Shown in pieces: positions 1-64,000 of a stretch of DNA of 64,000 nt. The translations under genes were made by a program, and so were the position numbers. Origin of the DNA: an uncultured Gammaproteobacteria bacterium (GTDB lineage: Bacteria; Patescibacteriota; Patescibacteriia; Magasanikbacterales; JBBTXJ01). Positions within the stretch are counted from its first letter, which is position 1. Each line of letters opens with the position of its first letter. The stretch is taken from assembly GCA_964610305.1 (NCBI GenBank), contig CAZSVL010000003.1, positions 13,122-77,121 of the forward strand, written 5' to 3'. The notes beneath the pieces are model-generated. The model had not been told where the DNA came from. It ran no database searches and saw only the letters and a program-made list of their open reading frames with translations.

Positions 1-387
1 ATTTTGGAAATCCAGCCTATCTCCGCTGGTGAGCTCATTAAACACTTTTTGGTCTCTACGGAAATTCGCATCCCGTGGGTTGCTTACAATTCTGTACCTT
101 ACTCTAAAGCCGCGCTCACGCAGGATTGCACCAAACAGGAGCGATAAGCTCAGGCAGTTACCGCGTCTGTGCTTAACTAAATCTTGCGCCGTCAAAGCGC
201 CGTCATCATATGTCCATCCAGAGCTGATCAAAAAGGAGCGAATCTGTAGAGCCGCATCCATAATGTCCGGCGGTAGGACGGGAAGGTCAGAGAAAAGCTC
301 CCTGAGTTTTTTGGTTTGGGTTCCTTCACACCCAGACACCATGCTAAGAATAGGCCAGTAATGCGGAAGTGTATGAATTGTTTTCAT
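1..387 (-). CDS. Transglutaminase-like domain protein, N-terminal part; the gene runs off the left edge of the window
   Basis: Minus-strand ATG at 387-385 preceded by GGAGGA. Translation MKTIHTLPHYW...KHRRGNCLSLSLLFGAILRERGFRVRY matches the transglutaminase-like G-x-C catalytic-core pattern. No stop codon before position 1. Confidence 0.55.
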   Translation of the reverse strand, partial: MKTIHTLPHYWPILSMVSGCEGTQTKKLRELFSDLPVLPPDIMDAALQIRSFLISSGWTYDDGALTAQDLVKHRRGNCLSLSLLFGAILRERGFRVRYRIVSNPRDANFRRDQKVFNELTSGDRLDFQN

Positions 388-427
388 GATTCCTCCACCC
401 GCAACGTAGCATGAAAAAAAGACTTTG

Positions 428-1063
428 TCAAGTGGTTATCGTGTCTGTTTCTACCGTGTATCCACGCTCTCTTAGAACGTCAACAAACAAGCGTTGAACC
501 AATCCGGGGGAGCGGTAGACGGCGTCATGAATTGGCATGACCACCTCTGGTTTAATACGCTCCACAAAATCTAGAACGTCGTTTGCCGTTGCCCAGGGAG
601 CGCTTGCGGGGGCGAGTAATATTTTTGGATTAGATTCTAAGACGGGGTGCAGGCAGTCAGATGGATGGAGAACCTGATCATCTAGCAGGAAGCCAATTGA
701 CTGTGGTACCGGGATAGGAAGTTTTTCGTGAGGGCAGTCTATTGCTTTTATATTGATAGCACCGACACTGAAACTCTCGTTTACTGCCACGACGGCCGCT
801 TTAATTTGATGATCACCAAGAATTTTTGCAATAGAATCGTTAGTGTATATTGAGCAGTCCGGATTGACGGACAGGATCTCCTTTATAATTTCTGGCTCTG
901 TGTGATCACGGTGTTCGTGCGTGAGCAGTACGGCATTTATATCAATAAAATCACTCGGCTTTTTTCCGTTTACATCAAACGCAAAAGTCCCCGGATCAAT
1001 GAGGATTCTGGTGCCTTCTTTTTCTATGAGGACGCAGGAGTGTCCTTGGTGTGAGATTTTCAT
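428..1063 (-). CDS. MBL-fold metallo-hydrolase
   Basis: 211-aa ORF with the THEHRDH (HxHxDH) metal-binding motif and further His/Asp residues typical of the metallo-beta-lactamase fold. Confidence 0.8.
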   Translation of the reverse strand: MKISHQGHSCVLIEKEGTRILIDPGTFAFDVNGKKPSDFIDINAVLLTHEHRDHTEPEIIKEILSVNPDCSIYTNDSIAKILGDHQIKAAVVAVNESFSVGAINIKAIDCPHEKLPIPVPQSIGFLLDDQVLHPSDCLHPVLESNPKILLAPASAPWATANDVLDFVERIKPEVVMPIHDAVYRSPGLVQRLFVDVLRERGYTVETDTITT

Positions 1064-1317
1064 TTCGTCGAGTTTGATATTTGATTCTTAAGTAGTTCTT
1101 TCTGCTGACTATTGTGTTTGAGTATATATTCTCGCCGTCTAGCATCTCGCTCATTTTTATATGCTTCGTAATACACGAGAGTGAAGGGTCGAAAGTTGCG
1201 TGTGGCGTTTACCTTGCCGTCTTGGTGAGTCTTAAAACGTTGGCGTAAGTCGTTTGAGTAGCCGATGTAGATCCAATTAAGCCGTTTGTGGCTTTGCAGT
1301 GCGTAGACATAATGCAT
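1060..1317 (-). CDS. GIY-YIG nuclease domain protein
   Basis: N-terminal YVYALQS...IYIGYS pattern (GIY-YIG). The ATG at 1317 is the likely start. The GTG start at 1326 in the ORF track would run into the tRNA-Cys gene. The 4-bp overlap with the upstream ORF suggests an operon. Confidence 0.7.
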   Translation of the reverse strand: MHYVYALQSHKRLNWIYIGYSNDLRQRFKTHQDGKVNATRNFRPFTLVYYEAYKNERDARRREYILKHNSQQKELLKNQISNSTK

Positions 1318-1319
1318 TG

Positions 1320-1393
1320 AGGCCACGGCGGGATTCGCACCCGCGAATAACGGTTTTGCAGACCGTCGTGTTAGACTACTTCACCACGTGGCC
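1320..1393 (-). tRNA. tRNA-Cys (anticodon GCA), discriminator U73
   Basis: Cloverleaf read on the minus strand: acceptor GGCCACG/CGTGGCC, anticodon stem-loop ACGGT-CTGCAAA-ACCGT, T-arm GCGGG-TGCGAAT-CCCGC, U73. Confidence 0.8.
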
Positions 1394-1488
1394 GTGATGA
1401 TAAATTGTGAACGTGTTTTGTCTCCCTTTGGGAGATCCCCCGAAGGGGGACAGACCGTCGTGTTAGACTACTTCACCACGTGGCCGTG
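1359..1488. repeat. 38-bp direct repeats (1359-1396 and 1451-1488) flanking a 34-bp near-palindrome (1419-1452). The repeat unit is the 5' half of tRNA-Cys (positions -3 to 35).
   Basis: Identical string cagaccgtcgtgttagactacttcaccacgtggccgtg occurs twice. The intervening tgtctccctttgggagatcccccgaagggggaca is a twin hairpin. Confidence 0.85.
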
Positions 1489-1519
1489 TTGCGTAGGATA
1501 CTAGAAATTAAGCGTTATG

Positions 1520-2644
1520 TCAACGGGGGCGGGCTCGCCACATCTTGGTTGCATGTCTTAGGGGAACGGGCGTTTGGCGTGCCTTAAAAAGAAGGTCTGA
1601 AATGATGTTGCTCTCGTGCAATTCTTCTAGATCATCAAGCTCATCTGTTTGAAATAGACTAACTGCAGGGACCGGCTGTCCGGCGCCGGTGTAAGAGCAC
1701 TCATTGCAGCCAGGGCAGTGAGCACCTTTTAGTCCAGCAAGATTGCCTGCGGTGTCAAAGGCACTTAAAAAGGCTGGTACGTCTGGGTGTTGGTCTATGG
1801 CCCGGCTGCAGTTTGAGCATCCTCCTACAAAAGGAGTTACTGAGGCTAGGCCTTTAAGAAGAGGGCCGCGTAGCATGGCTTGGATGTTTTGCTGATGGGA
1901 GATGGTATCAATGGGAGTGTTTGATGGCATGCCTAGAACAATCATGGTGCCTGCAAGTGCCGCATGTTCTATGTGTTGCCATAGCTCTGAGCTAAAACGC
2001 ATGGGAGCCAAAATAAGTACAAAAGACGGCCCTGCTGCAACGGTGTTGTTGAGAGTTTCAATTGCAGAGTTTTCATTGAGCAAAAGCACCGCTACTTTCT
2101 GTTTCTTATCTATGTTTTTAATTACATGGCCTACACCATCAAGCGCTGCCAGTGTGGCTCCTGGTGTGGGGGCGCAGAGCATCATTATTCCGCTCCTGTG
2201 ATCCAACATATCTTTTATTTTCCCTCTCTGCTCTTTAGTAAGCAATTTTTTGGGGTCTGAAAGGCTGGAAGGAATATCGCTTATTTCAAAGATATTGTTG
2301 TTTGATCGCAACAAATACGAGCCTTGGGCGTCTTCAACTTTTTTTTGAAAGTGCTTATGTTTGGAGAATCTCTTTATAAAGGCTTTAAAAGAAGAAGCAA
2401 GCGACTCTGGTAATGAGAGTTTGACGTGAGCAGGCGCGTTTCCAACGTGAGCAAGCAAGCAATCACCTTTAATTTCAATAGAAGCGGTAGACCACGGAGT
2501 GCGTGATCTTTGGTGTTGCAGTAGGCTTTGTATAAACGCTTGCATAGCTCTTAGTATATACGCAGGAGTCTGTGGCGGCAATGTGGGGACAGATACTTGA
2601 CGTAAAAAAGCCCTCGTGTTACCATAGTGCCGTTGCGTAAGCAT
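1520..2644 (-). CDS. Hypothetical protein with C-terminal Cys-rich zinc-ribbon-like motifs (GGCSNCS...HCPGCNECS)
   Basis: 374-aa ORF, no family recognised by eye. It is divergent from rpsF. The true start may be internal. Confidence 0.5.
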   Translation of the reverse strand: MLTQRHYGNTRAFLRQVSVPTLPPQTPAYILRAMQAFIQSLLQHQRSRTPWSTASIEIKGDCLLAHVGNAPAHVKLSLPESLASSFKAFIKRFSKHKHFQKKVEDAQGSYLLRSNNNIFEISDIPSSLSDPKKLLTKEQRGKIKDMLDHRSGIMMLCAPTPGATLAALDGVGHVIKNIDKKQKVAVLLLNENSAIETLNNTVAAGPSFVLILAPMRFSSELWQHIEHAALAGTMIVLGMPSNTPIDTISHQQNIQAMLRGPLLKGLASVTPFVGGCSNCSRAIDQHPDVPAFLSAFDTAGNLAGLKGAHCPGCNECSYTGAGQPVPAVSLFQTDELDDLEELHESNIISDLLFKARQTPVPLRHATKMWRARPR

Positions 2645-2650
2645 TTTTTT

Positions 2651-3280
2651 ATGTACGAATTTTATTGTGTTGCGTCTGGAGACTTAACTGAAGAGCAGGC
2701 GCAGGAAAAACTAAAAGAAGTAAAAGAAAAAATAGCCGCCATGGGAGCGGTTGTTGATGATGTGGTTGATTTGGGCAGACAAAAGTTGGCGTATCCAATA
2801 GCGCATCAAAATTTTGGCTACGTTTATACCTTATATATAGAGGTGGATGGTAGCAAAGCAGTAAATGTGCGCACAGAGCTTGAGCGCCACTTAAATTTGC
2901 TTAGAGTTTTTGCGCGTAGCTTTAATCCGTCAGAGCAAAAAAAGGCCGCAGCAGAGCGCACTACCTCAATTAGACCAAAGAGAAGAGGCGCAAAAGATGA
3001 TAAGAAAAAAGAGGTAAGACGGGCTGTTATGACGGCTCCAAAACCAGCGCAGGCGCCAGTAGAAACTACTGCTCCCGCGGCGCCCAAAAAAGAAGTAACG
3101 CCAGAGATGCCAACACTTCAAGAGCAAGTTCAGGCAGAAAAAGAGGCAGTGGCAGCAGACAAGCAAGATGATGCAGATAAGTCTGTACCGGTAATTGACG
3201 AGCAAAAGGCAGATTTGGAAGCAATTGACGCAAAATTGGATGAATTGCTAGATACTGATCTGATTCCAGAGATTAAATAA
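2651..3280 (+). CDS. rpsF: 30S ribosomal protein S6 with a low-complexity Ala/Pro/Lys-rich C-terminal extension
   Basis: MYEFYCV...GDLTEEQA...LGRQKLAYPI matches the S6 N-terminus. Conserved rpsF-ssb-rpsR order. Confidence 0.85.
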   Translation: MYEFYCVASGDLTEEQAQEKLKEVKEKIAAMGAVVDDVVDLGRQKLAYPIAHQNFGYVYTLYIEVDGSKAVNVRTELERHLNLLRVFARSFNPSEQKKAAAERTTSIRPKRRGAKDDKKKEVRRAVMTAPKPAQAPVETTAPAAPKKEVTPEMPTLQEQVQAEKEAVAADKQDDADKSVPVIDEQKADLEAIDAKLDELLDTDLIPEIK

Positions 3281-3309
3281 CGCTTTTTCTTCTCATAACT
3301 CTACTTTCT

Positions 3310-3843
3310 ATGGATCTCAACCGCGTTCAAATAATTGGAAACATGACACGCGACCCAGAATTGCGCACCACGCAAGGTGGTCAGTCGGTTTGCTCATTTG
3401 GTGTTGCAACCAATAGGCGCTATACCGGAAAAGATGGTCAACAACAAGAACAAACAGAGTTTCACAATATTGTAGCGTGGGCAAAGCTCGCAGAGATCAT
3501 TTGTCAGTATTTAGGCAAAGGAAGAAAAGTATATATTGAAGGAAGGCTGCAAACACGAGAATGGCAAGGACAAGATGGCAATACCAGAAGAACAACAGAG
3601 ATAGTTGCAGAGAATATGATAATGTTGGATCGTGCTGGTGGCAGTCAGGGAGCTCCTGCTCCGCGGCCCGCGGCGGCTCCAGCTCCGTTTCAAAATCAGG
3701 CAGCGCCAGCTCCGCAGCCCGCAGCTCCAGCGCCAGCTCCGGTAGAGCAGATTCCAACCATTAATTTAGATGAACCTACTCCTGCTCCTAGCGATCCAGG
3801 CATGACACAAGAAGACGTTCAGGTAGATGAGATTCCCTTTTAA
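3310..3843 (+). CDS. ssb: Single-stranded DNA-binding protein
   Basis: OB-fold N-terminus (RVQIIGNMTRDPELRTTQGG), Pro/Ala-rich linker, acidic C-terminal tip ...DEIPF. Confidence 0.9.
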   Translation: MDLNRVQIIGNMTRDPELRTTQGGQSVCSFGVATNRRYTGKDGQQQEQTEFHNIVAWAKLAEIICQYLGKGRKVYIEGRLQTREWQGQDGNTRRTTEIVAENMIMLDRAGGSQGAPAPRPAAAPAPFQNQAAPAPQPAAPAPAPVEQIPTINLDEPTPAPSDPGMTQEDVQVDEIPF

Positions 3844-3845
3844 TT

Positions 3846-4061
3846 ATGCAAATCAAAAAGCAAGACAAAATGTGCTACTACTGTGTTAAGAACTCAGAGA
3901 TAGCGCCAACTGACGCCGTAACACTGCAACGGTTTATTTCTTCATATAAAAAAATTCAGCCTAGAAAAAGAAGCGGTTTGTGCGCCCTTCATCAGCGCAA
4001 GGTTTCTAAGGCCATCAAGCAGGCCAGAATAATGGGTCTTCTTCCGTTTGTTGCAGAGTAG
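3846..4061 (+). CDS. rpsR: 30S ribosomal protein S18
   Basis: CYYC...LQRFISSYKKIQPRKRSGLCALHQRKVSKAIKQARIMGLLPF matches the S18 consensus. Confidence 0.9.
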   Translation: MQIKKQDKMCYYCVKNSEIAPTDAVTLQRFISSYKKIQPRKRSGLCALHQRKVSKAIKQARIMGLLPFVAE

Positions 4062-4065
4062 CTTG

Positions 4066-4223
4066 TAGTATAGAGTATTCAGTATTGAGTATTCAGCGGG
4101 TGCCCGCTTGTCATTCTGAACTTGATTCAGAATCCAGTTAGAAATAGAGCGCGTTTTATATTTCTGCCTGGATCCCGGATCAAGTCCGGGATGACGCTTA
4201 AACGTACTGAATACTCTATACTC
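4066..4223. repeat. GTCAT-family twin-hairpin repeat element (core 4110-4195) nested in longer outer inverted repeats
   Basis: GTCATTCTGAACTTGATTCAGAATCCAG...CTGGATCCCGGATCAAGTCCGGGATGAC, flanked by tagtatagagtattcagta / tactgaatactctatactc. Confidence 0.8.
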
Positions 4224-4227
4224 AAAA

Positions 4228-4788
4228 ATGGCATCCTACGAGATTTTAAAAAAGGGGACCGTTATCAAATATAAAGGTGCTCCTCATGTGGTGGTTTTTC
4301 ACCAGCATTATAAACCGGGCAAAGGCCCGGCTTTTGTGCGCACAAAGCTTAAGAATCTTATATCTGGAAACGTAATAGAGAATAATTTTAAGGGCGGAGA
4401 TCAGGTGGAGCCGGTAGAGGTAGAGCGTCAGAATTTGCAGTACTTATATCCGGGAGAGGGCGAGTATAATTTTATGCGTACCGATACCTATGAGCAAATA
4501 TCAATTCCGGCAGATGTAGTAGGGGATCAAATGCAATGGCTTAAAGAGAGTCAAGAGGTAATTGGACTTTTTTTTGAAGGATCAGTTGTTTCCGTAGATA
4601 TTCCAACCAAGTTAACGCTAAAAGTTGTCTCTGCTGGAGAGGGTGTTCGCGGTGATACGGCATCCGGAACCGCCACAAAAGAGGTGGAGCTAGAGACGGG
4701 AACAAAAATTCAGGTCCCACTTTTTATAAAACAAGGTCAGTCCGTTGTAATAAACACGGAAACAGGAAGCTACGCAGAAAGAGTGTAG
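4228..4788 (+). CDS. efp: Elongation factor P
   Basis: 186 aa. KGG...ATKEVELETGTKIQVPLFIKQGQSVVINTETGSYAERV matches the EF-P C-terminus. Confidence 0.9.
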   Translation: MASYEILKKGTVIKYKGAPHVVVFHQHYKPGKGPAFVRTKLKNLISGNVIENNFKGGDQVEPVEVERQNLQYLYPGEGEYNFMRTDTYEQISIPADVVGDQMQWLKESQEVIGLFFEGSVVSVDIPTKLTLKVVSAGEGVRGDTASGTATKEVELETGTKIQVPLFIKQGQSVVINTETGSYAERV

Positions 4789-4846
4789 CGGAGGGCGCAA
4801 GACAACTCGGTTTGCTAGGATGCAGTTTGTGCGTCCTTTTTTTATC

Positions 4847-4875
4847 TTGACAAATGTTTGTAACTAGGCTATAGT
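4847..4875 (+). promoter_or_regulatory. Consensus sigma70-type promoter (TTGACA, 17-bp spacer, TATAGT)
   Basis: TTGACA at 4847-4852 and TATAGT at 4870-4875. GGAGG ribosome-binding site before the ATG at 4908. Confidence 0.6.
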
Positions 4876-4907
4876 CTACTACGCACATTTACAACACGGA
4901 GGTCTCC

Positions 4908-6134
4908 ATGCGCAAGAGAAAATTGTGCACTAAATACGGCGAAATTCAGGTTCCAGCAAAGTCGCTGCACGGAAGCGCTGTGCTGTATTCTGAGCAGACG
5001 GTGGAGATTCTTGCTGGCACAAAAATGCGTGACGGCAAGGTTCTTAAAAAGTCAGTTACACTGCTCCCAGGAACCATCTTCATGCCACGGCTTCACAAGC
5101 CGGAGACAGGAAGGCCGTACTTTGTCTGGCAGATTTACGCTCAAGGAATCTTTGATGCTCTGCGCGGAATTATGCATATTCAGGCTGGCTACGATAGTCA
5201 GTATGAGCAGCGATACGGCCGGATGGGTGAGGTGCAGACCATAGAAGACGTGCGGTCAGCTCTGAACACCATTTTGGGATGGCTTGCCACTTACAGCAGC
5301 CTCTCTGATTTAGAGAAAGATGCGCTTGGTGAGTTTATCTCTGGAAAAACAGAGCTTGTGGGTAATGTTCAGGATGAGCATAAGCGCAGAGCGCTAGAGC
5401 GGATGATTGCCGCAAGCAAAGAAAAAGATTCTTCTGGGAAGTCTAACCCTAGTGCGCGTATGGCGCGCAGTGTTGGTGCCCGTAGAGATCTGCATGAGCG
5501 TCTGTCTCTGATCAGATTCATTGAGCCGCGGATTGGTACGCGCGCAGTTGCTTTGGCAACAGAAGACGCACGGATCCGCAGGATTTACGCGGACGCGTAC
5601 AAAAGATTTAGTGCCATTGAAAACTCAATCGGCAATGCAATTGCTGGTATGGGAGATAGCGCCAAGCGCTTTGCTGTTACGGTGATGGGAATGGTGGAAG
5701 ATCTGCAGACTATCAAGGTTGGACCCTATCCATCGCATGTGCAGAGGATCGTTAAAGATGCTCAGCAGGTTGGTAACTATATTGCAGCAAACCAAAAGAA
5801 GAAGGCACTTGCTGTACGCAAGAGGATCCTGGAGTCTCTGCGTTGCAAGAGAGCTCGCTGGCAGCTAGAGGGTATCCGTACGCCGCTTTCAATTGCAGCG
5901 GCAGGAAAAAAGAAAGATAGAGAAGCGGCTGTTGCGGCGGGGACACACAAGGTTTTTGCTGCAAGGTTGCAGGATTTCTCTGGAAGAATGGCAACCATTG
6001 CGGACGAGGATTTCAGCAAGAAAGTGAGATCCTTTGCGGTGGTGCGTTGTGATAAAGCGGCATCGCTCTTGATGGATCTGGAAGATTTTAGGGGTGCCAA
6101 GACCCTCGTCGGAGAAGCTTGTAACAGACTCTAG
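4908..6134 (+). CDS. Hypothetical protein (408 aa, Arg/Ala-rich, no recognisable domain)
   Basis: Long ORF with strong promoter and RBS. Composition is GC-richer than neighbouring genes. Confidence 0.6.
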   Translation: MRKRKLCTKYGEIQVPAKSLHGSAVLYSEQTVEILAGTKMRDGKVLKKSVTLLPGTIFMPRLHKPETGRPYFVWQIYAQGIFDALRGIMHIQAGYDSQYEQRYGRMGEVQTIEDVRSALNTILGWLATYSSLSDLEKDALGEFISGKTELVGNVQDEHKRRALERMIAASKEKDSSGKSNPSARMARSVGARRDLHERLSLIRFIEPRIGTRAVALATEDARIRRIYADAYKRFSAIENSIGNAIAGMGDSAKRFAVTVMGMVEDLQTIKVGPYPSHVQRIVKDAQQVGNYIAANQKKKALAVRKRILESLRCKRARWQLEGIRTPLSIAAAGKKKDREAAVAAGTHKVFAARLQDFSGRMATIADEDFSKKVRSFAVVRCDKAASLLMDLEDFRGAKTLVGEACNRL

Positions 6135-6434
6135 TTTGGTGGTGGCAGGATTGGCTGCTTATTAAAGAAAGAGGATGTTGCTACCATCATTCTACCTTAA
6201 AGATTTGCAGCAACAAGATTTAGCTTTTTGTAAGATGAACGTGCTGTTGCTGCTGTTTGTTTGCTACCCAAGAGAGGTTGTGTAGTAAGACGGTTCCGGC
6301 TGGGCGGCTTTTCTTTATTGAACTTTTCAGTGGCAAGATCGGCGAGCTGCAAGGACCAAGGGAGTGCCACTGTTTTCCGACGTTGCGTTGCAGCGTCGGT
6401 TTTTAATTTAAAAAGCGCCTTGCGGCGCCTTTTT

Positions 6435-7499
6435 CTATCCTGCAATGAGTTCCTGCTTCTCAACTTCTTCCAGTATCGCTTTCTTAATTTTCGGAATGAG
6501 CTTAGGATTGTCATTTTTCATATACAGCCTTGCTTTCTCCCTTCCCACACCCAAGCGCTCCTCGCCATAGGTGTAGCTGTTGCCGCTTTTTTTAATTACA
6601 CCATAGAGCACGCCGGCATCAAGCAAGTCTCCTGTAATTGAAATACCCTCGTTATACATTATGTTCACAATAGCTGTTCTAAACGGTGGTGCCACTTTAT
6701 TTTTAACAATCTTCACCTTCACTTGGTTGCCCACAATTTTGTCACTTTGTTTTATCTGAGCGCTGCGCCTTACTTCTATTCTAATACTTGAATAAAATTT
6801 AAGCGCGTTTCCTCCCGTGGTGGTCTCAGGATTGCCAAAGAAGACGCCAATTTTGTGCCGTGTTTGGTTTATAAAGATAACCACAGTATTTGTCTTTGCA
6901 ACAATACCCGCAAGTTTTCTGAGGGCTTGGCTCATGAGTCTTGCTTGCAGCCCCATGTGTCGATCCCCCATATCGCCCTCAATTTCCGCCTTGGGAACCA
7001 GTGCTGCAACAGAGTCAACAACAATAACATCAACAGCATTTGATCTCACCAGCGTCTCAACAATTTCCAAGGCTTGCTCACCAGTATCAGGCTGAGAAAT
7101 TAAAAGCTCATCTACATTCACACCAATTTTTTTTGCGTATTCTGGATCAAGCGCATGCTCTGCATCTACAAAAGCAGCCAGACCGCCTATTTTTTGAACC
7201 TCAGAAACAATGTGCTGCGCCAGCGTTGTTTTTCCTGATGCTTCTGGACCAAATACTTCTATTATTCTTCCGCGTGGTACGCCACCAATGCCCAGTGCAA
7301 TATCAATAGAGAGACAACCGGTAGGGATGGCGTCTATTTCAGTTCGTTTGGCCTGGCCGAACTTCATTATAGAGCCATCTCCAAATCTTTGCTTTATCTG
7401 ATCAATAGCGGCCTGCGCTGCCGCGGCTCTTGGGTCGGTCTTTTTGTTCTCCTCTTTCTTTTTCCCCTCCTTGGATTTAGTTTGCGTCTGCTCTGGCAT
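6435..7499 (-). CDS. recA: Recombinase RecA
   Basis: Walker [12 protein letters not shown], the L1/L2 regions and the overall RecA consensus are obvious. Confidence 0.95.
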
Positions 7500-7580
7500 A
7501 GGTTTGAGTAATATATGAAGGGTTGTATTTTAGCGCTTTGCGGCAATGCATGCAAATTATAAATGCCCCGCTTGGGGCAT

Positions 7581-8285
7581 TTAGTTTTTATGTGTTGTAG
7601 GCGCAAGGGAAAGTGCCTGCGCTGTTTTTGATCTTACTATGGTTCTGCTGGTAATTGTTTGTTTGCCAGATTTTTTTGTGGCCTGAACCGTTACTGTGTT
7701 TATTCCTTTTTGAAGTGGAATCTCTGTTTCAAACCTGCCTTCTTCATTGCTTTGGATGGGTTCGCCATTTATATGTATAGAAACTTGTTTCTCACTTTTG
7801 CCGCTTATGGTTACTGACGCTGCGCTTGTCATCAGGCCGTCAGGTGGATTATAAAGCGCTAGACTTGGCGGCTGAACAAATTGCCAGAGCTGCCAGAGAA
7901 GCCCTCCTGAGAAAACCACCACCAAAAGCGTCAACACACCGGCTCGGGCTAGTCGTGAAAAATCAAACAGAGATTTTTTGTTTACACACGGTGAGGGTAA
8001 AAGCTGCTTTTCTTTTTTGTTCCATTTATTTTCAAAGCCAAAACCGGCGAGCGCCATTGCGGGGTCCATGCCTACTGCCTTTGCATAGCACTTAATATAG
8101 TGCTTGACGTAAATAGAAGCAGCGGGGATATCATTTATACGACACTCCTCCAGAGCGGTGAGATTTTTAACATTTATGCGTGTTTGCTCTGAGAGCTGCT
8201 CTAAGCTCAGCCCCTTTTGCAGGCGTGCCGACTTGAGCGCAACGCAATAACGTTTAGTCTCCTTTATTTTTTTTGCTTTAAACAT
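7581..8285 (-). CDS. RodZ-like membrane protein (N-terminal XRE-type HTH, one TM, C-terminal domain)
   Basis: HTH segment LSLEQLSEQTRINVKNLTALEE, then ASIYVKHYIKCYAKAVGMDP, a TM helix and an extracellular tail. Confidence 0.6.
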   Translation of the reverse strand: MFKAKKIKETKRYCVALKSARLQKGLSLEQLSEQTRINVKNLTALEECRINDIPAASIYVKHYIKCYAKAVGMDPAMALAGFGFENKWNKKEKQLLPSPCVNKKSLFDFSRLARAGVLTLLVVVFSGGLLWQLWQFVQPPSLALYNPPDGLMTSAASVTISGKSEKQVSIHINGEPIQSNEEGRFETEIPLQKGINTVTVQATKKSGKQTITSRTIVRSKTAQALSLAPTTHKN

Positions 8286-8287
8286 GT

Positions 8288-10648
8288 TTACTCCTCTAAA
8301 TAGTCTCCTTGTTGGCCATCAAGATAATCATCTTCTGATTGCTCATCATCAACATCCTCTTGCTGCTCCTCTTGCTCAAATGACTGCTCTTCTTGTTCAA
8401 TAATGCGTGGCGGCCGGCTTGGCACGGGAATATCCTCGTATCCATCGCTGTCATCTACCATATCAAGATCATCGGGGCTCATCAAGACTTCCCTTGCTTT
8501 TGATCCCACAGCTGGTCCTACCACATCTGCCTCTTCTAGCTCATCTAAAATACGCGCAGCTCTGGCGTAGCCAACACGCAAGCGGCGTTGCAAGAAAGAG
8601 GCGCTGGCTTTTCCGCTTTCAATAACCATTTGCCGCGCTTGCTCAAAAAGAGTGTCTCGCTCTGCGCTGCCCCCACCAAATACCGTGGCACTTGGCCCGC
8701 CTGTTTTTTCAAAATCCTCATAAGAAGGTGCATCTTGGTCCTTCAAAAAGTCTGCAATGCGGTGAATTTCTTCTTCTGATATAAATGCGCCTTGCAACCT
8801 TTTTGGTTTGGAAAGATCAGCAGTAAGTAAAAGCATATCTCCGCGACCAAGAAGTTTTTCAGCTCCAGCATTATCCAAAATAACGCGCGAGTCCATGAGG
8901 GATCCCACAGAGAATGCAACGCGCGCCGGGATGTTTGCTTTCATCAGACCAGTAATTATATCTACGCTTGGTCTTTGCGTTGCAATAACCAAGTGTATTC
9001 CCACGGCACGTGACATTTGCGCAAGCCGCACAATGCCCGCTTCTACTTCTGCGCCAGAGGTGACCATAAGATCTGCCAGCTCATCTATAACAAATACAAT
9101 GTACGGCAATTTTTCTCTACTTTTTTTGTTGTAAGAGCCAATGTCGCGGCTCTTATTTTTAGAGAGCAGATCAAAGCGCCTTTCCATTTCCGTGATCGCC
9201 CATTTAATAGCGGCAATGGTTTTGTTTTTATCCGTGATGACAGGCGTTAGCAAATGTGGAATGCCATTGTAGGCAGGAAGCTCAACACGTTTTGGGTCTA
9301 CCATGATAAAGCGTAGTGTGGCCGGCGTGTGTTGGTACAAAAGACTAATAATAAGGCTGTGGATTCCTACGGTCTTTCCAGAACCGGTTGCGCCGGCAAT
9401 AAGCAGGTGTGGCATTTTTGAGATGTCTGCAATTTTGGGTGTTCCAGAAACATCTTTTCCAACCGCAAAAAGCAAACCTTCTTTTCTGCCCTTAAATTCT
9501 TTGTGTTCCAAAAGCTCACGCAGCGTAACCATAGCAATACGCTGATTGGGTACTTCTACTCCCACCAAAGATTTACCCGGAATAGGCGCTTCTATTCTTA
9601 TGGGGTGAGCGGCAAGAGCAAGCGCCAGATCATTATGCAGAGCGGTGATTCTGTTGAGTTTAACCCCTTTGGAAGGTTTAAGGGTGTACTGAGTAACGGT
9701 TGGCCCAACCTGAATATCTCCAAGGCTTACATCAATGCCAAAATTATCCAGCGTGTCTTTTATAATAGCGCTGTTTGCTTTTATGTCTCCCGCAGTAGGT
9801 TTTGATTTAGAGGTGTATAGCAAATTGGGAGAAGGGAGGATAAAAGGTTTTTTTGGTTTTGCTGGAGCTGCTGGTTTGCTAGAGGTTTTTTCTTCTTCCT
9901 CCTCAGAGTCCGCTTGCTCTGGCGTTTCCTCTTCTAGTTCATCTTCAAAATCTGCGTCTTCATCATCAATAGTAGAGAGCGCTCTTCTCTCAAAGCCTAT
10001 ATCGTCATCTACATCATCATCCGTGCTAGCATAAGGAGTGCTTTTGCCACGCACTAATCTAGACAAGCTTACAATACTGTTTCCAATCCAGCCCAAGTGT
10101 GCCAAAACCAAGCGGTGAGTTTCTACCAGATTGGCCAGTGACATATTAAACAAAAACAGCAGCGCAACCACCAGCAGAGCAATCAGAATAATCATGCCCG
10201 CCCAATACCCTACAAATTGTTTTAATGGCCATGCCAGAGCAAGCCCTAAAATTCCACCACCACTACCAAGGAGCGCTTCATCTATTAAATCCCGCGCTGG
10301 AAAGCCCAGGTGGAACATAGCGTTTACGGCAAGAAAGAAAAGCGCCGCGCCAATAAAGTGCATGAGGGTGTAATTGTACTCGCCCTCTTTCTCAATAAGA
10401 TAGCCAATGATAATAAGGACCACGGGAATAACAAATCTAGTTTTTCCAAATCCTACAGAGAGAAATGCCTCCCAAAAAGTACCGGCCAGGCCTGCAAGCT
10501 GAAAGAAGGATAGAAGCGAGAGCCCAGCCAGTGCAAACAAAAAAATGGCGAGTACACCCCGCTTTATCTCTGGATTAAAATCAATGCGCCCAAAACTAAA
10601 GCCGTGGCGCGATCTTCGCCTCCTGCGGCGTTTTCGCCTTTTTGCCAT
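8288..10648 (-). CDS. ftsK: DNA translocase FtsK/SpoIIIE
   Basis: N-terminal TM helices, acidic linker, motor domain with Walker A IAGATGSGKT, C-terminal gamma winged helix (FLQRRLRVGYARAARILDELE), acidic tail. Confidence 0.9.
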   Translation of the reverse strand: MAKRRKRRRRRRSRHGFSFGRIDFNPEIKRGVLAIFLFALAGLSLLSFFQLAGLAGTFWEAFLSVGFGKTRFVIPVVLIIIGYLIEKEGEYNYTLMHFIGAALFFLAVNAMFHLGFPARDLIDEALLGSGGGILGLALAWPLKQFVGYWAGMIILIALLVVALLFLFNMSLANLVETHRLVLAHLGWIGNSIVSLSRLVRGKSTPYASTDDDVDDDIGFERRALSTIDDEDADFEDELEEETPEQADSEEEEEKTSSKPAAPAKPKKPFILPSPNLLYTSKSKPTAGDIKANSAIIKDTLDNFGIDVSLGDIQVGPTVTQYTLKPSKGVKLNRITALHNDLALALAAHPIRIEAPIPGKSLVGVEVPNQRIAMVTLRELLEHKEFKGRKEGLLFAVGKDVSGTPKIADISKMPHLLIAGATGSGKTVGIHSLIISLLYQHTPATLRFIMVDPKRVELPAYNGIPHLLTPVITDKNKTIAAIKWAITEMERRFDLLSKNKSRDIGSYNKKSREKLPYIVFVIDELADLMVTSGAEVEAGIVRLAQMSRAVGIHLVIATQRPSVDIITGLMKANIPARVAFSVGSLMDSRVILDNAGAEKLLGRGDMLLLTADLSKPKRLQGAFISEEEIHRIADFLKDQDAPSYEDFEKTGGPSATVFGGGSAERDTLFEQARQMVIESGKASASFLQRRLRVGYARAARILDELEEADVVGPAVGSKAREVLMSPDDLDMVDDSDGYEDIPVPSRPPRIIEQEEQSFEQEEQQEDVDDEQSEDDYLDGQQGDYLEE

Positions 10649-10675
10649 AGAGAAACATTATATCACGCAGCGTAA

Positions 10676-10732
10676 AACAAAAAAACCGACGTAGCGGCCC
10701 AATCTTTAAAGACCGTACATGTCTTACGTCGG
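10676..10732 (-). terminator. Rho-independent terminator-like hairpin (8-bp stem, ~31-nt loop, T-run on the minus strand)
   Basis: CCGACGTA...TACGTCGG followed on the minus strand by TTTTTTT. A second copy with compensatory stem changes lies at 10817-10871. Confidence 0.5.
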
Positions 10733-10816
10733 AAATAGCTGGCACCACCCGTCTCTTTAGGAGTCGTTGACTAATAACCAGCACGTGAATCGTAGCGCAG
10801 CTGCAGTGGTTTGTCA

Positions 10817-10871
10817 ATAAAAAAACCGACGCAAACCCCTACTCTTGAATAGAAGTTCTTTCTTGCGTCGG
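10817..10871 (-). terminator. Second terminator-like hairpin, covarying with the one at 10676-10732
   Basis: CCGACGCAA...TTGCGTCGG plus a T-run on the minus strand. Confidence 0.5.
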
Positions 10872-11156
10872 AAAAAGGTTTGGGAGGCTTTGCTTCTTAC
10901 TAGCAAGCGGCTCTTGCCCAAAAACCTCTCAGAAGACCTGCGAAAGCTGTAGGTGCAATTATCCGCAACGTACGCTAGATTTCATGTCCATCACCGAGGT
11001 GATGAAATGAGGAAAGTATCTTACGTACACTTTGGACACCCACCCCTTCGCAGGTTTTCTGGGAGGTTTGTGAGGACAGTATAATGCCATAAATACTTTT
11101 GTGTCAAGATGTGGACAAATAAAAAAGGGCGCGGTGTTTCCACGTTGCCCTGTTGG

Positions 11157-11909
11157 TTACTGAACCTCAATCGCCTTAGGCGGGTTGTTGTCCAGAGATC
11201 TTGGGTCCAGTGCATGCAAGGCCTTGGAGTAGGCCTTGCTATGGCGGGGGCCCGCTGCCTTGTACACCTGCCAGGTGTCTGTGGCAATGGTATAGGTTAC
11301 GTAGCACGTCTCAAAGCCAGCCCAGGTCACGCCTTGTGCCTCTACGAACACACTGTGGTTCATAGACTGACCGGTGCACCAGTCCAGGCCGGTGGGCTCC
11401 TTCTGAATCCACTGACCGTTGCCCGTGAACACCCAGAGCGAGTGCAGACGACGTGTGCCGTCCTGGTCAGTAAAGACGGTTGCTATTCGGCCAGAGACAA
11501 ATGCGTAGTCGCTCGTCCAGTTGTGACTGAATGAGGTATGGCGAACCAGGCGATCCTCCGTCGCATCGTACTTGTAGATTCGGCTTCCCGAGCTAGTGAA
11601 GAAGTAAAGGCCGTTTTCCTGCTCAGAGGTCTGGGTCACTACGCTACTGCCCATAACCAGCTTTCTGCCGGTGGGCGTAACGAGAACCTGATACCGACTT
11701 CCTGGCATCTGGTGAATAGTGCGCCCCTCTACATCACTGACGATGATGTCCTCCGTCTGGTTCCACCAGTTGAGCGTCTTAAAGACACCAACGGTTTCAC
11801 TCTTGTGGAGCGTGTCAGCGCGCGCATCCTCATAGGTACTGTGGCTCGGCGGCTCATTGCAGCCAGCCAGCAGAAGTGCGATTGTCAAAACATTCAGAGC
11901 GGTTCTCAT
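11157..11909 (-). CDS. Hypothetical lipoprotein (signal peptide with LAGC lipobox)
   Basis: MRTALNVLTIALLLAGC lipobox. GC-richer than the genome background. Followed by the hairpin AGGGCAACGTGGAAACACCGCGCCCT plus a T-run. Confidence 0.65.
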   Translation of the reverse strand: MRTALNVLTIALLLAGCNEPPSHSTYEDARADTLHKSETVGVFKTLNWWNQTEDIIVSDVEGRTIHQMPGSRYQVLVTPTGRKLVMGSSVVTQTSEQENGLYFFTSSGSRIYKYDATEDRLVRHTSFSHNWTSDYAFVSGRIATVFTDQDGTRRLHSLWVFTGNGQWIQKEPTGLDWCTGQSMNHSVFVEAQGVTWAGFETCYVTYTIATDTWQVYKAAGPRHSKAYSKALHALDPRSLDNNPPKAIEVQ

Positions 11910-12228
11910 GTGCTTCCCCTTTCTGTGATTGTCTACTGTCTGTCCTACGGGCCGACCATGTGGTGGACATGATCGGCCGCTAGGACAGACTAGCGGGAAA
12001 AATTAGTCAGTAACAGTGGTCCTGATGCCCGAAGGCACCAGGGGACACTCGTTACTCACAAGTGTCTTAACCGGAAGGGCACGGCGCAACTGCAGCACGT
12101 TCTGGAAACCAGACCGCCACAGCATGGGTACGTCGCGCACAACCGAAATCATTGGCATTGGTAAACCCTCCCGCAAGCAGGAGGAGTGACGCGTCCAAAG
12201 CATGGATTGGGCGCGATACTCCTCTTCC

Positions 12229-12316
12229 GTCATTCTGAACTTGATTCAGAATCTCCCAAAGAAAACGGTTTAAGAAAAACGTCTTCTGTGAGATCCCAGA
12301 TCTTCTCTGGGATGAC
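12229..12316. repeat. GTCAT-family twin-hairpin repeat element
   Basis: GTCATTCTGAACTTGATTCAGAATCTC...GAGATCCCAGATCTTCTCTGGGATGAC. Confidence 0.8.
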
Positions 12317-12491
12317 AGAGATAAGGGGTCTACCAACAAACAGCAGGCATGATGGCATCGTTGGAGAAAGGAGGATGGGTGTTGCAAAGAACGCACCATC
12401 ATAACCTGCTGACTGTTGGTAGTAAGTTGTAAAAGATCCACACGCCCGCCGGTGATCGACGGGGTGTGGGGTCTTGGCTGTTTGTTGGGTT

Positions 12492-12872
12492 TTAGCTGCA
12501 ACGCTCTAGGCGAATTCGCGGATTCGTTCTTTCCGAGCGGGTGAACACGAATCGCAACTGCCCTTCCCAGGCCTTGTTGATACGAGCGATGAGCTCATGG
12601 AATTCCTGCAGATGCAGACCACTCGCGTGAACAGGATAAGTGGTAGACTCATCGCCGATCAGCGTGGTTTGGATAATGAGCAGCAGCGACGCGCCCAAAC
12701 GAGCGCGCACAAATGCCATCAGATCCAGCCGATCCACCTTGCGGCAGAAGTGCTCGCTGATCCGGTTGAGCTCCTGGTCCATAAGCAAGCTTTGCTCGCG
12801 GTACCAGATTCGGAAGGCCTGCGCCTCCTGACGTGGCACTGTGAATGAGATTTCGTTTACTCCTCCGTGCAT
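12492..12872 (-). CDS. Hypothetical protein (uncertain)
   Basis: ORF in a GC-rich island. Start taken at MHGGVNEISF. No family recognised. Confidence 0.3.
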   Translation of the reverse strand: MHGGVNEISFTVPRQEAQAFRIWYREQSLLMDQELNRISEHFCRKVDRLDLMAFVRARLGASLLLIIQTTLIGDESTTYPVHASGLHLQEFHELIARINKAWEGQLRFVFTRSERTNPRIRLERCS

Positions 12873-13142
12873 ACTCCCTCCCAAGAGTTCGTTTTCAAAC
12901 AAAAACAGTCACAGATCGTCCTCGGTAGCATGGCTGGCGCTTACCTTTTTTGTATATAGGTTTATATGCGACAGGTGCCCCCTCGGACGATCTCTGACTG
13001 CTTTAAAATTGTTAACGTTCTTTGCAACGACGATATCATTATAATACCGCAACTGCACACTATAGCACACTTTTGTCATTTTGTCAAGAGGAGATGCCTA
13101 TAATTTGGCTTATTTTAGCGCGATTTTGCATTTTGCTTCAGG

Positions 13143-13309
13143 GGTTAGGGGTTAGCGTGTAGGGTGTAGTGGTATCACCTTGTCATTCTGAACTTGATTC
13201 AGAATCTAGGAAGAAATTGAGCACGTCTTACTGTTCTAGTGGATCCTGAATCAAGTTCAGGATGATGCTATAGAGATTCTACACCCTACACCCTACGCCC
13301 TAACCACTA
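13143..13309. repeat. GTCAT-family twin-hairpin element (core 13192-13268) nested in ~30-bp outer inverted repeats
   Basis: Outer ggttaggggttagcgtgtagggtgtagtgg / ctacaccctacaccctacgccctaaccactag. Core GTCATTCTGAACTTGATTCAGAATC...GGATCCTGAATCAAGTTCAGGATGATGC. Confidence 0.8.
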
Positions 13310-13525
13310 GAGACTGTGGATACACTATTTGACAAACGTCAAACAACCGTATAGAATAACGCTGATTTTTAGCGTCTTTGACGCACTTAAACTTTTGCCC
13401 TTATTTTAGCAAAAAAATCAATGAAGGGCCGCCTCCGCGTTGATACAAATTAAGTAAATTTAGCCAAAAACGCCCTATGGGCGCTACTTTTTGTTCTGCG
13501 GAAAAAAATCGCTTTCATTTTCTGT

Positions 13526-13563
13526 GAGATCCCGGATATTTGCTTCGCAAATTTCGGGATGAC
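13526..13563. repeat. Solo half-copy of the GTCAT-family element (GAGATCCCGGAT...TTCGGGATGAC)
   Basis: Matches the right-arm hairpin of the family. Confidence 0.6.
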
Positions 13564-13604
13564 AGGAAGTATACCTTATTATATACACCTTATAATTCTC
13601 CCCT

Positions 13605-16600
13605 ATGACATTCAAACGTCAGGCAGTAAAAGAGCGAGCACGCCGCTTTTTTACTGAAAAAAGAGACGCCATTGAGCTGCCAGAGCTCATTGAGGTCCAA
13701 AAAACGAGCTATAACTGGTTTTTTGATAAAGGCCTTAAGGAGCTACTCTCTGAAATCTCACCCATAACAGACTTCTCTGGCAGAGACCTAGAGCTTTATT
13801 TTGACGATTATTATCTAGATGAGCCAAATTTTGAGGAAAAGGTTTGTAGAGAGAAGAAAATTTCTTACGAGGCTGCTTTGAGAGTAAAAACTCGTTTAAT
13901 TAATAAAAGAACGGGCGTAACCACAGATCAAGAGGTATATTTGGGAGATATTCCTCAGATGACCACCCGTGGAACGTTTATTATTAACGGAAACGAGCGT
14001 GTTATTGTTTCTCAGCTTATCAGATCTGCCGGTGTGTACTTTACGGCAGAGAACATCAGGGGAAGAAAATATTACGGTGCCAAGATTATTCCTAATCGCG
14101 GCGCTTGGATTGAAATAGAAACCGATAGAAACAATATTATTTGGGCAAAGGTGGATCGCCGTAGAAAAGTGGCGGTTACTTCTTTGATGCGTGCATTTGG
14201 CATGTCTGATACTGATCAGATAAAAAAGACATTTGAAGAAGTTAACACTCACCCCAACATTGATTTTGTAGAAAATACCATAGCAAAGGATGCCGCAGAA
14301 AATGAAGAAGAAGGTTTGGTAGAAGTTTACAAGAGAATCAGGCCGGGAGACTTGGCAACACCGGATAACGCCAGGCAGCTTATCCACGCCATGTTCTTTA
14401 ATTTTTCTCGGTACGATTTGTCTAAAGTTGGTGTATACAAATTTTTCTCAAGATTTGATAAGCAATTTAAAGATGCTGATCTTGAGGATCAAGAAAACAG
14501 AGTGCTCTCATTGGAAAAACTTATTGACGTGGTAACAGAAGTTATTAGACTCAATATAACGCAAGAAGAACCAGATGATATTGACCACTTGGGAAACCGT
14601 AGAATACGCGCCGTGGGCGAGCTGGTGCAGGGACGTTTCCGCGTGGGACTAGCAAGAATGGAGCGTATTGTGACAGACAGAATGAGCACCTACGACATTG
14701 ATACCATCTCTCCAAGCCGTTTGATAAACGCGCGGCCGGTCATTGGAGCGGTTAGAGAATTCTTTATGAGCTCTCAGCTGTCTCAGTTTATGGATCAGAC
14801 CAACCCGCTCTCAGAGCTAGAGCACAAAAGGCGTGTTTCTGCTTTGGGCCCTGGTGGACTCTCAAGAGACAGAGCCGGCTTTGAGGTGCGAGACGTGCAC
14901 CCAACTCACTACGGACGCATTTGTCCTATTGCCACGCCAGAAGGACCAAACATTGGTTTGGTTGGCCACTTGTCATCTTTTGCGCGGATTAATGAATTTG
15001 GATTTGTTGAAACACCGTACCGAAAAGTGGAAAAAGACGCCGATGGAAGACGGCGCGTGACGGATGAAGTTGAATATCTAAACGCTTTTAGAGAAGAAAA
15101 AGCCATTACCACCTCAGCCACTACAGCCGTAGATGAGGATGGTTATTTTGTTGCAAAGCGTGCGCCGGTTAGAAAATTTGGAGAGCCATCTGTTGAGTCA
15201 ACAAAAAAAATAGGATACATGGACGTGGCCAGCAACCAAGTTGTTTCTGTTGCTACTTCTCTGATTCCCTTTTTAGAACATGATGACGCTACGCGCGCAC
15301 TGATGGGAACAAACATGCAAAGACAGGCCGTGCCTACCATCAAGCCAGACGCTCCTATAATTGGAACCGGCATAGAAAAGCGCGCTGCCATAGATTCTGG
15401 ATACCTTATTACCGCGCCAGAAGATGGTGTGGTGGAATACGCTGATGGTGCCCGCATTACGTTTGTAGAAAACAAGAGCGGTAAAAAGCATGAGTATGAG
15501 CTGCTCAAATACGTAAGATCTAACCCGGGAACCAGCATTGACCAGAGATCTTTGGTGGTAACCGGAGATAAACTTAAAAAGGGTGACCTTATTGCCGATG
15601 GGCCATCTATTGATCATGGAGAGCTAGCTCTTGGGCAGAACATGCTGGTGGCCTACATGGTGTGGGACGGCTATAACTACGAGGACGCCATTATTATTTC
15701 TGAGCGATTGGTAAGAAAAGACAGGCTTACCAGTATTCATATTGAGAGCAGAAGCATTGATGTGCGCGAGACCAAATTGGGTCCAGAGGTTATTACCTCT
15801 GACATTCCAAACGTCTCAGAAGAGCGATTGCGTAACTTAGACTCAGAAGGAATAATCCGCATTGGAGCAGAGGTAAGGCCCGGAGATATATTGGTTGGAA
15901 AAATTACGCCAAAGGGTGAAACAGACCTTTCCCCTGAAGAGCGACTCTTAAGAGCTATCTTTGGAGAAAAAGCGCGCGATGTTCGTGATTCTTCTTTGTA
16001 CCTAAAACACGGAGAGCACGGAAAAGTAATCGGCGTGAGTATTTTCTCTGCAGAAGAGGGAGACAAGCTCCAGCCCGGTGTGATCCGCAGAGTAGAAGTT
16101 ACGGTGGCGGACATGCGTAAAATTCAGGTGGGAGATAAGCTTGCGGGGCGTCATGGAAACAAGGGAGTTATCTCTAGGGTTGTTCCGGCAGAGGACATGC
16201 CGTTTATGGAAGACGGAACGCCGGTAGATATTATTCTCTCTCCACTTGGTGTTATTTCCCGTATGAACTTGGGGCAGCTTTTGGAAACGCATCTGGGATT
16301 GGCTGCTAATGCTCAAGGATACAACGCCGCCACCCCGGTTCTTAACGGTGTTTCGGAAGAGCAAATTGGAGACGAGCTAGAAAAAGCAGGTTTTGCTCGT
16401 GACGGACAGATTCAGCTCTACGATGGAAGAACCGGAGAGGCATTTGATAGAAAAACTACGGTTGGCTATAACTACATGCTTAAGTTGGTACACATGGTGG
16501 ATGATAAAATTCACCAAAGGTCTATTGGTCCGTACAGCTTAATTACGCAACAGCCGCTTGGTGGTAAAGCGCAGCATGGTGGTCAAAGGTTTGGAGAGAT

Positions 16601-16880
16601 GGAAGTGTGGGCGCTAGAGGCTTACGGCGCCGCACACACGTTGCAGGAAGTGCTGACTATTAAATCTGACGACGTGCAAGGAAGAGCGCGTGCTTATGAG
16701 GCAATTATTAAAGGAGAGCAAATCTCTAAGGTTAATATTCCAGAGTCTTTCCACGTGTTGACACGTGAGCTAAAAGGTCTTGCTTTGGATATTGAACTGC
16801 TCCGCAAAACAGAAAGCGGCAAGTATTTACCGGTAGAGCAGCCAAGCTACGATAAAGACCCTAGAACTCCACGAACATAA
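13605..16880 (+). CDS. rpoB: DNA-directed RNA polymerase subunit beta
   Basis: 1091 aa with conserved rifampicin-region and catalytic motifs. Followed 4 bp later by rpoC. Confidence 0.97.
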
Positions 16881-16884
16881 ACAT

Positions 16885-19800
16885 ATGGCAGACGCATTAC
16901 ATACCATAGACTTTGACGCCATTCGTCTAAAAATAGCCTCACCTGAAGTTATAAAAGGGTGGAGCTCTGGCGAAGTGTTAAAGCCTGAGACCATTAACTA
17001 TAGAACGCAGAAGCCTGAGAAGAGCGGATTGTTTGCAGAAGAAATTTTTGGCCCGACTAAAGACTGGGAGTGTTATTGTGGTAAGTACAGAAAAATTCGT
17101 TACAAGGGAATCACGTGTGATAAATGTGGAGTGGAGGTAACGCACTCTTTAGTAAGACGTGAGCGTATGGGACACATTGATTTGGCAGCGCCGGTTGCCC
17201 ACATTTGGTTTTTGCGATCCATCCCATCAAAAATTGGAACGGTTCTAGACATGAGTGTGCAATCTCTTGAAAAAGTGATCTATTTTGCATCCTTTATTAT
17301 CACATCCGTTGATGAAGATCTAAAAGCGCAAACTATTGACCAGCTGCGTAACGAATATAAAAGCAAAAGAAAACAAATTAAGAAATCCGGAGCAGAGGCA
17401 GAGCTGCTAGAGGAAAATCTAGCAGAGCTTGAAGAGGATTTTACCAGCATGGAAAAAGAGATTAAGGATATTGTTCCCATGCATATTTTGGGAGAGAATG
17501 AGTATCAAGAAATCTCTTTGCGTTTTGGTCACTTCTTTGAGGCGGCCATTGGCGGAGAGGCTATTAGGAATTTGCTGCGCGATATTGATCTAAAAAAGAC
17601 TATTGATCAATTGCAAAAAGATCTAGCCAAGAGCAAGGGAGCAAAAAGAGAGCGCATGATGCGCCGCTTAAAGCTCCTTAAGTCTCTGCAGCTTAACGGT
17701 ATACGGCCAGAGTGGATGGTCCTCACCGCTATTCCTATAATTCCACCAGATTTGAGGCCTATGGTTGCGCTGGATGGTGGACGTTTTGCAACGTCTGATC
17801 TTAATGATCTGTATAGGCGTGTGATCAACAGAAATAATCGTCTTAAAAGATTGGCAAGTTTGAACGCGCCAGAGGTTATCATAAGAAATGAAAAACGCAT
17901 GCTTCAGGAGGCGGCAGACGCCATGATAGATAATAATGCGCGTCGCACCAAAACCGTGCAGAGCCCTGCTGGTAAAAAACGGCAGCTAAGATCTTTGGCC
18001 GATATTCTTAAAGGTAAGCAGGGAAGATTTCGTCAGAACCTCTTGGGTAAACGCGTAGACTATTCTGGGCGATCCGTTATTGTGGTTGGTCCAAACCTTA
18101 AAATTAATGAATGTGGGCTTCCTAAGAAAATGGCACTTGAGCTTTTCCGCCCCATGGTGATGAGCCAAGTTATAAAGCGCGAGTTTGCGCACAATGTAAG
18201 GTCTGCAAGCCGTTTTGTAGAGAGTGAGCGTGATGAGGTCTGGGATATTTTAGAAGAAGTTATTGCAGAAACGCGTGTGCTCTTAAACCGCGCGCCTACG
18301 CTTCATAGATTAGGTATTCAAGCATTTAAACCGCGGCTTATTGAGGGTAAGGCTATAAGATTGCATCCTTTGGTGTGTACCGCGTTTAACGCTGACTTTG
18401 ATGGAGACCAAATGGCGGTCCACGTGCCGCTTACCACCGATGCTCGCTGGGAAGCAGAGAACCTCATGGCCTCAGAGAAAAACTTGCTAAAGCCTGCTAC
18501 GGGAGATCCGGTGGTTACGCCTAAACAAGACTTGGCTTTGGGCGCATTTTACGTAACACAAATTGTTGAGCCTGAGGATGGCAAGCGCCTAAAGATGTTT
18601 AATTCTCCCAAAGAAGCGCAGCTTGCTTACAAACTGCGTAAAATTGGACTGCAAGAAAAAGTGTCGGTACGGTTTACTGATCTTTCTAAGTTTGAAAAAG
18701 GACAAGACGCGCGCATAGAGACTACGGTGGGTAGAATCATGTTCAACAAACTTTTTCCAGAGAAATTGCCGTATTATAACGAGACTATCATTTCCAAAAA
18801 GCTAGGAAAGATTATCAGATTGATGCTTGAGTATTACGGTACAGAAGAGACCGCCTTTGTAATGGATGCCATCAAGAATCTTGGCTTTAAGTACGTTACC
18901 AAATCTGGCTACTCTTTAGGTATGGGAGATTTTCCTAAGCTTGATGACAAGCCGGCGGTAATTGAAGCAGCTGACGCTCAGGTGCAAGAGGTAATGGGTC
19001 AGTATGAAGAAGGCTTGCTTACCGACACTGAGCGCCATGTTAAGGTGATAGAAATTTGGTCTGAAGCAAAAGATAAAATAATGGCCATGAACAAGCCAGC
19101 ACTTTCTAAGTTTGGTCCGGTTTTTGCCATGATTGATTCTGGTGCTCGTGGATCGTGGGGTCAGCTAACGCAGGTTATTGGAATGAAAGGTTTGGTGAGC
19201 TCACCTTCTGGAGACATTATTGAGCTGCCGGTGAAGGGATCATTTAAGCAGGGATTTGATGTGCTGGAATTCTTTATCAGCTCTCACGGAACCAGAAAAG
19301 GACTCTCTGATACGGCTTTGAGAACCGCTAACGCTGGATATCTTACCCGTCGTTTGGTAGATGTTGCGCAAGACGTTGTGGTAAGAGAAGAGAACTGTGG
19401 AGAGAAAGAGGGTATCCTTATCACCAAGAAAGAATCTGCAGAAATGGGAGAGACGGTAGCAGCGCGTGTTGTGGGACGCTACGCCATAAATGATATAAAA
19501 GCAGGTCGCAAAAAATTAGTTTCAGCCGGTGAGATAATTACAGAAGCTGCCGCTCGTCTTATTGAGCAGGCAGATTTGGATGAGGTGCAGGTAAGATCTG
19601 TGCTTAGATGTAAAATGCCAAAGGGTGTGTGTCAGATGTGCTACGGCTTTGATTTAGGGCACAACGATTTGGTAAAAATGGGAACCGCTGTGGGAATTAT
19701 TGCGGCGCAGTCTATTGGTGAGCCGGGAACACAGCTTACCATGAGAACGTTCCACACCGGTGGTGTTGCGGGAACGGATATTACTAAAGGTCTTCCAAGA

Positions 19801-20703
19801 GTTGAAGAGCTTTTTGAGGCCCGTAATCCAAAACGTAAAGCGATGATCGCAGAGTTTGCCGGAACCGCTCATATTGAAGATGCTGAAGGAAAAGTAGTAG
19901 AGAGCTCAACCGGCCGCAAAATCTTTGAAGGAAGAAAGGGTCAGAAGATTGTAAAGATTGTAGGCGATCCCATTGAGCCAGAGAAGATAAACTTTGATGA
20001 GGGCGATGAGGTTAAGGTAGAAGACGGTGCTGAGGTAAAGGCAGGCGATACTATCATTGTGCGCGGTAGCGGAACCAAGGAAAAATCTATCTATGCGGGT
20101 GTTGCTAAGGTGGCAAAGAAGAGCCTCAAGATTATTCCAGAGGGAGCTCAAGCAAAAGAATATATCATTCCTATCGGGTATAAGATTTATGTGAAAGAAG
20201 GGCAGCATCTAGAAGCCGGAGATGCGCTTACAGAAGGCCACATTGAGCTAAAGGAACTCTTTGCGCTTAAGGGGCGCGAGGCCGTGCAGGATTATATTCT
20301 TAAGGAGATCCAAGATATTTATAGCTCTCAGGGGCAAAAGCTTAACGATAAGCACGTAGAGGTTATTGTAAGGCAGATGTTTTCCAGAGTGTATGTAGAG
20401 GATGCCGGAGATACAGATTTGCTTCCGGGAGAAGTGGTAGAAAAAGCGCAGTTTGTAGAAGCTAATGCAAAGCTGAAAAAGGGAGCTAAGAAATCTCAAG
20501 CGCGCGAGATGTTCCTGGGAATTTCCAAAGTGTCTCTATCCACGCAAAGCTTCTTGTCCTCTGCATCATTCCAAGAAACTGCCAAAGTTCTTATAAACGC
20601 AGCGGTGACCGGAAAGATAGATTATCTAGATGGCTTGAAGGAAAATGTGATTATAGGAAGACAGATACCAGCAGGAACGGGATACAGCGACAAGGTAAAA
20701 TAG
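16885..20703 (+). CDS. rpoC: DNA-directed RNA polymerase subunit beta'
   Basis: 1272 aa, Zn-finger [23 protein letters not shown], catalytic [14 protein letters not shown]. Confidence 0.97.
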   Translation: [1272 protein letters not shown]

Positions 20704-20710
20704 ATAAAAA

Positions 20711-20737
20711 AGACCGGCCGAGAGGCTGGTCTTTTGA
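20711..20737 (+). terminator. Rho-independent terminator of the rpoBC operon
   Basis: GACCGGCCGAGAGGCTGGTC hairpin followed by TTTTGATTT. Confidence 0.75.
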
Positions 20738-20746
20738 TTTAAAAAA

Positions 20747-20797
20747 CCACACACAAGCAGGGGCATCTTAAAAACGATGTGGCTCTTTGTGTGTGGT
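20747..20797 (-). terminator. Large-loop terminator hairpin downstream of gene 20806-21795. A near-identical copy lies at 21868-21918 downstream of the paralogue.
   Basis: ACCACACACAAG...CTTTGTGTGTGGT with 12-bp stems. The minus-strand sense is followed by TTTTTT. Confidence 0.6.
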
Positions 20798-20805
20798 AGC
20801 TTATC

Positions 20806-21795
20806 TTAAGTCTTCATTTTGTCCTCTGCTGGTACATAGGCGTCAACCGTCTGCGCTAGCTGTTTTACGTCTGGCGCAATTACGGCTAGTTCTATGCCGG
20901 CTTGCTCAAAGAGGCGCTTGTGGTCCTCGTCCAGGCTTTCCACTCTCATGGCCAGCTCTGCGGTAGACTCTACAATAGCCTCAATGATTTGCGTCTCTAG
21001 ATCTTGGCATGAACTTGCAATGCGCTGCGTGCGCTTGATGAGCTCCAGGTCTGTCAGCGGTTTGCGTACCTCATCTACGGCTGCAAAGCATGCATTAAAG
21101 AACGCGTTTACTTTTGCCTTGTGGTCTAGCAGCGCAGTACAGTGCGTCTCAAGCTTTTCAATGACGGGCTTGAGTTCTGAGAGAGCCTGCTTTAAAGGCT
21201 CTGGATGTTGGCTGATTGAAATGCGTGCAATCAGATCTGAACGCAAGTTGCGCGCATCTTTTAGTTTTGAATCAACAGTATCAAGTGTCTTTCCAAAGTA
21301 CGTGTGTCGGCCAATCACCGCATTTCTTTCTTGAAGAATCCGCAGCTCAAGGTATGCCGGGATTGTGTCGGCAGGTATGGGGCGGAGTTTTCTACTATTT
21401 TCTTCAAGATGCCCTGAGATCATTCCCTCTATTGCGGCAGATCTGCCAAAGCTAAACAGGAGGGATGCGAACGTCCAACAAACTATGTTGAAAATGGTGG
21501 AAGAGGTTGATATTTCGCCCGCTAACACAAGACTCATCAGGACGCCAAGCGTTGCAAAGATTCCTCCAAAAAATACCAAGCTAACCTGATCTTTTATGCC
21601 GTGCTGTTCTGTGCACCCATTTTCCAGATGAATACTTTTTGCCTTGTAGAAAATAGCCTTGCGGCGTTTTCTCTTTGAGACCTTGGCCAGCTTGTCAAAG
21701 TTTTGATCAATTTCAATGCTAGGTACGCGCATCTGCGTAGAGCCCGGCATCCACGCGGGCAGCTTTGCCCTCATCTTGCTCATCCACGCCTTCAT
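20806..21795 (-). CDS. Hypothetical membrane protein (two TM helices followed by ~200-aa coiled-coil region), paralogue A
   Basis: 329 aa. Shares N-terminal LPAWMPGST and C-terminal FEQAGIELAVIAPDVKQLAQTVDAYVPAEDKM with the adjacent gene. Confidence 0.6.
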   Translation of the reverse strand: MKAWMSKMRAKLPAWMPGSTQMRVPSIEIDQNFDKLAKVSKRKRRKAIFYKAKSIHLENGCTEQHGIKDQVSLVFFGGIFATLGVLMSLVLAGEISTSSTIFNIVCWTFASLLFSFGRSAAIEGMISGHLEENSRKLRPIPADTIPAYLELRILQERNAVIGRHTYFGKTLDTVDSKLKDARNLRSDLIARISISQHPEPLKQALSELKPVIEKLETHCTALLDHKAKVNAFFNACFAAVDEVRKPLTDLELIKRTQRIASSCQDLETQIIEAIVESTAELAMRVESLDEDHKRLFEQAGIELAVIAPDVKQLAQTVDAYVPAEDKMKT

Positions 21796-21867
21796 GGTTT
21801 CTCCCCTGTAAGCATTGTTCTGTCACGAGCATAGCATAGGGGTTGGCTTGCGTCAAGTATTAAAAAA

Positions 21868-21918
21868 CCACACACAAGCCGCCGTATCTTAGGAACGAGC
21901 CGGTTCTTTGTGTGTGGT
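21868..21918 (-). terminator. Second copy of the large-loop terminator hairpin
   Basis: ACCACACACAAGccgccgtatcttaggaacgagccggttCTTTGTGTGTGGT. Confidence 0.6.
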
Positions 21919-21923
21919 CTATC

Positions 21924-22898
21924 TTAATGAACAGTCTTGCCAGCCATGTGGTCTTCTGCTGGTACAAAATCCGCTACGGTTTGCTCTAGTAGCGCCACTG
22001 TTGGTTGAGCTGCTGCAATTTCAATCCCGGTTTGTTCAAACATGCGGTTGCATTCTTCTCTGATTTCATCAAAGGTTAGCTGTAGCTGGATAGCGGTTTG
22101 TGCAATGATGTGGTCTGTTTGTGTTTGCAGCCGCCCTGTTTTGTTTGCGAGCGTATCAAGTTTTGCAATGGCGGCATGATCTGCAATGGGATCCTTTAAG
22201 CCATCTATGCGATTCTTGCTCAGCTCCAGGAACGCCTTTAGCTTTGCCTCGTGCATTTCTAAGTCGGTTCTTTTTTGTTCAAGTCCCGCTATGAGCTCTT
22301 CCGCTCTGCTATGCGCCTCAAGTAAATAGCCGGGCGCGCTATTTCCTTGACGTGCGTACGCGTTAATTCTTCCCAAGAAGTAAGACTCTATTGGTCTGAG
22401 TTCTCGCAAAAGACGGTTGATATCACGGTGGTTTTCTTTAAAACCATCACCAAGCAGATTATCCACCCGCATTTTTAGCTTTTCAAACAGAAATTGAGGG
22501 ATGATATCTTGAGGTGTCTGTTTTGTGGTTGGTTGCTTGCATTTGTGCCAGAGTCGAGAGAACGTCTCTTTTGTGCCCGATAGTGTTCCGCCCGCCATTA
22601 GGAGTGCTCCGATAAAGCTGATGAGCGAAGTCGGGCTGTATCCAGGATTTCTGACAATACCGAGCACGCAAAAGTAGAAAAATATAACACCAATGCTGAT
22701 CAAGAAGATGTTTGATACAAATTCTCTCAACGTGATCACGTTGCAGTCACAGTTTTGCTTTGCAGCAATTTTCACGTAATTGCGAGCGATGATCGCTAGT
22801 TGATCTACCGGCAAATGCGCACAATTCTCAAGGTCTGCCTTTGTTGAGCCGGGTATCCACAGGGGCAAGTGTAATCTGATCCACGTGAGCAGTTTCAC
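21924..22898 (-). CDS. Hypothetical membrane protein, paralogue B of 20806-21795. Probable GTG start, set by alignment with paralogue A.
   Basis: LPLWIPGSTK...FEQTGIEIAAAQPTVALLEQTVADFVPAEDHM. Tandem duplication. Confidence 0.55.
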   Translation of the reverse strand: MKLLTWIRLHLPLWIPGSTKADLENCAHLPVDQLAIIARNYVKIAAKQNCDCNVITLREFVSNIFLISIGVIFFYFCVLGIVRNPGYSPTSLISFIGALLMAGGTLSGTKETFSRLWHKCKQPTTKQTPQDIIPQFLFEKLKMRVDNLLGDGFKENHRDINRLLRELRPIESYFLGRINAYARQGNSAPGYLLEAHSRAEELIAGLEQKRTDLEMHEAKLKAFLELSKNRIDGLKDPIADHAAIAKLDTLANKTGRLQTQTDHIIAQTAIQLQLTFDEIREECNRMFEQTGIEIAAAQPTVALLEQTVADFVPAEDHMAGKTVH

Positions 22899-23002
22899 GG
22901 TTTTCTCCTTTGTAAGGATCTGAAGGAACCATAGCAAAAGCCCACGCCCTTGTCAATATATTTTTCTGTGGTAAGGTGTGTGAGCACACAAAAGGAGGCA
23001 AT

Positions 23003-24874
23003 ATGTGCGGAGTAGTGGGATACATCGGGCAGCGCGAAGCCCATGAGGTGCTCCTTACCAATATGGGGTACTTGCAGCAGCGCGGTTATGATAGCGCTGG
23101 CGTGGCGGTGATGGATTCTGACAAGGCAGTACATGTTCAGAAGGCTATTAAGGAAGAGTCAGGACCTTCTCCGGTTTCTCAGCTCTGGAATCAGCATGGC
23201 AAAGCCAGTCTGCTTGGCGGCATCGGCATTGGTCATACTCGTTGGGGTACGCATGGAGAGGTGAGTATCTACAATGCGCATCCTCATATGAATCCCGATT
23301 CAAACATTTGGATGGTTCATAACGGGATAATTGACAACGCAGCAGAGTTAAAAGCAGAGTTTTTTCCGGGCGCGTCTTTTCTATCAGAGACAGACTCTGA
23401 GGTTATCGTTCATTTGGTTTCTATGTATTGCGATGAGGGTCTAAGTCTTGCAGACGCATTAAAGAAGGCTTTGTCTCATGTGAGCGGAACATATGCGCTG
23501 ATTCTCATGAGCACCAAAGAACCAAATAAGCTGGTGTGCGCCCGGCTAGGAAGTCCGCTTATGGTGGGAGTGACAGAGAGTGAAATGTTTGTTGCTTCTG
23601 ATGAAGAAGGATTGGCCAGCTATACCAATAGAGTTGTTGACCTTAAAGAGATGATGCCTGATGGTGGCGTTACTGTTGTAAATCTAAATGGCGTACACGG
23701 AGGCGATTCTCCAGAGAGGACTATTCCGTGGGATATTTCCATGGCTCAAAAAGGCGAATACCCGCATTTCATGCTTAAAGAAATTATGGATCAGCCCCGG
23801 GTTGCTGTTTTGGCAACGTCTGAGGGTAGGCGGCTGGATTTCAAAAATGTAACCACGCGGCTTGATGGGCCTAAGGCCTTCGCCAGAGAGCTTGCAAGGA
23901 TTGAGGATGTATTCTTGGTGGGTTGCGGAACAGCTTACCACGCTGCGCTCTTAGGAGAGAGATTTCTAAGAGAAGACGCATCTTTGAGAAGAGCACGGGC
24001 CGTAATTGCAAGCGAGACATCACTTGAGCAGATGGTTGTTGATCCTCACAAGACGCTTGTCATTGCCGTGTCTCAGTCTGGAACCACGTACGATACGCGG
24101 TGTGTTGTAGAAGATGCTCAGCGTATGGGAGCCCTGACATGCGGGATTATCAACAGAGTTGAGTCTGAGATTGCGCGGCTTTGTGATTTTGGCGTGTATT
24201 GTCACGCGGGGCCAGAGATTAGCGTGGCATCAACTAAAGCATTTTTGTCTCAAGGTTTGGTACTCTATCAATTGGCTATCTTCCTTGAGGGACTGAGCGA
24301 TTTTGGCGGTAACTATTCAGACGGATACCTTGATGAGTTGCATACCTTTTCTAAAAAGGTAGAAAACGCATTGCTTGTCCGGGATCAAGTTGCGCGTATA
24401 GCAAACTTTCTTTTCCGGGGCGCGCTGAGCAGGCCACGCTTTGTGCAATTCATTGGTTGTGGGGCTTCTGCTGTTGCTGCTATGGAAGGAGCGCTCAAGT
24501 TTAAAGAGGTAACGTACATTCCCAGCAGTGGAATGCCTGGTGGTGAGTTAAAGCACGGCGCTCTGGCGGTATTGGGTCCGGATACTCCGGCGGTAATCAT
24601 CATGCCAGAGTGTGATGAACAAACGCCTATAGCAAGTACCCTTGCCCAGCTCCAAAAGACGGGTTGTCCGCGCATTGTGGTGACGACAGAAGGACAAAAG
24701 ACCTTTAATTTAGAAGGGGTTGATGAGGTGATACATGTTCCAAAGACAGATCATCAGCTTCAGGCGATGCTGTCTGTCATCCCGTTGCAACTTCTTGCCT
24801 ATGAGACGGCGGTTGCGTTGGAGCTAGACGTGGATATGCCACGCCACTTGGCCAAGACGGTAACGGTGGCATAG
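23003..24874 (+). CDS. glmS: Glutamine--fructose-6-phosphate aminotransferase
   Basis: N-terminal MCGVVGYIG (Cys nucleophile; the ORF-track start is 9 codons too early), two SIS domains, C-terminal ...VTVA. Confidence 0.93.
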   Translation: MCGVVGYIGQREAHEVLLTNMGYLQQRGYDSAGVAVMDSDKAVHVQKAIKEESGPSPVSQLWNQHGKASLLGGIGIGHTRWGTHGEVSIYNAHPHMNPDSNIWMVHNGIIDNAAELKAEFFPGASFLSETDSEVIVHLVSMYCDEGLSLADALKKALSHVSGTYALILMSTKEPNKLVCARLGSPLMVGVTESEMFVASDEEGLASYTNRVVDLKEMMPDGGVTVVNLNGVHGGDSPERTIPWDISMAQKGEYPHFMLKEIMDQPRVAVLATSEGRRLDFKNVTTRLDGPKAFARELARIEDVFLVGCGTAYHAALLGERFLREDASLRRARAVIASETSLEQMVVDPHKTLVIAVSQSGTTYDTRCVVEDAQRMGALTCGIINRVESEIARLCDFGVYCHAGPEISVASTKAFLSQGLVLYQLAIFLEGLSDFGGNYSDGYLDELHTFSKKVENALLVRDQVARIANFLFRGALSRPRFVQFIGCGASAVAAMEGALKFKEVTYIPSSGMPGGELKHGALAVLGPDTPAVIIMPECDEQTPIASTLAQLQKTGCPRIVVTTEGQKTFNLEGVDEVIHVPKTDHQLQAMLSVIPLQLLAYETAVALELDVDMPRHLAKTVTVA

Positions 24875-24910
24875 TTTCTTGCCCGGAGAAATCCGGGTTT
24901 TTGATATTTT

Positions 24911-24982
24911 GTCATTGCGAGCGAAGCGAAGCAATCCCGTTGCTAACTTGTTGGGATTGCTTCGCCTCCGGCTCGCAATGAC
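24911..24982. repeat. GTCAT-family long-hairpin repeat (subtype B)
   Basis: GTCATTGCGAGCGAAGCGAAGCAATCCC...GGGATTGCTTCGCCTCCGGCTCGCAATGAC. Confidence 0.8.
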
Positions 24983-25034
24983 AAAAAAGATCGCGCCTGT
25001 TGAAAAAGAGTAGCCCTTTTGATACTCTAAGCGC

Positions 25035-25733
25035 ATGTCAGGTCACTCAAAATGGTCAAAAATTAAGCGACAAAAAGGCGCGGCTGATGCGGCGCGCGGG
25101 AATTTGTTTACCAAACTTTCTAAAGCCATAAGCATCGCAGCGCGTAGCGGCGGTGATCCAGAGATGAATTTCTCTCTGCGCCTTGCTATAGATAAGGCGC
25201 GCGCTTCTAACATGCCTAAAGATAATATAGATAAAGCAATAAGACGCGGCACGGGAGAGGATAAATCCGCCGCGGTTATTGAAGAGCTTATGTATGAGGG
25301 TTTTGGTCCGGGTGGTGTGGGGGTTTTGGTAGAAGTGGCAACAGATAACAGAAACAGATCTGGCGCCGATATAAAGCATTTACTCTCAAAATATGGAGGA
25401 GGCTTGAGTGGGCCGGGAAGCGTAAAATGGCAGTTTGAACAGAAGGGTGTGATTTATTTAAAAGATATGCCAGATGATGATCTGCAGTTAGAGCTAATGG
25501 ACGCGGGAGCTGATGATATAGTCTCTGAGGATGGTGCTATAATTTATACGGCGATTGGGGACTTTAAAAAAGTAATGACAACTTTACAAAACGCGGATTT
25601 GTCACCTGAAGAGTCTGGTTTGGAGTGGGTGGCTAAAGATACTGTGGCGGCTGATGCGGGAAAACTTGAAAAATTTATCGAGAGATTAGAAGAGCACGAT
25701 GATGTTCAAAATGTTTATACGAACGCGCAGTGA
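25035..25733 (+). CDS. yebC: YebC/PmpR-family DNA-binding regulator
   Basis: MSGHSKWSKIKRQKG... the canonical YebC N-terminus. Confidence 0.9.
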   Translation: MSGHSKWSKIKRQKGAADAARGNLFTKLSKAISIAARSGGDPEMNFSLRLAIDKARASNMPKDNIDKAIRRGTGEDKSAAVIEELMYEGFGPGGVGVLVEVATDNRNRSGADIKHLLSKYGGGLSGPGSVKWQFEQKGVIYLKDMPDDDLQLELMDAGADDIVSEDGAIIYTAIGDFKKVMTTLQNADLSPEESGLEWVAKDTVAADAGKLEKFIERLEEHDDVQNVYTNAQ

Positions 25734-25754
25734 CGGCTGCATGTAAGAGAGTCT

Positions 25755-26175
25755 GCTGTAGGCTTTAGGCTGTATGCTGTAAGATTGTTCTATGGAGAAT
25801 TTTAAAAAATTGGAGGTTTGGCAGCTTGCGCGAGGGTTGGTTGGGCAAGTCTATAGAATAACGGCGCATTTTCCTGCGGAGGAGCGATTTGGTTTAGTAT
25901 CTCAGATGAGGCGTGCTGCAATATCGGTTATGGCAAATATTGCTGAAGGATCAAAACGACAGACTGTCAAAGACAGAACCCATTTTCATGTAATAGCAGA
26001 CACATCTTTGGAGGAGCTTAAATGCTACTTTGTGGTATCATACGATTTAGACTATATAGGCAGGCAGGAGGGCGAAGTCATGACGCAGATGGCACGAAAA
26101 ATTGGAGGAAAACTAACAAGATTAACGCAAAGTCTCAAGCCGCGGGCATAAAGCATACAGCCTAAAGCCTACAGC
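25755..26175 (+). mobile_element. Four-helix-bundle-protein cassette flanked by perfect 24-bp inverted repeats (IVS-like element)
   Basis: gctgtaggctttaggctgtatgct at 25755-25778 and its exact reverse complement at 26152-26175 bracket the ORF. Confidence 0.6.
25792..26151 (+). CDS. Four helix bundle protein (the family encoded in 23S rRNA intervening sequences)
   Basis: LEVWQLARGLVGQVYRITAHFPAEERFGLVSQMRRAAISVMANIAEG matches the TIGR02436-type pattern. Confidence 0.8.
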   Translation: MENFKKLEVWQLARGLVGQVYRITAHFPAEERFGLVSQMRRAAISVMANIAEGSKRQTVKDRTHFHVIADTSLEELKCYFVVSYDLDYIGRQEGEVMTQMARKIGGKLTRLTQSLKPRA

Positions 26176-26184
26176 ATTATTCTT

Positions 26185-26670
26185 ATGTCAATCATCCTAG
26201 GAGTAGACCCAGGTTTTGGAAGAACAGGTTTTGGAGTAATCAAAGTTGAAGGAAATGGCAGGCACGTTTTAGACGTGGGGTGCATTGAAACGGCCAAAAG
26301 TCTTGCTCATGAGAATCGGCTTTTGCAGATATATCAGGATGTAACTAATTTGATAAAACAACACGACGTAAAAAAAGTAGCCATAGAGCGGCTTTTTTTT
26401 AATAAAAACGTCACCACGGCTTTGGGGGTGGGAGAGGCGCGCGGCGTGGTGCTTTTGGCCGCGGCTGAAAATGGCGCAACGCTTTTTGAGGCTACGCCAT
26501 CACAGGTAAAAATGGCCATCACAGGACACGGCGGTGCCACCAAGGCGCAGGTGCAGCACATGGTACAAGTAGTTTTGCAGCTAAAACAAAAACCGCGCCC
26601 AGACGACGCAGCAGATGCCCTAGCTATTGCGTACTGCTGTGCTCAGGCGGCTTGGCAGGATTCTCTTTAA
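26185..26670 (+). CDS. ruvC: Crossover junction endodeoxyribonuclease RuvC
   Basis: ILGVDPGFGRTGFGVI...AIERLFF...DAADALAIAY. Classic yebC-ruvC synteny. Confidence 0.9.
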   Translation: MSIILGVDPGFGRTGFGVIKVEGNGRHVLDVGCIETAKSLAHENRLLQIYQDVTNLIKQHDVKKVAIERLFFNKNVTTALGVGEARGVVLLAAAENGATLFEATPSQVKMAITGHGGATKAQVQHMVQVVLQLKQKPRPDDAADALAIAYCCAQAAWQDSL

Positions 26671-27088
26671 AGTAGAGTATTCCAGTGCATAGCGCTACAA
26701 TGGCAATGGCTGCCTGAGAGGTGAGGCACAAAATACACGCGGTATAGAGAACACCAAATTCTATATAGGTAAGGTAGCCTTGAAATGCCAGACCAAGAAG
26801 AGAGGCAGCAAAAGGATATTTAATGTCCTTTTTTAGTTTGTCGTTTGTAAGCAGCAGCGCTAGCAGACCATAGCCTAATACCCCAACAGCCGCTACAGGG
26901 ATGCCGGCAATTTCAGAATATATGCTTTTGTTTACGGTGGAGCAGTTAAATTGGCTACTGATATCGCAGAACGTTTCTGTTTCAGTCCCATAGTGATGAG
27001 AAAGGGCGTAAGCTGAAACGACAAAGCCCATAACAGCCGCAATCAACGCTACCGTTCTAAGTAATTTTGCGGTATTTGGTTTGATCAT
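26624..27088 (-). CDS. Vitamin K epoxide reductase (VKOR) family membrane protein
   Basis: Four TM helices, loop Cys pair (CDISSQFNC), active-site CILC in the last helix. Confidence 0.7.
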   Translation of the reverse strand: MIKPNTAKLLRTVALIAAVMGFVVSAYALSHHYGTETETFCDISSQFNCSTVNKSIYSEIAGIPVAAVGVLGYGLLALLLTNDKLKKDIKYPFAASLLGLAFQGYLTYIEFGVLYTACILCLTSQAAIAIVALCTGILYFKENPAKPPEHSSTQ

Positions 27089-27090
27089 AA

Positions 27091-27537
27091 TTATTCAGCG
27101 GCAGCAGGGGTGCTACTTGCTTGTTCTGGCAACTCTTCAACAGCCTCTGCGTTTGGATCATTATAGGTGCCGTCAAGTTCGCATCCACTTTTTATTGCTA
27201 GCTGACGCAAAGATTGCAAGCCGGTTCTTCTGGAGCCGTCTGCAAATTCCCACGTTGGGTAAGATTCTATGCCCGCCGCTGTACACTCTTGCGTCTGCCC
27301 GCTTCCACCTGGTAGAGCGCACTCTTCATAGTTAACGTATTCAAAAGAGTTTCCAAATTCCTTCTTTTGTTCTTGGCAATTTGGACACCAATACGCGCCG
27401 TATTCTTTTACGCCGTGCTCCGTAAGGCACTGGGCAAAAGCATCGTAAGGCCCGGGTTTATTTTTTTGAAAAAAGATGAAGCCCACAAAGGCTATCAGAA
27501 TTATTACTACTCCTGTCCACAGTTGTTTGTCTGTCAT
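27091..27537 (-). CDS. Membrane-anchored thioredoxin-like protein (WCPNC motif), probable VKOR redox partner
   Basis: N-terminal TM helix then ...GAYWCPNCQEQK. Adjacent to VKOR in the same orientation. Confidence 0.65.
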   Translation of the reverse strand: MTDKQLWTGVVIILIAFVGFIFFQKNKPGPYDAFAQCLTEHGVKEYGAYWCPNCQEQKKEFGNSFEYVNYEECALPGGSGQTQECTAAGIESYPTWEFADGSRRTGLQSLRQLAIKSGCELDGTYNDPNAEAVEELPEQASSTPAAAE

Positions 27538-27540
27538 ATA

Positions 27541-28857
27541 TTATGTGTTAACCTCCGTTGATAGATTAGCATTTTTTTTGTAGGAAATAAAGATGAGTGA
27601 AAGCAGAAGCCAAAAAATAACGGCAAGATCATTTTTAAAATAAGGGACATCCACCAGACCGTGAATTAAAATAGTCAACACTGCCGCAAGAAGCGGATAG
27701 TTTGGCGTCCGCATAATAGCCCAATAAAAAAGCAGGATAAAGGCAAGGACGCCAAGTAGTCCCAGCTCAACCCAAAAGTTAAGCAGTATATTGTGCGGGT
27801 ACTCAAACACCTCAATCCATTTGTCTATCCTATACCTATATATAGACTCCTTATAACTAGAGAGCCCAGTTCCTAAGAGTGGATGGTCGGAGATAAGTTC
27901 ACTAGCTTCCGCCCACATATCCAGCCGCAATCCGCCGCTGTAGTCTGCAAAAATAAGCTCTTGCTTTATGTTGGATAATCCAGGCGTAAGCATGATAGCG
28001 GCAGTAATTCCCAAGCCCGTTGCTCCAACAAAGAATCTCGTTTTTTTATGTATGACCCCAATTATAAAACCGGCTCCCGCAAGTGCTACAAGTGCGCCCG
28101 TTGTTTTTGCCCAGATGATGGCAAGAAAGCTTGCTGAAGTAACAAGTAACAAGTAACAAGTAACAAGTACGTCCTTCCACCTTTTTCTTGTGTGTGAGAA
28201 GTTTTTTATGGTTCTTGTTGCCTCGTCAATAAAAAGGGGTATGAGCGGTGCCATAAAAAGCCCAATGGCATTAGGAAATCCCCAAACGCTGGTAACGCGT
28301 CTTGTTTGCTCTGCTGCCCAATACGGATTAGGAATCCACACCCCCGTGAATTTTTGGTAGATGGCAATGATTGCAGTAGCTAAGACCGAAAGTGATAATG
28401 AAAAGATAATTGCGGGGCGATCAGTTTTTTTAAATGTAGTTATAAAAATGAAGAATAATGCTACCGGTTCTATAATATACGCTTTCCAAAGTCCGGCAGC
28501 AGCTCTTGTATCTGGCGCAATGATGAGCGATAGGGTTCCGGCTATAAGTAGCAGGGCGATCCCAAGCGCTAGCACCCATTCTTGTGTCATTCTGAGCGAA
28601 GCGAAGAATCCCGTCAAGCGACTAACTTGCTTTTTAAACGGGATTCTTCGCCTTTGGCTCAGAATGACTGCTTTTATCAGCCACATGACTGCAACAATCC
28701 AAATCATTACTTCAAGCAATGTGCTCGGCAAAGGCCCAATACTAAACCTAATAAGATACACAGGAAGCAACGCAATTAAAACAAGAAGCGCCCACCTAAG
28801 GCGGACGAGCGCGAGTGCTGCAAAGCCGATTGTAAAAGCTATAACAAGGCCGGTCAT
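27541..28857 (-). CDS. O-antigen ligase / Wzy-like polytopic membrane protein
   Basis: 438 aa, >10 TM helices, Wzy_C-like central loop. Contains an in-frame repeat element and a heptanucleotide tandem repeat. Confidence 0.6.
   Translation of the reverse strand: MTGLVIAFTIGFAALALVRLRWALLVLIALLPVYLIRFSIGPLPSTLLEVMIWIVAVMWLIKAVILSQRRRIPFKKQVSRLTGFFASLRMTQEWVLALGIALLLIAGTLSLIIAPDTRAAAGLWKAYIIEPVALFFIFITTFKKTDRPAIIFSLSLSVLATAIIAIYQKFTGVWIPNPYWAAEQTRRVTSVWGFPNAIGLFMAPLIPLFIDEATRTIKNFSHTRKRWKDVLVTCYLLLVTSASFLAIIWAKTTGALVALAGAGFIIGVIHKKTRFFVGATGLGITAAIMLTPGLSNIKQELIFADYSGGLRLDMWAEASELISDHPLLGTGLSSYKESIYRYRIDKWIEVFEYPHNILLNFWVELGLLGVLAFILLFYWAIMRTPNYPLLAAVLTILIHGLVDVPYFKNDLAVIFWLLLSLIFISYKKNANLSTEVNT
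28139..28171. repeat. Heptanucleotide tandem repeat (AGTAACA)x4 plus a partial copy, inside the Wzy-like CDS
   Basis: agtaacaagtaacaagtaacaagtaacaagtac. Confidence 0.9.
28586..28668. repeat. GTCAT-family long-hairpin repeat (subtype B) lying in-frame inside the CDS 27541-28857
   Basis: GTCATTCTGAGCGAAGCGAAGAATCCCGT...ACGGGATTCTTCGCCTTTGGCTCAGAATGAC. Translated as ...KAVILSQRRRIPFKKQVSRLTGFFASLRMTQ... Confidence 0.8.
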
Positions 28858-28858
28858 A

Positions 28859-30304
28859 TCAACGAGTAGAGATCAAAAGCCTAAGATCTCTATACGATAT
28901 ACCTTTTACGGCTATCATGGCAAGAGTGTAGACCGCTCCTCCGATAAAAACTAAAAGTACAACATGCAGATCGCGGATAAGCCACAGAGATCCTGCCATT
29001 AAGCCACTTGCCGCCACTGATTTAAAAAGTGGCGTGAGCGTTATTCTAGCGCGCGTTACTTTTTTAACATAAAGCCACAAAAGCGCGCCAGCAAGCAGCT
29101 CAGAGAAAACCGTCATCCACGCAGCGCCCATATAGCCATAGCGTGGAATGAAGATAAGATAGCCAACAAGCGTGATAATGGCAGTAAGAAGATAGATCCA
29201 AATAGTTTTTCTTTGGTGGTTGATGGCAACAATGGTGTGACCAAAGAGCGCTCCTAAAAATCCTCCCATAAGAGCGATAAGTAAGACTTGGACAATCGGG
29301 CCGGATGCAATAAACTCTTCTCCTGCGATGAGTTTCATAATAGGAGATGCTAAAAGTGCCCCGCCAACAAGAACAGGAATAGCTACCACAGACAGGGCAG
29401 AGAATGATCTGCTCACCAGAGATGAGAAATTTGCTTTATCGGTACTGGTCCAGCTCTTAGCAAGTAGCGGGACCATCAAGCCCATAAAGATAATGGGTAT
29501 GGCGGTGGTAACATCCATTATTCTGTATGCAGCTCCATACAGCCCCACTTCTGTTTGAGGTCTCACCAAAGATAAAATGAAAACGTCTGCTCTTAAATAG
29601 ATAAGATTAAAAGCAATGGAGATGGCAATCGGCCAGCTTTTTTTGAAAATAATTGACCAGATGTTTTTTTCAAAAGAAAATCCAAGCGGGACAATGCGAT
29701 GCGCTCTTGTCGCAAGCACTATGGTCTGGGCGATGTTTCCAATCACCACCGCAGCCATTACCGGCATAAAGCCAAAGTCTTTGTAGACCACCAAGAAAAC
29801 ACCGGCAAACAGTGCGGCTCTCTGCGCCACTTCAGCTAGGCCAATCCAGTGAGCTTTAAGATGTTTTTGAAAAATTCCCGTGAGGATTTGATTTTCTGCA
29901 ATGAGGAAAAATGCTACAGAGGTAAGGACAACTGCCCATTTAATTTCTGTGGTGTACGGAAAAAGCCAAATGAGTGCTGCGGCTAATCCGTACGCTACGG
30001 CAGCAGTGAGGGTTCTAAATCCAAGCAGGTTACGGACTATGGTTTTTTCAGAATAATCCTTAAGCTCGCCGAGCATTTGCCCGGTAACAATAACCAAACC
30101 AAAATCTATTAAAATGCCAACAATCTGCAAAAATGCCACCGCCGTAACATACCAACCAAATTGCTCTTGCCCTAAATAGCGGGTCATCATGGCAATGGTA
30201 GCAATACCCAAAAACGTCCCGACGATTTTTCCGGAGAAATGAGTAAAGGTATTGCGCACTACGCTAGCGGTTGCCATGCACAGAGCATAGCACAGAGCGC
30301 GCAA
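28859..30304 (-). CDS. Polysaccharide/O-antigen flippase (Wzx, MOP superfamily)
   Basis: 481 aa, ~12-14 TM helices, typical Wzx topology. Adjacent to the Wzy-like gene. Confidence 0.7.
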   Translation of the reverse strand: MRALCYALCMATASVVRNTFTHFSGKIVGTFLGIATIAMMTRYLGQEQFGWYVTAVAFLQIVGILIDFGLVIVTGQMLGELKDYSEKTIVRNLLGFRTLTAAVAYGLAAALIWLFPYTTEIKWAVVLTSVAFFLIAENQILTGIFQKHLKAHWIGLAEVAQRAALFAGVFLVVYKDFGFMPVMAAVVIGNIAQTIVLATRAHRIVPLGFSFEKNIWSIIFKKSWPIAISIAFNLIYLRADVFILSLVRPQTEVGLYGAAYRIMDVTTAIPIIFMGLMVPLLAKSWTSTDKANFSSLVSRSFSALSVVAIPVLVGGALLASPIMKLIAGEEFIASGPIVQVLLIALMGGFLGALFGHTIVAINHQRKTIWIYLLTAIITLVGYLIFIPRYGYMGAAWMTVFSELLAGALLWLYVKKVTRARITLTPLFKSVAASGLMAGSLWLIRDLHVVLLVFIGGAVYTLAMIAVKGISYRDLRLLISTR

Positions 30305-30392
30305 ACTGAATACCTTGACAAATGGTGGTGCCTATGCTAACCTCCTAGTAACTTCAAAGAGCATCTTAAGCTTTGGCCGTGGTGGTTAGGGA

Positions 30393-31949
30393 ATGGGATG
30401 CAAAGGAGGAGGTATGGGGCTTTCCCCAGAGCAGAAAGAACAGGTCGTCAACGGCGGCCCCGGCAGATGGCAAGTTCCGGTATCGCGTTTGACGAAAGGA
30501 CTCAAGAGGCGTCTGAGTGAAGCAGAATCGGTGTACGATGTTCTGTTTGCGCCCAGCCGCGCCGTAGAAAAGGCCTGGGATCAAGCGCTTGATGTGGTTG
30601 CGGATGCAAAGAAGGAAGAGCTTGGGCTCGCGGCCGCGGGATTGCGCGGCGACCTCTTGTCGCTGCAAACGATTGATTCACAAGGAGAGCACATCAACGT
30701 GTACCTTGTTCCGGTCACGCACGTAGTTAATACCAATGCTTTGATGGCCAAATTTAATGAATACGGGCTAGACTTTTTGCCAGAAGACTCGGCAAAATAT
30801 CTTTTTGAGCAGTTGCCTGACGGTCACATGGCTCAGGGACGCCGATGGCTTGTATATTCCGGTGACCAAACGCTTACGTACATTACAAGGGATCTTGTCC
30901 AGGTACTTGCTGATGCTTATCCAGCGCATGAGATGCTTGGTAGGCCTGATTGGTATGTTCTGGGCTACCGCAATGAGGAGCGACCAGAAGTAAAGACTTC
31001 TTGGTTTGTGCCTTTTGGCGATACATTCCCGCAGCAGCTCCTAGAGATGCGTGTCGTGAGTGTGTCAGATATGCTTTATCCTGAAACAGACGATTTTCGC
31101 GACGTCGCGCTTACCAATGAGTGGACGCGCGGCGAGCGCAAGCATCTAGAAGCTTTTATTGCCCATGTTGACCTGACGGAAGACATGTTTGAGAATCCCG
31201 TGTGCGCAATGGCCGACGATGAGGTTGTGCAATACGTGAAGATGATTTCTGGAATGCCGCATTTTTTTACGCAGCAATTGGGCTCAGAGGGTTTCGTAGT
31301 TGAACGTTGGCTTCATTACCGTATTGTTGATCGTCCCGCGCTGTACCCCATTTGGGTTGATGGCAGGCAGCTGGAAGTGGGTGTTTTTGAAAGAGAACGC
31401 ATTGTGCCACCGGCTGTGGATGGCTACACCTACACACCCGCAACGCATGAGCATATTGCTGCTTTCTATGCTCAGCATTTGAGTCTTGTGAAGACGCATC
31501 TTAACTTCTTGATGTGCGGGGCCGCTGATTTGGATGCCGGGCGAGCTAATGGCGTGCTGGCTGTTGGCACTGCTTTTGCTGGTGGAGAGGAGACAGCAAG
31601 GCTGTTTGTAGCTGAATCCGGCTTTGATATCGATAGAATTGGTTTGGTTTTGTATGTGGTTGGGGAAAAGACAGAACCAGATGAGGAGGCAGTACAGGAG
31701 CAGGCCGTTGAAGAATCTGAGGCTAGCTGGGTGGTCAAAGCACCTCTGTGCAAAAAGTGCGGAGCATCCTTTTTGGAGCTAACGGCACTTATGACAGCAC
31801 AACACAACTTTAAGGCAATTGAGTGCTTAGATTGTCTGGATATTGCTCACGACGTCCAAAAGATCGTTAGAGCTGGGCAAGCAAAAGGTGCTTCTTGGGC
31901 TATCCCTGATGGCGGCATGAGTAGTAATCAGGAGAAACGCAAAGGTTAG
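30393..31949 (+). CDS. Hypothetical protein (518 aa) with C-terminal CxxC...CxxC zinc-ribbon; GC-rich
   Basis: No recognisable domain. C-terminal CKKCGASF...CLDCLD. Composition is markedly GC-richer than flanking genes. Confidence 0.55.
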   Translation: MGCKGGGMGLSPEQKEQVVNGGPGRWQVPVSRLTKGLKRRLSEAESVYDVLFAPSRAVEKAWDQALDVVADAKKEELGLAAAGLRGDLLSLQTIDSQGEHINVYLVPVTHVVNTNALMAKFNEYGLDFLPEDSAKYLFEQLPDGHMAQGRRWLVYSGDQTLTYITRDLVQVLADAYPAHEMLGRPDWYVLGYRNEERPEVKTSWFVPFGDTFPQQLLEMRVVSVSDMLYPETDDFRDVALTNEWTRGERKHLEAFIAHVDLTEDMFENPVCAMADDEVVQYVKMISGMPHFFTQQLGSEGFVVERWLHYRIVDRPALYPIWVDGRQLEVGVFERERIVPPAVDGYTYTPATHEHIAAFYAQHLSLVKTHLNFLMCGAADLDAGRANGVLAVGTAFAGGEETARLFVAESGFDIDRIGLVLYVVGEKTEPDEEAVQEQAVEESEASWVVKAPLCKKCGASFLELTALMTAQHNFKAIECLDCLDIAHDVQKIVRAGQAKGASWAIPDGGMSSNQEKRKG

Positions 31950-32104
31950 AACAATAGAGAGTGCACTGACCGCTTAACCAGGCGTAATAATTTATAGATT
32001 CTGTGCAGGAGAAATCCTGCTTTTTTATTTTTTACATTTTAGAAAGATGGTATAATGCGGCTAGCTAGGCTTACCTGGCGGTTTAAGATACGGCGCAGAG
32101 TTAT

Positions 32105-34222
32105 ATGAGAATGGAGAGGCACAATGCATCGGCTTTGCGAGAGCAGCGACAAGCGGCTCGTAGCAAACGGCGCAAGCACGTAGGATTTTTCTCTAGTATT
32201 TTTATTTCTGGCATTTTGGTGGTGGTAAGCGCTAGCCTTTTGCGCATTGGGGTAGACGGAAGCGTTCCTGAGCTGCCTAGCTCTCATCTGGATCACGTGG
32301 TACAAAACGATGGGCCCCGCTATGACCTTTCTAAATTTAAGCTAGAGATGGCTAATTTAGCAAAGTCAATTTTTGGCGTAGAAGATGTCCATGCCGCAGG
32401 ATACGCGGCAAGAGTTATAGCTCAGCCAGCTCCATTGTCTCTAAAGCCAGGCGAGAAAAGTGAGATTGTTGTAAAGCTTGAGAACACCGGCTCTCTGAGA
32501 TGGCGCACGCCCGCAACAGGATCACGTTATGCCAGCCTTTATACTTACGCGCCAAAATATCACCTGAGTAGGCTAGAGGATAAAAGATGGCACAGAAGAG
32601 ATCAGCCTGGAGTTTTGCAGGCGCAGACAGAGGTGGGAGAGACAGGGATCATAAAAATTCCGATCACTGCTCCGCTTGAGCCGGGTGTATACAAGGATAC
32701 TTTTCAGATGGCCATAGAGGACACGGCTTGGGTGAGTGGTGGAGGTGTTAAAGTGGTAGTGAACGTAGAAGATGTGCCGGTGGATATTGTTGTTCCTAAA
32801 GTAGTGTCATTGCGATCGCCGCAGAGCGAGAAGCAATCCCGTCATAAGGAGGACCAGTTGCAAAGCGACGAGATCGCCACACCTCTTTCAGAGGTTCGCG
32901 ATGACGAAGCTATAGATGACGTGGTCCATAAAGCCTTACTGTTGGTGCGCTCGCACAAACGAATCCGCAAACCAGGCGGAACGGATGTGCTCATGCGATT
33001 TGGTTTTAAAAACACCGGAGAGAGCTCGTGGTTTGAGCGAGGCCTCAAGACCGGGCAGGTGGCCATAGCCGCACAAAAAAAAGATGGCAGTTTTGCTCAC
33101 CAAAGTTGGCTTTCAAAAAATGATGTGGTGAAATTAGCCGCCGGCACCGTGGCGCCCGGAGACACAGAATTTTTTACGTTTTCCGTAAAAACGCCGGCCA
33201 CCAAAGGTGAATATGATATGAACTTGCATTTGGTGGTTGACGGCAGGCCGGTAGAAGGTGGCATCATTAGCCTGCCCGTTTTTGTAACCAGCAACGCAAA
33301 GAGCAGTAGTCAGCCTGTTTCTTTTGAAGGAGAAGTTGAGCTCTTAGATGAGCCGATTATCAGAGTGGGACTTTTTAAAACAGAAGAGCCCGTGGAGTTT
33401 GTATCTTCTTACGAGTATGTGGTTAAAGATGTTAATGGAAAAGCGCTGCATATTATCCCAAAGAATACACAATCAGTTATACATTATAAAAACGGTTCGT
33501 ACATTTTTTACTCAAAAGGAAAGACGCTTAAAGGATCGCATCACTACCGGCTGGAGCCAAAAAACGCCGGCGTCGATCCCTACTTTACTATAAGTAATCA
33601 TGAGGAGCGTCCTAAGTGGAATCCCGGCCTTAATTACAATATTTTCAGGGGTACATTTGAGCTGCGCTACTCAGAAAAGAATGAAAAGGTGTGGGTCATA
33701 AATGAGCTTTCTATGGAGCCGTATTTGTGGGGGCTAGCTGAGGTAAGCAATAATACACCAGAGGAATTTCAAAAGGCAATGGCCGTGGCAGAGAGAACAT
33801 ATGCATATGTGCAGCTACGGGCGGGGACAAAACATGCGGACAGGAATTTTCATGTAAGCGCTTCTCAAGGGGATCAAGTATACAGAGGAAAAAATAGAGA
33901 GCCAAGCTTTCCTAACGTGGTAGATGCGGTAAAAGAAACACTTGGGCAGATGGTGACCTATAATAATGACGCAGTAGTGACGCCATATTTTGCTCGCTCA
34001 AACGGAAAGACAAAATCATACAAAAGTGTATGGGGAGGAGCTGAAAAACCGTGGCTTGTGCCCGTAAAAACGGGGTATGATAGCGGGAAGAGCAAATGGG
34101 GACATGGCGTGGGTATGAGTCAGCGCGATGCTACTCATAGGGCAGATAAAGAAGATATAGAATATAAGGAATTGCTTGCTTACTACTACACAGACACAAA
34201 GGTCAGAAAAGTATATAAATAG
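32105..34222 (+). CDS. SpoIID/LytB domain-containing protein with N-terminal TM anchor and repeated beta-sandwich domains
   Basis: C-terminal MEPYLWGLAEV...AVAERTYAYVQL...GHGVGMSQRDA matches SpoIID/LytB. Confidence 0.8.
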   Translation: MRMERHNASALREQRQAARSKRRKHVGFFSSIFISGILVVVSASLLRIGVDGSVPELPSSHLDHVVQNDGPRYDLSKFKLEMANLAKSIFGVEDVHAAGYAARVIAQPAPLSLKPGEKSEIVVKLENTGSLRWRTPATGSRYASLYTYAPKYHLSRLEDKRWHRRDQPGVLQAQTEVGETGIIKIPITAPLEPGVYKDTFQMAIEDTAWVSGGGVKVVVNVEDVPVDIVVPKVVSLRSPQSEKQSRHKEDQLQSDEIATPLSEVRDDEAIDDVVHKALLLVRSHKRIRKPGGTDVLMRFGFKNTGESSWFERGLKTGQVAIAAQKKDGSFAHQSWLSKNDVVKLAAGTVAPGDTEFFTFSVKTPATKGEYDMNLHLVVDGRPVEGGIISLPVFVTSNAKSSSQPVSFEGEVELLDEPIIRVGLFKTEEPVEFVSSYEYVVKDVNGKALHIIPKNTQSVIHYKNGSYIFYSKGKTLKGSHHYRLEPKNAGVDPYFTISNHEERPKWNPGLNYNIFRGTFELRYSEKNEKVWVINELSMEPYLWGLAEVSNNTPEEFQKAMAVAERTYAYVQLRAGTKHADRNFHVSASQGDQVYRGKNREPSFPNVVDAVKETLGQMVTYNNDAVVTPYFARSNGKTKSYKSVWGGAEKPWLVPVKTGYDSGKSKWGHGVGMSQRDATHRADKEDIEYKELLAYYYTDTKVRKVYK

Positions 34223-34269
34223 CAAAAAAAGGGCTTAATTGAGCCCTTTTTTAATAGGCGTGAGAGCAC

Positions 34270-34298
34270 TTGACAAATTCAGCCGTATATGTTATAGT
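34270..34298 (+). promoter_or_regulatory. Consensus sigma70-type promoter (TTGACA, 17-bp spacer, TATAGT) with no downstream ORF
   Basis: TTGACA at 34270-34275, TATAGT at 34293-34298. Confidence 0.55.
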
Positions 34299-34304
34299 TA
34301 CAGT

Positions 34305-34688
34305 CCTGTTCTTTGCAGTGTGTGCGTAGAGGTTGGTGTTCGGTAAAGAGCAATAGGTGAGCGGTTCGGCTATGGGATGGTCGTGAGCATGCATGTGCTC
34401 TTGGTGGACCACATAAAGGTCCGAGAAATCTAACCTAGGCAGGACCAGTGACCATATCTTTTTTAGCAAAAGGCACGGGACCCCCCTAGGCGAAAAGCCG
34501 CGCAGAATCAGCAGAGACTGCGCAGTTTAGAGCCCATAGTTTACATAGAGAACACGCTTATTGCAACCACGTTAGCTAGCGCCCTAGGCGTAGTGGAGAA
34601 TTCAGCTGGAGTCAGCTAAAGCAATCGCACCACAAGTCAGGTTTCCCGGTAACGCTGTCACCCGTGGCAGCGTTACCGGGATTTTTTT
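34305..34688 (+). ncRNA. Candidate structured ncRNA (~380 nt) of unknown identity
   Basis: Bounded by the consensus promoter and a strong terminator (CCCGGTAACGCTG...CAGCGTTACCGGG followed by TTTTTTT). No ORF of 60 aa or more. Several internal hairpins. Confidence 0.45.
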
Positions 34689-34714
34689 GTACTTAAAAAT
34701 CCGCTATGCGGATT

Positions 34715-35239
34715 TTATTTATCAGGATCGTACGGATCGTGACCGACCCATTTTAGTAGCTCTGTTCTCACCTTATGAGGCTGGGGTATATCCTTAAAGC
34801 TAAACTTGCTCTCTGCTCCTGCCGATTGGATCTCAACGTCTCCATAGTTAAAAAAAGTGGAAAATACGCCCTGCAAATTAGAGCTGGCGTCTTGCACGCG
34901 GTCTAAATCTAGCTCTGAAACAGTGCGTTTAAACAGTCCCTGTTGTTGTATATCTATAACGCGCTCGTTGGTGACTACCCATACATCAAGGTAATAATCT
35001 ACAAATTGAGTGAGAAACAAAGCAAGAACAAATAGGGTGTAGAGACTACCCATCATGACAATGGCAGGCCCCCAGAAAAGATCCTGCATTCCTCCCGGGA
35101 AGAGTATGGGGAAAATAAACGGTATGGTTAGTAGCAGTGCGATCAAGAGAATTTTTGGGACAAAAGTAAGAGGATGTCTTCTTACCACGAGCACAATCTT
35201 TTCCGCAGTTTTTTTATGAATTGTTTCTGCAAGATGCAT
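34715..35239 (-). CDS. Membrane-anchored bacterial PH-domain (YdbT/bPH_2-like) protein
   Basis: Start taken at MHLAETIHKK. Two N-terminal TM helices then a PH-like domain (RVIDIQQQGLFKRTVSELDLDRVQD). Confidence 0.6.
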   Translation of the reverse strand: MHLAETIHKKTAEKIVLVVRRHPLTFVPKILLIALLLTIPFIFPILFPGGMQDLFWGPAIVMMGSLYTLFVLALFLTQFVDYYLDVWVVTNERVIDIQQQGLFKRTVSELDLDRVQDASSNLQGVFSTFFNYGDVEIQSAGAESKFSFKDIPQPHKVRTELLKWVGHDPYDPDK

Positions 35240-35241
35240 AG

Positions 35242-35493
35242 CTAAAATGCGCTTTGGCCTACCGTGTTGCCAAAAATATAGAGTATTTGACTGGTGTCGG
35301 TGCCAGCTAAATAAATACCTGTAAAGGCAATGACAATCACCATTAAAATAATCAGGCATGCGGAGACCGCAAAGCTCAACAGATCAATGGCTCCGGTTGC
35401 TGCAATATGATACACGTTGATACCGGCCATGATGAGTATAAAAAGAACACCAAAAGCGTAGAGACCAACAAAAAGTGAAAGCGGTATTCCCAT
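35242..35493 (-). CDS. Small hypothetical membrane protein (83 aa, 3 TM helices)
   Basis: Hydrophobic ORF. Its stop codon directly abuts the start of the downstream PH-domain gene. Confidence 0.45.
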   Translation of the reverse strand: MGIPLSLFVGLYAFGVLFILIMAGINVYHIAATGAIDLLSFAVSACLIILMVIVIAFTGIYLAGTDTSQILYIFGNTVGQSAF

Positions 35494-35495
35494 AC

Positions 35496-36515
35496 TTATA
35501 CTAGTGTAGCATTTGTAGCCGGTGGCGGGAAGCCTAGGTGCTGGTAAGCTCTTGTGGTGGCGCAGCGTCCGCGCGGTGTGCGCTCTAGAAATCCTATTTG
35601 AAGCAAGAACGGCTCATATACTTCTTCTATGGTTGCTACTTCTTCTGCTGTGGCTGCGGCCAGAGTGGAAAGTCCTACGGGACCTCCATCAAATTTTTCT
35701 ATGAGAGTATTAAGCAGGCGTCTATCTGCATGTTCTAGGCCAACCGTATCTACGGCAAGTCTGTCTAGTGCGCCTGTTGCGCAATTATGGTCTATCGTCC
35801 CGTTGCCCTCCACTTGGGCAAAGTCTCTCACGCGCCGCAGCAGTCTGTTGGCAACACGCGGTGTTCTTCTGGCTCTGGAGGAAATAGTGTTGGCAGCCTC
35901 GGGAAGAATACTCACTCCTAAAATCCGTGCGCTTCTTTGCAGTATGGTTTCTATCTCATCGTTTTCATAAAATTGAAGATGAAATATGTGGCCAAATCTG
36001 TCTCGCAATGGACCAGAGATAGAAGAGATTTTTGTGGTGGCTCCGATGAGGGTAAAGCGCGCAAGCGGCATGCGCAGAACGCGGGCGGCCGGGCCTTTTC
36101 CTAATACAATATCCAGCGCGTAGTCTTCCATGGCGGGGTAAAGCGCTTCTTCTATGGTTCTTGAGAGCCTGTGAATTTCATCTATAAAAAGGACATCGCC
36201 ATGCTGCAAGTTAGAGAGAATGGCTGCCAGATCACCAACACGCTCAAGCGATGGGCCAGAGGTGGTAATAAGCGAGCCTCCCATTTCTTTTGCAATGATG
36301 TTAGCTAGAGTTGTTTTACCCAGTCCTGGGTTTCCGTAGAGGAGCACGTGCTCTAGCGCCTCACCGCGAGCTGCCGCCGCCTTCAAAAAAATATCAAGAT
36401 TGTCGGTGGCTTGCTTTTGCCCCACAAAATCCGCAAGCGTCTGCGGTCTTAGGCCAACTTCAAAAAGTTGCTCGTCCTCTGTTTCTTGAGATTGTGTTAC
36501 GCGCTGCTCATCCAT
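35496..36515 (-). CDS. ruvB: Holliday junction DNA helicase RuvB
   Basis: Walker [18 protein letters not shown], and the C-terminal winged helix. Confidence 0.95.
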
Positions 36516-36807
36516 GGCTCAATAGTACCGCAACTCTTGACAAAAGGCCATAAGATTGCTATGGTTGTGATGCCCAGGAAGAATCCGCTCGTAGGACAGA
36601 TGCCGTGGGTGCGCTAAGATACCGAAGCTTTAAAGAGGGGGGAATTAGCGCATGGATCAAACAAAGAAGCTTGTTGTTGTAAGAGACTTCTTCTGGTTTG
36701 ATCCTTTTTTTATTGTGGATAAAAAATGAAAAACAGGTAAACAAAACCAAATGTGTAGATTCTTGTGAGGCCTGTTTTGCTGTGCTATACTAAAGAGCGT
36801 CACTTTA

Positions 36808-36859
36808 GTGTATACTATATATTGTGGTCAAAGTGAGATTACAACACTATATATAGTGT
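36808..36859 (+). promoter_or_regulatory. Putative tandem NrdR boxes upstream of nrdJ
   Basis: acaACACTATATATAGTGTtgg at 36842-36861 and gtgtatactatatattgtgg at 36808-36827. Centres are ~33 bp apart. Confidence 0.45.
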
Positions 36860-36923
36860 TGGCGATAGAGACGAGCGCGGAGGCAACGCGGCTGCGCTCA
36901 TCTTTGTCACTAACAATCTGCTT

Positions 36924-45991: not shown

Positions 45992-46112
45992 AGACTAAAC
46001 TTGTGCATCTAAGTTGTAAAACAGTACAGGCCACTGTACAGATGAGGGCCGACGCTCCGGTCGACCCCCCGACTTCGACTCTGTCGAACGTCGGGGCTAA
46101 GGGCCCAGACTA
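45981..46112. repeat. 17-bp direct repeats (tRNA-Ala positions -6 to 11) flanking a 50-nt twin-hairpin insert (46046-95) plus ~49 nt. The upstream copy is a tRNA-Ala 5' pseudo-fragment with the insert after position 11.
   Basis: gctaagggcccagacta at 45981-45997 and 46096-46112. Between them: GGGCCCTTAGC[insert]TCATCTG... Confidence 0.7.
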
Positions 46113-46175
46113 TACGTAAACGCGGTCATAGTATGCCACAGAGCGCTAAATTAGTCAACACGGTTATGGTATAAT

Positions 46176-46682
46176 ATGCCCATGAAGAAAAAGGCGACAA
46201 AAAAGTCTGCAAAGCTAAAACCCGCTGCTCTTGCAGCAGAGGCAAGCGCTCTGTATGACAGCGCGGGAAAAGTAATAAGTAGAATTGTTAGACCCGCAAA
46301 GTTAGAGTTTAAGCTAAAAGATTTTATGCAGGTGGTTGTTGGCGCAACCCTGCTTGCGGTTCCTCTTTGCTACACGGAGGAGGTTTGGAATTTAGGAACC
46401 GTTTTGCCTTTTTGGAATGTGGCGGGAATTGGCGTAATGTCTCTCTTTTTTGTGGCTCTCTTTGTTTATTATAGAATTTATCAAAAATACTTTAAGACGC
46501 ACTATCTCACTTTTTTTAAGCGAGTCTTGTCTATTTATATAGTTTCATTTGGTTTGGTTGCTTTGCTTCTTACTTTAATACAACAAGCGCCTTGGGCCGT
46601 TGATCATATGGTGGCTATAAAGCGCGTGATTATTGCGGGTCTTCCCGCCTCTATGAGCGCCGCCGTGGCAGACATGATTTAA
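46176..46682 (+). CDS. Hypothetical membrane protein (4 TM helices)
   Basis: Lys-rich N-terminus then hydrophobic helices. No family recognised. Confidence 0.55.
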   Translation: MPMKKKATKKSAKLKPAALAAEASALYDSAGKVISRIVRPAKLEFKLKDFMQVVVGATLLAVPLCYTEEVWNLGTVLPFWNVAGIGVMSLFFVALFVYYRIYQKYFKTHYLTFFKRVLSIYIVSFGLVALLLTLIQQAPWAVDHMVAIKRVIIAGLPASMSAAVADMI

Positions 46683-46685
46683 GCT

Positions 46686-47528
46686 ATGATGGAAGCCTTC
46701 TCATATTATTTTGCAGAAATAGTAACGCGCATTGGTCTAAAGGCGGTACTTATTTTGTTAGGCGCTTTTTTGATACGGCAAATTTCTAGGCTGGTTATAG
46801 GAAAAGTGGTGAGAGCAACCGTGGTGCCAGATGATCATGTTACTGATGAGGCTGAGAAAAAAAGAGAGGATACCATCATTCATGTTTTTTCTGGCGCATT
46901 TGGCGTCGTTTTATGGACGGCTGCTGCGATGATGATAGTTTCAGAATTTGGCATTGATATTGGACCGCTCATTGCAGGCGCTGGAATTATTGGTGTGGCG
47001 GTTGGTTTTGGTGGGCAGTATTTAATAAGAGATGTGATCTCTGGGCTCTTCATGATTTTGGAGAATCAATATAGAGTGGGGGATTCTGTTTGTTTGAACG
47101 ATACCTGTGGTGTGGTGGAAGAGATTAGTTTGCGCGTAACGGTGCTGCGAGATTTGGATGGCGTAGTACATCATATTCCAAACGGGGAGATTAAGTTAAC
47201 ATCTAACAAATCAAAATCTTTCTCGCGTATCAATTTAAATGTAGGAATCAGCTATGAATCTGATTTGAAAAAAGCCATTGCCACTATAGAGGACGTTGGA
47301 AAGAAGATGGCAAAAGACAGAACATGGAAAACAAAATTAAAAAAGCGCCCCACGTTTTTGCGTGTAGATGACTTAGCGGACTCTGCTGTTGTTCTTAAAA
47401 TAGTTGGAGAGACCAAACCAGGAGATCAATGGGCAGTAACCGGAGAGCTCAGAAAGAGAATAAAATTGGCGTTTGATAAAGCGGGAATAACCATACCGTA
47501 TCCACAATTGACTATCCATCAGAAATAA
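46686..47528 (+). CDS. Mechanosensitive ion channel (MscS family)
   Basis: Three TM helices then MscS beta-domain (GFGGQYLIRDVISGLFMILENQYRVGDSV). Confidence 0.85.
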   Translation: MMEAFSYYFAEIVTRIGLKAVLILLGAFLIRQISRLVIGKVVRATVVPDDHVTDEAEKKREDTIIHVFSGAFGVVLWTAAAMMIVSEFGIDIGPLIAGAGIIGVAVGFGGQYLIRDVISGLFMILENQYRVGDSVCLNDTCGVVEEISLRVTVLRDLDGVVHHIPNGEIKLTSNKSKSFSRINLNVGISYESDLKKAIATIEDVGKKMAKDRTWKTKLKKRPTFLRVDDLADSAVVLKIVGETKPGDQWAVTGELRKRIKLAFDKAGITIPYPQLTIHQK

Positions 47529-47560
47529 AACACCGGCCGAAATCTCGACCGGTTTTTTGT

Positions 47561-49003
47561 TTACCAACCCTCTTGATGAGGTTTTCCTTCTTCATAACCG
47601 GCAGAGCTTTGTGCGCCTATAAGTGCCTTGTGATGGAATTGTTCTAGATTTCTTGCGCCAGCGTACGTACATGCCGAGCGAATGCCGGCAGAGATTGCGT
47701 CTATGATGTCCTCGGCAGATTCCTGTCCTGGCTTGAGATATAGTTTTGAGGTGCTGACTCCTTCTTGAAAATAATGCTTACGGGCAAAGTTAAAGGCATT
47801 AGCGCTGCGGTTTCTGTCTGTTACAGCACGAGCTGATGCCATACCAAAGTTTTCCTTATAGAGCATGCCATCTTCATCTCTTTGTGTGTCGGCGGCAGAT
47901 TCATACGTGCCTGCAAACCACGTGCCTATAAAGGCAGAACTAGCACCGGCCGCTATGGCAAGAGCTGCGTCGCGCGGGGTTTTAATACCGCCGTCTGCCC
48001 ATACGTGAGCTCCCAAGGATCTGGCCACTTTTGCACACTCTACTACAGCAGAAAATTGGGGTCTTCCAACACCGGTCATCATTCTGGTGGTGCACATGGC
48101 TCCAGGCCCTACCCCTACTTTTATAATACTAGCACCTGCTTCTACTAAGTCTTTTGTGGCGGCAGCGGTAACCACGTTTCCCGCTACAAGCGGCCTGGCT
48201 CTGCCAAGAACAGCACGTGCTGTGCGTACAGCTTCTATCATTTTCTGCTGATGTCCGTGCGCCGTATCCAAAACAATAATATCTATGCCAATATCCAGCA
48301 GTGCTCTTATTTTTTCTGTTACGTTTTGATTGACTCCCACTGCTACACAGGTAATAAACTGATTTTGTTGATTTAGTGCTGGCTTATATATAGTTGCGCG
48401 CAAGGCGCCACCTTCTGTGAGTACGCCAACAAGCGCGCCGTTTGGATCAATTATAGGCATTACGGGTACGCGTCTATCTTTAATACGCTCAAATATCTGC
48501 TGCGGTGTAGAGCCCAAAGGCATGCTAATCATTTCTTTAGACATGGCATCTTTTATTCTGGTGAAACGATCCCGTTGAAAAGCATCTTTTTCCATGAAAA
48601 TGCCGGTGGGTTTGTTTTCTTTATTTACCACCATCACGGCACGGTGAGCTCTTTTGTGAATTAAGTTTAGCGCTGTTTGAATACTATGATCTTCGCGCAA
48701 TACTACTGGTGTTTCTACTACCGTATCTCTTGTTTTTAAGTATCTTACCACCTGCGAGAGCCGTTCAAGCGGCATGTCTTGCGGCAGCACGGTTATGCCA
48801 CCACGGCGTGCTACGGTTTCACTCATTCTTTTTCCGGCTACCGCCGTCATGTTTGCTACCGCAATAGGAATGGTGGCGCCAGTGTTATCGCTTGGCATTA
48901 AGTTAACTTCCATTCTGGACGTGGCTTGCGAGTACTGGGGAACTAAAAAAACATCGCTGTAGGTGAGCTCTTTGTTTTGGTCTTCTGGGTGCAGGAATCT
49001 CAT
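47561..49003 (-). CDS. guaB: Inosine-5'-monophosphate dehydrogenase (with CBS pair)
   Basis: TIM-barrel motifs VGVGPGAMCTTR, GGIKTPRDAALA. CBS domains in the N-terminal half. Confidence 0.93.
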   Translation of the reverse strand: MRFLHPEDQNKELTYSDVFLVPQYSQATSRMEVNLMPSDNTGATIPIAVANMTAVAGKRMSETVARRGGITVLPQDMPLERLSQVVRYLKTRDTVVETPVVLREDHSIQTALNLIHKRAHRAVMVVNKENKPTGIFMEKDAFQRDRFTRIKDAMSKEMISMPLGSTPQQIFERIKDRRVPVMPIIDPNGALVGVLTEGGALRATIYKPALNQQNQFITCVAVGVNQNVTEKIRALLDIGIDIIVLDTAHGHQQKMIEAVRTARAVLGRARPLVAGNVVTAAATKDLVEAGASIIKVGVGPGAMCTTRMMTGVGRPQFSAVVECAKVARSLGAHVWADGGIKTPRDAALAIAAGASSAFIGTWFAGTYESAADTQRDEDGMLYKENFGMASARAVTDRNRSANAFNFARKHYFQEGVSTSKLYLKPGQESAEDIIDAISAGIRSACTYAGARNLEQFHHKALIGAQSSAGYEEGKPHQEGW

Positions 49004-49042
49004 AGTTGATTTGCTTGGGTTCTGATTGTACTATAAATATGC

Positions 49043-49705
49043 ATGAATAAGAAAGAGCGGGCTGTTGAGATTATTAAGAGGCTTAGGAAAATCTATACCA
49101 AGACTGATGATGATTTTGTATCGTGGAGTAATCCGCTAGAGCTTGTAATTGCTACGGTGTTGTCTGCGCAGTGCACGGATAAGCGCGTAAATATGGTTAC
49201 CAAAGATTTGTTTAAGAAGTATAAAACAGCAAAGGATTATGCAGGTGCGCGTATTGAAGAGTTAGAGCAGGATGTTAAATCTACGGGTTTTTATAAAAGT
49301 AAGGCGAAGTACTTAATTGGCATTGGAGAAATTTTAGAGCAAAAGCATAAAGGCAAAGTACCCGCCGAGAGGGCAGCCTTGCTTGAACTGCCAGGTGTGT
49401 CCTTCAAAACGGCAGATTTAGTTATGGCAAAAGCATTTGGAAAAGCTACTGGTGTGGCAGTGGATACGCACGTTAATAGATTGTCGGCACGGTTCGGCCT
49501 CACAGAAGAAAAAAAATCAGCAGACAAGAAAGCCGCTGACTTAGAAAAGCTCTATCCAAAGGAGGATTGGCTTGATGCAAATGAATATATGATTCTACAC
49601 GGCAGAGCTGTTTGTGTTTCAAGAAAACCGCGCTGCCCTGAGTGTCCTCTCAGGGACATCTGCCCAAGCGCAAAGAAATTTACGGCTGAGTTTTGGAAAG
49701 CGTAA
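49043..49705 (+). CDS. nth: Endonuclease III (DNA-(apurinic or apyrimidinic site) lyase)
   Basis: HhH-GPD motif LPGVSFKTADLVM... plus the C-terminal 4Fe-4S cluster CVSRKPRCPECPLRDIC. Confidence 0.9.
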   Translation: MNKKERAVEIIKRLRKIYTKTDDDFVSWSNPLELVIATVLSAQCTDKRVNMVTKDLFKKYKTAKDYAGARIEELEQDVKSTGFYKSKAKYLIGIGEILEQKHKGKVPAERAALLELPGVSFKTADLVMAKAFGKATGVAVDTHVNRLSARFGLTEEKKSADKKAADLEKLYPKEDWLDANEYMILHGRAVCVSRKPRCPECPLRDICPSAKKFTAEFWKA

Positions 49706-50012
49706 CAGGCAATCTCAATCTGCGCTCAACAATGAAGTTGATAAGTGGGTGATTTTGAATAGCCGCCTTCCCGTGTTTAGTAATCGCGTATTTATTCTCT
49801 CCGCCAGTGATGATTACTTTTCTTGGACTTCTGTCCATAAGACTCACGACGGCCGTAAGGTTGAGCTGCAGACCAAAGGATTCTTGAAAGAATTTTTCCA
49901 GCTCATCCCCGGTTTTGGGTCCATCAATAAGACCAAGTAGAATGAGTATGTTGTCCCTAAGCACTTTGCCTCCTTTTTTTAAAAAGCTATCACAAAATGA
50001 CGGCTTTGTCAA
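49680..50012 (-). CDS. PadR-like winged-helix transcriptional regulator (tentative)
   Basis: ILILLGLIDGPKTGDELEKFF resembles the PadR recognition helix. Confidence 0.45.
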   Translation of the reverse strand: MTKPSFCDSFLKKGGKVLRDNILILLGLIDGPKTGDELEKFFQESFGLQLNLTAVVSLMDRSPRKVIITGGENKYAITKHGKAAIQNHPLINFIVERRLRLPVTLSKTQP

Positions 50013-50052
50013 GGTTGCAATGCGCTCCTAATTACGGTATGCTCTAAGGGTT

Positions 50053-50283
50053 ATGGCAACAAAGTATAAATGCGGAAAATGCAACGGGAACAAGTATCGC
50101 AAAGGGCAGGTGTGGATGTCCGGAAGTTTTTGGCGTCGCATACTTAACGTGAATAACCGTCATTTTATAACCCATTCATGTGGCAATTGTGGCTACACCG
50201 AGTTTTTTGAAAAGATTCCCGTAGGCGCAAAGGCAAAAAGAAAAGAAAAAATGCAGGAAGTCCTGGAGGTCTTGATAGATTAA
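50053..50283 (+). CDS. Small zinc-ribbon protein (CxxC...CxxC)
   Basis: YKCGKCNG...SCGNCGY, 76 aa. Confidence 0.55.
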   Translation: MATKYKCGKCNGNKYRKGQVWMSGSFWRRILNVNNRHFITHSCGNCGYTEFFEKIPVGAKAKRKEKMQEVLEVLID

Positions 50284-50334
50284 GCAAAATCTGATAGTAT
50301 AATCGGTGACAAAAGTCACCTTTTAAAATCCCAA

Positions 50335-50406
50335 GCGGGTATGGTATAAGGGCTATTATTTCTGCCTTCCAAGCAGACGATACGGGTTCGATTCCCGTTA
50401 CCCGCT
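50335..50406 (+). tRNA. tRNA-Gly (anticodon TCC); probable native copy
   Basis: GCGGGTA-TG-GTATAAGGGCTATTA..TCTGC-CTTCCAA-GCAGA..CGGG-TTCGATT-CCCG-TACCCGC-T closely resembles the canonical E. coli tRNA-Gly(UCC) sequence. Confidence 0.85.
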
Positions 50407-50460
50407 CAGATTCAAAAACAGCCGATCAGGGCTGCTTTTGGTTTACTGTTTCGGAACCGT

Positions 50461-50982
50461 TCAGCGTTTCAGTTGGTTGAAAATTTTGTCGTCAAATTCA
50501 TCAGGTTTGTGTTTCAAAATAGCGTCAGCATTTTTTTTGCAATACAGTAATTCACCCTCATTATTTTGACTTTCGTACCATTTGAAACTATCCAGAATGT
50601 CAGCTGCTTTTATGATAAGAGCATCTTGCCCATTATCAGAGCATCGTTTGATGAGTTCGTTTATTTTTTCATCTTGATCAGTAATAGTATCATCTTTTGT
50701 GTTTGCCATTACAAGAGTAGTCACTCTCTCGCCAAATTCCTCTCTAAGCATTTCTTCAGAGATGTCGGACCATTCTAATGCATCATGCAAAACACCAGCT
50801 AGGACGATATCCGCTGAATAACCGTTCTCGTACAAGTAAACTCCAACCCTTATATCATGAAACAAGAGAGGCTTTCTACTGTTCTCATCTGATCCTGGTA
50901 AGTGCTTGGCAAGAAAGCGGACTGCCTTTTCAAATTTTATGTTAAGTTGCGTGTTCATAGGTTTAAGCATTATATCGCACAC
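50461..50982 (-). CDS. HD-domain phosphohydrolase
   Basis: HD motif LLFHDIRV...LHDALE. AT-rich gene. Confidence 0.65.
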   Translation of the reverse strand: MCDIMLKPMNTQLNIKFEKAVRFLAKHLPGSDENSRKPLLFHDIRVGVYLYENGYSADIVLAGVLHDALEWSDISEEMLREEFGERVTTLVMANTKDDTITDQDEKINELIKRCSDNGQDALIIKAADILDSFKWYESQNNEGELLYCKKNADAILKHKPDEFDDKIFNQLKR

Positions 50983-51068
50983 GAGTCGTTAGTCAACCTA
51001 GTTCTAACGTCATACACTAGCCAGCTCAAAACAAAAAAGAGTCCTTGTGGCTCTTTTTTCGTGCGATT

Positions 51069-51548
51069 CTACAGTGATGCAAGTAGTTCCATTATTTTTT
51101 TTACGGTTTCCTCTTCAGACAAGTCCGAATTATCTATCTGATAACCCACCTTTATCTTTGTTGTAATAGAATGAACATATTTTGCGGTTTGTTCACCGTA
51201 AACATGTGGTCTTTTAGAGTCTCTTTCTATGCATTTTTCAACACCACTGATTAAAGTAAAAATAATCACGTCATCTTTAAAATTTTCTTTTAAATCATCT
51301 ATTTGTTGCTGGTAATAAAAACAGCCGTCAACAATGAGAGACGCTTTACTCTTTTGAGCAGTTGCAAGAATGATTTCATTTGCCTTTAGAAAACTCTCTA
51401 AAGTGATTCCGTCTTTAGTTTCTAAATTATTATCATCTATGATTTTGTCCAAAGATAAATAATCTGTCTTAAGTTTTTGTGCAAGTATTTTAGAAACAGT
51501 AGTTTTACCTACTCCCAGTGGCCCTCTGATTACAATAATTTTTTTCAT
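51069..51548 (-). CDS. P-loop NTPase (AAA/kinase-like)
   Basis: Walker A GPLGVGKTT, 159 aa, AT-rich. Confidence 0.6.
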   Translation of the reverse strand: MKKIIVIRGPLGVGKTTVSKILAQKLKTDYLSLDKIIDDNNLETKDGITLESFLKANEIILATAQKSKASLIVDGCFYYQQQIDDLKENFKDDVIIFTLISGVEKCIERDSKRPHVYGEQTAKYVHSITTKIKVGYQIDNSDLSEEETVKKIMELLASL

Positions 51549-51691
51549 ATCTTATGTAGATTATATACAAAAGCGCTTAATCGTCAAAGAAATTACGTTC
51601 TAACACCGAGAGAGGCTGTTTGCTAATTGCGTGTCACTTTCACTATTTAATCTGTGTTATAATCTAATCACTTATTATTACTTATAGTCAT

Positions 51692-52069
51692 ATGGAACTC
51701 TCAATAGTGGTAGCTCGGATTATAGCCATCTATTACGTGGTGATGGGAATCCGGATGTTCACCGGCGGTCTTAACTTAAGTAAGATGCTCAAGGAGTTTG
51801 AAGATTCCTCTGCACTTGCTCTGATTACCGGTTTTATAATGATGGTTTTGGGTGTCTTGCTGGTTCAATATCACAATATATGGGTAAAAGACTGGACGGT
51901 TATCGTTACTATTTTTGGATGGGCACTACTGCTGAAGGGAATTCTTTACGCTCTTCATCCGCGCACGTTGTTTTCATGGGGTAGAAAATTTGTTAAGACG
52001 CATAATTCTTGGGGAGCAATCATTATTTTGATTGGACTAGTCATGGGATACTTTGGATTTATCGCTTAA
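51692..52069 (+). CDS. Hypothetical small membrane protein (4 TM helices)
   Basis: Hydrophobic profile only. Confidence 0.5.
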   Translation: MELSIVVARIIAIYYVVMGIRMFTGGLNLSKMLKEFEDSSALALITGFIMMVLGVLLVQYHNIWVKDWTVIVTIFGWALLLKGILYALHPRTLFSWGRKFVKTHNSWGAIIILIGLVMGYFGFIA

Positions 52070-52219
52070 AAAACTTGACAACACAGCCTGCGCGTGCTAT
52101 GGTAGATACAGAGCATTGGCTGCATCACCACCATATTGTACCTTTGTCCTCAAAAACAAATGCGTACAATCCGCTAGCCGCTCAACGCGGTTTTTTGGTG
52201 GTCAAAATCAGGAGGGATA

Positions 52220-52942
52220 ATGGCGGACAGTACAGAATCAGCGCGATTTGAAGGTCTTCCAAGAAGAATTCCCACTACACCGTTTGGATTGGTAATAGCG
52301 CACGGCCTTAAAGATGGGCTATTAAGAACAACTTCCAAAAATGGCAGCGATGCTATTGTCTGGCGCTTGGTTGAGGTGGATCTTTTGCCGCATGAGGATG
52401 AGCGCTGGGTAGAGCGTGAGAATTTCATTAATGCTATGAGTGATCTACTCAGCCACCATCTGGACGAGCTGTGTAGAATCCTTGTGGATCTAGAAGTTCA
52501 TCCACTTCATGGAAAGGGCCAAGAAGGTTTGGTCAATGCTGCGGTAAGGCAGTGGGATCAGATTGGGCTTGGCCCCGCGCTTACACAAAGCATGATTCGT
52601 GTTGGGATGGTTGGTAACTTTATGCACTTTGAAGGACTGCTACCTGGCTACATAGTGCTTCAGCTGTGTGCGGTGGGTCCTGTTTTGCGGCTGCGTGAAA
52701 GGCGTGCTGAAAAAAAGGAGCCTCAGAAAGCTGATCCTTGGGACAACTCGCGGTTGCGCGACCGAGAAGAGGTTGCAGAGGTTGCAGATCTTCTTCTGGG
52801 GGAAATGGATGATTTGTTTGAGGCGGGTGTGGATCGCGTGGAAGAATCCATGCGGCGTGCAAAGCAGCGCGTGGAGGGTTTGTGGGGTAGATTTAAGACG
52901 GGGGTGGATTCCTTTTTTGAGGAACCTGGTGATGATAAGTAA
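52220..52942 (+). CDS. Hypothetical protein
   Basis: 240-aa ORF with an acidic C-terminus. No family recognised. Confidence 0.45.
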   Translation: MADSTESARFEGLPRRIPTTPFGLVIAHGLKDGLLRTTSKNGSDAIVWRLVEVDLLPHEDERWVERENFINAMSDLLSHHLDELCRILVDLEVHPLHGKGQEGLVNAAVRQWDQIGLGPALTQSMIRVGMVGNFMHFEGLLPGYIVLQLCAVGPVLRLRERRAEKKEPQKADPWDNSRLRDREEVAEVADLLLGEMDDLFEAGVDRVEESMRRAKQRVEGLWGRFKTGVDSFFEEPGDDK

Positions 52943-52974
52943 TGTTGTGCCGACGAGCGTGTCTCGTCGGCCTT

Positions 52975-53541
52975 TTAAAATGCAGCTTTTCCAAATGGTA
53001 CGGAAAACGCCTTGCACCAGATCCATACTTCATTGTATTGGTTTAGATCCAGATTTTTAGGAATTTGATAGTTTTGACCACCGATGTTTCCCTTTAGGCG
53101 TGCTACTTCTGTGCCGTATGTTCCATCTTTTCCGAGGCCTACATAGAGGTCTGGGCCGTTCGTCACCAGAAAATCATCCTCTAGTCTTATGTAATCAGTG
53201 GCATTTATAGAAATTACAGTAGCTTTGCCGCTTGCTTTGTGATTTTCAAGACCCTCAAATGATCCCACGCCAATAACACTAGCGGGAACGGGTTCTGGCT
53301 CTTGTGGCTCACGCGGCTCTTCTGTTTTTTGTGTTGATGTTTCTGGTGTTATCGCTTCTGCAGCCTGCTCCGGCAGCATAAGTTGTTTTAAGCCATCCAC
53401 CTCTCCAAATTCAGATTCGTGCTCCATTACTAAATCCTCCAGAGATTCGTTTACCTGCTCGTCTAAAAAAAGTGGCGATCCCAAGTACCACCCTAATCCG
53501 AGGGCAGCCAAGACAGCCAAAGTGATAAATATTTTTTTCAT
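52975..53541 (-). CDS. Secreted DM13-domain protein
   Basis: Signal peptide MKKIFITLAVLAALGLG. C-terminal ...GNIGGQNYQIPKNLDLNQYNEVWIWCKAFSVPFGKAAF matches DM13. Confidence 0.65.
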   Translation of the reverse strand: MKKIFITLAVLAALGLGWYLGSPLFLDEQVNESLEDLVMEHESEFGEVDGLKQLMLPEQAAEAITPETSTQKTEEPREPQEPEPVPASVIGVGSFEGLENHKASGKATVISINATDYIRLEDDFLVTNGPDLYVGLGKDGTYGTEVARLKGNIGGQNYQIPKNLDLNQYNEVWIWCKAFSVPFGKAAF

Positions 53542-53622
53542 ATGTTTTGATTGTATCAGCCGCAGGCAATATTGACTAATTGAGCGCACCTTTGTATTAT
53601 AGAGCGGTAAAAAGTAAAACAA

Positions 53623-53694
53623 GCGGGCGTCGTATAATGGTTATTATACGGCCTTGCCAAGGCTGAGATGGCGGTTCGATCCCGCTCGCCCGCT
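53623..53694 (+). tRNA. tRNA-Gly (anticodon GCC)
   Basis: GCGGGCG...CGGCC-TTGCCAA-GGCTG...GGCGG-TTCGATC-CCGCT-CGCCCGC-T. Followed by the terminator AAAAACCCAGCttttGCTGGGTTTTT. Confidence 0.8.
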
Positions 53695-53820
53695 CAAATG
53701 AAAAACCCAGCTTTTGCTGGGTTTTTCTATTTGTAAGAATATCCTCCCCTTGCGTCTTCTCTAAAGAAGAGAGGATCATCCATTTTTTTCAAGGGATGAT
53801 TTTTTTGCTATACTACGCTT

Positions 53821-55464
53821 ATGACATTACAAAAAATACATCCAAAAGCGGTTGCGTTTTTTTTGATCGCCTTTTTAGTCTTAGCGCTGACTCCTAAACC
53901 TGCAGGAGCATCTTCGCCATACGCTCCAGAAGAGCTGGTGAAAGGATCAAGTGATACGGTCTACTACATAGGCCAAGACAACATGAGGTACGTTTTCCCT
54001 AATCAAAAAGTGTACATGAGTTGGTATGAGAATTTTGATGATGTGCGCACTATTGCCGATGCTGATATAAACGCTACGTCTATTGCTGGCGTGGTGAGAT
54101 ACAGACCAGGTGTGCGCATGATAAAAGTGCCGGATGATCCAAAAGTATATACGGTTTCCTCTCAAGGGTTGGTGCGCCATGTTTTAGATGAAGATGTTGC
54201 GACAGATCTTTATGGAACAGCGTGGAATACTTTTATAGATGATATGCAGGCGTCACTTTTTGTAAGTAATTACAATTTTGGCGCGGTCATTTCAGGCGCA
54301 AGTCAGTATGATCCAGCAGCTCAAACAGCCGCAGCAACCACTATTAGCGCAGATTTTGGTTTGATTGATACCACTACAGAATCTTCAGAGCCGTCTGGCT
54401 CTTCCGATGATATAACTTCTGGCACAGATGATCAGACAAGTGGTGATGGTGATGCTCAAGATACTTCAACTTCTGACCCAGATCCAGATCCGGAACCAGA
54501 GCCAATTGCGGTGCCAACACTCTATAAAGATATGGAAGCATTAGTATATGCTCCCTCTGATTCTCAAAAAGTATACGGCGCTTCTTCTGATCCAAATGTT
54601 GGTATTATAGTTAGCAGCAATGGCGGCACTACCTGGACAACCAGCAGAGATGGAGCTTCTGCCAGCGCTTTGGCAGTGAATCACGCAGATCCTAATGTGG
54701 CGCTTGCTGTAGAAGGTGGTGTAATTTTAAGAACCGCCGATGGCGGATCCCAGTGGGAGGCGGCCACCGTGCCAACAGATTTTTCTGACGCGCTCGGACT
54801 GGATTTTTCAAAGACAGACTCTGATGTTGCATACGCTGTCTCTGCAACCATACTAATTAAGAGCGTTGACGGTGGTGTAACGTGGGAGAGAGTGAATGTG
54901 GTAAACGCCAACACCTATAATTATACTGGCGCAATGGAAGTGTCTCATACTAACAGTAGTTTGCTTTTGGTGGGATCTACCAAAGGTGTGCAGCGTAGTG
55001 TTAACGGTGGTATGGATTGGACACAGCACAAGCCCGGTCAGGGAGAAATGCTGCCAGTACGCAGCTTGGCGCTTAATCAAGCCAATACGTCTGTGTTTTA
55101 TATGGTGACAGACGAGGGGATTTGGTACACGGCAGACACGGGAGATAGTTGGAATGTTGCCAAGGCGCCAGATGTAGCACACGCAGAAGTGCACAACATA
55201 GCGCTTGCGGAAAGTGACACCAATATATTGTACATAACCACAGAAAGCGGTGTCTTTGTTAGCACTGATAGAGCGGTAACATGGGAGGGGAAAACAGACG
55301 GTATGGTTTTGGCAGATTCTCACGCAATCGCTGTTGCTCCAGATGACGCTCTAGCAGTATTGGCAGGAACAGACGATCAGGCAGAGGATAATGGTAATGA
55401 GGGCATTTACTCGAGCACAAACGGAGGAGAAGAGTGGGCCATTGTTGGAGCATTGATATTCTAA
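53821..55464 (+). CDS. Secreted BNR/Asp-box repeat (beta-propeller) protein
   Basis: Signal peptide. At least 7 S-x-D-x-G-x-T-W repeats (SSNGGTTWTTS, TADGGSQWEAA, SVDGGVTWERV, SVNGGMDWTQH ...). Confidence 0.75.
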   Translation: MTLQKIHPKAVAFFLIAFLVLALTPKPAGASSPYAPEELVKGSSDTVYYIGQDNMRYVFPNQKVYMSWYENFDDVRTIADADINATSIAGVVRYRPGVRMIKVPDDPKVYTVSSQGLVRHVLDEDVATDLYGTAWNTFIDDMQASLFVSNYNFGAVISGASQYDPAAQTAAATTISADFGLIDTTTESSEPSGSSDDITSGTDDQTSGDGDAQDTSTSDPDPDPEPEPIAVPTLYKDMEALVYAPSDSQKVYGASSDPNVGIIVSSNGGTTWTTSRDGASASALAVNHADPNVALAVEGGVILRTADGGSQWEAATVPTDFSDALGLDFSKTDSDVAYAVSATILIKSVDGGVTWERVNVVNANTYNYTGAMEVSHTNSSLLLVGSTKGVQRSVNGGMDWTQHKPGQGEMLPVRSLALNQANTSVFYMVTDEGIWYTADTGDSWNVAKAPDVAHAEVHNIALAESDTNILYITTESGVFVSTDRAVTWEGKTDGMVLADSHAIAVAPDDALAVLAGTDDQAEDNGNEGIYSSTNGGEEWAIVGALIF

Positions 55465-55503
55465 ATAATTAAAAAAACGCGGCAGTCCGCGTTTTTTTGT
55501 TTG

Positions 55504-55586
55504 TCATCGCGAGGAGCATAGCGACGTGGCGATCCCGTGGCTAAGCAACGGGATTGCCACGGGGGCATGCGCCCCCTCGCAATGAC
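55504..55586. repeat. GTCAT-family long-hairpin repeat (subtype B variant)
   Basis: GTCATCGCGAGGAGCATAGCGACGTGGCGATCCCGTGG...CCACGGGGGCATGCGCCCCCTCGCAATGAC. Preceded by the bidirectional terminator ACGCGGcagtCCGCGT. Confidence 0.7.
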
Positions 55587-55590
55587 CAAC

Positions 55591-56598
55591 CTAGATAACA
55601 GGATTAAGAGGTTTTCTTCCACCAAGCACGGCGATGATATTTTTTGCAGCAATTTTTGCCATCTCATCTCTGGTTTCTTTTGCTGCACTGGCAATGTGTG
55701 GGGTTAAAATAACATTTTCCATGTCACGCAAAGCCATGTGATCTTTTACATTGCAATCTATAAGCGGCTCACATTCAAATACATCAAGTGCGGCGCCAGC
55801 GATTTGTTTTTTCTTAAGTGCTCGCAAGAGCGCAATTTCTTTTACAATCGGGCCGCGGGCTGTATTTACCAGAAAAGCGGTTTCTTTCATGGCAGCCAGT
55901 TCTTTGGTGCCAATAAGATATTTTGTAGATGGTAGTAGGGGAACATGGACAGAGACAACATCAGATCTTTTGCAAAGATTTAGCAAGTTCACTCTTTTTG
56001 CGCTTACATCTTTTTCTAATTGTTTGTTTTTAACCACGTCAGCGTACAAAATTTTCATGCCAAGTCCGTGGTGTGCAAACCGTGCGGTGGCACTTCCAAT
56101 TCTTCCGCCCCCAACAAGACCTAATGTCTTTCCTGAAAGTTCTGTGGTAAGCATCATAAGAGGAGCCCAACTTTTATACTTTCCTGCGCGTGTGTATCGG
56201 TCTGCTTCTACTATTCTTTTTGAGATAGCCATGATAAGAGCAATGGTATGCTCTGCAACGGCGCGGCTAAGGACACCTGGCGTATTGGTTATGGTAACGC
56301 CGTATTTTTTTGCAGCTTTTATATCTATATTGTTGTATCCTACTGCATTTTGAGCAATAACTTTTAGTTGAGATCCGGCAGCTTTAAAGACGCCTTCATC
56401 TATTTTTTCCGTAAGCATGCATAAAATAGCATCTGCTCCTTTTATTTCCTTAAGAAGATTTTTGTAAGGTATGGCGGGGCCGCTTCCGTACACATCGCGT
56501 TTATCGTGCCAGACTTTTACTTCAAAGTTTTTCTTAGTCTTGAGTAGTTTCATCCCAGCATCTGGAATGGTTCTTGTGATAAATATTTTCTTTTTCAT
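55591..56598 (-). CDS. D-isomer-specific 2-hydroxyacid dehydrogenase (glycerate/phosphoglycerate dehydrogenase family)
   Basis: Start taken at MKKKIFITRT. NAD-binding GLVGGGRIGSATARF. Catalytic R/E/H triad region. Confidence 0.85.
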   Translation of the reverse strand: MKKKIFITRTIPDAGMKLLKTKKNFEVKVWHDKRDVYGSGPAIPYKNLLKEIKGADAILCMLTEKIDEGVFKAAGSQLKVIAQNAVGYNNIDIKAAKKYGVTITNTPGVLSRAVAEHTIALIMAISKRIVEADRYTRAGKYKSWAPLMMLTTELSGKTLGLVGGGRIGSATARFAHHGLGMKILYADVVKNKQLEKDVSAKRVNLLNLCKRSDVVSVHVPLLPSTKYLIGTKELAAMKETAFLVNTARGPIVKEIALLRALKKKQIAGAALDVFECEPLIDCNVKDHMALRDMENVILTPHIASAAKETRDEMAKIAAKNIIAVLGGRKPLNPVI

Positions 56599-56648
56599 GG
56601 CGATATTATAACACAAAGCCACTGTAACAGCGGCTTTGTTTGATTGAT

Positions 56649-57236
56649 TTATTCTACAATGAGAGATCCGGTCATACTCCCGTGGCCTGATCCGCATGGG
56701 ACGCTACATACCAGCGGGAATGTTCCCTTACTGCTGGCAGTAAATTCTATAGTGGTGGCTTTTCCAGGAGAGAGCACTTCATTTACGTTGAATGCTTTTA
56801 TGAAAATGCCGTGAGTGACATCCGTGCTTTCAATAATGAGTCTCACCGTGTCTCCTTGGTTTACTCTAACCACCTCTGGATCAAATTCCCATTTTCGTGC
56901 GGTCATGTTTATTATACGCAGCGCACCTTCATCAGACACCGGTGCTGCAGTCGTATTGCTGGATCCGTTCTGGTTCTGGGTCTCCGCCGACGCCCCCTCG
57001 TCGGCTGACGCTTTTGGGGCCGGCTCTGTCACTTGCTCTGTTGTCTCTTCTGTTGCCTCATCCTGCACCGTTTCTGCTGTTGGCTGATCAGGATCAACTA
57101 TTTCTACTGACACCTCTGCGCTGTTAGAGCTCTCACTCGTATCTGATGGGTCTGTTGTCTCTTCTGTATTTCCTCCAGAGCAGCCTGCGCCCAGAAGGAT
57201 AAGCGCCGCTACCGCGTATTTGAGTTTTTTTTGCAT
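56649..57236 (-). CDS. Cupredoxin-domain lipoprotein with CuA-type ligand motif
   Basis: Lipobox LLGAGC. Acidic low-complexity linker. C-terminal H...C-x3-C-G-x2-H-x2-M (HGIF...CSVPCGSGHGSM). Confidence 0.6.
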   Translation of the reverse strand: MQKKLKYAVAALILLGAGCSGGNTEETTDPSDTSESSNSAEVSVEIVDPDQPTAETVQDEATEETTEQVTEPAPKASADEGASAETQNQNGSSNTTAAPVSDEGALRIINMTARKWEFDPEVVRVNQGDTVRLIIESTDVTHGIFIKAFNVNEVLSPGKATTIEFTASSKGTFPLVCSVPCGSGHGSMTGSLIVE

Positions 57237-57325
57237 AGGTTTATGTTTACTTGAGCTTATCGTACCAAAGGCGCGCGCGCAAGTGGATTAAAAAACCCGC
57301 AACACCTGAGTGTGCGGGTGGGCTG

Positions 57326-58192
57326 TTAGGCCCGTGCTCGTGCTATAGCTGTGGCTTCTTCCTCCCAGCGCTGCCTTTCTGCCCTCTGAGCAATGGCTGG
57401 ATCAACAGCAAAGCTGAAACCCTCGTTCTGGAGCTTCTCCACCATCTCTGCAGAGAGAGGCGTGCGGTGACCGCTCCGTACATGGTTGTCCGTGAATTCA
57501 ACCCCGCAACCAGTGCAGTAGTTGAGATCCAGGCCACCACCACAGTTGGCGCAGTTGTAGTCGGTGAAGGCGCCGCGTCCGCCCTTCAGTTCAGCGGCAA
57601 TTGCAGGATCAGTTGTAGAGAAGACGATCGATTTCTCTAGCAGCTCAAACTCAGGCGCACTCGGATCGTTGTGGATTTTGTTGTAACCACGGTCCAGACA
57701 GAGCCACAGGTAGGTCACCGTGGTTGGATAACCTGGTCCGGTAGGTGCAGGGTGCAGTTTGGTCGGATCCTGCAGAATGATCTGCAGGACACTCTGCCAC
57801 GTGTCCTCTATCAGCTCATTGCCCCAATGTGACCGTGCGTAAGCCACCGCTCGCCTCTGCTGCTCGGTAGCCGCAGTATCGTCTAGTCGCTTAGAGAACG
57901 CGTAGTCTAGGCTGGGGTCTTTTTCTTCGTGGCCGGGCAGAAAGTTGATGACGTGAAATGCGCCAGCAATCCTGATGCCGGGAACAGCAACATATGGATG
58001 CTCCACCGCAAAGGCTGCAACAGCTTCTTCTGGTGTCAGGTGAGGACAGAGTGCAATCATGTCCTGCTCAGTTGGGTTTTCAATGGGCAGCCGCCTAAGA
58101 ATCTCTAGGTACTCACGTGAAGTCATGCTTCCTCCAGGAAAAGATTTGTTTCTAGATTCTTTCTTGATGGCTTCATAGCGTGAAGCTCTCAA
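57326..58192 (-). CDS. Hypothetical protein (GC-rich, Cys cluster CANCGGG...CTGCG)
   Basis: 288 aa. Lies immediately 3' of ssrA. Composition atypical for the window. Confidence 0.45.
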   Translation of the reverse strand: MRASRYEAIKKESRNKSFPGGSMTSREYLEILRRLPIENPTEQDMIALCPHLTPEEAVAAFAVEHPYVAVPGIRIAGAFHVINFLPGHEEKDPSLDYAFSKRLDDTAATEQQRRAVAYARSHWGNELIEDTWQSVLQIILQDPTKLHPAPTGPGYPTTVTYLWLCLDRGYNKIHNDPSAPEFELLEKSIVFSTTDPAIAAELKGGRGAFTDYNCANCGGGLDLNYCTGCGVEFTDNHVRSGHRTPLSAEMVEKLQNEGFSFAVDPAIAQRAERQRWEEEATAIARARA

Positions 58193-58222
58193 GAAAATGC
58201 CCCAGGTCTTACGCTGGGGCGG

Positions 58223-58585
58223 GGTGGAGGCGCCGGGAGTCGAACCCGGGTCCAGAAAGGTTGTTCATCTGCGTCTACGTGTGTATTCCTTGCATGGTTG
58301 CCTACGCTGCTTTGCCCAAGGACAGGCGGCTGCGCAGCCGGTTCATTGCTGTGTTTAAGACATGCTCCGCAATTCCATTAGAGCAGTACCGAGCCTACAT
58401 AAGTTTCCCTAATCCCGCCTATAGGCGAGCGAGCTTTGGGGTCGCATGCTGCGTACTAGGCAGCGAGCGCGACGGACTCAGCGTCAGTATTGGCGTCTGA
58501 GTTGCGCCCGGGGGATCAAAGGGTCCCAGACATCCCTTACACGCAGCAGGTAGCGTCCGCTCCCTGTCGAAACCAGTTCGCCCCC
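58223..58585 (-). ncRNA. ssrA: tmRNA (SsrA), tag peptide ANTDAESVALAA
   Basis: 5' GGGGGCGAACTGGTTTCGACAGGGA. tRNA-like 3' end GGGTTCGACTCCCGGCGCCTCCACC. In-frame GCC AAT ACT GAC GCT GAG TCC GTC GCG CTC GCT GCC TAG. Confidence 0.85.
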
Positions 58586-58598
58586 GTAAGGGTTTGTG

Positions 58599-58967
58599 TT
58601 AGTCAATGTCCAGATCATACTCGTCCCAGTAGGGGTCTCCGTCTAGATCTGCACATTCATCAGAGTGCGAAACGGCACAGCCTTCATCGCAGAAGTCCAT
58701 GTACCAATCGCAGCCTTCATCATAGCAGGATCTGCAATCAGCGAGTGCTTTGATGAAGTACTCGTTTTCGTCACAGAGCTCCCAGCTTTCCACTGTAGAG
58801 AGCTTGACCGATCCGAGGGTTGGTAGATCTTCAAAGGCCGCATCAAAGAGACCTTCCACGATCTCGTTTTTTGCGTCAAGGAGCGGCCGACTATTCCGGT
58901 GAAATGACATTGTTTCCCTTTTCAGTGAAAGAAGGACGATTAGCGCAGTATGAAGACAGTATAGCAC
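58599..58967 (-). CDS. Hypothetical acidic Cys-rich protein
   Basis: GC-rich ORF. The start may be the internal MSFHRN. Confidence 0.35.
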   Translation of the reverse strand: MLYCLHTALIVLLSLKRETMSFHRNSRPLLDAKNEIVEGLFDAAFEDLPTLGSVKLSTVESWELCDENEYFIKALADCRSCYDEGCDWYMDFCDEGCAVSHSDECADLDGDPYWDEYDLDID

Positions 58968-59073
58968 ATTTTGTACATTTTGTCAAGGGTAAAATGCCAC
59001 TTTATCTCTTATTTTAGCCAAATTTACGTAATAAAAAAACTGCCGTCTCCCGAAGGATCAGGCAGCGTGCACT

Positions 59074-59817
59074 TTACTGTTGAAAGTGCGGATTACGCTT
59101 CTGACACCAGAGCTTCTGACGCTCGTTCAGTGTGGACCAAAAGGCGACTTCGGCTTTGCTGAACTTCCTGCCCTGCCTGTAGTGGCCGATCAAGAAATCC
59201 TTTTTGATGCTGTAGCAGCGGCGTTGCCCACAGCTGTGGTAGACCTCTCTGGTTTCCCGCTCAGAGCCTTCCGTCAGTTCCATCCAGAAAAGCTCTTTGC
59301 CACTCACTTTGACCGCTCGGGAACCGATCCAAGCCTTGAGCATCTCATTGCTGATTTGCGGCTGGTGCGTTTTGTAACGCCGTCGCCAGGACCGGGGACT
59401 GCACTTGAGGATGCCGTCTTTGACGAAGGCGCCAAAGCAAGGCTTATCACCTTCACACCAGTGACAGCCAAAGCAGATCATTCGCGCGATGGTCTGCACC
59501 AGGACGTAGTTTCGCACTTTGCGCGTGTCGTAGCGTGCCGTCAGCTCGCTGTAGACATCGTCCCAGCGCCTGCCGTTTTGGGACTTCAGCCACTTGCTGA
59601 TGCATGCCGCGAAGTGATCGTGTTTGTCATCCCACCAGCCGGATTTTTCCAGCAGGGGAGTTGCCTGCTCGTCCCACAGATCAGGGTCTTGTGTCATTTT
59701 GTGACAGAACCGACGCGTCCTTTGCCTCTCCTTTCGCCGCAAAAAGGCGATGGCGTGTTTGTACCAGTTGGGGTGACCACCCTGCACGATGGTCCTTGCC
59801 AAGTTCCTGTTGGCCAT
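59074..59817 (-). CDS. Hypothetical protein (Trp/Cys/Arg-rich), paralogous N-terminus with 59944-60435
   Basis: MANRNLARTIVQGG...RRWDDVYSELTARYD. GC-rich. Confidence 0.45.
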   Translation of the reverse strand: MANRNLARTIVQGGHPNWYKHAIAFLRRKERQRTRRFCHKMTQDPDLWDEQATPLLEKSGWWDDKHDHFAACISKWLKSQNGRRWDDVYSELTARYDTRKVRNYVLVQTIARMICFGCHWCEGDKPCFGAFVKDGILKCSPRSWRRRYKTHQPQISNEMLKAWIGSRAVKVSGKELFWMELTEGSERETREVYHSCGQRRCYSIKKDFLIGHYRQGRKFSKAEVAFWSTLNERQKLWCQKRNPHFQQ

Positions 59818-59943
59818 GTTGGCCTCCCTGTTGATTTAACTAACCAACATGACTTACCTCCTCTGAATATTCCTTCGGCACAGAGCACAGCGTGTATGCC
59901 CTGTGTTAAAGTGCCATCCCGAGATTTTTCGGGATGGCTGGTG

Positions 59944-60435
59944 TTACTCTTCAGCGGTGTGCGGATGAGTGCTGGCGGTGGGGCGCCATCGCCATGGCGG
60001 AATTGCATTGTCACGCAAGATTCCGTCCTCATCAACTACGTAATAGGCTCCGCATTCGATGCTTTCTGAATCCACCATGTTTTGCTCGTGCCACATGGGC
60101 GCTACTTCTGGATCAATATGATCGTAGATCATATGACGCCCTTTGAGTGATCTTACATCGTGGCGTCGGTGGAGATCGCTTTTGACATCAGCCCATGGGC
60201 GTCCACATTGACGATCAAGCCAGCGATACACTGGATTGAGCGTATCAGAGAATTCTCGGTAGAACCAGCCACGATGCGGCTTGTCCTGGATGTCTAGATC
60301 ACTAGGATCTGCCGCGCATTGAAGAGTTCTCTTTGCGTTCTGCCGATTGTTGCGGTTGATTGCTCGGCGCTCAAATTTGCTTGCCTTGCTCCGGCCACCC
60401 TCAATGGCTGAGCGAGAGAGTTTTTTTGTTGCCAT
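59944..60435 (-). CDS. Hypothetical protein, paralogous N-terminus with 59074-59817
   Basis: MATKKLSRSAIEGG...RPWADVKSDLHRRHD. Confidence 0.45.
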   Translation of the reverse strand: MATKKLSRSAIEGGRSKASKFERRAINRNNRQNAKRTLQCAADPSDLDIQDKPHRGWFYREFSDTLNPVYRWLDRQCGRPWADVKSDLHRRHDVRSLKGRHMIYDHIDPEVAPMWHEQNMVDSESIECGAYYVVDEDGILRDNAIPPWRWRPTASTHPHTAEE

Positions 60436-60514
60436 GCAACCTCCAATGTAGATTAAATAATCTTCATTGTAGGCCTCCGTGTTTATGCATGATGTGCTCC
60501 TTTATGATGCGAAG

Positions 60515-60670
60515 TGGAAGGGGTAGGATTCGATGAGCAAATGAGTGAGTGTAATAAACATGCTCGCATGCTTATTACCGAGCGAATGCTGCTCGGCCCG
60601 AAGGGCACCTACGAAGACGGTGTCGTCGGATTTACAATCCGGTGCCTTTAACCAACTCGGCCACCCTTCC
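60515..60670 (-). tRNA. tRNA-Tyr (anticodon GTA), type II, carrying a 73-nt structured insertion in the T-loop between nt 54 and 55 (60534-60606)
   Basis: GGAAGGG...CCGGA-TTGTAAA-TCCGA...GTAGG-T[GCCCTTCGGGCCGAGCAGCATTCGCTCGGTAATAAGCATGCGAGCATGTTTATTACACTCACTCATTTGCTCA]TCGAAT-CCTAC-CCCTTCC-A. Confidence 0.6.
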
Positions 60671-60677
60671 ATTAAAG

Positions 60678-60752
60678 TATCCCCAAGGGGATTTGAACCC
60701 CTGCCTCCGGATTGAGAGTCCGGTGTCCTGAGCCTGACTAGACGATGGGGAC
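60678..60752 (-). tRNA. tRNA-Glu (anticodon CTC)
   Basis: GTCCCCATCGTCTAG...CCGGA-CTCTCAA-TCCGG...GGGG-TTCAAAT-CCCC. Confidence 0.75.
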
Positions 60753-60756
60753 GGGG

Positions 60757-60830
60757 CGGTGATGACGAGACTTGAACTCGCAACCTTCGGCCTGACAAGC
60801 CGCTACACTAGCCAATTGTGTTACATCACC
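60757..60830 (-). tRNA. tRNA-Asp (anticodon GTC)
   Basis: Acceptor GGTGATG/CATCACC-G, anticodon loop TTGTCAG. Confidence 0.7.
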
Positions 60831-60868
60831 TGAAGGCTTGCCTGGCGTAGCCGAAGGCGAAGCCTGGG

Positions 60869-60941
60869 TGGAGCCGACAGGAATCGAACCTGCGACATCC
60901 GGCGTGCAAAGCCGGCGCTCTCCCAACTGAGCTACAGCCCC
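60869..60941 (-). tRNA. tRNA-Ala (anticodon TGC), G3-U70; second copy
   Basis: GGGGCTG-TA-GCTC-AGTTGGGA-GAGC-G-CCGGC-TTTGCAC-GCCGG...CGGCTCC-A. Confidence 0.8.
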
Positions 60942-60948
60942 AAATAGG

Positions 60949-61037
60949 AGGAGGGGGTGGGATTTGAACCCACGGGACTCACTGGTGAGCCCAACGGGTT
61001 AGCAACCCGACGCCTTCAGCCACTCGGCCACCCCTCC
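60949..61037 (-). tRNA. tRNA-Ser (anticodon GCT), type II
   Basis: Acceptor GGAGGGG/CCCCTCC, 3-bp D-stem, anticodon loop TTGCTAA, long variable arm GGGCTCACCAGTGAGTCC. Confidence 0.75.
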
Positions 61038-61041
61038 ATAA

Positions 61042-61116
61042 TGCGCCCGGCGGGATTTGAACCCGCAACCACTGGATCCGGAGTCCAGCGCTCTACATCC
61101 ATTGAGCTACGGGCGT
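61042..61116 (-). tRNA. tRNA-Arg (anticodon CCG)
   Basis: ACGCCCG-TA-GCTC-AATGGATGTA-GAGC-G-CTGGA-CTCCGGA-TCCAG...GCGGG-TTCAAAT-CCCGC-CGGGCGC-A (A1-C72 mismatch). Confidence 0.7.
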
Positions 61117-61126
61117 TCAATGCTGA

Positions 61127-61181
61127 GGGCCGACGCTTTGGTCGCCCCCCCGACCCCTTCGGGCGTCGGGGCTACGGACGC
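61127..61181 (-). repeat. 44-nt twin-hairpin element (61127-61170) with an upstream pseudo-acceptor GCGTCCG-TAGC (61171-61181), duplicating the tRNA-Arg(CCG) 5' end
   Basis: RNA sense: GCGTCCG TAGC [CCCGACGCCCGAAGGGGTCGGGGGGGCGACCAAAGCGTCGGCCC] TCAGCATTGA ACGCCCGTAGC... Confidence 0.6.
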
Positions 61182-61186
61182 TTAAG

Positions 61187-61259
61187 TACGCCGTGAGGGA
61201 ATTGAACCCCCGACCCATGGATTAAAAGTCCAGTGCTCTACCTACTGAGCTAACAGCGC
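61187..61259 (-). tRNA. tRNA-Lys (anticodon TTT)
   Basis: GCGCTGT-TA-GCTC-AGTAGGTA-GAGC-A-CTGGA-CTTTTAA-TCCAT...GGGGG-TTCAATT-CCCTC-ACGGCGT-A. Confidence 0.7.
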
Positions 61260-61265
61260 ATAAAA

Positions 61266-61338
61266 GGTGAATGACGGGACTTGAACCCGCGACCTCTGGA
61301 GCCACAATCCAGCGCTCTCCCATCTGAGCTACATTCAC
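61266..61338 (-). tRNA. tRNA-His (anticodon GTG), C73
   Basis: GTGAATG-TA-GCTC...CTGGA-TTGTGGC-TCCAG...GCGGG-TTCAAGT-CCCGT-CATTCAC-C. Confidence 0.75.
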
Positions 61339-61340
61339 AG

Positions 61341-61413
61341 TGCCAGAGACAAGAATTGAACTTGTGACTCAGGGATTTTCAATCCCCAGCTCTACCTACT
61401 GAGCTACCCTGGC
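61341..61413 (-). tRNA. tRNA-Phe (anticodon GAA), intact, A37
   Basis: GCCAGGG-TA-GCTC-AGTAGGTA-GAGC-T-GGGGA-TTGAAAA-TCCCT-GAGTC-ACAAG-TTCAATT-CTTGT-CTCTGGC-A. Confidence 0.8.
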
Positions 61414-61415
61414 AT

Positions 61416-61489
61416 AGAACGGAGGGGGACTCGAACCCCCGAACATCCGATTTGCAGTCGGAGCCCTTAGCCAACTCGGGTACCCGTTC
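61416..61489 (-). tRNA. tRNA-Cys (anticodon GCA), U73; second copy
   Basis: GAACGGG...TCCGA-CTGCAAA-TCGGA-TGTTC-GGGGG-TTCGAGT-CCCCC-TCCGTTC-T. Confidence 0.75.
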
Positions 61490-61496
61490 AGAGATT

Positions 61497-61530
61497 TGTC
61501 TCCCTTCGGGAGATCTCCCGAAGGGAGACA
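61497..61530. repeat. 34-bp perfect palindrome (twin hairpin) upstream of tRNA-Cys; homologous to 1419-1452
   Basis: tgtctcccttcgggagatctcccgaagggagaca. Confidence 0.85.
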
Positions 61531-61567
61531 GTCCTGTACCTAGCCAATTCGGACACTCATCCAGAAG

Positions 61568-61713
61568 TGCGCACACTTGGACTTGATCGGTAAACGAGTG
61601 AGTGGAGTAGGCATGCTTGCATGTCTACTCCCGAGCAAGTGCGACCGAGCCCGAAGGGTACCAAGGACCCTCTGGGTGTAAACCAGATGCTCTCCCAACT
61701 GAGCTATGCACGC
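61568..61713 (-). tRNA. tRNA-Val (anticodon TAC) carrying a 73-nt structured insertion in the T-loop between nt 54 and 55 (61587-61659)
   Basis: GCGTGCA-TA-GCTC-AGTTGGGA-GAGC-A-TCTGG-TTTACAC-CCAGA-GGGTC-CTTGG-T[ACCCTTCGGGCTCGGTCGCACTTGCTCGGGAGTAGACATGCAAGCATGCCTACTCCACTCACTCGTTTACCGA]TCAAGT-CCAAG-TGTGCGC-A. Confidence 0.6.
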
Positions 61714-61717
61714 GCAG

Positions 61718-61799
61718 TAGGTCGGGGGAGACTTGAACTCCCACGTCTAATGACACCAGATTTTGAATCTGGCGCGTCTACCGGTTCCGCCACCGACCC
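61718..61799 (-). tRNA. tRNA-Leu (anticodon CAA), type II
   Basis: GGGTCGG-TG-GCG...CCAGA-TTCAAAA-TCTGG-TGTCATTAGACGT-GGGAG-TTCAAGT-CTCCC-CCGACCT-A. Confidence 0.75.
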
Positions 61800-61871
61800 G
61801 TCTTTGTAATATGCTTCTATCAGAAAGTGAAGATTCACCGTCTGAATAAAAGGGGGAAGAGACTTCCCCGG

Positions 61872-61988
61872 AGCGGTAAGCCGGCCTCGAACCGACGACC
61901 CTCTGCTTGGAAGGCAGACGCTCTACCAACTGAGGACCGACGTTTCAGTCGGTCCCCCGACCCCTTTAGGCGTCGGGGCTATTACCGT
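61872..61988 (-). tRNA. tRNA-Gly (anticodon TCC) copy interrupted in the D-stem (between nt 11 and 12) by a 44-nt twin-hairpin element (61934-61977)
   Basis: ACGGTAA-TA-GC[CCCGACGCCTAAAGGGGTCGGGGGACCGACTGAAACGTCGGTCC]TC-AGTTGGTA-GAGC-G-TCTGC-CTTCCAA-GCAGA-GGGTC-GTCGG-TTCGAGG-CCGGC-TTACCGC-T. Confidence 0.55.
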
Positions 61989-61998
61989 AAATTTAAAG

Positions 61999-62071
61999 AG
62001 CGGATGATCGGGCTTGAACCGATGACTATCTGGTTGGAAGCCAGATGCTCTCCCAACTGAGCTACATCCGC
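61999..62071 (-). tRNA. tRNA-Gly (anticodon TCC), intact array copy
   Basis: GCGGATG-TA-GCTC-AGTTGGGA-GAGC-A-TCTGG-CTTCCAA-CCAGA-TAGTC-ATCGG-TTCAAGC-CCGAT-CATCCGC-T. Confidence 0.8.
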
Positions 62072-62075
62072 AAAG

Positions 62076-62148
62076 TACGCCGTGGAGGATTCGAACCTCC
62101 GACCGATGGATTAAGAGTCCACTGCTCTACCAACTGAGCTAACAGCGC
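62076..62148 (-). tRNA. tRNA-Lys (anticodon CTT)
   Basis: GCGCTGT-TA-GCTC-AGTTGGTA-GAGC-A-GTGGA-CTCTTAA-TCCAT-CGGTC-GGAGG-TTCGAAT-CCTCC-ACGGCGT-A. Confidence 0.75.
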
Positions 62149-62153
62149 AAAAG

Positions 62154-62224
62154 CTCGGGAACTAGGATTCGAACCTAGATGAACTGATCCAGAGTCAGCC
62201 GTCCTGCCGTTAGACGATTCCCGA
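62154..62224 (-). tRNA. tRNA-Gln (anticodon CTG)
   Basis: TCGGGAA-TC-GTCT-AACGGCA-GGAC-G-GCTGA-CTCTGGA-TCAGT...CTAGG-TTCGAAT-CCTAG-TTCCCGA-G. Confidence 0.75.
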
Positions 62225-62234
62225 ATGGTTAGTT

Positions 62235-62309
62235 GTCATTGCGAGCAGTGTAACTGCGAAGCAATCCGGTATGTAAGCAACGGGATTGCTTCGCTTTGCT
62301 TGCAATGAC
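62235..62309. repeat. GTCAT-family long-hairpin repeat (subtype B) inside the tRNA array
   Basis: GTCATTGCGAGCAGTGTAACTGCGAAGCAATCC...GGGATTGCTTCGCTTTGCTTGCAATGAC. Confidence 0.8.
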
Positions 62310-62317
62310 GAGAGAGG

Positions 62318-62410
62318 AAGAGGGACTGGGATTCGAACCCAGGGAGCATCTTTTTAGGACGCCCAACGGTTTTCAAGACCGCCGCCTTCGACCAACTCGG
62401 CCACCCCTCC
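62318..62410 (-). tRNA. tRNA-Ser (anticodon TGA), type II
   Basis: GGAGGGG-TG-GCC...GCGGT-CTTGAAA-ACCGT + long variable arm + CTGGG-TTCGAAT-CCCAG-TCCCTCT-T. Confidence 0.7.
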
Positions 62411-62414
62411 AGAG

Positions 62415-62485
62415 CTCCGGAACTAGGATTCGAACCTAGATAATAAGATCCAAAGTCTTACGTCCTGCCGTTAGACGATTCCGGA
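62415..62485 (-). tRNA. tRNA-Gln (anticodon TTG)
   Basis: TCCGGAA-TC-GTCT...TAAGA-CTTTGGA-TCTTA...CTAGG-TTCGAAT-CCTAG-TTCCGGA-G. Confidence 0.75.
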
Positions 62486-62503
62486 ATAAGGTGGTAAGAA
62501 AGG

Positions 62504-62577
62504 GGCCGGAGATCGGAATCGAACCGATGACCTGCGGGTTACAAATCCGCTGCTCTACCTAACTGAGCTAATCCGGC
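62504..62577 (-). tRNA. tRNA-Thr (anticodon TGT)
   Basis: GCCGGAT-TA-GCTC-AGTTAGGTA-GAGC-A-GCGGA-TTTGTAA-CCCGC-AGGTC-ATCGG-TTCGATT-CCGAT-CTCCGGC-C. Confidence 0.65.
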
Positions 62578-62582
62578 AAAAG

Positions 62583-62656
62583 TACGCCACCTAGGATTTG
62601 AACCTAGGACCTCTGGCTCCGCAAGCCAACGCTCTGTCCAACTGAGCTAGTGGCGC
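62583..62656 (-). tRNA. tRNA-Arg (anticodon GCG)
   Basis: GCGCCAC-TA-GCTC-AGTTGGACA-GAGC-G-TTGGC-TTGCGGA-GCCAG-AGGTC-CTAGG-TTCAAAT-CCTAG-GTGGCGT-A. Confidence 0.65.
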
Positions 62657-62657
62657 G

Positions 62658-62729
62658 CAGGCGGGGGAGGATTTGAACCTCCAGTCCAGGATTTGGAATC
62701 CTGTGGTTTGCCAATTAACCGACCCACCC
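62658..62729 (-). tRNA. tRNA-Trp (anticodon CCA)
   Basis: GGGTGGG-TC-GGTT-AATTGGCA-AACC-A-CAGGA-TTCCAAA-TCCTG-GACTG-GAGG-TTCAAAT-CCTC-CCCGCCT-G. Confidence 0.7.
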
Positions 62730-62733
62730 AAAG

Positions 62734-62807
62734 TCCCCGGAGGTGGAGTTGAACCACCGACCTTTGGCATATCAGACCATTGCTCTAACCAACTGAGCTA
62801 CCCGGGA
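62734..62807 (-). tRNA. tRNA-Ile (anticodon GAT)
   Basis: TCCCGGG-TA-GCTC-AGTTGGTTA-GAGC-A-ATGGT-CTGATAT-GCCAA-AGGTC-GGTGG-TTCAACT-CCACC-TCCGGGG-A. Confidence 0.7.
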
Positions 62808-62813
62808 GTAAAG

Positions 62814-62898
62814 TAGGCGAGGTGGGACTTGAACCCACACGTCATAAGACACTGGAACCTAAACCCAGCGCGTCTGCCAAATGTTCCGCCACTCGCCC
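62814..62898 (-). tRNA. tRNA-Leu (anticodon TAG), type II
   Basis: GGGCGAG-TG-GCGG...CTGGG-TTTAGGT-TCCAG-TGTCTTATGACGT-GTGGG-TTCAAGT-CCCAC-CTCGCCT-A. Confidence 0.75.
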
Positions 62899-62903
62899 TT
62901 ATT

Positions 62904-63086
62904 TTATTTCCACTGTCTTTTGCGCAGCTTTTTCCAGCTTTTGCTACGGCTTGATCGTGACTCGTTCTCAAATGAGTGCGGCTTGCAAAAAGAGCACTTA
63001 CCTGTCTTCTGAGAAATGACACCACGCCGCGCTTGGTTGTAAATCCTGCTTTCCGTTGCGCCGTCCATGATCTTCTTGAAGCTCAT
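62904..63086 (-). CDS. Small basic hypothetical protein (60 aa) embedded in the tRNA array
   Basis: Strong ribosome-binding site AGGAGA, 5 nt, then ATG. MSFKKIMDGATESRIYNQARRGVISQKTGKCSFCKPHSF... has no family assignment. Confidence 0.4.
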   Translation of the reverse strand: MSFKKIMDGATESRIYNQARRGVISQKTGKCSFCKPHSFENESRSSRSKSWKKLRKRQWK

Positions 63087-63103
63087 TTCTATCTCCTAAG
63101 AAG

Positions 63104-63176
63104 TACGCCATGGAGGATTCGAACCTCCGACCAGTGGGTTAGAAATCCACTGCTCTGTCCCCTGAGCTAATGGCGC
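63104..63176 (-). tRNA. tRNA-Arg (anticodon TCT), intact
   Basis: GCGCCAT-TA-GCTC-AGGGGACA-GAGC-A-GTGGA-TTTCTAA-CCCAC-TGGTC-GGAGG-TTCGAAT-CCTCC-ATGGCGT-A. Confidence 0.75.
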
Positions 63177-63247
63177 ATAGTGCTTTCGCAAAGCTGCTGC
63201 TAAATGCCCGGCGCAGGGATCTGACGACCCCTGCGCCTGGGCTTGCG

Positions 63248-63700
63248 TTAGGCGCTCATGATCTGTTCTTGGCTCCAGAGTGAATCTGGTGTAAAGAACT
63301 GATCTGCAGGCAAGCGGCCTTTCTGGTACTGCTGTGCCTCAGGTGAATCCGGCGGGTATTCCGTAAGTGCGGTAAACACGCACGGGCCGGAAGACCAAGG
63401 TGCGGCTTGCACCGCTTCAAAGAGTACACGTCCCAAAGGGAAGGTAAACTTTGAAAGCGTCACAAGTGAATCTGCGCCACATTGCTCTGCTTCATCGCAC
63501 GGCAGCGCAAAGGGATCTAGCCAGCTGTAGCCTCCCTCCTGATGAAGAACCGTGCTCTTGTAGAGCAGTCGGTCCTCCTGAGGCTCTCTTGTGCCGTCCG
63601 GAAAAATCCGGACTACTTGCTCGGTACACCAGTGCACCTGCTCGCCTGCCACGAGCTCTTGGGCTTTTTGGGTAAGCCCGAACCACTGCGTTGCGCGCAT
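63248..63700 (-). CDS. Hypothetical protein (GC-rich)
   Basis: 150-aa ORF with composition atypical for the window. No family recognised. Confidence 0.4.
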   Translation of the reverse strand: MRATQWFGLTQKAQELVAGEQVHWCTEQVVRIFPDGTREPQEDRLLYKSTVLHQEGGYSWLDPFALPCDEAEQCGADSLVTLSKFTFPLGRVLFEAVQAAPWSSGPCVFTALTEYPPDSPEAQQYQKGRLPADQFFTPDSLWSQEQIMSA

Positions 63701-63810
63701 GCGTCCTCCTTTGCTGGCGCTTCTTCTCTGAGAATTTCATGCTAGGTTATCTCTAGCTAACCAACATGAAGGACGCTGCTTTTGTGCTTTGGAGCACAAG
63801 TATCCCCAAC

Positions 63811-63830
63811 CGGATTTGCCCTGCACTACA
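63811..63830 (-). pseudogene. Fragment of the tRNA-Glu 3' end (about 20 bp) followed by a 9-bp-stem hairpin
   Basis: tatccccaaccggatttgcc versus tatccccaaggggatttgaacc of the intact gene. Then the hairpin CACCCTGAAcctttatggTTCAGGGTG. Confidence 0.5.
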
Positions 63831-63891
63831 AGAGTGCGGGGCACCCTGAACCTTTATGGTTCAGGGTGAACCCTGAGAAAGTATCCCCAAG

Positions 63892-63966
63892 GGGATTTGA
63901 ACCCCTGTTGCCAGCTTGAAAGGCTGGCGTCCTAGGCCGTACTAGACGATGGGGACTAAAGTAGCG
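63892..63966 (-). tRNA. tRNA-Glu (anticodon TTC)
   Basis: GTCCCCATCGTCTAGTACGGCCTAGGAC-GCCAGC-CTTTCAA-GCTGGC...GGGG-TTCAAAT-CCCC-TTGGGGAT-A. Confidence 0.75.
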
Positions 63967-63971
63967 GGAAC

Positions 63972-64000
63972 CGGATTTGAACCGGCGACCTCTGGGGTAT
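63972..64000 (-). tRNA. tRNA 3' portion (T-arm GCCGG-TTCAAAT-CCGGT, acceptor TCCCGCT-A). The gene continues beyond the window edge.
   Basis: Reverse complement of the window end reads ...GGTCGCCGGTTCAAATCCGGTTCCCGCTAC. Confidence 0.5.

Follow-up and report, generated by a model that had tools for sequence, protein, structure and literature searches.

Among the features of the window (the whole 64,000-nt stretch of DNA analysed here), the one of main interest is a tandem repeat lying inside a gene for a WaaL-like membrane protein, hereafter the host gene (Table 1). The host protein contains a Wzy_C domain at residues 241–374, which lie downstream of the repeat, and its score of 74.4 bits is well above the curated Pfam cut-off of 31.7. 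An AlphaFold2 model built with 106 homologues has a pLDDT of 93.3 and shows a WaaL-like polytopic fold. Its sole significant match among PDB structures is the O-antigen ligase WaaL (7TPG; Foldseek E = 1.5e-5, TM 0.58–0.63). A sequence search of the protein against solved structures gave no match, and its NCBIfam matches are sub-threshold only. Positions invariant across the 106 homologues include R187, H355 and the block G400–L411 (the HGLVDVPYFKNDL region). The protein may act as a ligase, a polymerase or a protein O-glycosylase.

A flippase gene lies directly upstream of the host gene on the same strand, and it is this adjacency that sets the host gene in a glycan pathway. The sequence-only reading had spoken of a surface-glycan gene; the Wzy_C domain, the WaaL fold and the adjacent MOP-family flippase together support that description. 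Downstream of the host gene are genes for a thioredoxin-like protein and a VKOR homologue, followed by RuvC, a 23S_rRNA_IVP gene and YebC. The exact host protein occurs once in the databases, which makes the organism close to a singleton; the closest relative (L086) is 63% identical and has the same gene order as the window. Homologues of the host gene are annotated as Patescibacteria (Magasanik-, Uhr- and Falkowbacteria), and the array-bearing genome is that of a tiny uncultured bacterium of this group.

Table 1. Genes and repeats of the window discussed in the text; positions are counted from the first nucleotide of the window.
Feature	Position	Strand	Basis or remarks
WaaL-like / Wzy_C-family membrane glycan ligase gene, 438 aa (host gene)	27541–28857	(-)	ORF, Pfam, model, fold match
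Perfect heptanucleotide array (focal array)	28137–28169	(-)	33 nt, 4.7 units; residues 230–240
Near-perfect palindrome GTCATTCTGAGCGAAGCGAAGAATCCCGT...ACGGGATTCTTCGC..TCAGAATGAC	28586–28668	.	inverted repeats I7 and I8
MOP/Wzx-type polysaccharide flippase gene	28859–30304	(-)	Pfam Polysacc_synt E = 2.8e-19; NCBIfam flippase families
Imperfect heptamer array, GCTGTAG-type	25754–25781	(+)	left arm of stem
Inverted copy of array 25754–25781	26149–26176	(+)	right arm of stem
Imperfect heptamer array, AGGGGTT/AGGGTGT	13140–13169	(+)	left outer arm, nested palindromic element
Heptamer array, CTACACC-type	13279–13308	(+)	right outer arm, 87% complementary to 13140–13169
Heptamer array, AGTATTG/AGTATAG	4067–4096	(+)	left outer arm, second nested palindromic element; partner 4205–4225

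Tandem Repeats Finder, run on the window, reports the focal array as AAGTAAC at period 7, with 4.7 copies, 100% matches, zero indels and a score of 66. On the given strand the array and its flanks read ...GCTG (AAGTAAC)x4 AAGTA CGTCC..., and on the coding strand the array is TACTT(GTTACTT)x4. It is read in frame within the host ORF, its codons GTA CTT GTT ACT TGT TAC TTG TTA CTT GTT ACT encoding VLVTCYLLLVT. In the confident AlphaFold2 model, these residues open the helix 227–249, directly after a K/R-rich loop. A repeat of four units plus a partial copy within a Wzy-like coding sequence had been noticed from the sequence alone. The copy number is borne out by the 4.7 perfect units, and the location by the match of the ORF to Pfam Wzy_C (E = 1.1e-20). 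The array is thus where it was said to be, but the span given for it, 28139–28171, is shifted by 1–2 nt relative to the Tandem Repeats Finder result; the phase in which it was written, AGTAACA, begins at 28138.

When unit sizes of 1 to 12 are scanned, no other perfect repeat in the 64 kb comes close to the focal array in length. The next period-7 run is 18 nt long, and every other period reaches 21 nt at most. A 21-nt probe, allowed up to 3 mismatches, found no match in 100 dinucleotide-preserving shuffles of the window, and for the 26 consecutive lag-7 self-matches the analytic expectation is about 1e-10 per window. The array is therefore far beyond chance. It is also uninterrupted and lies within a reading frame, one of the two settings, along with promoters, expected for the simple-sequence tracts of contingency loci.

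All other heptamer arrays in the window are imperfect and form the arms of inverted repeats. The nested elements at 4067–4225 and 13140–13308 have different heptamer units and a common GTCATTCTGA... core. Further along, a 28-nt stem with 96% complementarity (25754–25781 with 26149–26176) encloses the 23S_rRNA_IVP/bAvd-like gene. The focal array, by contrast, is unpartnered within the 64 kb, in inverted and in direct orientation alike. Nor is any RNA or DNA structure predicted for it (z = +0.5 and +0.8), and we reject such a structure on that ground. Rfam matched no family at any of the arrays. With a bAvd-like gene only 2 kb from the host gene, we considered whether the latter might be the target of a diversity-generating retroelement. 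Such a target should have near it a template/variable repeat pair of about 100 nt. There is no long direct repeat of this kind between 26500 and 30500, and this candidate was rejected; the bAvd match is below cut-off, and the protein fits 23S_rRNA_IVP.

The host gene carries one more insert. The palindrome at 28586–28668 sits in frame in variable loop 1, a low-confidence loop in the model, and homologues carry similar palindromic inserts in the same loops. Together, these inserts indicate that the loops of the host protein are unusually tolerant of insertions. Flippase genes carry palindromic inserts as well. Rickettsia palindromic elements are palindromic mobile elements that insert in frame into genes, and the palindrome and its counterparts in homologues resemble them in being tolerated in frame within protein loops. 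The likeness extends to this neighboring insert only; the focal repeat is a tandem array.

What would slippage do to the host gene? Loss or gain of one or two units is computed to give products of 254, 265, 272 or 261 aa, all of which stop soon after the array and lack the entire Wzy_C domain. Loss or gain of three units preserves the frame (431 or 445 aa), and the change amounts to only 7 residues fewer or more in a membrane helix. The prediction that a 7-bp slip would frameshift the gene accordingly holds for changes of one or two units, which shift the frame and abolish the product, but not for changes of three. At 4.7 units the gene is intact (ON). Because a slip of one or two units must inactivate the gene and can revert, the array works like a contingency locus in this respect. 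And because the unit is 7 nt long, single steps should pass via a frameshifted allele, save for compensating pairs or triples of steps.

Comparison with relatives bears on whether the tracts slip. Arrays that share their register and a GTTA/TTAC core occupy exactly the focal position in six lineages: the window (GTTACTT, perfect), L005 (GTTAATT, with one GTTACTT unit), L028 (GTTATTG), L085 (TTACYAW), L021 (CTTACTA, perfect) and L012. In the majority of the remaining homologues, the score here is at background level. The focal segment aligns gap-free to the homologous residues of relatives, and those that are free of arrays keep a CY(Y/W)L-type motif at this position. At the focal site, unit identity is 90% within an array versus 68% between lineages at the same unit position. 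Similar turnover is apparent elsewhere in the gene. L016 and L018, whose proteins are 84% identical, have arrays of equal length in the C-terminal hot spot with units homogenized differently, GCCA.. occupying both left units of one and GTTA.. those of the other. L158, L003 and L022 share an AAGGCAR array, and in the related L135 the array at this site is made of TTTCGAA. For perfect arrays to exist at such old sites, unit turnover must be faster than point mutation, and it follows that slippage acts on these tracts. As judged from these sequence comparisons, the homogenization of units within lineages indicates active slippage on an evolutionary time scale.

We surveyed the gene family in two independent sets of loci, one of 80 loci with homologues from GTDB species representatives and one of 80 JGI metagenome loci. 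Among the GTDB loci, 14 of the 16 perfect heptamer runs of at least three copies lie in the homologous gene (110 kb), and the other two in 775 kb of flanking DNA. The JGI loci contain 32 high-quality arrays in the gene versus 6 outside. Combined and made non-redundant, the two sets comprise 147 genes; 32 of these contain a total of 46 arrays, each some 30 nt long, a density of 22.7 arrays per 100 kb. The density is 14-fold lower in adjacent flippase genes (1.6 per 100 kb; p = 6e-8) and about 12-fold lower in other flanking DNA (1.8 per 100 kb; p = 1e-20). The flippase is a fair control, since it too is polytopic and belongs to the same pathway; both of its arrays fall at the far 5′ end of ORFs delimited from stop to stop. 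Shuffling of synonymous codons leaves a mean of 1.05 arrays versus the 46 observed, and we conclude from their removal by this procedure that the arrays are features of the DNA.

Within the gene, units of 7 nt dominate and those of 8 nt are fewer, with hardly any of 5, 6, 9 or 10 nt. The arrays do not favor its 5′ end; they cluster in a small number of hot spots at query residues 1–11, 78–98, 139–161, 216–240, 275–291 and 378–391, which correspond to loops and helix ends in the AlphaFold2 model. The hot spots border K/R-rich loops and, by the positive-inside rule, are presumably cytoplasmic. Among the long repeats of flanking DNA, too, heptamers come first, and a heptamer excess is already known from other bacteria (PMC4692102); for both reasons, the 7-nt unit points to a genome-level mutational bias and is no proof of selection for switching. 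Arrays also occur in the genes for LeuRS (two, one of them perfect), glutamate dehydrogenase and a pseudouridine synthase. Switching off any of these genes cannot be useful, and since essential genes carry arrays, an array does not in itself imply switching.

The lengths of the arrays are unexpectedly uniform. In a collection of 63 arrays, the number of units ranges from 3.6 to 5.3, with half of the arrays in a sharp mode at 4.3–4.4; perfect-run lengths form a separate mode at 30–31 nt, with none at 24, 25 or 28 nt. Non-coding arrays are also about 30 nt long, and for that reason selection on reading frame cannot by itself set this length. Two simple accounts of the arrays were rejected. If the arrays generally arose as +21-nt (7-aa) insertions, this should be visible in the net length difference from the nearest homologue, but that distribution is broad with a mode of 0, and at the focal site the gap-free alignment disposes of the idea directly. 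If rounds of insertion and excision had amplified a target-site duplication, perfect runs should have their mode at 28 nt, a length at which there are none. Within any one genome, units have cores in common, for example YTAC or AAATT. In L021, a CTACTTA array of 4.3 perfect units is present twice in one gene, and in L134 a 30-nt GC-rich palindrome is inserted mid-array. About 24% of the arrays (15/63) have an inverted partner within 600 nt.

We looked for alleles differing in unit number and for OFF alleles. Pairs of genes at least 99.5% identical show no unit-number difference at their arrays, and neither do the array-holding clusters formed at 90% protein identity. Apparent length differences were traced to start-codon calls (P0122), contig ends and a 40-bp deletion, and that between P0134 and P0036 to a recombination boundary. 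None of the 160 retrieved homologues is an OFF allele due to an array. All are intact, a result that is weak because retrieval favors intact genes. The only split allele found results from the 40-bp deletion, which lies in loop 1 and involves no array. For the window's own allele, an exact search of JGI metagenome contigs with the left flank plus two units gave no match, and neither did an exact look-up of the host protein on contigs.

Run SRR8146441 contributes two Logan contigs that match the window at 100% identity, one over 24912–27107 and the other over 28140–32835. The latter (L173) stops inside the array, at ...GAC GTACTT GTTACTT GTTACTT GTTACTT GTTA. Logan assemblies are built at k = 31, with singleton k-mers dropped and each 31-mer kept once (PMC12424806). 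We therefore simulated the ends of contigs in a k = 31 graph under different alleles of the array. The 33-nt array is traversed without a break; alleles one or two units shorter end the contig 4 nt earlier; and an array of at least 40 nt, alone or mixed with the 33-nt allele, ends it at the exact base observed. With a longer allele, the periodic 31-mers make up a cycle of 7 nodes, composed of a 3-node and a 4-node unitig. A SNP in the base that follows stops the contig at this point too. Two of the three other ends of these contigs lie in REP-like repeats, which suggests that breaks in this assembly mostly reflect branching of the graph and, thus, that the periodic 31-mer very probably has two contexts in SRR8146441. 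Going by the simulation, a longer allele (at least 40 nt) would be the most likely cause of the break in L173, at roughly even odds, and the break is thus an indirect sign of heterogeneity at the array. It could also stem from a second locus bearing this array, from a SNP or from a gap in coverage.

Heptanucleotide repeats are known to mediate phase variation in other bacteria. In E. coli K1, an intragenic (AAGACTC)n tract in neuO, carried by the prophage CUS-3, governs phase variation of capsule O-acetylation; the tract is 5′-terminal, its number of units varies among genomes from 3 to 53, it is OFF in 66% of them, and its switching has been measured (PMC13001214). The focal array is like that of neuO in that its unit is a heptanucleotide and it lies within the coding region of a surface-glycan gene, whose product is full-length in one of three frames, and the two can be likened in mechanism, which for neuO is strand slippage. 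It differs in lying mid-gene (codon 230), in having 4.7 units, in showing no ON/OFF polymorphism, and in belonging to a different gene family in a different phylum. Across the family, copy number is 3.6–5.3, whereas a NeuO-type tract has many variable units at the 5′ end.

Haemophilus influenzae provides a second comparison. Heptanucleotide repeats occur in the promoters of hmw1A and hmw2A, with 13–38 copies in the hmw tracts, and an (AATTTTG)14 tract inside hmw1a has an observed frameshift (PMC2651432). The focal array passes the threshold of at least three units used for detection in that survey, and in this it is like these accepted mediators of phase variation. The H. influenzae tracts, however, serve adhesin genes in a host-adapted pathogen with many contingency loci, and the window has a single perfect repeat of this kind. 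A third comparison is with heptamer excess in general. Heptamers are over-represented in bacteria, which has been tentatively linked to the footprint of the polymerase, and examples include cyanobacterial heptanucleotide tandem repeats and the GGGAATC/GGGGATT repeats of Xanthomonas and Nostoc (PMC4692102). The genome-wide 7-nt excess and the inverted, stem-forming pairs among these repeats are reminiscent of the window's arrays at 4067, 13140 and 25754. The published repeats, though, are intergenic with one unit per genome, whereas here units vary by site and arrays are concentrated in one gene family. The focal array in particular is intragenic, and its unit differs from those of other arrays.

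Our conclusion is that the focal array is a heptanucleotide microsatellite, prone to slippage and kept in frame in a WaaL-like gene. That it is a real, population-relevant ON/OFF switch of the ligase gene is a reading to which we give a probability of about 0.5. The array would have been born and maintained by slippage and held in frame at 4.7 units, as a member of a lineage-wide class of heptamer arrays of about 30 nt that is concentrated in the WaaL-like gene family. Slipped-strand mispairing would change the number of units from time to time, and the result would be a low-copy, probably low-frequency and reversible ON/OFF alternation of the ligase and of whatever glycan is attached. A low-frequency switch is plausible; adaptive phase variation is unproven, and the repeat may persist only through the tolerance of the gene, with no selection for switching. 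The sequence-only reading had described the site as the classic architecture of a contingency locus. In favor of that description are the frameshift logic, the glycan gene, the roughly 12-fold enrichment, the signs of slippage and the place at which the Logan contig breaks off. On the other side, neither direct polymorphism in unit number nor an OFF allele was seen at any array, the 4.7 units compare with 13–53 in proven heptanucleotide switches, whose tracts differ widely among genomes, and essential genes and intergenic hairpin elements likewise contain arrays. The array is accordingly a candidate for the class of contingency loci and not an established member.

It is also possible, if less likely, that the array is a neutral by-product, an effectively stable in-frame relic of near-constant length with no regulatory role. 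A bias of bacterial replication toward heptamer slippage throughout the genome would now and then generate an array, which would survive only if in frame within a tolerant segment, and the WaaL-like gene would offer such segments in its unusually insertion-tolerant cytoplasmic loops and helix starts. This would account for the dominance of heptamers outside the gene, in keeping with their known over-representation (PMC4692102), and for the arrays of essential genes, and it sits well with in-frame palindromic inserts in the same loops and with hot spots that border K/R-rich, presumably cytoplasmic loops. The tight copy number of 4–5 and the lack of length variation between near-identical assemblies likewise fit a stable relic. 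Harder to reconcile with it is the flippase, which is polytopic and also accepts palindromic inserts, yet has 14-fold fewer arrays. Moreover, perfect arrays homogenized by lineage at an old shared site need turnover faster than point mutation, and the Logan contig stops at the very base predicted for a longer allele. We consider it improbable that the array is instead an arm left over from a small repeat element, or that it arose through ectopic conversion among arrays, with local slippage playing no part and any function residing at the level of the element, for example as an RNA stem or processing site. Elements of this kind do exist, as the three in the window with heptamer arrays for arms and the 15 of 63 arrays with inverted partners attest, and further points in favor are the duplicated array of L021, the mid-array palindrome of L134, the shared unit cores and a length of about 30 nt that is alike in coding and non-coding DNA. 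But the focal array itself lacks both a partner in the 64 kb and a predicted structure, it aligns to relatives without a gap, and the register and GTTA/TTAC core shared by six lineages fit descent plus local homogenization.

The periodicity could, in principle, have arisen by chance or from the protein, as a by-product of the hydrophobic CYLLLV helix, and the retention of the CY(Y/W)L-type motif by array-free relatives is what this would predict. Of the roughly 3,500 ways to encode CYLLLV synonymously, however, just one has perfect periodicity, and the shuffles of synonymous codons (1.05 versus 46) and of the window (0 matches in 100) tell against either origin. We regard this explanation as close to negligible, and its protein-level form as effectively refuted by the synonymous-codon shuffling. 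A more speculative idea is that arrays of about 30 nt are written, or copied from site to site, by a lineage-specific process that deals in blocks of fixed length, and are placed or kept by preference in the WaaL-like genes of Patescibacteria. Several observations leave room for it: the mode at 30–31 nt, the equal length of non-coding arrays, replacement of arrays with no net change in length, identical arrays at two sites in a single gene, arrays as palindrome arms, and the 12–14-fold enrichment. Even so, we think it quite improbable.

The literature searched yielded neither an account of phase variation mediated by repeats in Patescibacteria (the candidate phyla radiation) nor a description of this class of arrays for the group. 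Patescibacteria live attached to other cells, and the cell surface is central to their biology. If the arrays are stable relics, then a non-triplet repeat in a glycan gene is insufficient grounds for calling a contingency locus in these genomes. If the fixed-block process is real, it would amount to a dedicated means of switching or remodeling a surface-glycan ligase in minimal episymbionts. The arrays also raise a mechanistic question, namely why the units are 7 nt and why the arrays are about 30 nt long. And if the focal array does act as a switch, reversible loss of the WaaL-like ligase would affect attachment to the host and sensitivity to phage.

Heptamer arrays are found in the window at places other than the WaaL-like ligase gene. 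Two nested palindromic elements, neither of which matches an Rfam family, have a common inner core (GTCATTCTGAACTTGATTCAGAATC ... GGATCC.G.ATCAAGT.C.GGATGA). Heptamer arrays form the outer inverted arms of both, built from AGTATTC units in one element and GGGTGTA units in the other. Arms of the same kind, 28 nt long and 96% complementary, make up the inverted repeat around a 23S_rRNA_IVP/bAvd-like gene. This cassette looks like an insertion, since the syntenic relative L086 carries a NUDIX gene in its place between RuvC and YebC. Arrays also lie in frame in other genes of related loci, including two in a putative leucyl-tRNA synthetase gene, one of them perfect with 4.6 units.

Features of the window and of related loci (L-numbers); enzyme identities are our readings of the translations
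Feature	Location	Strand	Remark
Nested palindromic element 1	window 4067-4225		
Nested palindromic element 2	window 13140-13308		
23S_rRNA_IVP/bAvd-like gene	window 25792-26151		within inverted repeat spanning 25754-26176
518-aa ORF	window 30393-31949	+	divergent from flippase
Group I intron	window 45617-45837		
tmRNA gene	window 58222-58585		
tRNA cluster	window 60515-63956	-	
In-frame heptamer array	L009 11743-11772		leucyl-tRNA synthetase
In-frame heptamer array	L009 12833-12864		leucyl-tRNA synthetase
In-frame heptamer array	L021 13125-13152		glutamate dehydrogenase
In-frame heptamer array	L062 8172-8202		pseudouridine synthase

Among the other features of the window, the 518-aa ORF has no match in Pfam; L086 has ORFs in a similar position, 537 and 587 aa long, that carry no annotation. 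The window also has more than 20 tRNA genes packed closely together on the minus strand, the tmRNA gene and the group I intron, which is separated from a tRNA gene by 81 nt.

REP-like palindromes of a GTCATT(C/G)... family occur at 28586-28668 and near 24912 and 32800-32840. The first interrupts loop 1 of the ligase gene without disturbing its reading frame; the other two coincide with ends of the Logan assembly contigs that match the window. Related in-frame inserts are seen in homologues, in loops of the ligase and the flippase alike, encoding peptides such as RVEESNAMRFLHA, HSERSEESR and PPLTLRGG. At the second hot spot for arrays in the ligase family, the L134 gene (79% identical to that of L062) has an AATTTTC array that, compared with L062, is interrupted mid-way by a GC-rich palindrome (CCGTCTCGCTCTCGGCGAGCCGAGGCGGAC). 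This insert, at 30 nt, equals in size the heptamer arrays and the 10-aa indels of other relatives. A palindrome, GCTCGGCCGAGC, also lies within the 40-bp deletion that distinguishes two otherwise identical assemblies (L081 700-900 versus L082 1681-1860) and splits the WaaL-like gene in one of them. At hot spot 1, therefore, an OFF allele exists in which heptamers are not involved.

Across all loci, the lengths of perfect period-7 runs show a distinct second mode of 30-31 nt, and runs of 24, 25 or 28 nt are absent. Non-coding heptamer arrays have this same length; none of the explanations that we tried accounts for this. Finally, the WaaL-like gene of L021 contains a perfect CTACTTA array of 4.3 units twice, once at the N-terminal helix and once at the focal site (5970-5999 and 6612-6641), and L028 displays a weaker form of this pattern. 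The pattern suggests that arrays are copied from one another.

Follow-up and report, generated by a model that had tools for sequence, protein, structure and literature searches.

The DNA stretch analysed here, referred to as the window (64,000 nt, or 64 kb, in total), probably contains a gene that is transcribed on its own and whose product is a highly structured non-coding RNA (ncRNA) of approximately 340 nt. As far as can be judged from sequence, this RNA would represent an uncatalogued family restricted to a small Magasanikbacteria-related clade of the CPR/Patescibacteria, and it probably acts in trans as a scaffold or binding RNA. The RNA is bracketed by a consensus promoter with an extended -10 box and by a strong intrinsic terminator, and separate terminators set it apart from the SpoIID-like gene on one side and the convergent ruvB operon on the other. 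Transcription of the unit would yield a stable RNA. The predicted fold starts with a long helix closing the 5' and 3' ends, continues into a three-part helix of approximately 20 bp with an A-rich asymmetric loop, and opens into a multi-hairpin junction in which the few invariant nucleotides (GG-AWGGUY, AG-CC and GYGGAGAR) reside. The most likely role would be an accessory one, in which the RNA may act in trans by binding a protein or a small ligand or by serving as a scaffold for it. The helices are kept by compensatory change, the sequence drifts nearly neutrally and only junction and loop nucleotides are fixed; the function would therefore probably come from the three-dimensional architecture. 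Extended antisense pairing is not the expected mode of action, since single-stranded sequence is unconserved beyond a few short motifs.

The CPR/Patescibacteria comprise a large share of bacterial diversity and have tiny genomes with little non-coding DNA. To our knowledge, almost nothing is known of their ncRNAs beyond rRNA, tRNA, tmRNA and diverged RNase P RNA. In streamlined genomes an RNA of 340-390 nt with a consensus promoter and an elaborate fold is costly, and it is therefore likely to do something. The RNA described here would be among the very few lineage-specific large ncRNAs described for the CPR radiation.

The transcription unit and its genomic context

The best promoter found by scanning the 30-40 kb region of the window is a sigma-70-type site on the + strand, TTGACA-17-TATAGT (34270-34298), which scores 11/12 and has a TG-extended -10 box; no other site in this region scores above 10/12. 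The strongest terminator of the same region is also on the + strand and consists of a hairpin (34644-34681; 17-bp stem with 10 G-C pairs, 4-nt loop) followed by a T7 run, the intrinsic terminator as a whole occupying 34644-34688. An earlier note on this DNA, made from the letters alone, had described a textbook promoter and a strong terminator with a 13-bp stem and T7. The promoter is borne out, as are the strength of the terminator and its T run, and only the stem length has to be corrected.

Both edges of the unit carry additional hairpins. Just after the stop codon of the SpoIID-like gene (at 34222) there is a hairpin with an 11-bp stem flanked by A/T runs (34225-34252), listed on the - strand by the terminator scan. 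It is a bidirectional terminator after the SpoIID-like gene and forms the upstream edge of the unit. On the downstream side, a second hairpin with T runs on both strands, AATCCGC-tat-GCGGATT, was read from the sequence at 34698-34714; it is the - strand terminator of the convergent ruvB-83aa-bPH_2 operon and, on the + strand, a backup for the RNA terminator. The gene that follows encodes a bPH_2 membrane protein (34715-35359, stop codon 34715-34717) and is on the - strand, in agreement with the earlier note. The two transcription units are convergent, and the RNA unit hence cannot be a leader of the downstream gene.

The neighbouring genes encode a SpoIID/LytB-domain protein, the bPH_2 membrane protein, an 83-aa protein, RuvB and a class II ribonucleotide reductase (RNR), and the best relatives of these proteins are found in CPR/Patescibacteria, the closest named ones in Candidatus Magasanikbacteria. 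Related contigs, here designated L162-L176, were retrieved by searching with the SpoIID and RuvB proteins and then looking up the contigs of the matches. Based on RuvB identity to the window, L170 (94.7%) and L167-169 (89.7%) form the W clade together with it. The M clade consists of L162-164, whose RuvB proteins are 92-95% identical among themselves and ~73% identical to that of the window. The L165 clade comprises L165, L166, L171 and L172; the RuvB of L165 and L171/L172 is ~80-82% identical to the M clade, and L166, in which RuvB is cut by the contig end, was placed here by SpoIID/bPH_2 similarity and gene order. Two further relatives are singletons by RuvB identity.

The order SpoIID, gap, bPH_2, 83/84-aa protein and RuvB, with SpoIID pointing toward the gap from one side and the other three genes from the other, is kept throughout the relatives; in L162, L163, L164 and L167 this block adjoins a class II RNR gene. 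A gap of 450-490 nt is seen in the window and in L167, L162, L163 and L164, and it holds in each case a promoter-body-terminator unit of unchanged orientation, which gives, beyond the window, syntenic copies in four contigs from two lineages. The contigs of L170 and L174-L176 end inside bPH_2, short of the RNA site. The window, L162, L163, L164 and L167 all retain TTGACA as the -35 box, a spacing of 17 nt and TGnTAnnnT, and a strong terminator is present at the equivalent position in all five copies (12 bp in L167, 14 bp in L162-164). L167 also has hairpins at the places equivalent to both edge hairpins, 3' of the SpoIID gene and at the position of 34698-34714; in the window and L167 the unit is accordingly bounded by terminators on either side. 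In L162-164 there is no terminator between the SpoIID stop codon and the RNA promoter.

No + strand ORF of at least 25 aa was found within the transcript by ORF scanning; the sole + strand ORF nearby (34239-34346, 35 aa) begins upstream of the promoter. On the - strand, a TTG ORF of 72 aa covers 34251-34469 and shows no conservation in tblastx comparisons between lineages. The assertion that the unit holds no ORF of 60 aa or more is accordingly valid for the + strand and wrong for the - strand. Similarity in tblastx between lineages is limited to the promoter/5' end and the terminator and falls in several frames on both strands, indels of 1-2 nt among L162-164 disrupt the frames, and the lineages have no ORF in common, either by position or by sequence. 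By these comparisons, the RNA unit is non-coding. It is exceedingly improbable that the unit codes for very small proteins (one or several) or regulates the SpoIID or bPH_2 transcripts in cis or by antisense. The short ORFs on both strands and the read-through from SpoIID that is possible in L162-164 could be cited in favour of such readings; against them stand the frame-breaking indels, the lack of a conserved ORF in the tblastx comparisons, the terminators on either side of the unit in the window and L167, and the convergent downstream gene, which precludes a leader.

Predicted fold and the shared core helix

The RNA body has been placed at 34305-34641 of the + strand (~337 nt). Its start, approximately 7 nt past the -10 box, was inferred from the promoter geometry, and its extent agrees with the predicted folds; including the terminator, the predicted primary transcript is ~384 nt long. 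Body length is 333-338 nt in the window/L167 type and about 385 (up to 390) nt in L162-164, and the GC content of the RNA is 51-59% against a genome average of 47%. The interior, described earlier as containing multiple hairpins, is indeed more stable on the + strand than 100 out of 100 dinucleotide shuffles (z = -4.8). The corresponding z-scores are -6.2 in L167 and -7.6 in the L162 type, 0/100 shuffles being as stable in each lineage. In a coarse scan of the window (340-nt segments, 10 mononucleotide shuffles each), the segment 34341-34680 ranked 11th of 189, several other segments of the 64 kb having comparable z-scores; the z-score alone is thus not very specific and stability is not decisive. 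In addition, the - strand of the locus folds equally well (z = -4.96), so that it is the promoter and the terminator that decide the strand.

In the MFE fold, the ends of the body form a closing helix, P1, the 5' strand of which (CCUG..CUU..GUGUGUGCG, 34305-34326) pairs with the 3' strand CGCACCACAAGUCAGG (34626-34641). The earlier note had seen no such pairing of the 5' and 3' ends, and in this respect it was mistaken. P1 is predicted in all five copies with lineage-specific sequence, pairing positions 2-39 with 294-329 in L167 and consisting of ~22 bp in L162-164.

Inside P1, a core is recognizable in all three lineages, which were aligned manually across this core while all of them were in view. 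From 5' to 3', it is built of H5a, H5b, H6 adjoining H5b, the motif GG-AWGGUY, ~140-175 nt of hairpins, the motif AG-CC, the 3' strand of H6, a 6-8-nt A-rich loop and the 3' strands of H5b and then H5a. In the window (all features on the + strand) the 5' strands of this long-range helix, GAGCG of H5a, GUUC of H5b and GGCUAUGGG of H6, occupy 34359-34376 according to the fold and the five-copy alignment. The junction motif, here GG-AUGGUC (34375-34382), is found directly 3' of H6 in all five copies. AG-CC together with the 3' strands of the core helix covers 34531-34559. Within it, CCCAUAGUU (34533-34541) pairs with the 5' strand of H6, UACAUAGA (34542-34549) is the A-rich internal loop, the equivalents of which are UAGCAA in L167 and UAACAAA in L162-164, and GAAC-A-CGCUU (34550-34559) provides the 3' strands of H5b and H5a. 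GG-AWGGUY and AG-CC flank H6 in the window, L167, L162, L163 and L164 alike. The features of the proposed family, i.e., the unit itself, P1, the three-part helix with its A-rich loop on the 3' side and both H6 motifs, were found in five of five copies.

Across the five sequences, 19 columns of H5a/H5b/H6 are divided into seven with compensatory changes, four with one-sided changes and eight invariant ones, and 91 of the 95 cells are paired. The check for conservation and covariation in relatives proposed in the earlier note is thus supportive, with the unit at the syntenic site in L162, L163, L164 and L167 and compensatory change in 7/19 core columns; the set consists of five sequences from three lineages, three of them ~90% identical, too few for R-scape-type statistics. 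A descriptor combining both motifs with the three helices recovered 5/5 loci and, in 4.28 Mb, a single additional site, and on shuffled DNA it gave four parameter-redundant hits in 12.8 Mb; it was tuned with all lineages in view and is therefore partly circular, supportive and not independent. The sequence GGUUCGGCUAUGGG is present in both the window and L162, and the structural register puts it on the H5b/H6 strands. An alternative pairing of GGUY, RRCC and GGYY, available in the window and L167 and absent from L162-164, was dropped.

Several hairpins are predicted between the two motifs. The one directly after GG-AWGGUY is common to the lineages: hairpin a of the window (GAGCAU-gcau-GUGCUC, 34385-34400) has counterparts at the equivalent position in L167 (GGAC-gua-GUCC) and in L162-164 (GGGGCGC-caggu-GCGCCCU). 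A long hairpin, CCUAGG...CCUAGG (34434-34490), corresponds to UUGCAGG.../...CCUGCAA in L167 and to GUGGUGUGC.../...GCACACCGC in L162-164; its A-rich apical loop contains UAGCAAAA in the window, and AACAAAC is common to the loops of L167 and L162-164. Hairpin c (GCGCAG...CUGCGC, 34500-34523) has the counterpart GUGCUGUGGU/ACUACAGCAC in L167, and no clear counterpart was seen in L162-164. The 3' domain (34579-34617), delineated by the predicted fold and motif comparison, consists of the hairpin GCGCC-cua-GGCGU (34579-34591), the conserved motif GUGGAGAA (34593-34600) and the hairpin AGCUG-gagu-CAGCU (34604-34617). The motif reads GCGGAGAG in L167 and GURGAGGG in L162-164, with the consensus GYGGAGAR. 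Beyond P1 and H5a/H5b/H6 the structural model is provisional.

Sequence drift, selection and distribution

Between the window and L167, RuvB is 90% and SpoIID 78.5% identical at the amino acid level, and the third codon positions of ruvB are saturated (49% identical). The RNA body is almost saturated as well, being 53% identical compared to 47.6 +/- 1.4% in shuffles, and clear conservation is limited to the promoter, the first ~10 nt and the terminator. The RNA lineages are not linked to each other by nhmmer, and the k-mers they share are close to chance. MAFFT alignments across lineages are unreliable, and our own Sankoff-type aligner with ViennaRNA pair probabilities was used instead. For the window and L167 it gave a score of 13074 with 85 shared pairs, the dinucleotide-shuffle baseline being 7900 +/- 855 with 49 +/- 12 shared pairs, and unrelated structured RNAs (the window tmRNA, E. 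coli M1 RNA and the antisense strand) scoring 8100-10150. When the window/L167 type was compared with L162 over the whole molecule, the scores were 9637 and 10278, not above the baseline of unrelated RNAs. Whole-molecule similarity of the two types is not demonstrable, and confident matching of helices beyond the core fails between them. Among L162-164, substitutions in the predicted stems mostly preserve pairing (1 compensatory, ~12 of G-U type and ~6 broken).

It is unlikely, though worth considering, that the unit is a transcribed functionless spacer, either insulating the convergent operons or remaining from a decaying gene or mobile element, with its structure being incidental. The near-neutral identity of close relatives, the dissimilarity of the two RNA types over their whole length and the comparable z-scores elsewhere in the window would be in keeping with it, as would the traceless loss in a sister clade and the tolerated IS insertion described below. 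In a neutral spacer, one would not expect the promoter to stay exactly TTGACA-17-TGnTAnnnT, nor the body length to remain similar and a terminator to persist, with the sequence in between saturated, and each of the three lineages is independently far more stable than its own shuffles. Moreover, the 7/19 compensatory columns together with the 85 versus 49 shared pairs suggest selection on pairing.

The distribution of the RNA is patchy. In L165, L166, L171 and L172 the unit is missing at the syntenic site, where SpoIID and bPH_2 abut or overlap with a gap of no more than 38 nt. In L168, whose RuvB is identical to that of L167, an IS200/IS605-type element interrupts the RNA body 11 nt short of its end; the insertion consists of a Y1 transposase flanked by CCACGGGCNNACGCCCGTGG hairpins. 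RuvB scans of genome and metagenome contigs gave 160 loci among the matches listed (RuvB identity of 65% or less), none of which carries the RNA. No neighbour gene tracks the presence of the RNA, as bPH_2, the 83-aa protein, RuvB and SpoIID remain where it is absent. The absence from the syntenic site in the sister clade and the IS200 insertion in one strain indicate that the RNA is probably dispensable, i.e., accessory rather than essential.

Patchiness of this kind, the Y1 transposase within the RNA gene of L168, the IS110-family transposase 8 kb off in the window, and the diversity-generating retroelement (DGR)-type reverse transcriptase (RT) and bAvd genes adjoining the SpoIID-like gene in L164 and L171 may bring to mind a mobile or diversity-generating element, of which the RNA would be a part or a leftover, for example a DGR template, a retron-like ncRNA or an IS200/IS605-family guide RNA. 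We regard such an origin as very unlikely. In DGRs, the RT is adjacent, and a target gene close by ends, on its 3' side, in a variable repeat to which a repeat of the template RNA corresponds. Here, a pair of template and variable region is missing, since the 64-kb window has no second copy of any segment of the RNA, and the DGR is uncoupled from the RNA: L171 has a DGR and no RNA, and the window has the RNA and no RT in the scanned ORFs. Neither RT, TnpB nor IscB domains were detected in the three adjoining ORFs and two further ORFs on each side, and the RNA has no internal direct repeats. The IS element of L168 is an insertion into the RNA gene, not its partner. CRISPR and TIGR-type guide arrays have direct repeats at regular spacing; here only chance repeats of 9-16 nt in two or three copies were seen. 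An origin from phages or from viruses represented in IMG/VR was rejected, as no match was found in phage records or IMG/VR contigs, and the 55 viral matches to a 15-mer are at the level of chance.

Relation to known structured RNAs

At the gathering thresholds of Rfam 15, a tmRNA, a group I intron and ~30 tRNAs were annotated in the whole window, and no match was obtained at the RNA locus. With E <= 10 on 651 nt, the only matches were chance ones to (terminator) hairpins. The covariance search that the earlier note had called for thus supports its suggestion of a novel RNA. There was no RNase P, SRP or 6S match anywhere in the 64-kb window at E <= 5, and SRP RNA, 6S RNA and a second tmRNA gave no match at E <= 10 in the window copy or two relatives. 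The canonical tmRNA of the window is located elsewhere, at 58222-58585, and the view that the present unit is not a tmRNA was correct.

RNase P RNA needs closer consideration. It is encoded by an essential single-copy gene in every genome of a clade and cleaves pre-tRNA on the 5' side. Its P4 pseudoknot joins CR-I (GAGGAAAGUCC...) and CR-V (ACAGAA..CGGCUUA) and is conserved in sequence. Neither CR-I nor CR-V blocks are present in the RNA, and there is no positionally conserved P4 pseudoknot, as the best complements of GGAWGGUY in the three lineages are at non-equivalent positions and occur at chance frequency. In local comparisons with E. coli M1 RNA, the RNA does not exceed shuffles, and a by-eye match of L162 to E. 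coli CR-I/P8 was likewise at chance level. RF00010 and RF00011 gave no match at E <= 10 in the window locus, L162 and L167 (~500-650 nt each), a search that scores of ~5-12 bits may escape. The closing helix P1, a feature expected of RNase P RNA, is present in five of five copies and is not specific to RNase P; its supposed absence, put forward earlier as an argument against RNase P, was an error. On the basis of the Rfam searches, the M1 comparison and the P4 test, identification of the RNA as RNase P, SRP, 6S or tmRNA was rejected.

In CPR genomes, however, RNase P RNA is known to be elusive. It was undetected at default thresholds in 10 of 35 circular CPR genomes and was recovered only with the RF00010 cut-off lowered to 5 bits; many CPR RNase P RNAs are devoid of P13/P14/P16/P17 and a few of P12 (Lui et al., 2021; PMC8172020). 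One could therefore suspect that the RNA is an rnpB product that has diverged to an extreme degree, since RNase P RNAs of CPR bacteria are known to fall below Rfam thresholds with helices missing (PMC8172020). The size (335-390 nt) would be right for rnpB, as would a promoter and a terminator of its own and the helix closing the 5' and 3' ends; GGAAGGUUC of L162-164 superficially resembles GGAAAGUCC of CR-I, and the 64-kb window has no RNase P match elsewhere. This identity is nevertheless highly improbable. In addition to the missing RF00010/RF00011 matches in three lineages, where only ~500-650 nt were searched, and the shuffle-level similarity to M1 RNA, the CR-I-like motif has no positionally conserved P4 partner, and the segment between the 3' strands of H6 and H5b, which takes the topological place of J2/4 and P4', is only 6-8 nt long. 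The body is near saturation at 90% RuvB identity, unlike the RNase P cores from CR-I to CR-V, L165/L166/L171/L172 cleanly lack the gene at the syntenic site, and in L168 it is interrupted by the IS200-type element. For CPR annotation this implies some caution, as a structured RNA that stands alone and has the size of RNase P RNA need not be rnpB.

The earlier note had left the choice between a housekeeping and a novel ncRNA. The former is not supported, given the lack of any RNase P, SRP, 6S or second tmRNA signal at E <= 10, the near-neutral drift, and the absence from the syntenic site and interruption of the gene in relatives. The latter agrees with an independent, conserved, non-coding and highly structured unit that has no Rfam match. 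Neither in Rfam 15 nor in a literature search did we find a family or a paper describing this RNA; as no Rfam 15 family matches, it is, by this measure, new at the family level, and by kind it joins the orphan structured bacterial ncRNAs. A more far-reaching idea, which we offer tentatively, is that the RNA represents a new tertiary-structured class of the CPR lineage, acting as a ribozyme, as a ligand sensor or as the core of a novel RNP, with the fixed junction nucleotides as the active or binding site. GG-AWGGUY, AG-CC, GYGGAGAR and the paired UA[AG]CAA-like loops would in that case constitute the site, and the surrounding helices would turn over near-neutrally.

Among known systems, class A RNase P RNA (RF00010, including the CPR forms; PMC8172020) is similar in being a stand-alone gene of 330-400 nt with its own promoter and terminator, in having a 5'/3' closing helix and a multi-helix core, and in being often missed by standard models in CPR genomes. 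The RNA described here differs from it by having no covariance model match at E <= 10, no CR-I/CR-V and no conserved P4 pseudoknot, as well as by its near-neutral divergence, its absence from the syntenic site in the sister clade and its interruption by an IS element in one strain. With 6S RNA (RF00013) and large SRP RNA (RF01854/RF01857) it has in common a promoter of the type seen with abundant RNAs and a closing helix. Its long helix, irregular and opened by an asymmetric internal loop rich in A, is reminiscent of SRP helix 5, and fast sequence divergence with kept structure is also found in 6S RNA. However, the present RNA is about twice as long as 6S RNA and branched, not a single rod with a central bubble, and unlike SRP RNA it has no domain IV motifs, has extra 3' hairpins and gives no Rfam match.

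OLE, ROOL, GOLLD and raiA are orphan large structured bacterial ncRNAs whose function is obscure or has only recently started to emerge. The RNA described here matches none of their Rfam models, and no gene for a protein partner dedicated to it is recognisable. It does not reach the length of OLE, ROOL and GOLLD and, unlike ROOL and GOLLD, is not located beside tRNA arrays or prophage genes. It nevertheless resembles this group in being a long ornate multi-helix RNA that is independent of the downstream gene and has a narrow phylogenetic range, conserved junction nucleotides and covarying helices, and in being apparently non-essential.

Polymorphism of the RNA locus

In one of the contigs of relatives, L168, an element of the IS200/IS605 type lies inside the gene of the candidate structured RNA (L168:5560-6162; compare L167:5835-5900). 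The element encodes a Y1 transposase and has CCACGGGCNNACGCCCGTGG hairpins on both sides, and its insertion point is in the RNA body, 11 nt short of the 3' end. The RuvB of L168 is identical to that of L167, in which the RNA gene is intact, and therefore the RNA locus is polymorphic in samples ERR2281804/5. In addition, two contigs (L001 and L169) end within the RNA gene's 3' portion or just short of it, and four others (L170, L174, L175 and L176) end inside the adjoining bPH_2 gene. Such clustering of assembly breaks is consistent with strain-level variation at the locus.

In two relatives (L164:304-1895 and L171:7241-8418), the SpoIID-like gene is immediately preceded by a DGR-like gene pair, comprising an RVT_1 reverse transcriptase and bAvd. 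The occurrence of this pair is uncoupled from that of the RNA, and no RVT_1/bAvd counterpart was detected among the scanned ORFs of the window. The target of the pair may be the SpoIID-like protein or a neighbour.

The A-rich motif and other stable folds

Each RNA carries two single-stranded copies of an A-rich motif resembling UA[AG]CAA(A), recorded for the window 34159-34164 region and the L162 and L167 RNAs, one in the internal loop of the long three-part helix (H5a/H5b/H6) and the other at the apex of the long hairpin. The sequence is UAACAAA at both sites in L162-164, UAGCAA and UAAACAAAC in L167, and UACAUAGA (34542-34549) and UAGCAAAA (approximately 34462-34469) in the window. The motif, occurring twice, may be a repeated binding site.

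In a coarse folding scan of the window (340-nt windows, 10 mononucleotide shuffles each), z-scores equal to or lower than that of the RNA locus were obtained at 10881-11220, 11901-12240, 24821-25160, 28561-28900 and 55421-55760, none of which had an Rfam match. The first overlaps an ORF-poor gap (10649-11108); a second such gap close by (12903-13604) is outside these five regions.

Known RNAs and mobile elements in the window

A canonical tmRNA gene (58222-58585, 137 bits) adjoins a dense array of approximately 30 tRNA genes on the minus strand (60515-64000), where one tRNA call is 156 nt long (60515-60670) and may contain an intron. A group I intron (45617-45837, minus strand, 83.8 bits) is located between a 233-aa ORF (44812-45513), for which no Pfam match was found, and tRNA-Ala (45918-45991); a split tRNA flanking this intron was not detected by ARAGORN.

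In L165, the class II ribonucleotide reductase (L165:6536-10393) is 1516 aa long and includes a LAGLIDADG_3 domain, which probably represents an inserted intein or homing endonuclease; the enzyme encoded in the window is 1170 aa long and without this domain. The window also encodes, on the minus strand, a 586-aa ORF with an IS110/IS116/IS902-family transposase domain (42468-44228), and elements of this family bring their own structured guide ("bridge") RNAs.

Follow-up and report, generated by a model that had tools for sequence, protein, structure and literature searches.

The 3' end of ssrA, the gene for tmRNA, hosts genomic islands and prophages such as CP4-57 in E. coli and VPI in Vibrio cholerae. 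Long arrays of tRNA genes (L-arrays), among them the trn operon of Anabaena PCC 7120, spread horizontally, encode surplus tRNAs and lie in neighbourhoods enriched in rtcB (Santamaria-Gomez et al. 2021, PMC8421152). In mycobacteria and mycobacteriophages, tRNA array units can include a tmRNA, and an HNH endonuclease is frequent, if not universal, in described arrays (Morgado & Vicente 2018, PMC5966550). The ssrA gene analyzed here has traits of all these systems. It is part of a block that measures 6.7 kb or more, starting near 57.3 kb of the window (the whole stretch of 64 kb of DNA that was analyzed) and extending past 64 kb. We favor, with a probability of roughly 0.55, the reading that ssrA is placed inside a long tRNA-gene array (an L-array or tRNA array unit) with passenger genes, rather than being the site at which an integrase inserted an island. 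The features of the block are listed in Table 1.

Table 1. Features of the ssrA block, in window coordinates.
Feature	Position	Strand	Evidence or remark
ORF266, hypothetical protein, CxxC...CxxC motif, GC3 0.57	57326..58126	-	ATG and GGAGGA ribosome-binding site
Terminator-like hairpin GCCCCAG...CTGGGGC with T-rich tail	58199..58220	-	directly 3' of tmRNA; consensus scan, pattern match only
tmRNA (ssrA), full length, tag ANTDAESVALAA, stop TAG	58222..58585	-	ARAGORN and Rfam RF00023
ORF103, small, very acidic, Cys-rich protein	58599..58910	-	ORF list; 13 nt separate its end from the tmRNA 5' end
Sigma-70-like promoter TTGACA-17-TATACT, extended TG, 11/12	58958..58986	-	upstream of ORF103 and tmRNA; consensus scan, pattern match only
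Paralog B, 247 aa, full-length family member, GC3 0.72	59074..59817	-	BLASTP against paralog A, E 4e-11
Paralog A, 163 aa, C-terminally truncated	59944..60435	-	comparison with the 268-aa orthologue of L003
tRNA-Tyr(GTA)-like gene, insertion of ~75 nt in T-loop region	60515..60670	-	Rfam tRNA, 37.8 bits over 156 nt
22 canonical tRNA genes, tandem, one strand	60677..63956	-	ARAGORN and Rfam, 45-72 bits each
Aberrant or partial tRNA-like genes	61568-61714; 61874-61938		within the array
ORF150, hypothetical gene within the array, GC3 0.58	63248..63700	-	ORF list
tRNA-Met gene, 3' part, cut by the window end	63959..64000	-	blastn to L003

The tmRNA gene is genuine, and it is most likely functional. 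ARAGORN places it at 58223-58585 on the minus strand, exactly where a preliminary description of this DNA had located it, and predicts an internal tag frame with an alanine resume codon that encodes ANTDAESVALAA and ends at a stop. The covariance search with RF00023 that this description had called for returned 137.3 bits (E 1.3e-53), against a gathering score of 47 bits, and covered model positions 1-374 of 374. As first described, the acceptor stem pairs GGGGGCG with CGCCUCC, with the G3:U pair visible in the alignment and on direct reading. The T-arm GGGTTCGACTCCCGG can be read in the sequence (GGGUUCGACUCCC by RF00023 alignment and sequence), and acceptor and T-arm together make up the tRNA-like domain. 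The ORFs that cover the gene are spurious, as had been suspected; those at 58180-58500, 58197-58358 and 58490-58753, all on the plus strand, overlap the RNA gene. The tmRNA of L003, a diverged relative, has 88% column identity to this one and an identical tag. When back-translated, the tag gave 0 matches in IMG/VR and 0 in the JGI metagenomes. The tmRNA would be co-transcribed with ORF103 from the promoter-like site at 58986-58958, its 5' end would be freed by RNase P, and the hairpin directly 3' would end the transcript. Promoter-like sites in the region are no more numerous than in shuffled sequence. No SmpB was found among the window ORFs scanned; with an SmpB encoded elsewhere, the RNA would rescue stalled ribosomes and tag their peptides with ANTDAESVALAA.

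The composition around ssrA is atypical. In 1-kb windows from 57001 to 64000 the GC content is 0.52-0.56, whereas most of the window is at about 0.40-0.50, and GC3 is 0.50-0.72 in five block ORFs versus 0.34-0.47 in eleven housekeeping genes. The contrast with AT-richer housekeeping genes that had been described is therefore real. Over both genomes, that of the window and L003, block GC3 is 0.50-0.75 versus 0.34-0.51 in the flanks, so that by this measure the block is unlike its host in each of them, as an island would be.

ORF266 alone separates the 3' end of ssrA from the cupredoxin gene of the host. It had been described as a GC-rich hypothetical gene at 57326-58192, and it is GC-rich and hypothetical, but its start is most likely the ATG at 58126, giving 266 aa, and less likely the TTG at 58192, because the ATG has a GGAGGA ribosome-binding site and exactly this 266-aa product is recorded in an independent assembly (Logan contig L002). 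It matches no Pfam or PHROG family and has no relatives in phage collections (tblastn against GenBank phages; IMG/VR scan); its homologue in L003 is 59-63% identical and split by a frameshift. The counterpart of ORF103 in L003 is 31-34% identical and likewise lies 13 nt from the tmRNA; ORF103 has no Pfam match. The exact product of ORF150 is recorded in another Logan contig (L001). This gene has no Pfam or PHROG match, no counterpart in L003, and no homologue among the fetched loci or, by an IMG/VR scan, among viral contigs. When ORF266, ORF103 and ORF150 were searched by tblastn against all 60 fetched loci, the copies of the relative were the sole matches.

The preliminary description had proposed an island integrated at the 3' end of ssrA. 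A classical island or prophage put there by a tyrosine integrase would fit a well-known integration hotspot with atypical DNA next to it and with ORF266 directly after the 3' end, but we consider it very improbable. The 3' end of ssrA, searched as a 31-mer and as a 20-mer with up to 3 mismatches, has no second copy in the 64 kb, the gene itself being the sole match, and no direct repeats bracket ORF266. The repeats between 56.5 and 64 kb are tRNA-derived families and two local elements only, none of which brackets an island. Pfam identified no integrase or recombinase among 52 window ORFs scanned, which include every plausible-gene ORF of at least 120 aa from the ssrA 3' end to 44.8 kb. The sole transposase in this set is of IS110 type (42468-44228) and lies 14 kb away. 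Two tRNA-Leu(UAA) genes flanking it were considered as an att duplication and ruled out, being only 64% identical. GC-rich DNA is present on both sides of ssrA, but on the 3' side it amounts to one gene (0.8 kb) before ordinary host genes, and the remainder is 5'. Finally, ORF266 occupies the same position in L003, the one informative relative, where ssrA is flanked on either side by the genes present here and there is no empty site. The locus thus resembles ssrA islands in the atypical DNA directly adjoining ssrA and differs from them in the absence of integrase, att duplication and empty site, and in the side on which most of this DNA lies. Within the window, the proposal is largely refuted.

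The tRNA array reported beyond the hypothetical genes has at least 22 tRNA genes (ARAGORN), and with 22 in 3.28 kb it belongs with arrays of many tandem tRNAs (about 20 or more). Numbers 1 to 11 are Glu-CTC, Asp, Ala, Ser, Arg, Lys, His, Phe, Cys, Leu and Gly; numbers 12 to 22 are Lys, Gln, Ser, Gln, Thr, Arg, Trp, Ile, Leu, Arg and Glu-TTC. Two ORFs and aberrant tRNA-like pieces are interspersed among them. The array continues past the window end, since a tRNA-Met gene is cut at position 64000; the segment of L003 with tRNA-Met and tRNA-Glu-TTC (8337-8456) matches window positions 64000-63881 at 81% in blastn. The tRNA-Tyr-like gene, whose insertion was placed by alignment to the intact tRNA-Tyr of L003, has a fold z-score of -3.95; the insertion has no match in the IMG/VR scan. 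Four array anticodons (Cys-GCA, Ala-TGC, Gly-TCC and Phe-GAA) are also present as dispersed genes in the same 64 kb. Array and dispersed copies are 57-73% identical, a range that covers Cys, Ala and Gly-TCC in the 64-kb window, the dispersed Phe-GAA copy having been read from the sequence. At the equivalent site L003 has 6 tRNAs versus at least 22 here, a difference of about 16-20 genes, and the two arrays have in common Met, Glu-TTC and, by position, Tyr. No array tRNA has a close match in the fetched phage loci.

We read the locus as an L-array because of its 22 tRNAs on one strand, the duplicated anticodons, a content that differs from that of L003 and the interspersed hypothetical CDS. As in L-arrays, the tandem tRNAs, which there number dozens, follow no periodic pattern, hypothetical genes are interspersed and there is a link to rtcB neighbourhoods, here via the family of paralogs A and B. 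The tRNAs whose anticodons are duplicated in the window may likewise be surplus to the host set, and the difference in array size from one relative may reflect the patchiness typical of L-arrays. Unlike described L-arrays, the visible part of the block has no HNH homing endonuclease (no HNH domain in any block ORF by Pfam or PHROG), the tmRNA stands at the array edge, and the host, apparently Patescibacteria-like and with a small genome, falls outside the cyanobacteria, Firmicutes and actinobacteria. The diverged L003 also has part of the block, so the block was not acquired recently. Against the L-array reading, the block shows within the window no mobility gene, HNH endonuclease or junction, and its far boundary lies beyond 64 kb. 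Nor did any donor emerge, the array tRNAs being without close match in the fetched phage loci and ORF266, ORF103 and ORF150 without phage relatives. The likeness to the array units of Mycobacterium chromosomes and plasmids and of cluster C phages consists of an array with one tmRNA, mostly hypothetical CDS and GC content as a hint of transfer; RF-1-domain, Pth and HNH genes are missing here. The tmRNA of mycobacterial arrays is an extra copy beside the host ssrA, whereas that of the window may be the working host gene, as its conserved tag and synteny suggest.

Comparison with L003 dates the block. The order common to both genomes is tRNAs, paralog A, paralog B, the acidic ORF, tmRNA with identical tag, the ORF266 homologue, cupredoxin, 2-hydroxyacid dehydrogenase, BNR and DM13. 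L003 is the only informative relative, L061 and L062 being too short to reach ssrA, and a scan of JGI metagenomes with the cupredoxin neighbour found no further ones. The same gene order in relatives, together with uniform composition, had been named in advance as evidence against an island; the order is indeed the same, but the composition is not uniform, the block being GC3-rich. The block is compositionally distinct and it evolves fast, since its proteins share 31-72% identity across the two genomes and those of the flanks 71-84%. In line with this, the dispersed tRNA-Gly-GCC is 97% identical between window and L003, and the shared array tRNAs about 78-81%. The block is older than the split from L003, and tRNA number and genes have diverged since. 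Genes decay in both copies: paralog A is truncated in the window and the ORF266 homologue is frameshifted in L003. That the block is shared with L003 and yet GC3-rich counts against a single ancient transfer followed by amelioration, which would erode the difference.

The same comparison bears on a somewhat unlikely alternative, a native, vertically inherited cluster of RNA genes whose GC content stems from the RNA genes themselves and from a local mutational or expression regime. A diverged relative with the same order and composition agrees with it, as does the lack of mobility genes and att repeats. Moreover, nucleotide identity in the alignable block segments (69-85%) is near that of the flanking genes (69-78%), and the family of paralogs A and B has a Sungiibacteriota homologue (L020) whose surroundings are ordinary chromosome of unremarkable GC content. 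However, the GC3 excess concerns the third positions of protein-coding genes, not RNA genes only. Four anticodons duplicate dispersed tRNAs at the low identity given above where measured, two relatives differ by more than a dozen tRNA genes, one or the other genome shows decay of block genes, and the paralog family is patchy, being found otherwise mostly in phages and Myxococcota. Between a native cluster and a transferred array we prefer the latter, and we infer a foreign origin of the block.

Two of the hypothetical genes had been noted to share a paralogous N-terminus. Their paralogy is true (27% identity, E 4e-11, BLASTP), but it is not confined to the N-terminus, the similarity extending across ~168 residues. 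Paralog A is 72% identical over 145 aa to its L003 orthologue (P0004, L003 9059-9865) and lacks the C-terminal domain. A family profile search gathered 2,423 cluster representatives, and the family has no Pfam, PHROG or PDB match. The AF2 model of paralog B has a pLDDT of 83; an earlier model built from 7 sequences reached 49.5 and was unusable. Paralog A weakly resembles T4 RpbA (18 bits in Pfam, where the cutoff is 25; E 1e-4 in PHROG), but this was rejected as a chance match because 1 of 143 family members has the PHROG match and none (0/143) the Pfam one. Searches by tblastn gave no matches for paralog B or the L003 paralog A in GenBank phages, nor for the latter in PLSDB plasmids. A rough NJ tree of the family is star-like, and no donor can be named from it.

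The phage side of the family was sampled with 14 IMG/VR contigs (L006-L019, up to 481 kb) and one phage-like ENA contig. In 13 of these 15 contigs, 6-34 tRNAs lie within 10 kb of the family gene. The gene starts 32-281 nt past the end of a same-strand tRNA in L006, L009, L023, L035, L042, L051 and L055. The phage contexts are not independent observations, since 11 or 12 of the 15 loci come from one syntenic clade. Among 41 bacterial loci, 14 encode RtcB at most 10 kb from the family gene, 8 of them immediately downstream. In 35 of the 41, L020 among them, there are no tRNAs nearby and the setting is ordinary chromosome, which weighs against the L-array reading. From its position downstream of tRNAs in phage and bacterial arrays, or immediately upstream of RtcB, we infer that the family has tRNA or RNA as its target, be it in repair, in processing or as a guard against anticodon nucleases, and does not act in DNA mobility.

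The block has links to mobile DNA, because its paralog family is elsewhere encoded in huge-phage tRNA arrays. As in the arrays of huge or jumbo phages (L006-L019), the family gene lies just downstream of same-strand tRNAs. Unlike these, the window is bacterial chromosome (rpoB, rpoC, recA, ftsK and others), it shares no other gene with the phages, and the phage family genes have no adjoining tmRNA. The window end could nevertheless cut a resident prophage or large mobile element with its own tRNA array and tmRNA as cargo, like those of cluster C mycobacteriophages and huge phages, the host ssrA being elsewhere. This is distinctly improbable, even if phage- and array-borne tmRNAs are documented (PMC5966550), the family occurs in huge-phage arrays, and the block continues past the last position of the window. 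In all 15 phage loci, the DNA up to 10 kb from the family gene is free of tmRNA, and the tag pattern is without match in IMG/VR. No phage structural, packaging or replication genes were found in block ORFs up to 64 kb (PHROG, Pfam), and the DNA of L003 past the array encodes TrmB, DUF2617 and hypotheticals, without phage genes. The identical tag and conserved tRNA-like domain in two diverged genomes fit a housekeeping role.

The array reading can be taken further, to a possibility that we regard as clearly unlikely: in this lineage of small genomes, the working ribosome-rescue RNA would be the cargo of a domesticated, phage-derived translation module (tRNA array, tmRNA and accessory proteins) that still exchanges with phages, and the paralog family would be a new tRNA-repair or anti-anticodon-nuclease factor.

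For annotation, the locus is a case of an unannotated tmRNA hidden under spurious ORFs, and it illustrates that atypical GC content beside ssrA is not enough to infer an island brought in by an integrase. Read as an array with a tmRNA in a host that is probably Patescibacteria-like, it widens the range of long tRNA arrays. The protein family is the more useful lead, as it is large and has a confident predicted structure with no PDB match. Judged by its contexts, it may serve in tRNA repair, or take part in the conflict that sets phage tRNAs against host defences that cleave tRNA.

The tmRNA gene (ssrA) is confirmed as real and is absent from the annotation. ARAGORN called it on the minus strand, at the place where the preliminary description had put it, with the tag ANTDAESVALAA-stop. 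The full Rfam tmRNA model (RF00023, positions 1-374) aligned to 58222-58585 with 137.3 bits (E 1.3e-53), well over its gathering score of 47. The acceptor pairing, which includes a G3:U pair, and the T-arm can be read as they had been quoted, both in the Rfam alignment and in the sequence, and the plus-strand ORFs overlapping the gene are indeed spurious. On L003, a 25.6-kb contig of a diverged relative, the tmRNA scores 139.5 bits and has an identical tag; the two genes share 88% column identity, with almost no change in the tag and the tRNA-like domain and with variation in the pseudoknot region. ORF103, a small, very acidic and Cys-rich ORF, stops exactly 13 nt short of the 5' end of the tmRNA. 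Its counterpart in L003 (10934-11257) leaves the same 13-nt gap, the proteins being only 31-34% identical. This adjacency is a conserved pairing in the two genomes. Pattern matches to a promoter and to a terminator-like hairpin suggest that ORF103 and ssrA may share a transcript, from which the tmRNA would be processed.

The gene lies in a GC-rich block of a bacterial chromosome; the window encodes rpoB, rpoC, ftsK, recA, ruvB, ruvC, ssb, efp, ribosomal protein S6, glmS, IMPDH and a class II ribonucleotide reductase. The contrast in composition described earlier is real, both in windowed GC (0.52-0.56 per 1-kb window between 57 and 64 kb, roughly 0.40-0.50 elsewhere) and in GC3 (0.50-0.72 in five block ORFs vs 0.34-0.47 in eleven housekeeping genes). 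The hypothetical ORFs around ssrA are where they had been placed, with one change: for the gene downstream of it, the most likely start codon is the ATG at 58126. This start is equipped with the ribosome-binding site GGAGGA and yields a product of 266 aa (ORF266), and an independent assembly of run SRR8146441 contains exactly this product. Two genes on the 5' side are paralogous, but not only at the N-terminus, as had been thought, since paralogs A and B align over ~168 residues (27% identity, E 4e-11).

This block had been interpreted as a possible genomic island integrated at ssrA. Since ssrA is on the minus strand, an island at its 3' end is expected at lower coordinates. On that side, ORF266 (0.8 kb) is the sole atypical gene, and it is followed by ordinary host genes (cupredoxin lipoprotein, 2-hydroxyacid dehydrogenase, BNR/sortilin protein and DM13); the GC-rich DNA extends mainly on the 5' side. 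We found no second copy of the ssrA 3' end, the anticipated att site, elsewhere in the 64 kb (31-mer and 20-mer, up to 3 mismatches), no direct repeat around ORF266, and no integrase or recombinase among the 52 window ORFs scanned, where the sole transposase is of the IS110 type (42.5-44.2 kb). Nor does the relative have an empty site. L003 is collinear with the window from 52.97 to 60.43 kb, in the order tRNA array, paralog A, paralog B, small acidic ORF, tmRNA, ORF266 homologue, 118-aa membrane ORF, cupredoxin, 2-hydroxyacid dehydrogenase, BNR and DM13, and such conservation of the order around ssrA speaks against a recent insertion. Neither genome is uniform in composition, GC3 in L003 being 0.58-0.75 in the block vs 0.36-0.51 in the flanks. 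Integration at ssrA thus fails its defining tests, lacking integrase, att repeat and empty site; the proposal survives in altered form, in that the DNA around ssrA is atypical and possibly foreign.

Atypical DNA also occurs elsewhere in the window. GC3-rich ORFs (GC3 0.50-0.68) without Pfam matches make up two more patches, which suggests that the chromosome contains several pockets of such DNA. Another GC-rich patch (0.52-0.53) contains the IS110-family transposase-like gene, with a different tRNA-Leu(UAA) gene on either side (at 41202 and 44509); these two are only 64% identical, which rules out an att duplication. An intergenic element of ~90 nt is repeated at non-syntenic sites in the window and in L003 (13820-13906 and 15015-15108), and the two organisms share a 27-nt stretch of it at 100% identity.

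The comparison with L003, which carries the only non-self homologue of paralog B among 5.8 billion proteins, points to a block that changes quickly. Protein identity is 71-84% in the flanks vs 31-72% in the block, and the dispersed tRNA-Gly-GCC is 97% identical vs ~78-81% for the shared array tRNAs; the block evolves faster than its surroundings. Gene decay also differs between the two genomes: paralog A is shortened in the window (163 aa vs 268 aa in L003), the ORF266 homologue is frameshifted in L003, the 118-aa ORF is absent from the window and present in L003 and in a third, short relative (L061, L062), and ORF150 occurs in the window only among the relatives compared. Beside its array, L003 has ~2 kb of GC-rich DNA (4700-6800, GC 0.53) that lacks Rfam matches and any ORF longer than 93 aa.

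The tRNA array reported beyond the block genes was confirmed by ARAGORN and Rfam, with 22 canonical tRNA genes arranged head to tail, plus aberrant copies. The array extends past 64 kb, as shown by a partial tRNA-Met at the edge of the window. The array of L003 has six tRNAs only (Asn, Pro, Met, Glu-TTC, Lys-TTT and Tyr), such that the window has ~20 extra tRNA genes plus ORF150; Met and Glu-TTC, plus Tyr by position, are common to both, at the two ends. The other 57 kb of the window hold eight dispersed tRNA genes, and four of their anticodons recur in the array within the 64 kb (Cys-GCA, Ala-TGC, Gly-TCC and Phe-GAA). Array and dispersed copies are 57-73% identical in the three pairs compared (Cys, Ala and Gly-TCC).

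Several array elements are unusual. The tRNA-Tyr(GTA)-like and tRNA-Val(TAC)-like genes carry homologous structured insertions of ~75-90 nt at the start of the T-loop, 72% identical to each other, whereas the intact tRNA-Tyr of L003 has none. The insertions are too short for group I introns, and neither IMG/VR nor the fetched loci yielded another copy; they could be introns, small mobile insertions or the result of a pseudogene-making event. A 52-nt GC-rich hairpin element occurs twice (85% identity), once upstream of tRNA-Arg-CCG and once fused 5' of a truncated tRNA-Gly(TCC)-like fragment. An ORF of 60 aa between tRNA-Arg-TCT and tRNA-Leu-TAG encodes a very basic product with a CxxC motif; its ribosome-binding site is good, and it has no Pfam match. 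The array tRNA-Phe is intronless, and the dispersed tRNA-Phe(GAA), not called by ARAGORN, is split in the anticodon loop by a group I intron; such introns in tRNA genes are common in Patescibacteria (PMC13011429). This intron, the gene content and the closest species-representative genome with the family of paralog A (a Candidatus Sungiibacteriota MAG) are three weak signs that the host is Patescibacteria-like.

Coordinates of features in the window
Feature	Position (strand)	Remarks
GC3-rich ORF patch	11157-12902	
~90-nt intergenic element	12225-12321; 13182-13208	
GC3-rich ORF patch	40530-41087	
GC-rich patch	41202-44591	
IS110-family transposase-like gene	42468-44228	
Split tRNA-Phe(GAA)	45571-45859 (-)	Intron 45617-45837, RF00028, 83.8 bits
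GC-rich hairpin and T-rich tail	58220-58199	Directly past tmRNA 3' end; pattern match only
tmRNA (ssrA)	58223-58585 (-)	ARAGORN
ORF103	58599-58910 (-)	
Strong sigma-70-like site TTGACA-17-TATACT, extended TG	58986-58958	Upstream of ORF103; pattern match only
tRNA-Tyr(GTA)-like	60515-60670 (-)	T-loop insertion
tRNA array	60677-63956 (-)	
52-nt hairpin element	61123-61174; 61930-61981	
Intronless tRNA-Phe	61340-61413	
tRNA-Val(TAC)-like	61568-61714 (-)	T-loop insertion
Truncated tRNA-Gly(TCC)-like fragment	61874-61938	Rfam 30.4 bits
60-aa basic ORF	62904-63086 (-)	
Further tRNA remnant	~63798-63875	

Long tRNA arrays (L-arrays) are defined by dense packing on a single strand, the lack of a periodic pattern, isodecoder redundancy and large differences between relatives, and rtcB, the gene of an RNA-repair ligase, is enriched around them (Santamaria-Gomez et al., PMC8421152). 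The array of the window is likewise dense, single-stranded in orientation and without a periodic pattern; four repeated anticodons within 64 kb suggest that it may be redundant, and the one comparison available, with L003, suggests a large difference between relatives. Its defining properties are also like those of the tRNA array units of mycobacteria and mycobacteriophages, which sometimes include a tmRNA and have mostly hypothetical CDS (Morgado and Vicente, PMC5966550). The ssrA gene is best described as lying inside an old, GC3-rich and fast-changing tRNA cluster of the L-array type.

The passenger proteins of this cluster share a gene pool with huge phages. Searching 1.84 billion proteins with a profile of seven members of the family of paralogs A and B gave 2,423 cluster representatives at an E cutoff of 1e-3, of which 313 also pass a cutoff of 1e-30. 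None of 143 members matched Pfam, the profile matched no PDB sequence, and a lone PHROG match is weak and looks like chance. Residues E12, D67, D97, H104 and H109 are conserved and point to a possible active site. The family is carried by 14 IMG/VR contigs (9.6-481 kb, six above 170 kb) and one phage-like ENA contig, and 13 of these 15 phage loci have 6-34 tRNA genes within 10 kb of the family gene. A single syntenic clade accounts for eleven or twelve of these loci, and L006, L009 and L019 are independent of it. L006 and L009, as well as the bacterial MAG loci L023, L035, L042, L051 and L055, have a same-strand tRNA gene whose end lies 32-281 nt ahead of the family gene, an arrangement also found in the window and in L003.

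In species-representative genomes we analyzed 41 bacterial loci, one from Sungiibacteriota and the rest mostly from Myxococcota. The closest such genome with the family of paralog A is the Candidatus Sungiibacteriota MAG, where the neighbours include an ATP-dependent ligase-like gene. RtcB (PF01139, E 1.6e-121) is within 10 kb in 14 of the 41 loci and immediately downstream in 8, for a chance expectation roughly estimated at well under one locus. These eight (L021, L024, L026, L027, L031, L037, L048 and L059) are loci of Myxococcota MAGs with RtcB directly after the family gene on the same strand, and in most of them the family gene is near position 10001; they form their own subclade in a rough NJ tree, apart from the tRNA-array members. 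The family is not exclusive to tRNA arrays or phages, as no tRNA lies within 10 kb of it in 35 of the 41 bacterial loci. Considering its links to tRNA arrays and to RtcB, which match the rtcB enrichment at L-arrays (PMC8421152), we infer that the family may act in tRNA or RNA repair or processing, and this uncharacterised family is the lead worth following.

Follow-up and report, generated by a model that had tools for sequence, protein, structure and literature searches.

A structured element that interrupts the T-loops of three tRNA genes belongs to a family found inside genes across bacterial phyla

Three tRNA genes in the 64-kb stretch of DNA analysed here (hereafter the window), namely tRNA-Tyr(GTA), tRNA-Val(TAC) and one copy of tRNA-Arg(TCT), are interrupted between T54 and T55 by one subfamily of structured elements, which landed there in a single orientation and without target duplication. 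The family as a whole is spread across phyla, and its copies in Prevotellaceae and Fibrobacter insert into genes and survive where their 75 nt (i.e., 25 codons) keep the reading frame. It is previously undescribed, being absent from Rfam 15 and from the searched literature (on T-loop introns, tRNA-embedded ribozymes and in-frame palindromic elements in tRNAs). On balance, we think it somewhat probable that the inserts represent a structured mobile DNA element that is non-autonomous and akin to the Rickettsia palindromic elements (RPEs), with a subfamily specific to the T-loop.

A first-pass annotation of the window had reported that each of these tRNAs carries an insert of 70–73 nt at this position and that its removal restores the tRNA, and both statements were borne out (Table 1). 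On the uncut sequence ARAGORN called none of the three interrupted genes, and after in silico excision it recognised tRNA-Tyr(gta), tRNA-Val(tac) and tRNA-Arg(tct) with normal cloverleaves, the last of these only when a further insert in its D-stem was removed along with that in the T-loop. At exactly the Tyr position Rfam placed a tRNA (37.8 bits) that spans the insert as a gap; at the Val locus it placed a partial one (61648–61713, 26.5 bits). The edges of the inserts are unambiguous, reading GGT–insert–TCGAATCC in Tyr and Arg and GGT–insert–TCAAGTCC in Val; GGT lies directly 5′ of the insertion at all three sites, always in the same orientation, and inspection of the junctions revealed a target duplication at none of them. 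The motif shared by the three inserts (GCTCGG-N15–40-TCACTC) is not a product of chance, with three occurrences in the window versus 0.16 expected and none of 100 shuffled sequences reaching three. Moreover, a separate Logan assembly of this organism (L108, 99.96% identical) contains the Tyr insertion too, which is therefore no assembly artefact; DNA run SRR8146441 likewise derives from the organism.

Table 1. Interrupted tRNA genes, inserted elements and related features of the window.
Feature	Position	Strand	Remarks
Interrupted tRNA-Tyr(GTA)	60515..60670	-	5′ part 60607-60670, 3′ part 60515-60533; break between T54 and T55
Interrupted tRNA-Val(TAC)	61568..61713	-	Break between T54 and T55; based on sequence and a partial Rfam match
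Interrupted tRNA-Arg(TCT) copy	40997..41184	-	Two inserts, in D-stem and T-loop
Tyr element	60534..60606	-	73 nt; minimum-free-energy fold and model R2, 44.4 bits, E = 2.7e-9
Tyr element, P1	60596-60606		
Tyr element, P2 5′ strand	60590-60594		
Tyr element, J2/3	60578-60589		With GCTCGG
Tyr element, P3 hairpin	60552-60577		
Tyr element, J3/2	60540-60551		CACTCACTCATT
Tyr element, P2 3′ strand	60535-60539		
Val element	61587..61659	-	73 nt; model R2, 39.1 bits, E = 5.5e-8
Arg element	41016..41085	-	70 nt; model R2, 43.3 bits, E = 5e-9
D-stem insert of tRNA-Arg(TCT)	41130..41173	-	44-nt double hairpin of an unrelated second element family
Further 44-nt copy	61934-61977		In tRNA-Gly(TCC)
Further 44-nt copy	61127-61170		In a tRNA 5′ fragment
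Intact, diverged tRNA-Arg(TCT) paralogue	63103-63176		Uninterrupted; compared with the interrupted Arg copy

Three helices form on one strand of the element: P1, a small GC hairpin; P2, in which a guide segment pairs with the element's 3′ tail to close the structure; and P3, a long hairpin. These helices, together with two conserved joining strands (i.e., ..GCUCGG and CACUCACUC), are common to the three inserts, and in the Tyr element P1, P2 and P3 all appear in the minimum-free-energy fold. P1 is conserved in sequence, and P2 and P3 covary. P2 pairs the 5–6 nt after the P1 hairpin with the last 5–6 nt of the insert (GAGCA/TGCTC in Tyr, TCGGT/ACCGA in Val, AAGTGG/CCACTT in Arg) and so joins the element's two ends. 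In the architecture drawn beforehand, the second hairpin (CCGAGC/GCTCGG) occurs only in Tyr, the conserved P2 being the pairing of the 5′ segment with the 3′ end. An asymmetric internal loop, conserved in sequence (..GCUCGG facing CUC(R)CUC), separates P2 from P3, which is 11–12 bp long and closes on a conserved tip (UGC-RA-GCA). The inserts end in A, and terminal inverted repeats are absent, the two ends not being inverted repeats of each other.

This fold is under selection. When more copies were aligned, the covariation score of P1 and P3 was 0.41 versus 0.11 after shuffling, a value reached by none of 500 shuffles, which upholds the earlier argument from compensatory changes. Of the cells at the 12 pairs modelled for P1 and P3, 90.6% were paired versus 73% in shuffles, and the guide–tail helix P2, whose sequence differs by lineage, had a mean longest length of 4.45 versus 3.70 with shuffled tails (maximum 4.10). 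Such covariation is equally expected if a mobilising enzyme recognises the folded single strand. No G-U pair bias was found that would tell which strand folds: P3 is of similar stability on either strand (summed energy –358 vs. –374 kcal/mol) and contains few G-U pairs, as expected of a DNA palindrome.

Pattern scans of genome and metagenome collections revealed the same architecture in Prevotellaceae, in Fibrobacter, in one Saccharibacteria MAG and in metagenome contigs of unknown origin. A covariance model built from the Prevotellaceae, Fibrobacter and other metagenome copies, with those of the window left out (model R2), retrieved exactly the three inserts from 128 kb of searched strand (39–44 bits, E = 3e-9 to 6e-8), while model R1 counted 53 copies in the fetched loci. 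Some copies form tandem arrays with a 75-nt period (L048, L082, L083 and L046), and ORFs of 230–1571 codons stay open through copies that lie in frame, in sense or antisense. Most in-ORF copies are antisense to the host gene, and at least one ORF (L043/L090) carries a copy in sense. Since antisense copies are read through by the ribosome, the element has no cis-splicing RNA role at those sites. Two further loci (L091 and L093) were considered as tRNA copies on account of their T-loop-like flanks (..T followed by TCGAATCC), yet they are not tRNA genes. Scans of viral contigs with motifs of the insert gave chance matches and one unrelated coding family only; carriage by phages is not evident.

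Presence and absence at an orthologous site were apparent in a Prevotella aldo/keto reductase, which is split as KYGK-(25 aa)-SAAQVALRW at a place where solved reductases are contiguous. All of the 120 closest homologues listed are 281 aa long, lack the insert and are 93–96% identical; one allele is filled. The empty allele reads ..TCTTA/CCATAT.. and the filled one ..TCTTG-(75 nt ending in CCTTG)-CCATAC... The family thus shows several marks of a mobile element, i.e., a multi-copy structured repeat, in-frame insertion into ORFs, and presence/absence at an orthologous site, and because the tRNA inserts belong to it, selfish DNA is a likelier explanation for them than a new intron. What the first-pass annotation had said of a new intron or ribozyme-like element consequently stands in part: the inserts are homologous, lie at 54/55 and match no known family, whereas the step to an intron or ribozyme finds no support as it was put, given family members that lie in frame inside ORFs, in both orientations and in tandem, and that vary in presence at the aldo/keto reductase gene.

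The fixed-length target duplication and terminal inverted repeats of a classical MITE were not found. When the left flanks of the Prevotellaceae sites were compared by eye, they read YTTG immediately before the insertion, with GCTG at one site, and the Prevotella guide CGAG can pair with this left flank as well as with the CTTG at the end of the element. Pairing of this kind is absent from the T-loop copies, an observation that weighs against the mobile reading. In other lineages the flanking repeats range from 0 to about 16 nt and are inconsistent between lineages; a single transposition chemistry, which was sought, could not be derived from them, and this too counts against the reading as a mobile element. 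The same holds for the fact that no transposase that would move the element was found in the window, where the only transposase is an IS110-like ORF without evident link to it, and where Pfam gave no Y1/HUH transposase among 42 of the 52 ORFs of at least 150 aa.

In P2 and P3 the copies have almost nothing in common, and their tRNA parts are still good cloverleaves. As an observation against mobility, diverged inserts combined with sound cloverleaves are as compatible with long-term selection acting on the tRNAs as with recent insertions from diverged masters. Each insert folds as an independent domain, with no predicted disturbance of the acceptor, D, anticodon or T stem, which would also suit an insert that is simply kept as an expansion of the T-arm, or one that is cut away so that a tRNA in two pieces, joined through its acceptor and T stems, is left. 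In many bacteria, rRNA intervening sequences are cut by RNase III without religation, yielding fragmented rRNA, and a two-piece tRNA would be comparable. However, a three-way junction at T54/U55 is, by structural reasoning, incompatible with the T54–A58 and U55–G18 contacts of the elbow, the P3 helix is short for RNase III, and we know of no two-piece tRNA in bacteria, so that keeping or trimming the insert appears very improbable.

The claim that the inserts fall into no known intron or ribozyme class held up. No Rfam family, group I introns and the hatchet ribozyme included, was found on the inserts at the gathering threshold, and even at E ≤ 10 the region of the Tyr and Val inserts gave no match to a ribozyme, to RF00028 or to RF01699; in the same scan the intron of tRNA-Phe (45617–45837) was recovered as group I (RF00028, 83.8 bits). 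Of the features of group I introns, the inserts have the U at –1 and lack the final G, the length above ~200 nt and the anticodon-loop site. A bulge-helix-bulge intron was rejected as well, with the 5′ junction abutting P1, the 3′ junction abutting P2, and no 4-bp exon–intron helix across the sites. Clostridiales-1 RNA (RF01699) gave a sub-threshold match to the Saccharibacteria copy (L052) only (35.3 vs. 48 bits, on the opposite strand), and no copy in the window reached its gathering threshold.

The layout of the element recalls that of the hatchet ribozyme (PMC6561176): a potential cleavage site directly 5′ of P1, a 3′ end that closes P2, and conserved nucleotides in the internal loop between P2 and P3. 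A self-cleaving ribozyme of this topology would cut after U54 without religation; the host tRNA would be destroyed or regulated, or the RNA downstream of the cut set free. The hatchet was nevertheless discarded, as none of its conserved nucleotides (C20–A22, U28–G31, G63–G66 and A73–A75; positions per PMC6561176) is present in the inserts. Together with the empty Rfam ribozyme search, the sense copy mentioned above, at which cleavage would destroy the mRNA, and the antisense placement of most remaining copies, this makes a ribozyme very improbable.

The surroundings of the inserts bear on whether the interrupted genes still function. The window contains rpoB/C, FtsK, RecA, RuvB/C and other core genes along with a tmRNA, upon which an initially considered jumbo phage origin was dropped; a blastn search of phage genomes with the tRNA array returned generic tRNA matches only. 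Within the 64-kb window, neither ARAGORN nor Rfam found another tRNA-Tyr or tRNA-Val gene, whereas intact isoacceptor genes are present for Arg(TCT) and Gly(TCC). Relatives of this organism were sought with two neighbouring hypothetical proteins. One syntenic relative (L109), which has the same tmRNA tag and about 69–85% nucleotide identity over homologous segments, carries the syntenic tRNA-Tyr uninterrupted, a further case of presence and absence at an orthologous site that speaks for mobility; DNA runs ERR2281804/5 belong to this relative. The other contigs found in this way were short or non-syntenic and lacked the element. That Tyr and Val have no other copies in the window, and that the interrupted Tyr gene is the counterpart of an intact syntenic gene, are again points against the mobile reading.

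The 44-nt D-arm pattern occurs three times in the window versus 0 expected, and its excision yields tRNA-Gly(tcc) in ARAGORN as well as helping to restore tRNA-Arg(tct). Its copy in a decayed tRNA 5′ fragment indicates that insert-bearing tRNA genes do decay here. With intact isoacceptors available for Arg and for the Gly copy with the D-arm insert, these interrupted genes are expected to be disabled or redundant gene copies. The interrupted Tyr and Val genes, if they are the sole copies, must have their inserts removed.

The latter argument leads to an alternative that we regard as possible though not probable, namely that the insert is a very small new tRNA intron, removed by its own catalysis or by host nucleases and an RNA ligase (e.g., RtcB). 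The three-way junction of T-stem, P1 and P2 would then hold the splice sites, the Tyr and Val genes would be functional, and mobility would follow from phenotypic silence, as for group I introns and IStrons. In Tyr and Val, the 5 nt just 5′ of GCUCGG are complementary to T-loop nt 56–60 (ATTCG/CGAAT and ACTTG/CAAGT, i.e., two compensatory changes), and in Arg, which has an intact paralogue, this J2/3–T-loop pairing is degenerate at 3 bp. In an intron it could align the 3′ exon, and that it could serve splicing instead of targeting is a further point against mobility. An intron would also accord with the missing second Tyr and Val genes in 64 kb of core chromosome, with an interrupted Tyr gene that is the syntenic orthologue of an intact one, with exons that remain intact cloverleaves despite strongly diverged inserts, with insert ends that meet at the junction via P1 and P2, with the group I-like U at the end of the 5′ exon, and with the D-stem insert and group I intron tolerated in other tRNAs of this genome.

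The relatives in other bacteria speak against an intron: ribosomes read through them in either orientation, and the fold as such is therefore no splicing device. To our knowledge, moreover, 70–73 nt is far under the length of every known self-splicing intron. The inserts have no group I core, a final A instead of G, no bulge-helix-bulge and no ribozyme family match, neither RtcB nor a splicing endonuclease was found by Pfam among 42 of the 52 window ORFs of at least 150 aa, and intact copies exist for Arg(TCT) and Gly(TCC). A fuller form of the proposal, which we put forward tentatively and hold to be doubtful, is that the subfamily in T-loops represents a new class of tRNA intron, minimal in size at 70–73 nt, that homes to 54/55 by pairing with T-loop nt 56–60 and is excised by self-catalysis or by host nuclease and ligase, leaving the sole Tyr and Val(UAC) genes functional, and that it is either ancestor or descendant of the cross-phylum in-gene family.

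If the inserts are instead mobile DNA, as we favour, target choice may proceed by short base-pairing between guide and flank, which for Tyr and Val would involve the guide and T-loop nt 56–60. Mobilisation would probably depend on an enzyme supplied in trans that acts on folded single-stranded DNA, much as the IS200/IS605 HUH transposases do. The interrupted genes would presumably be transcribed with the array and would give no normal tRNA unless the insert were removed.

Should this main reading be true, a compact mobile element crosses phyla, being present in Bacteroidota, Fibrobacterota, Patescibacteria and the bacterium of the window, and it adds 25-residue segments to proteins, as RPEs do. 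Its targets would apparently be chosen by a few guide base pairs, which raises questions about the moving enzyme and about whether the guide can be reprogrammed. For annotation, tRNA finders silently miss interrupted genes; ARAGORN missed four of the four interrupted tRNAs here, so that a genome can seem to be without tRNAs for Tyr and Val. Should transcripts instead lose the inserts, no bacterial tRNA intron would, as far as is known, have been described earlier at a site other than the anticodon loop, and all others would be much larger.

Among known systems, bacterial group I introns of tRNAs are likewise mobile in tRNA genes, with a U before the 5′ junction and a P10-like complementarity to the 3′ exon, whereas the present element is 70–73 instead of >200 nt long, lacks the core, ends in A rather than G, sits in the T-loop instead of the anticodon loop and has relatives that lie in ORFs and are translated. 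Archaeal bulge-helix-bulge introns, which are cut by EndA and joined by RtcB, are similarly small and occupy non-canonical positions, including the D-arm and T-arm, with several per gene, a situation that the paired D-stem and T-loop inserts of Arg resemble. The host is bacterial, however (tmRNA, rpoB/C, FtsK), with no bulge-helix-bulge at either junction and no EndA seen among 42 of the 52 window ORFs of at least 150 aa. The hatchet ribozyme (PMC6561176) has the same order of junction, P1, P2 closed by the 3′ end, internal loop and distal hairpin, but its conserved nucleotides are wholly different and no Rfam ribozyme matches the element. With Clostridiales-1 RNA (RF01699, of unknown function; PMC2864571), L052 shares a GUGC-AA-GCAC tip and a flanking GGCC helix, although that match needs about 55 nt more flanking structure.

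The IS200/IS605 elements, which transpose as single strands, and their non-autonomous derivatives (PATEs and REP/RAYT systems) also insert without target duplication, in one orientation and 3′ of a short fixed sequence (here GGT, and YTTG in Prevotella), a likeness that is compatible with such a mechanism without being specific to it. IS200/IS605 elements further share imperfect hairpins, often with an unpaired base, and short guides that pair with the flank and the element end. Unlike these, the present element is compact and has a single guide region instead of separate left- and right-end hairpins, and a Y1/HUH transposase was neither found among the scanned window ORFs nor linked to any of the copies. 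The likeness concerns a presumed mechanism.

Insertions of RPEs into RNA genes have been reported. The element differs from RPEs in being 70–75 nt long versus about 100–150 nt and in showing no sequence similarity to them, in occurring in several phyla as opposed to one genus, in its three-helix fold with a conserved internal loop and a covarying guide–tail helix, and in having one subfamily specific to a single T-loop phosphodiester bond, without target duplication. At the same time, RPEs and in-frame MITEs such as the Coxiella QMITE (PMC10969869) are likewise short, non-coding, structured or palindromic, present in multiple copies and of unknown mobilising enzyme. Finally, RPEs too lie within genes with the frame kept, contribute extra peptide segments and vary in presence and absence between related genomes (PMC10969869).

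The window is core bacterial chromosome (with rpsF, ssb, efp, recA, ftsK, rpoB, rpoC, glmS, yebC, ruvC and ruvB, as well as a class II ribonucleotide reductase, IMP dehydrogenase and tmRNA) with a GC content of ~46%, and its tRNA genes (29 called by ARAGORN, 4 split by small inserts and 1 intron-bearing tRNA-Phe) lie mostly in a single minus-strand array at 60.5–64 kb. The tRNA-Tyr(GTA), tRNA-Val(TAC) and tRNA-Arg(TCT) genes carrying T-loop inserts were not called by ARAGORN (0/3), and the Rfam tRNA model spanned the insert in tRNA-Tyr (60515-60670, 37.8 bits). On the minus strand, the junctions read ...GGT / insert / TCGAATCC... in tRNA-Tyr and tRNA-Arg, and ...GGT / insert / TCAAGTCC... in tRNA-Val, with an identical insertion point in all three genes (i.e., T54/T55 of the T-loop) and a boundary exact to the nucleotide. 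When the inserts were cut out in silico, ARAGORN called a normal tRNA-Tyr, tRNA-Val and tRNA-Arg, the latter also requiring deletion of an unrelated 44-nt insert in its D-stem. Moreover, the motif GCTCGG-N-TCACTC occurred three times in the window vs. 0.16 expected, and a Logan assembly made independently from the same organism also has the tRNA-Tyr insertion. The exact boundaries, the motif count and (for Tyr) the second assembly confirm the claim of the first-pass annotation that three different tRNAs are split at 54/55, and its claim that removing the insert restores a canonical T-loop likewise holds, with normal tRNAs called (for Arg once both inserts are deleted). The 185-aa ORF at 40530-41087 (minus strand), which runs over the split tRNA-Arg gene together with its insert, is almost certainly not a real gene; automatic annotation may place ORFs of this sort on interrupted tRNAs.

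Inserts, introns and duplications in tRNA genes of the window
Feature	Position	Strand	Details
Insert in tRNA-Tyr(GTA)	60534-60606	minus	73 nt
Insert in tRNA-Val(TAC)	61587-61659	minus	73 nt
Insert in tRNA-Arg(TCT)	41016-41085	minus	70 nt
tRNA-Phe(GAA) with group I intron in anticodon loop	45570-45859	minus	exons 45859-45824 and 45605-45570; intron 45823-45606
44-nt double-hairpin element, D-stem of tRNA-Arg(TCT)	41130-41173	minus	after nt 10/11
44-nt double-hairpin element, D-stem of tRNA-Gly(TCC) (~61874-61988)	61934-61977	minus	after nt 10/11
44-nt double-hairpin element in tRNA 5′ fragment	61127-61170	minus	just upstream of tRNA-Arg(CCG)
Duplicate of first 35 nt of tRNA-Cys	1485-1451	minus	to anticodon loop
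Hairpin repeat TCCCCCTTCGGGGGATCTCCCAAAGGGAGA	1450-1421	minus	after tRNA-Cys partial duplicate
Complete tRNA-Cys	1393-1319	minus	after hairpin repeat and spacer

An alignment of the three copies, combined with minimum-free-energy folds, defined three helices (P1 to P3) and two joining strands (J2/3 and J3/2) in the inserts. P1 is a GC hairpin, (G/A)CCC-UNC-GGGC, beginning at insert nucleotide 1, while P2 pairs the 5–6 nt after P1 with the last 5–6 nt of the insert (GAGCA/UGCUC in Tyr, UCGGU/ACCGA in Val and AAGUGG/CCACUU in Arg), all of its pairs changing between copies. J2/3 ends in an invariant GCUCGG, P3 is a hairpin of 11–12 bp with a copy-specific stem and a conserved tip (UGC-RA-GCA), and J3/2 reads C(A/U)(C/U)UCACUC. 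The shared architecture described earlier stands as a common fold, except for its second hairpin (CCGAGC/GCUCGG), which only Tyr can form and for which P2 is substituted. Since P1 starts at the 5′ junction and P2 stops 1 nt short of the 3′ junction, both ends of the insert meet in a three-way junction made up of P1, P2 and the T-stem. The 5 nt preceding GCUCGG are complementary to T-loop nucleotides 56–60 (by direct reading ATTCG/CGAAT in Tyr and ACTTG/CAAGT in Val), with two compensatory changes between Tyr and Val and 3 bp left in Arg; with three sequences and an estimated chance probability of a few per cent, this complementarity is suggestive only.

Relatives were sought with a pattern of P1, GCTCGG and the P3 tip, which yielded nothing real in viral contigs. 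In genome and metagenome collections, it picked out elements of this architecture at many loci in Prevotellaceae and also in Fibrobacter, in one Saccharibacteria MAG and in metagenome contigs of unknown origin. A covariance model of the family (R1) found 53 copies in the fetched loci, and in their alignment the 12 modelled P1 and P3 pairs were paired in 90.6% of cells (vs. 73% in shuffles), with changes on both sides in 9 of the 12. The covariation score of these pairs (0.41 vs. 0.11) was matched by 0/500 shuffles and collapsed when partners were slid by one column, demonstrating that the fold is conserved and bearing out, across copies, the earlier view that compensatory change maintains it. 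P2 is likewise a general feature, formed by ATTTAGTA/TACTAAAT in a Fibrobacter locus (L034), by AAATGC/GCATTT and CAAACCT/AGGTTTG in locus L046, by ACTTCCC/GGGAAGT in locus L101, and by CTGC/GCAG, CTGT/ACAG, TTGC/GCAA, CTTC/GAAG or TGAT/ATCA in Prevotella; the longest helix between the guide (the segment after P1) and the tail (the insert 3′ end) averaged 4.45 vs. 3.70 with shuffled tails (shuffle maximum 4.10). A further model (R2), based on 14 family members that all come from outside the window, retrieved exactly the three T-loop inserts there (44.4, 43.3 and 39.1 bits; E = 3e-9 to 6e-8), so that their homology is independent of the window's own sequences. P3 folds equally well on both strands and has few G-U pairs, as expected of a DNA palindrome. 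The Saccharibacteria copy (L052 7837-7973; MAG CAYURH010000016.1) lies directly upstream of a tRNA whose initial 8 nt, GGCCCCAT, are repeated at both sides of the element.

The Prevotellaceae and Fibrobacter copies sit within long ORFs that stay open across the element: antisense to host ORFs of ~1061, 1571, 957, 331 and 234 codons, and sense within one of 253 codons that encodes a pyridoxamine-oxidase-like domain. Tandem copies have a period of 75 nt (i.e., 25 codons), and a second copy lengthens an ORF by 25 codons relative to its one-copy counterpart (1086 vs. 1061). In the clearest case, a filled Prevotella aldo/keto reductase reads ...IGQKYGK[AEIERAQNHACMNSAEREQARPKGK]SAAQVALRWLTQRG... 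vs. a contiguous ...KYGKTVAQVILRWLTQKG... in solved aldo/keto reductases, and the closest 120 listed homologues (93–96% identical) are all 281 aa long and thus lack the insert. Read along the element, the DNA of the empty allele is ..GGCAGTCTTA/CCATATTT.. and that of the filled one ..GCACTCTTG[CCCTTCGGG...CAGCCTTG]CCATACTT.., the 75-nt insertion lying directly after YTTR and ending in its own CTTG. These alleles demonstrate that the element is mobile DNA whose presence varies between strains, and that ribosomes read through it. An antisense copy within an ORF cannot act as a cis-splicing RNA.

An empty tRNA-Tyr site was present in a related genome (L109; ENA ERZ930066), whose tmRNA tag peptide is identical to that of the window and whose homologous segments share ~69–85% nucleotide identity with it, with the same gene order downstream of the array. 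Its tRNA-Tyr(GTA) is uninterrupted (83 nt) and adjoins a homologue of ORF 59944-60435, and the 20.8 kb of fetched contig contained no element. This intact syntenic gene indicates that an ancestral Tyr gene acquired the insert in one lineage, unless the relative has lost it. Between its tRNA genes, this contig has its own ~35-nt GC-rich direct repeats (9690-9760 and 9845-9930; e.g., AGGCTGCGCCAGGGCAGGCC twice and CTTCGCTAAAGCTTCGA(A/G)GTGCAGGCAC twice), resembled by CTTCGCTAAAGCTTCGTAGTGCAGGTAC at 45893-45913 of the window. A distant homologue of ORF 59944-60435 also occurs in a 20-kb stretch (L112; ENA ERZ25039484 contig_61807) with 17 tRNA genes amid small hypothetical ORFs, including several duplicates in tandem and a predicted tRNA-Ser (anticodon ACT); the stretch looks phage-like or like a mobile array of tRNAs.

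The T-loop copies have a single orientation, no target duplication and three identical positions. IS200/IS605 HUH transposases, which act on single-stranded DNA, insert in one orientation, without duplication and beside a short fixed neighbour, with pairing at the foot of an imperfect hairpin. We propose that a trans-acting enzyme could mobilise the element in this style, with P2 uniting both element ends and the guide region probably pairing with the flank too. In Prevotella, YTTG in the left flank and CTTG at the element's end both pair with the guide CGAG, one 8-nt guide in Fibrobacter L034 fits left flank and tail alike, the 5 nt next to the guide in the T-loop copies fit T-loop nucleotides 56–60, and the GGCC guide of the Saccharibacteria copy fits the initial nucleotides of the adjacent tRNA. 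In two copies outside tRNAs (L091 and L093) the right flank is again TCGA(A/T)TCC, which suggests sequence-directed targeting. However, such a mechanism leaves the variable flanking repeats of other lineages (0 to ~16 nt) unexplained, and no cognate mobilising enzyme was identified in the Pfam scan of window ORFs, where the 42 ORFs of at least 150 aa scanned (of 52) included no RtcB, splicing endonuclease or Y1 transposase.

Because a three-way junction at 54/55 is incompatible with the T-loop/D-loop elbow, the interrupted transcripts can work only once freed of the insert, and we give hardly any credence to a split tRNA or to an expansion that is retained. We lean towards a mobile element that is not spliced, as the window holds intact Arg(TCT) and Gly(TCC) genes, a decayed tRNA fragment bears the D-stem element, family members elsewhere are not spliced, and no splicing machinery was seen among the window ORFs scanned. 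The advised check for intact Tyr and Val genes turned up neither in the window; this lack of a second Tyr or Val gene there speaks for a true tRNA intron removed from the transcript, as do the synteny of the interrupted Tyr with an intact orthologue, the good cloverleaves kept by all interrupted-gene exons despite near-total divergence of P2 and P3, and a T-loop complementarity that Tyr and Val keep in full and that has degenerated in the redundant Arg gene. Such an intron is possible but rather doubtful; if spliced, the inserts would represent a bacterial tRNA intron of a categorically new kind.

Next to the non-spliced mobile element that we favour, the window has other tRNA oddities. The tRNA-Phe intron is a genuine group I intron (RF00028) in a gene that ARAGORN left uncalled; an intact tRNA-Phe(GAA) lies at 61340-61413, and a 233-aa HTH-containing ORF (44812-45513) comes after the intron-bearing gene. 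The 44-nt element (CCCGACGCC..AAGGGGTCGGGG + GGNCGAC..GTCGGNCC) is unrelated to the T-loop inserts, leaves canonical tRNAs upon deletion and was absent from viral contigs and fetched loci, bar that of the same organism (L108). Within 61042-61192 (minus strand), tRNA-Arg(CCG) as called has an A1-C72 mismatch, and the initial strand (GCGTCCG) of the fragment upstream (GCGTCCGTAGC[D-insert]TCAGCATTGA) would form perfect pairs with the gene's 3′ acceptor strand; this may be what is left of a gene that was rearranged or interrupted twice. The stretch with the tRNA-Cys duplicate (1393-1485) looks like a scar of insertion or recombination in the anticodon loop. A third small repeat, the near-perfect palindrome GTCTCCCTTCGGGAGATCTCCCGAAGGGAGAC, lies between tRNA genes (61498-61529 and 1421-1450), and each of the three types of small element in this genome contains the hairpin module CCCTTCGGG / CCCGAAGGG. 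An IS110-like ORF (42468-44228, minus strand), with Transposase_20 (IS110/IS116/IS902) as sole domain match, lies 1.3 kb from the interrupted tRNA-Arg, with no link to the small elements established; its 586 aa exceed the usual length of IS110-family transposases.

Consistent with the first-pass annotation, which could assign the inserts to no known class, no Rfam 15 family matched them at gathering threshold, nor the Tyr and Val region at E ≤ 10, in scans that gave the tRNA-Phe intron 83.8 bits. The inserts are too short for a group I intron, lack its core and end in A rather than G, and no bulge-helix-bulge motif can be drawn at their junctions. The order of cleavage site, P1 hairpin, P2 closed by the 3′ end and conserved internal loop is like that of the hatchet ribozyme (PMC6561176), of whose conserved nucleotides 0 were found in the inserts, and a hatchet-like self-cleaver is very unlikely. 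The sole Rfam contact of the family was a sub-threshold match of the Saccharibacteria copy, on the opposite strand, to Clostridiales-1 (RF01699). This RNA of unknown function (PMC2864571) may be related to the family but longer, with its annotation on the other strand. The literature searched contained no description of T-loop inserts in bacterial tRNAs or of this family, which is absent from Rfam. New are its defined three-helix fold, guide-tail helix, cross-phylum spread and T-loop-specific subfamily, while small in-gene palindromic mobile elements as a kind have precedents, the closest described behaviour being that of Rickettsia palindromic elements and other in-frame MITEs (PMC10969869).
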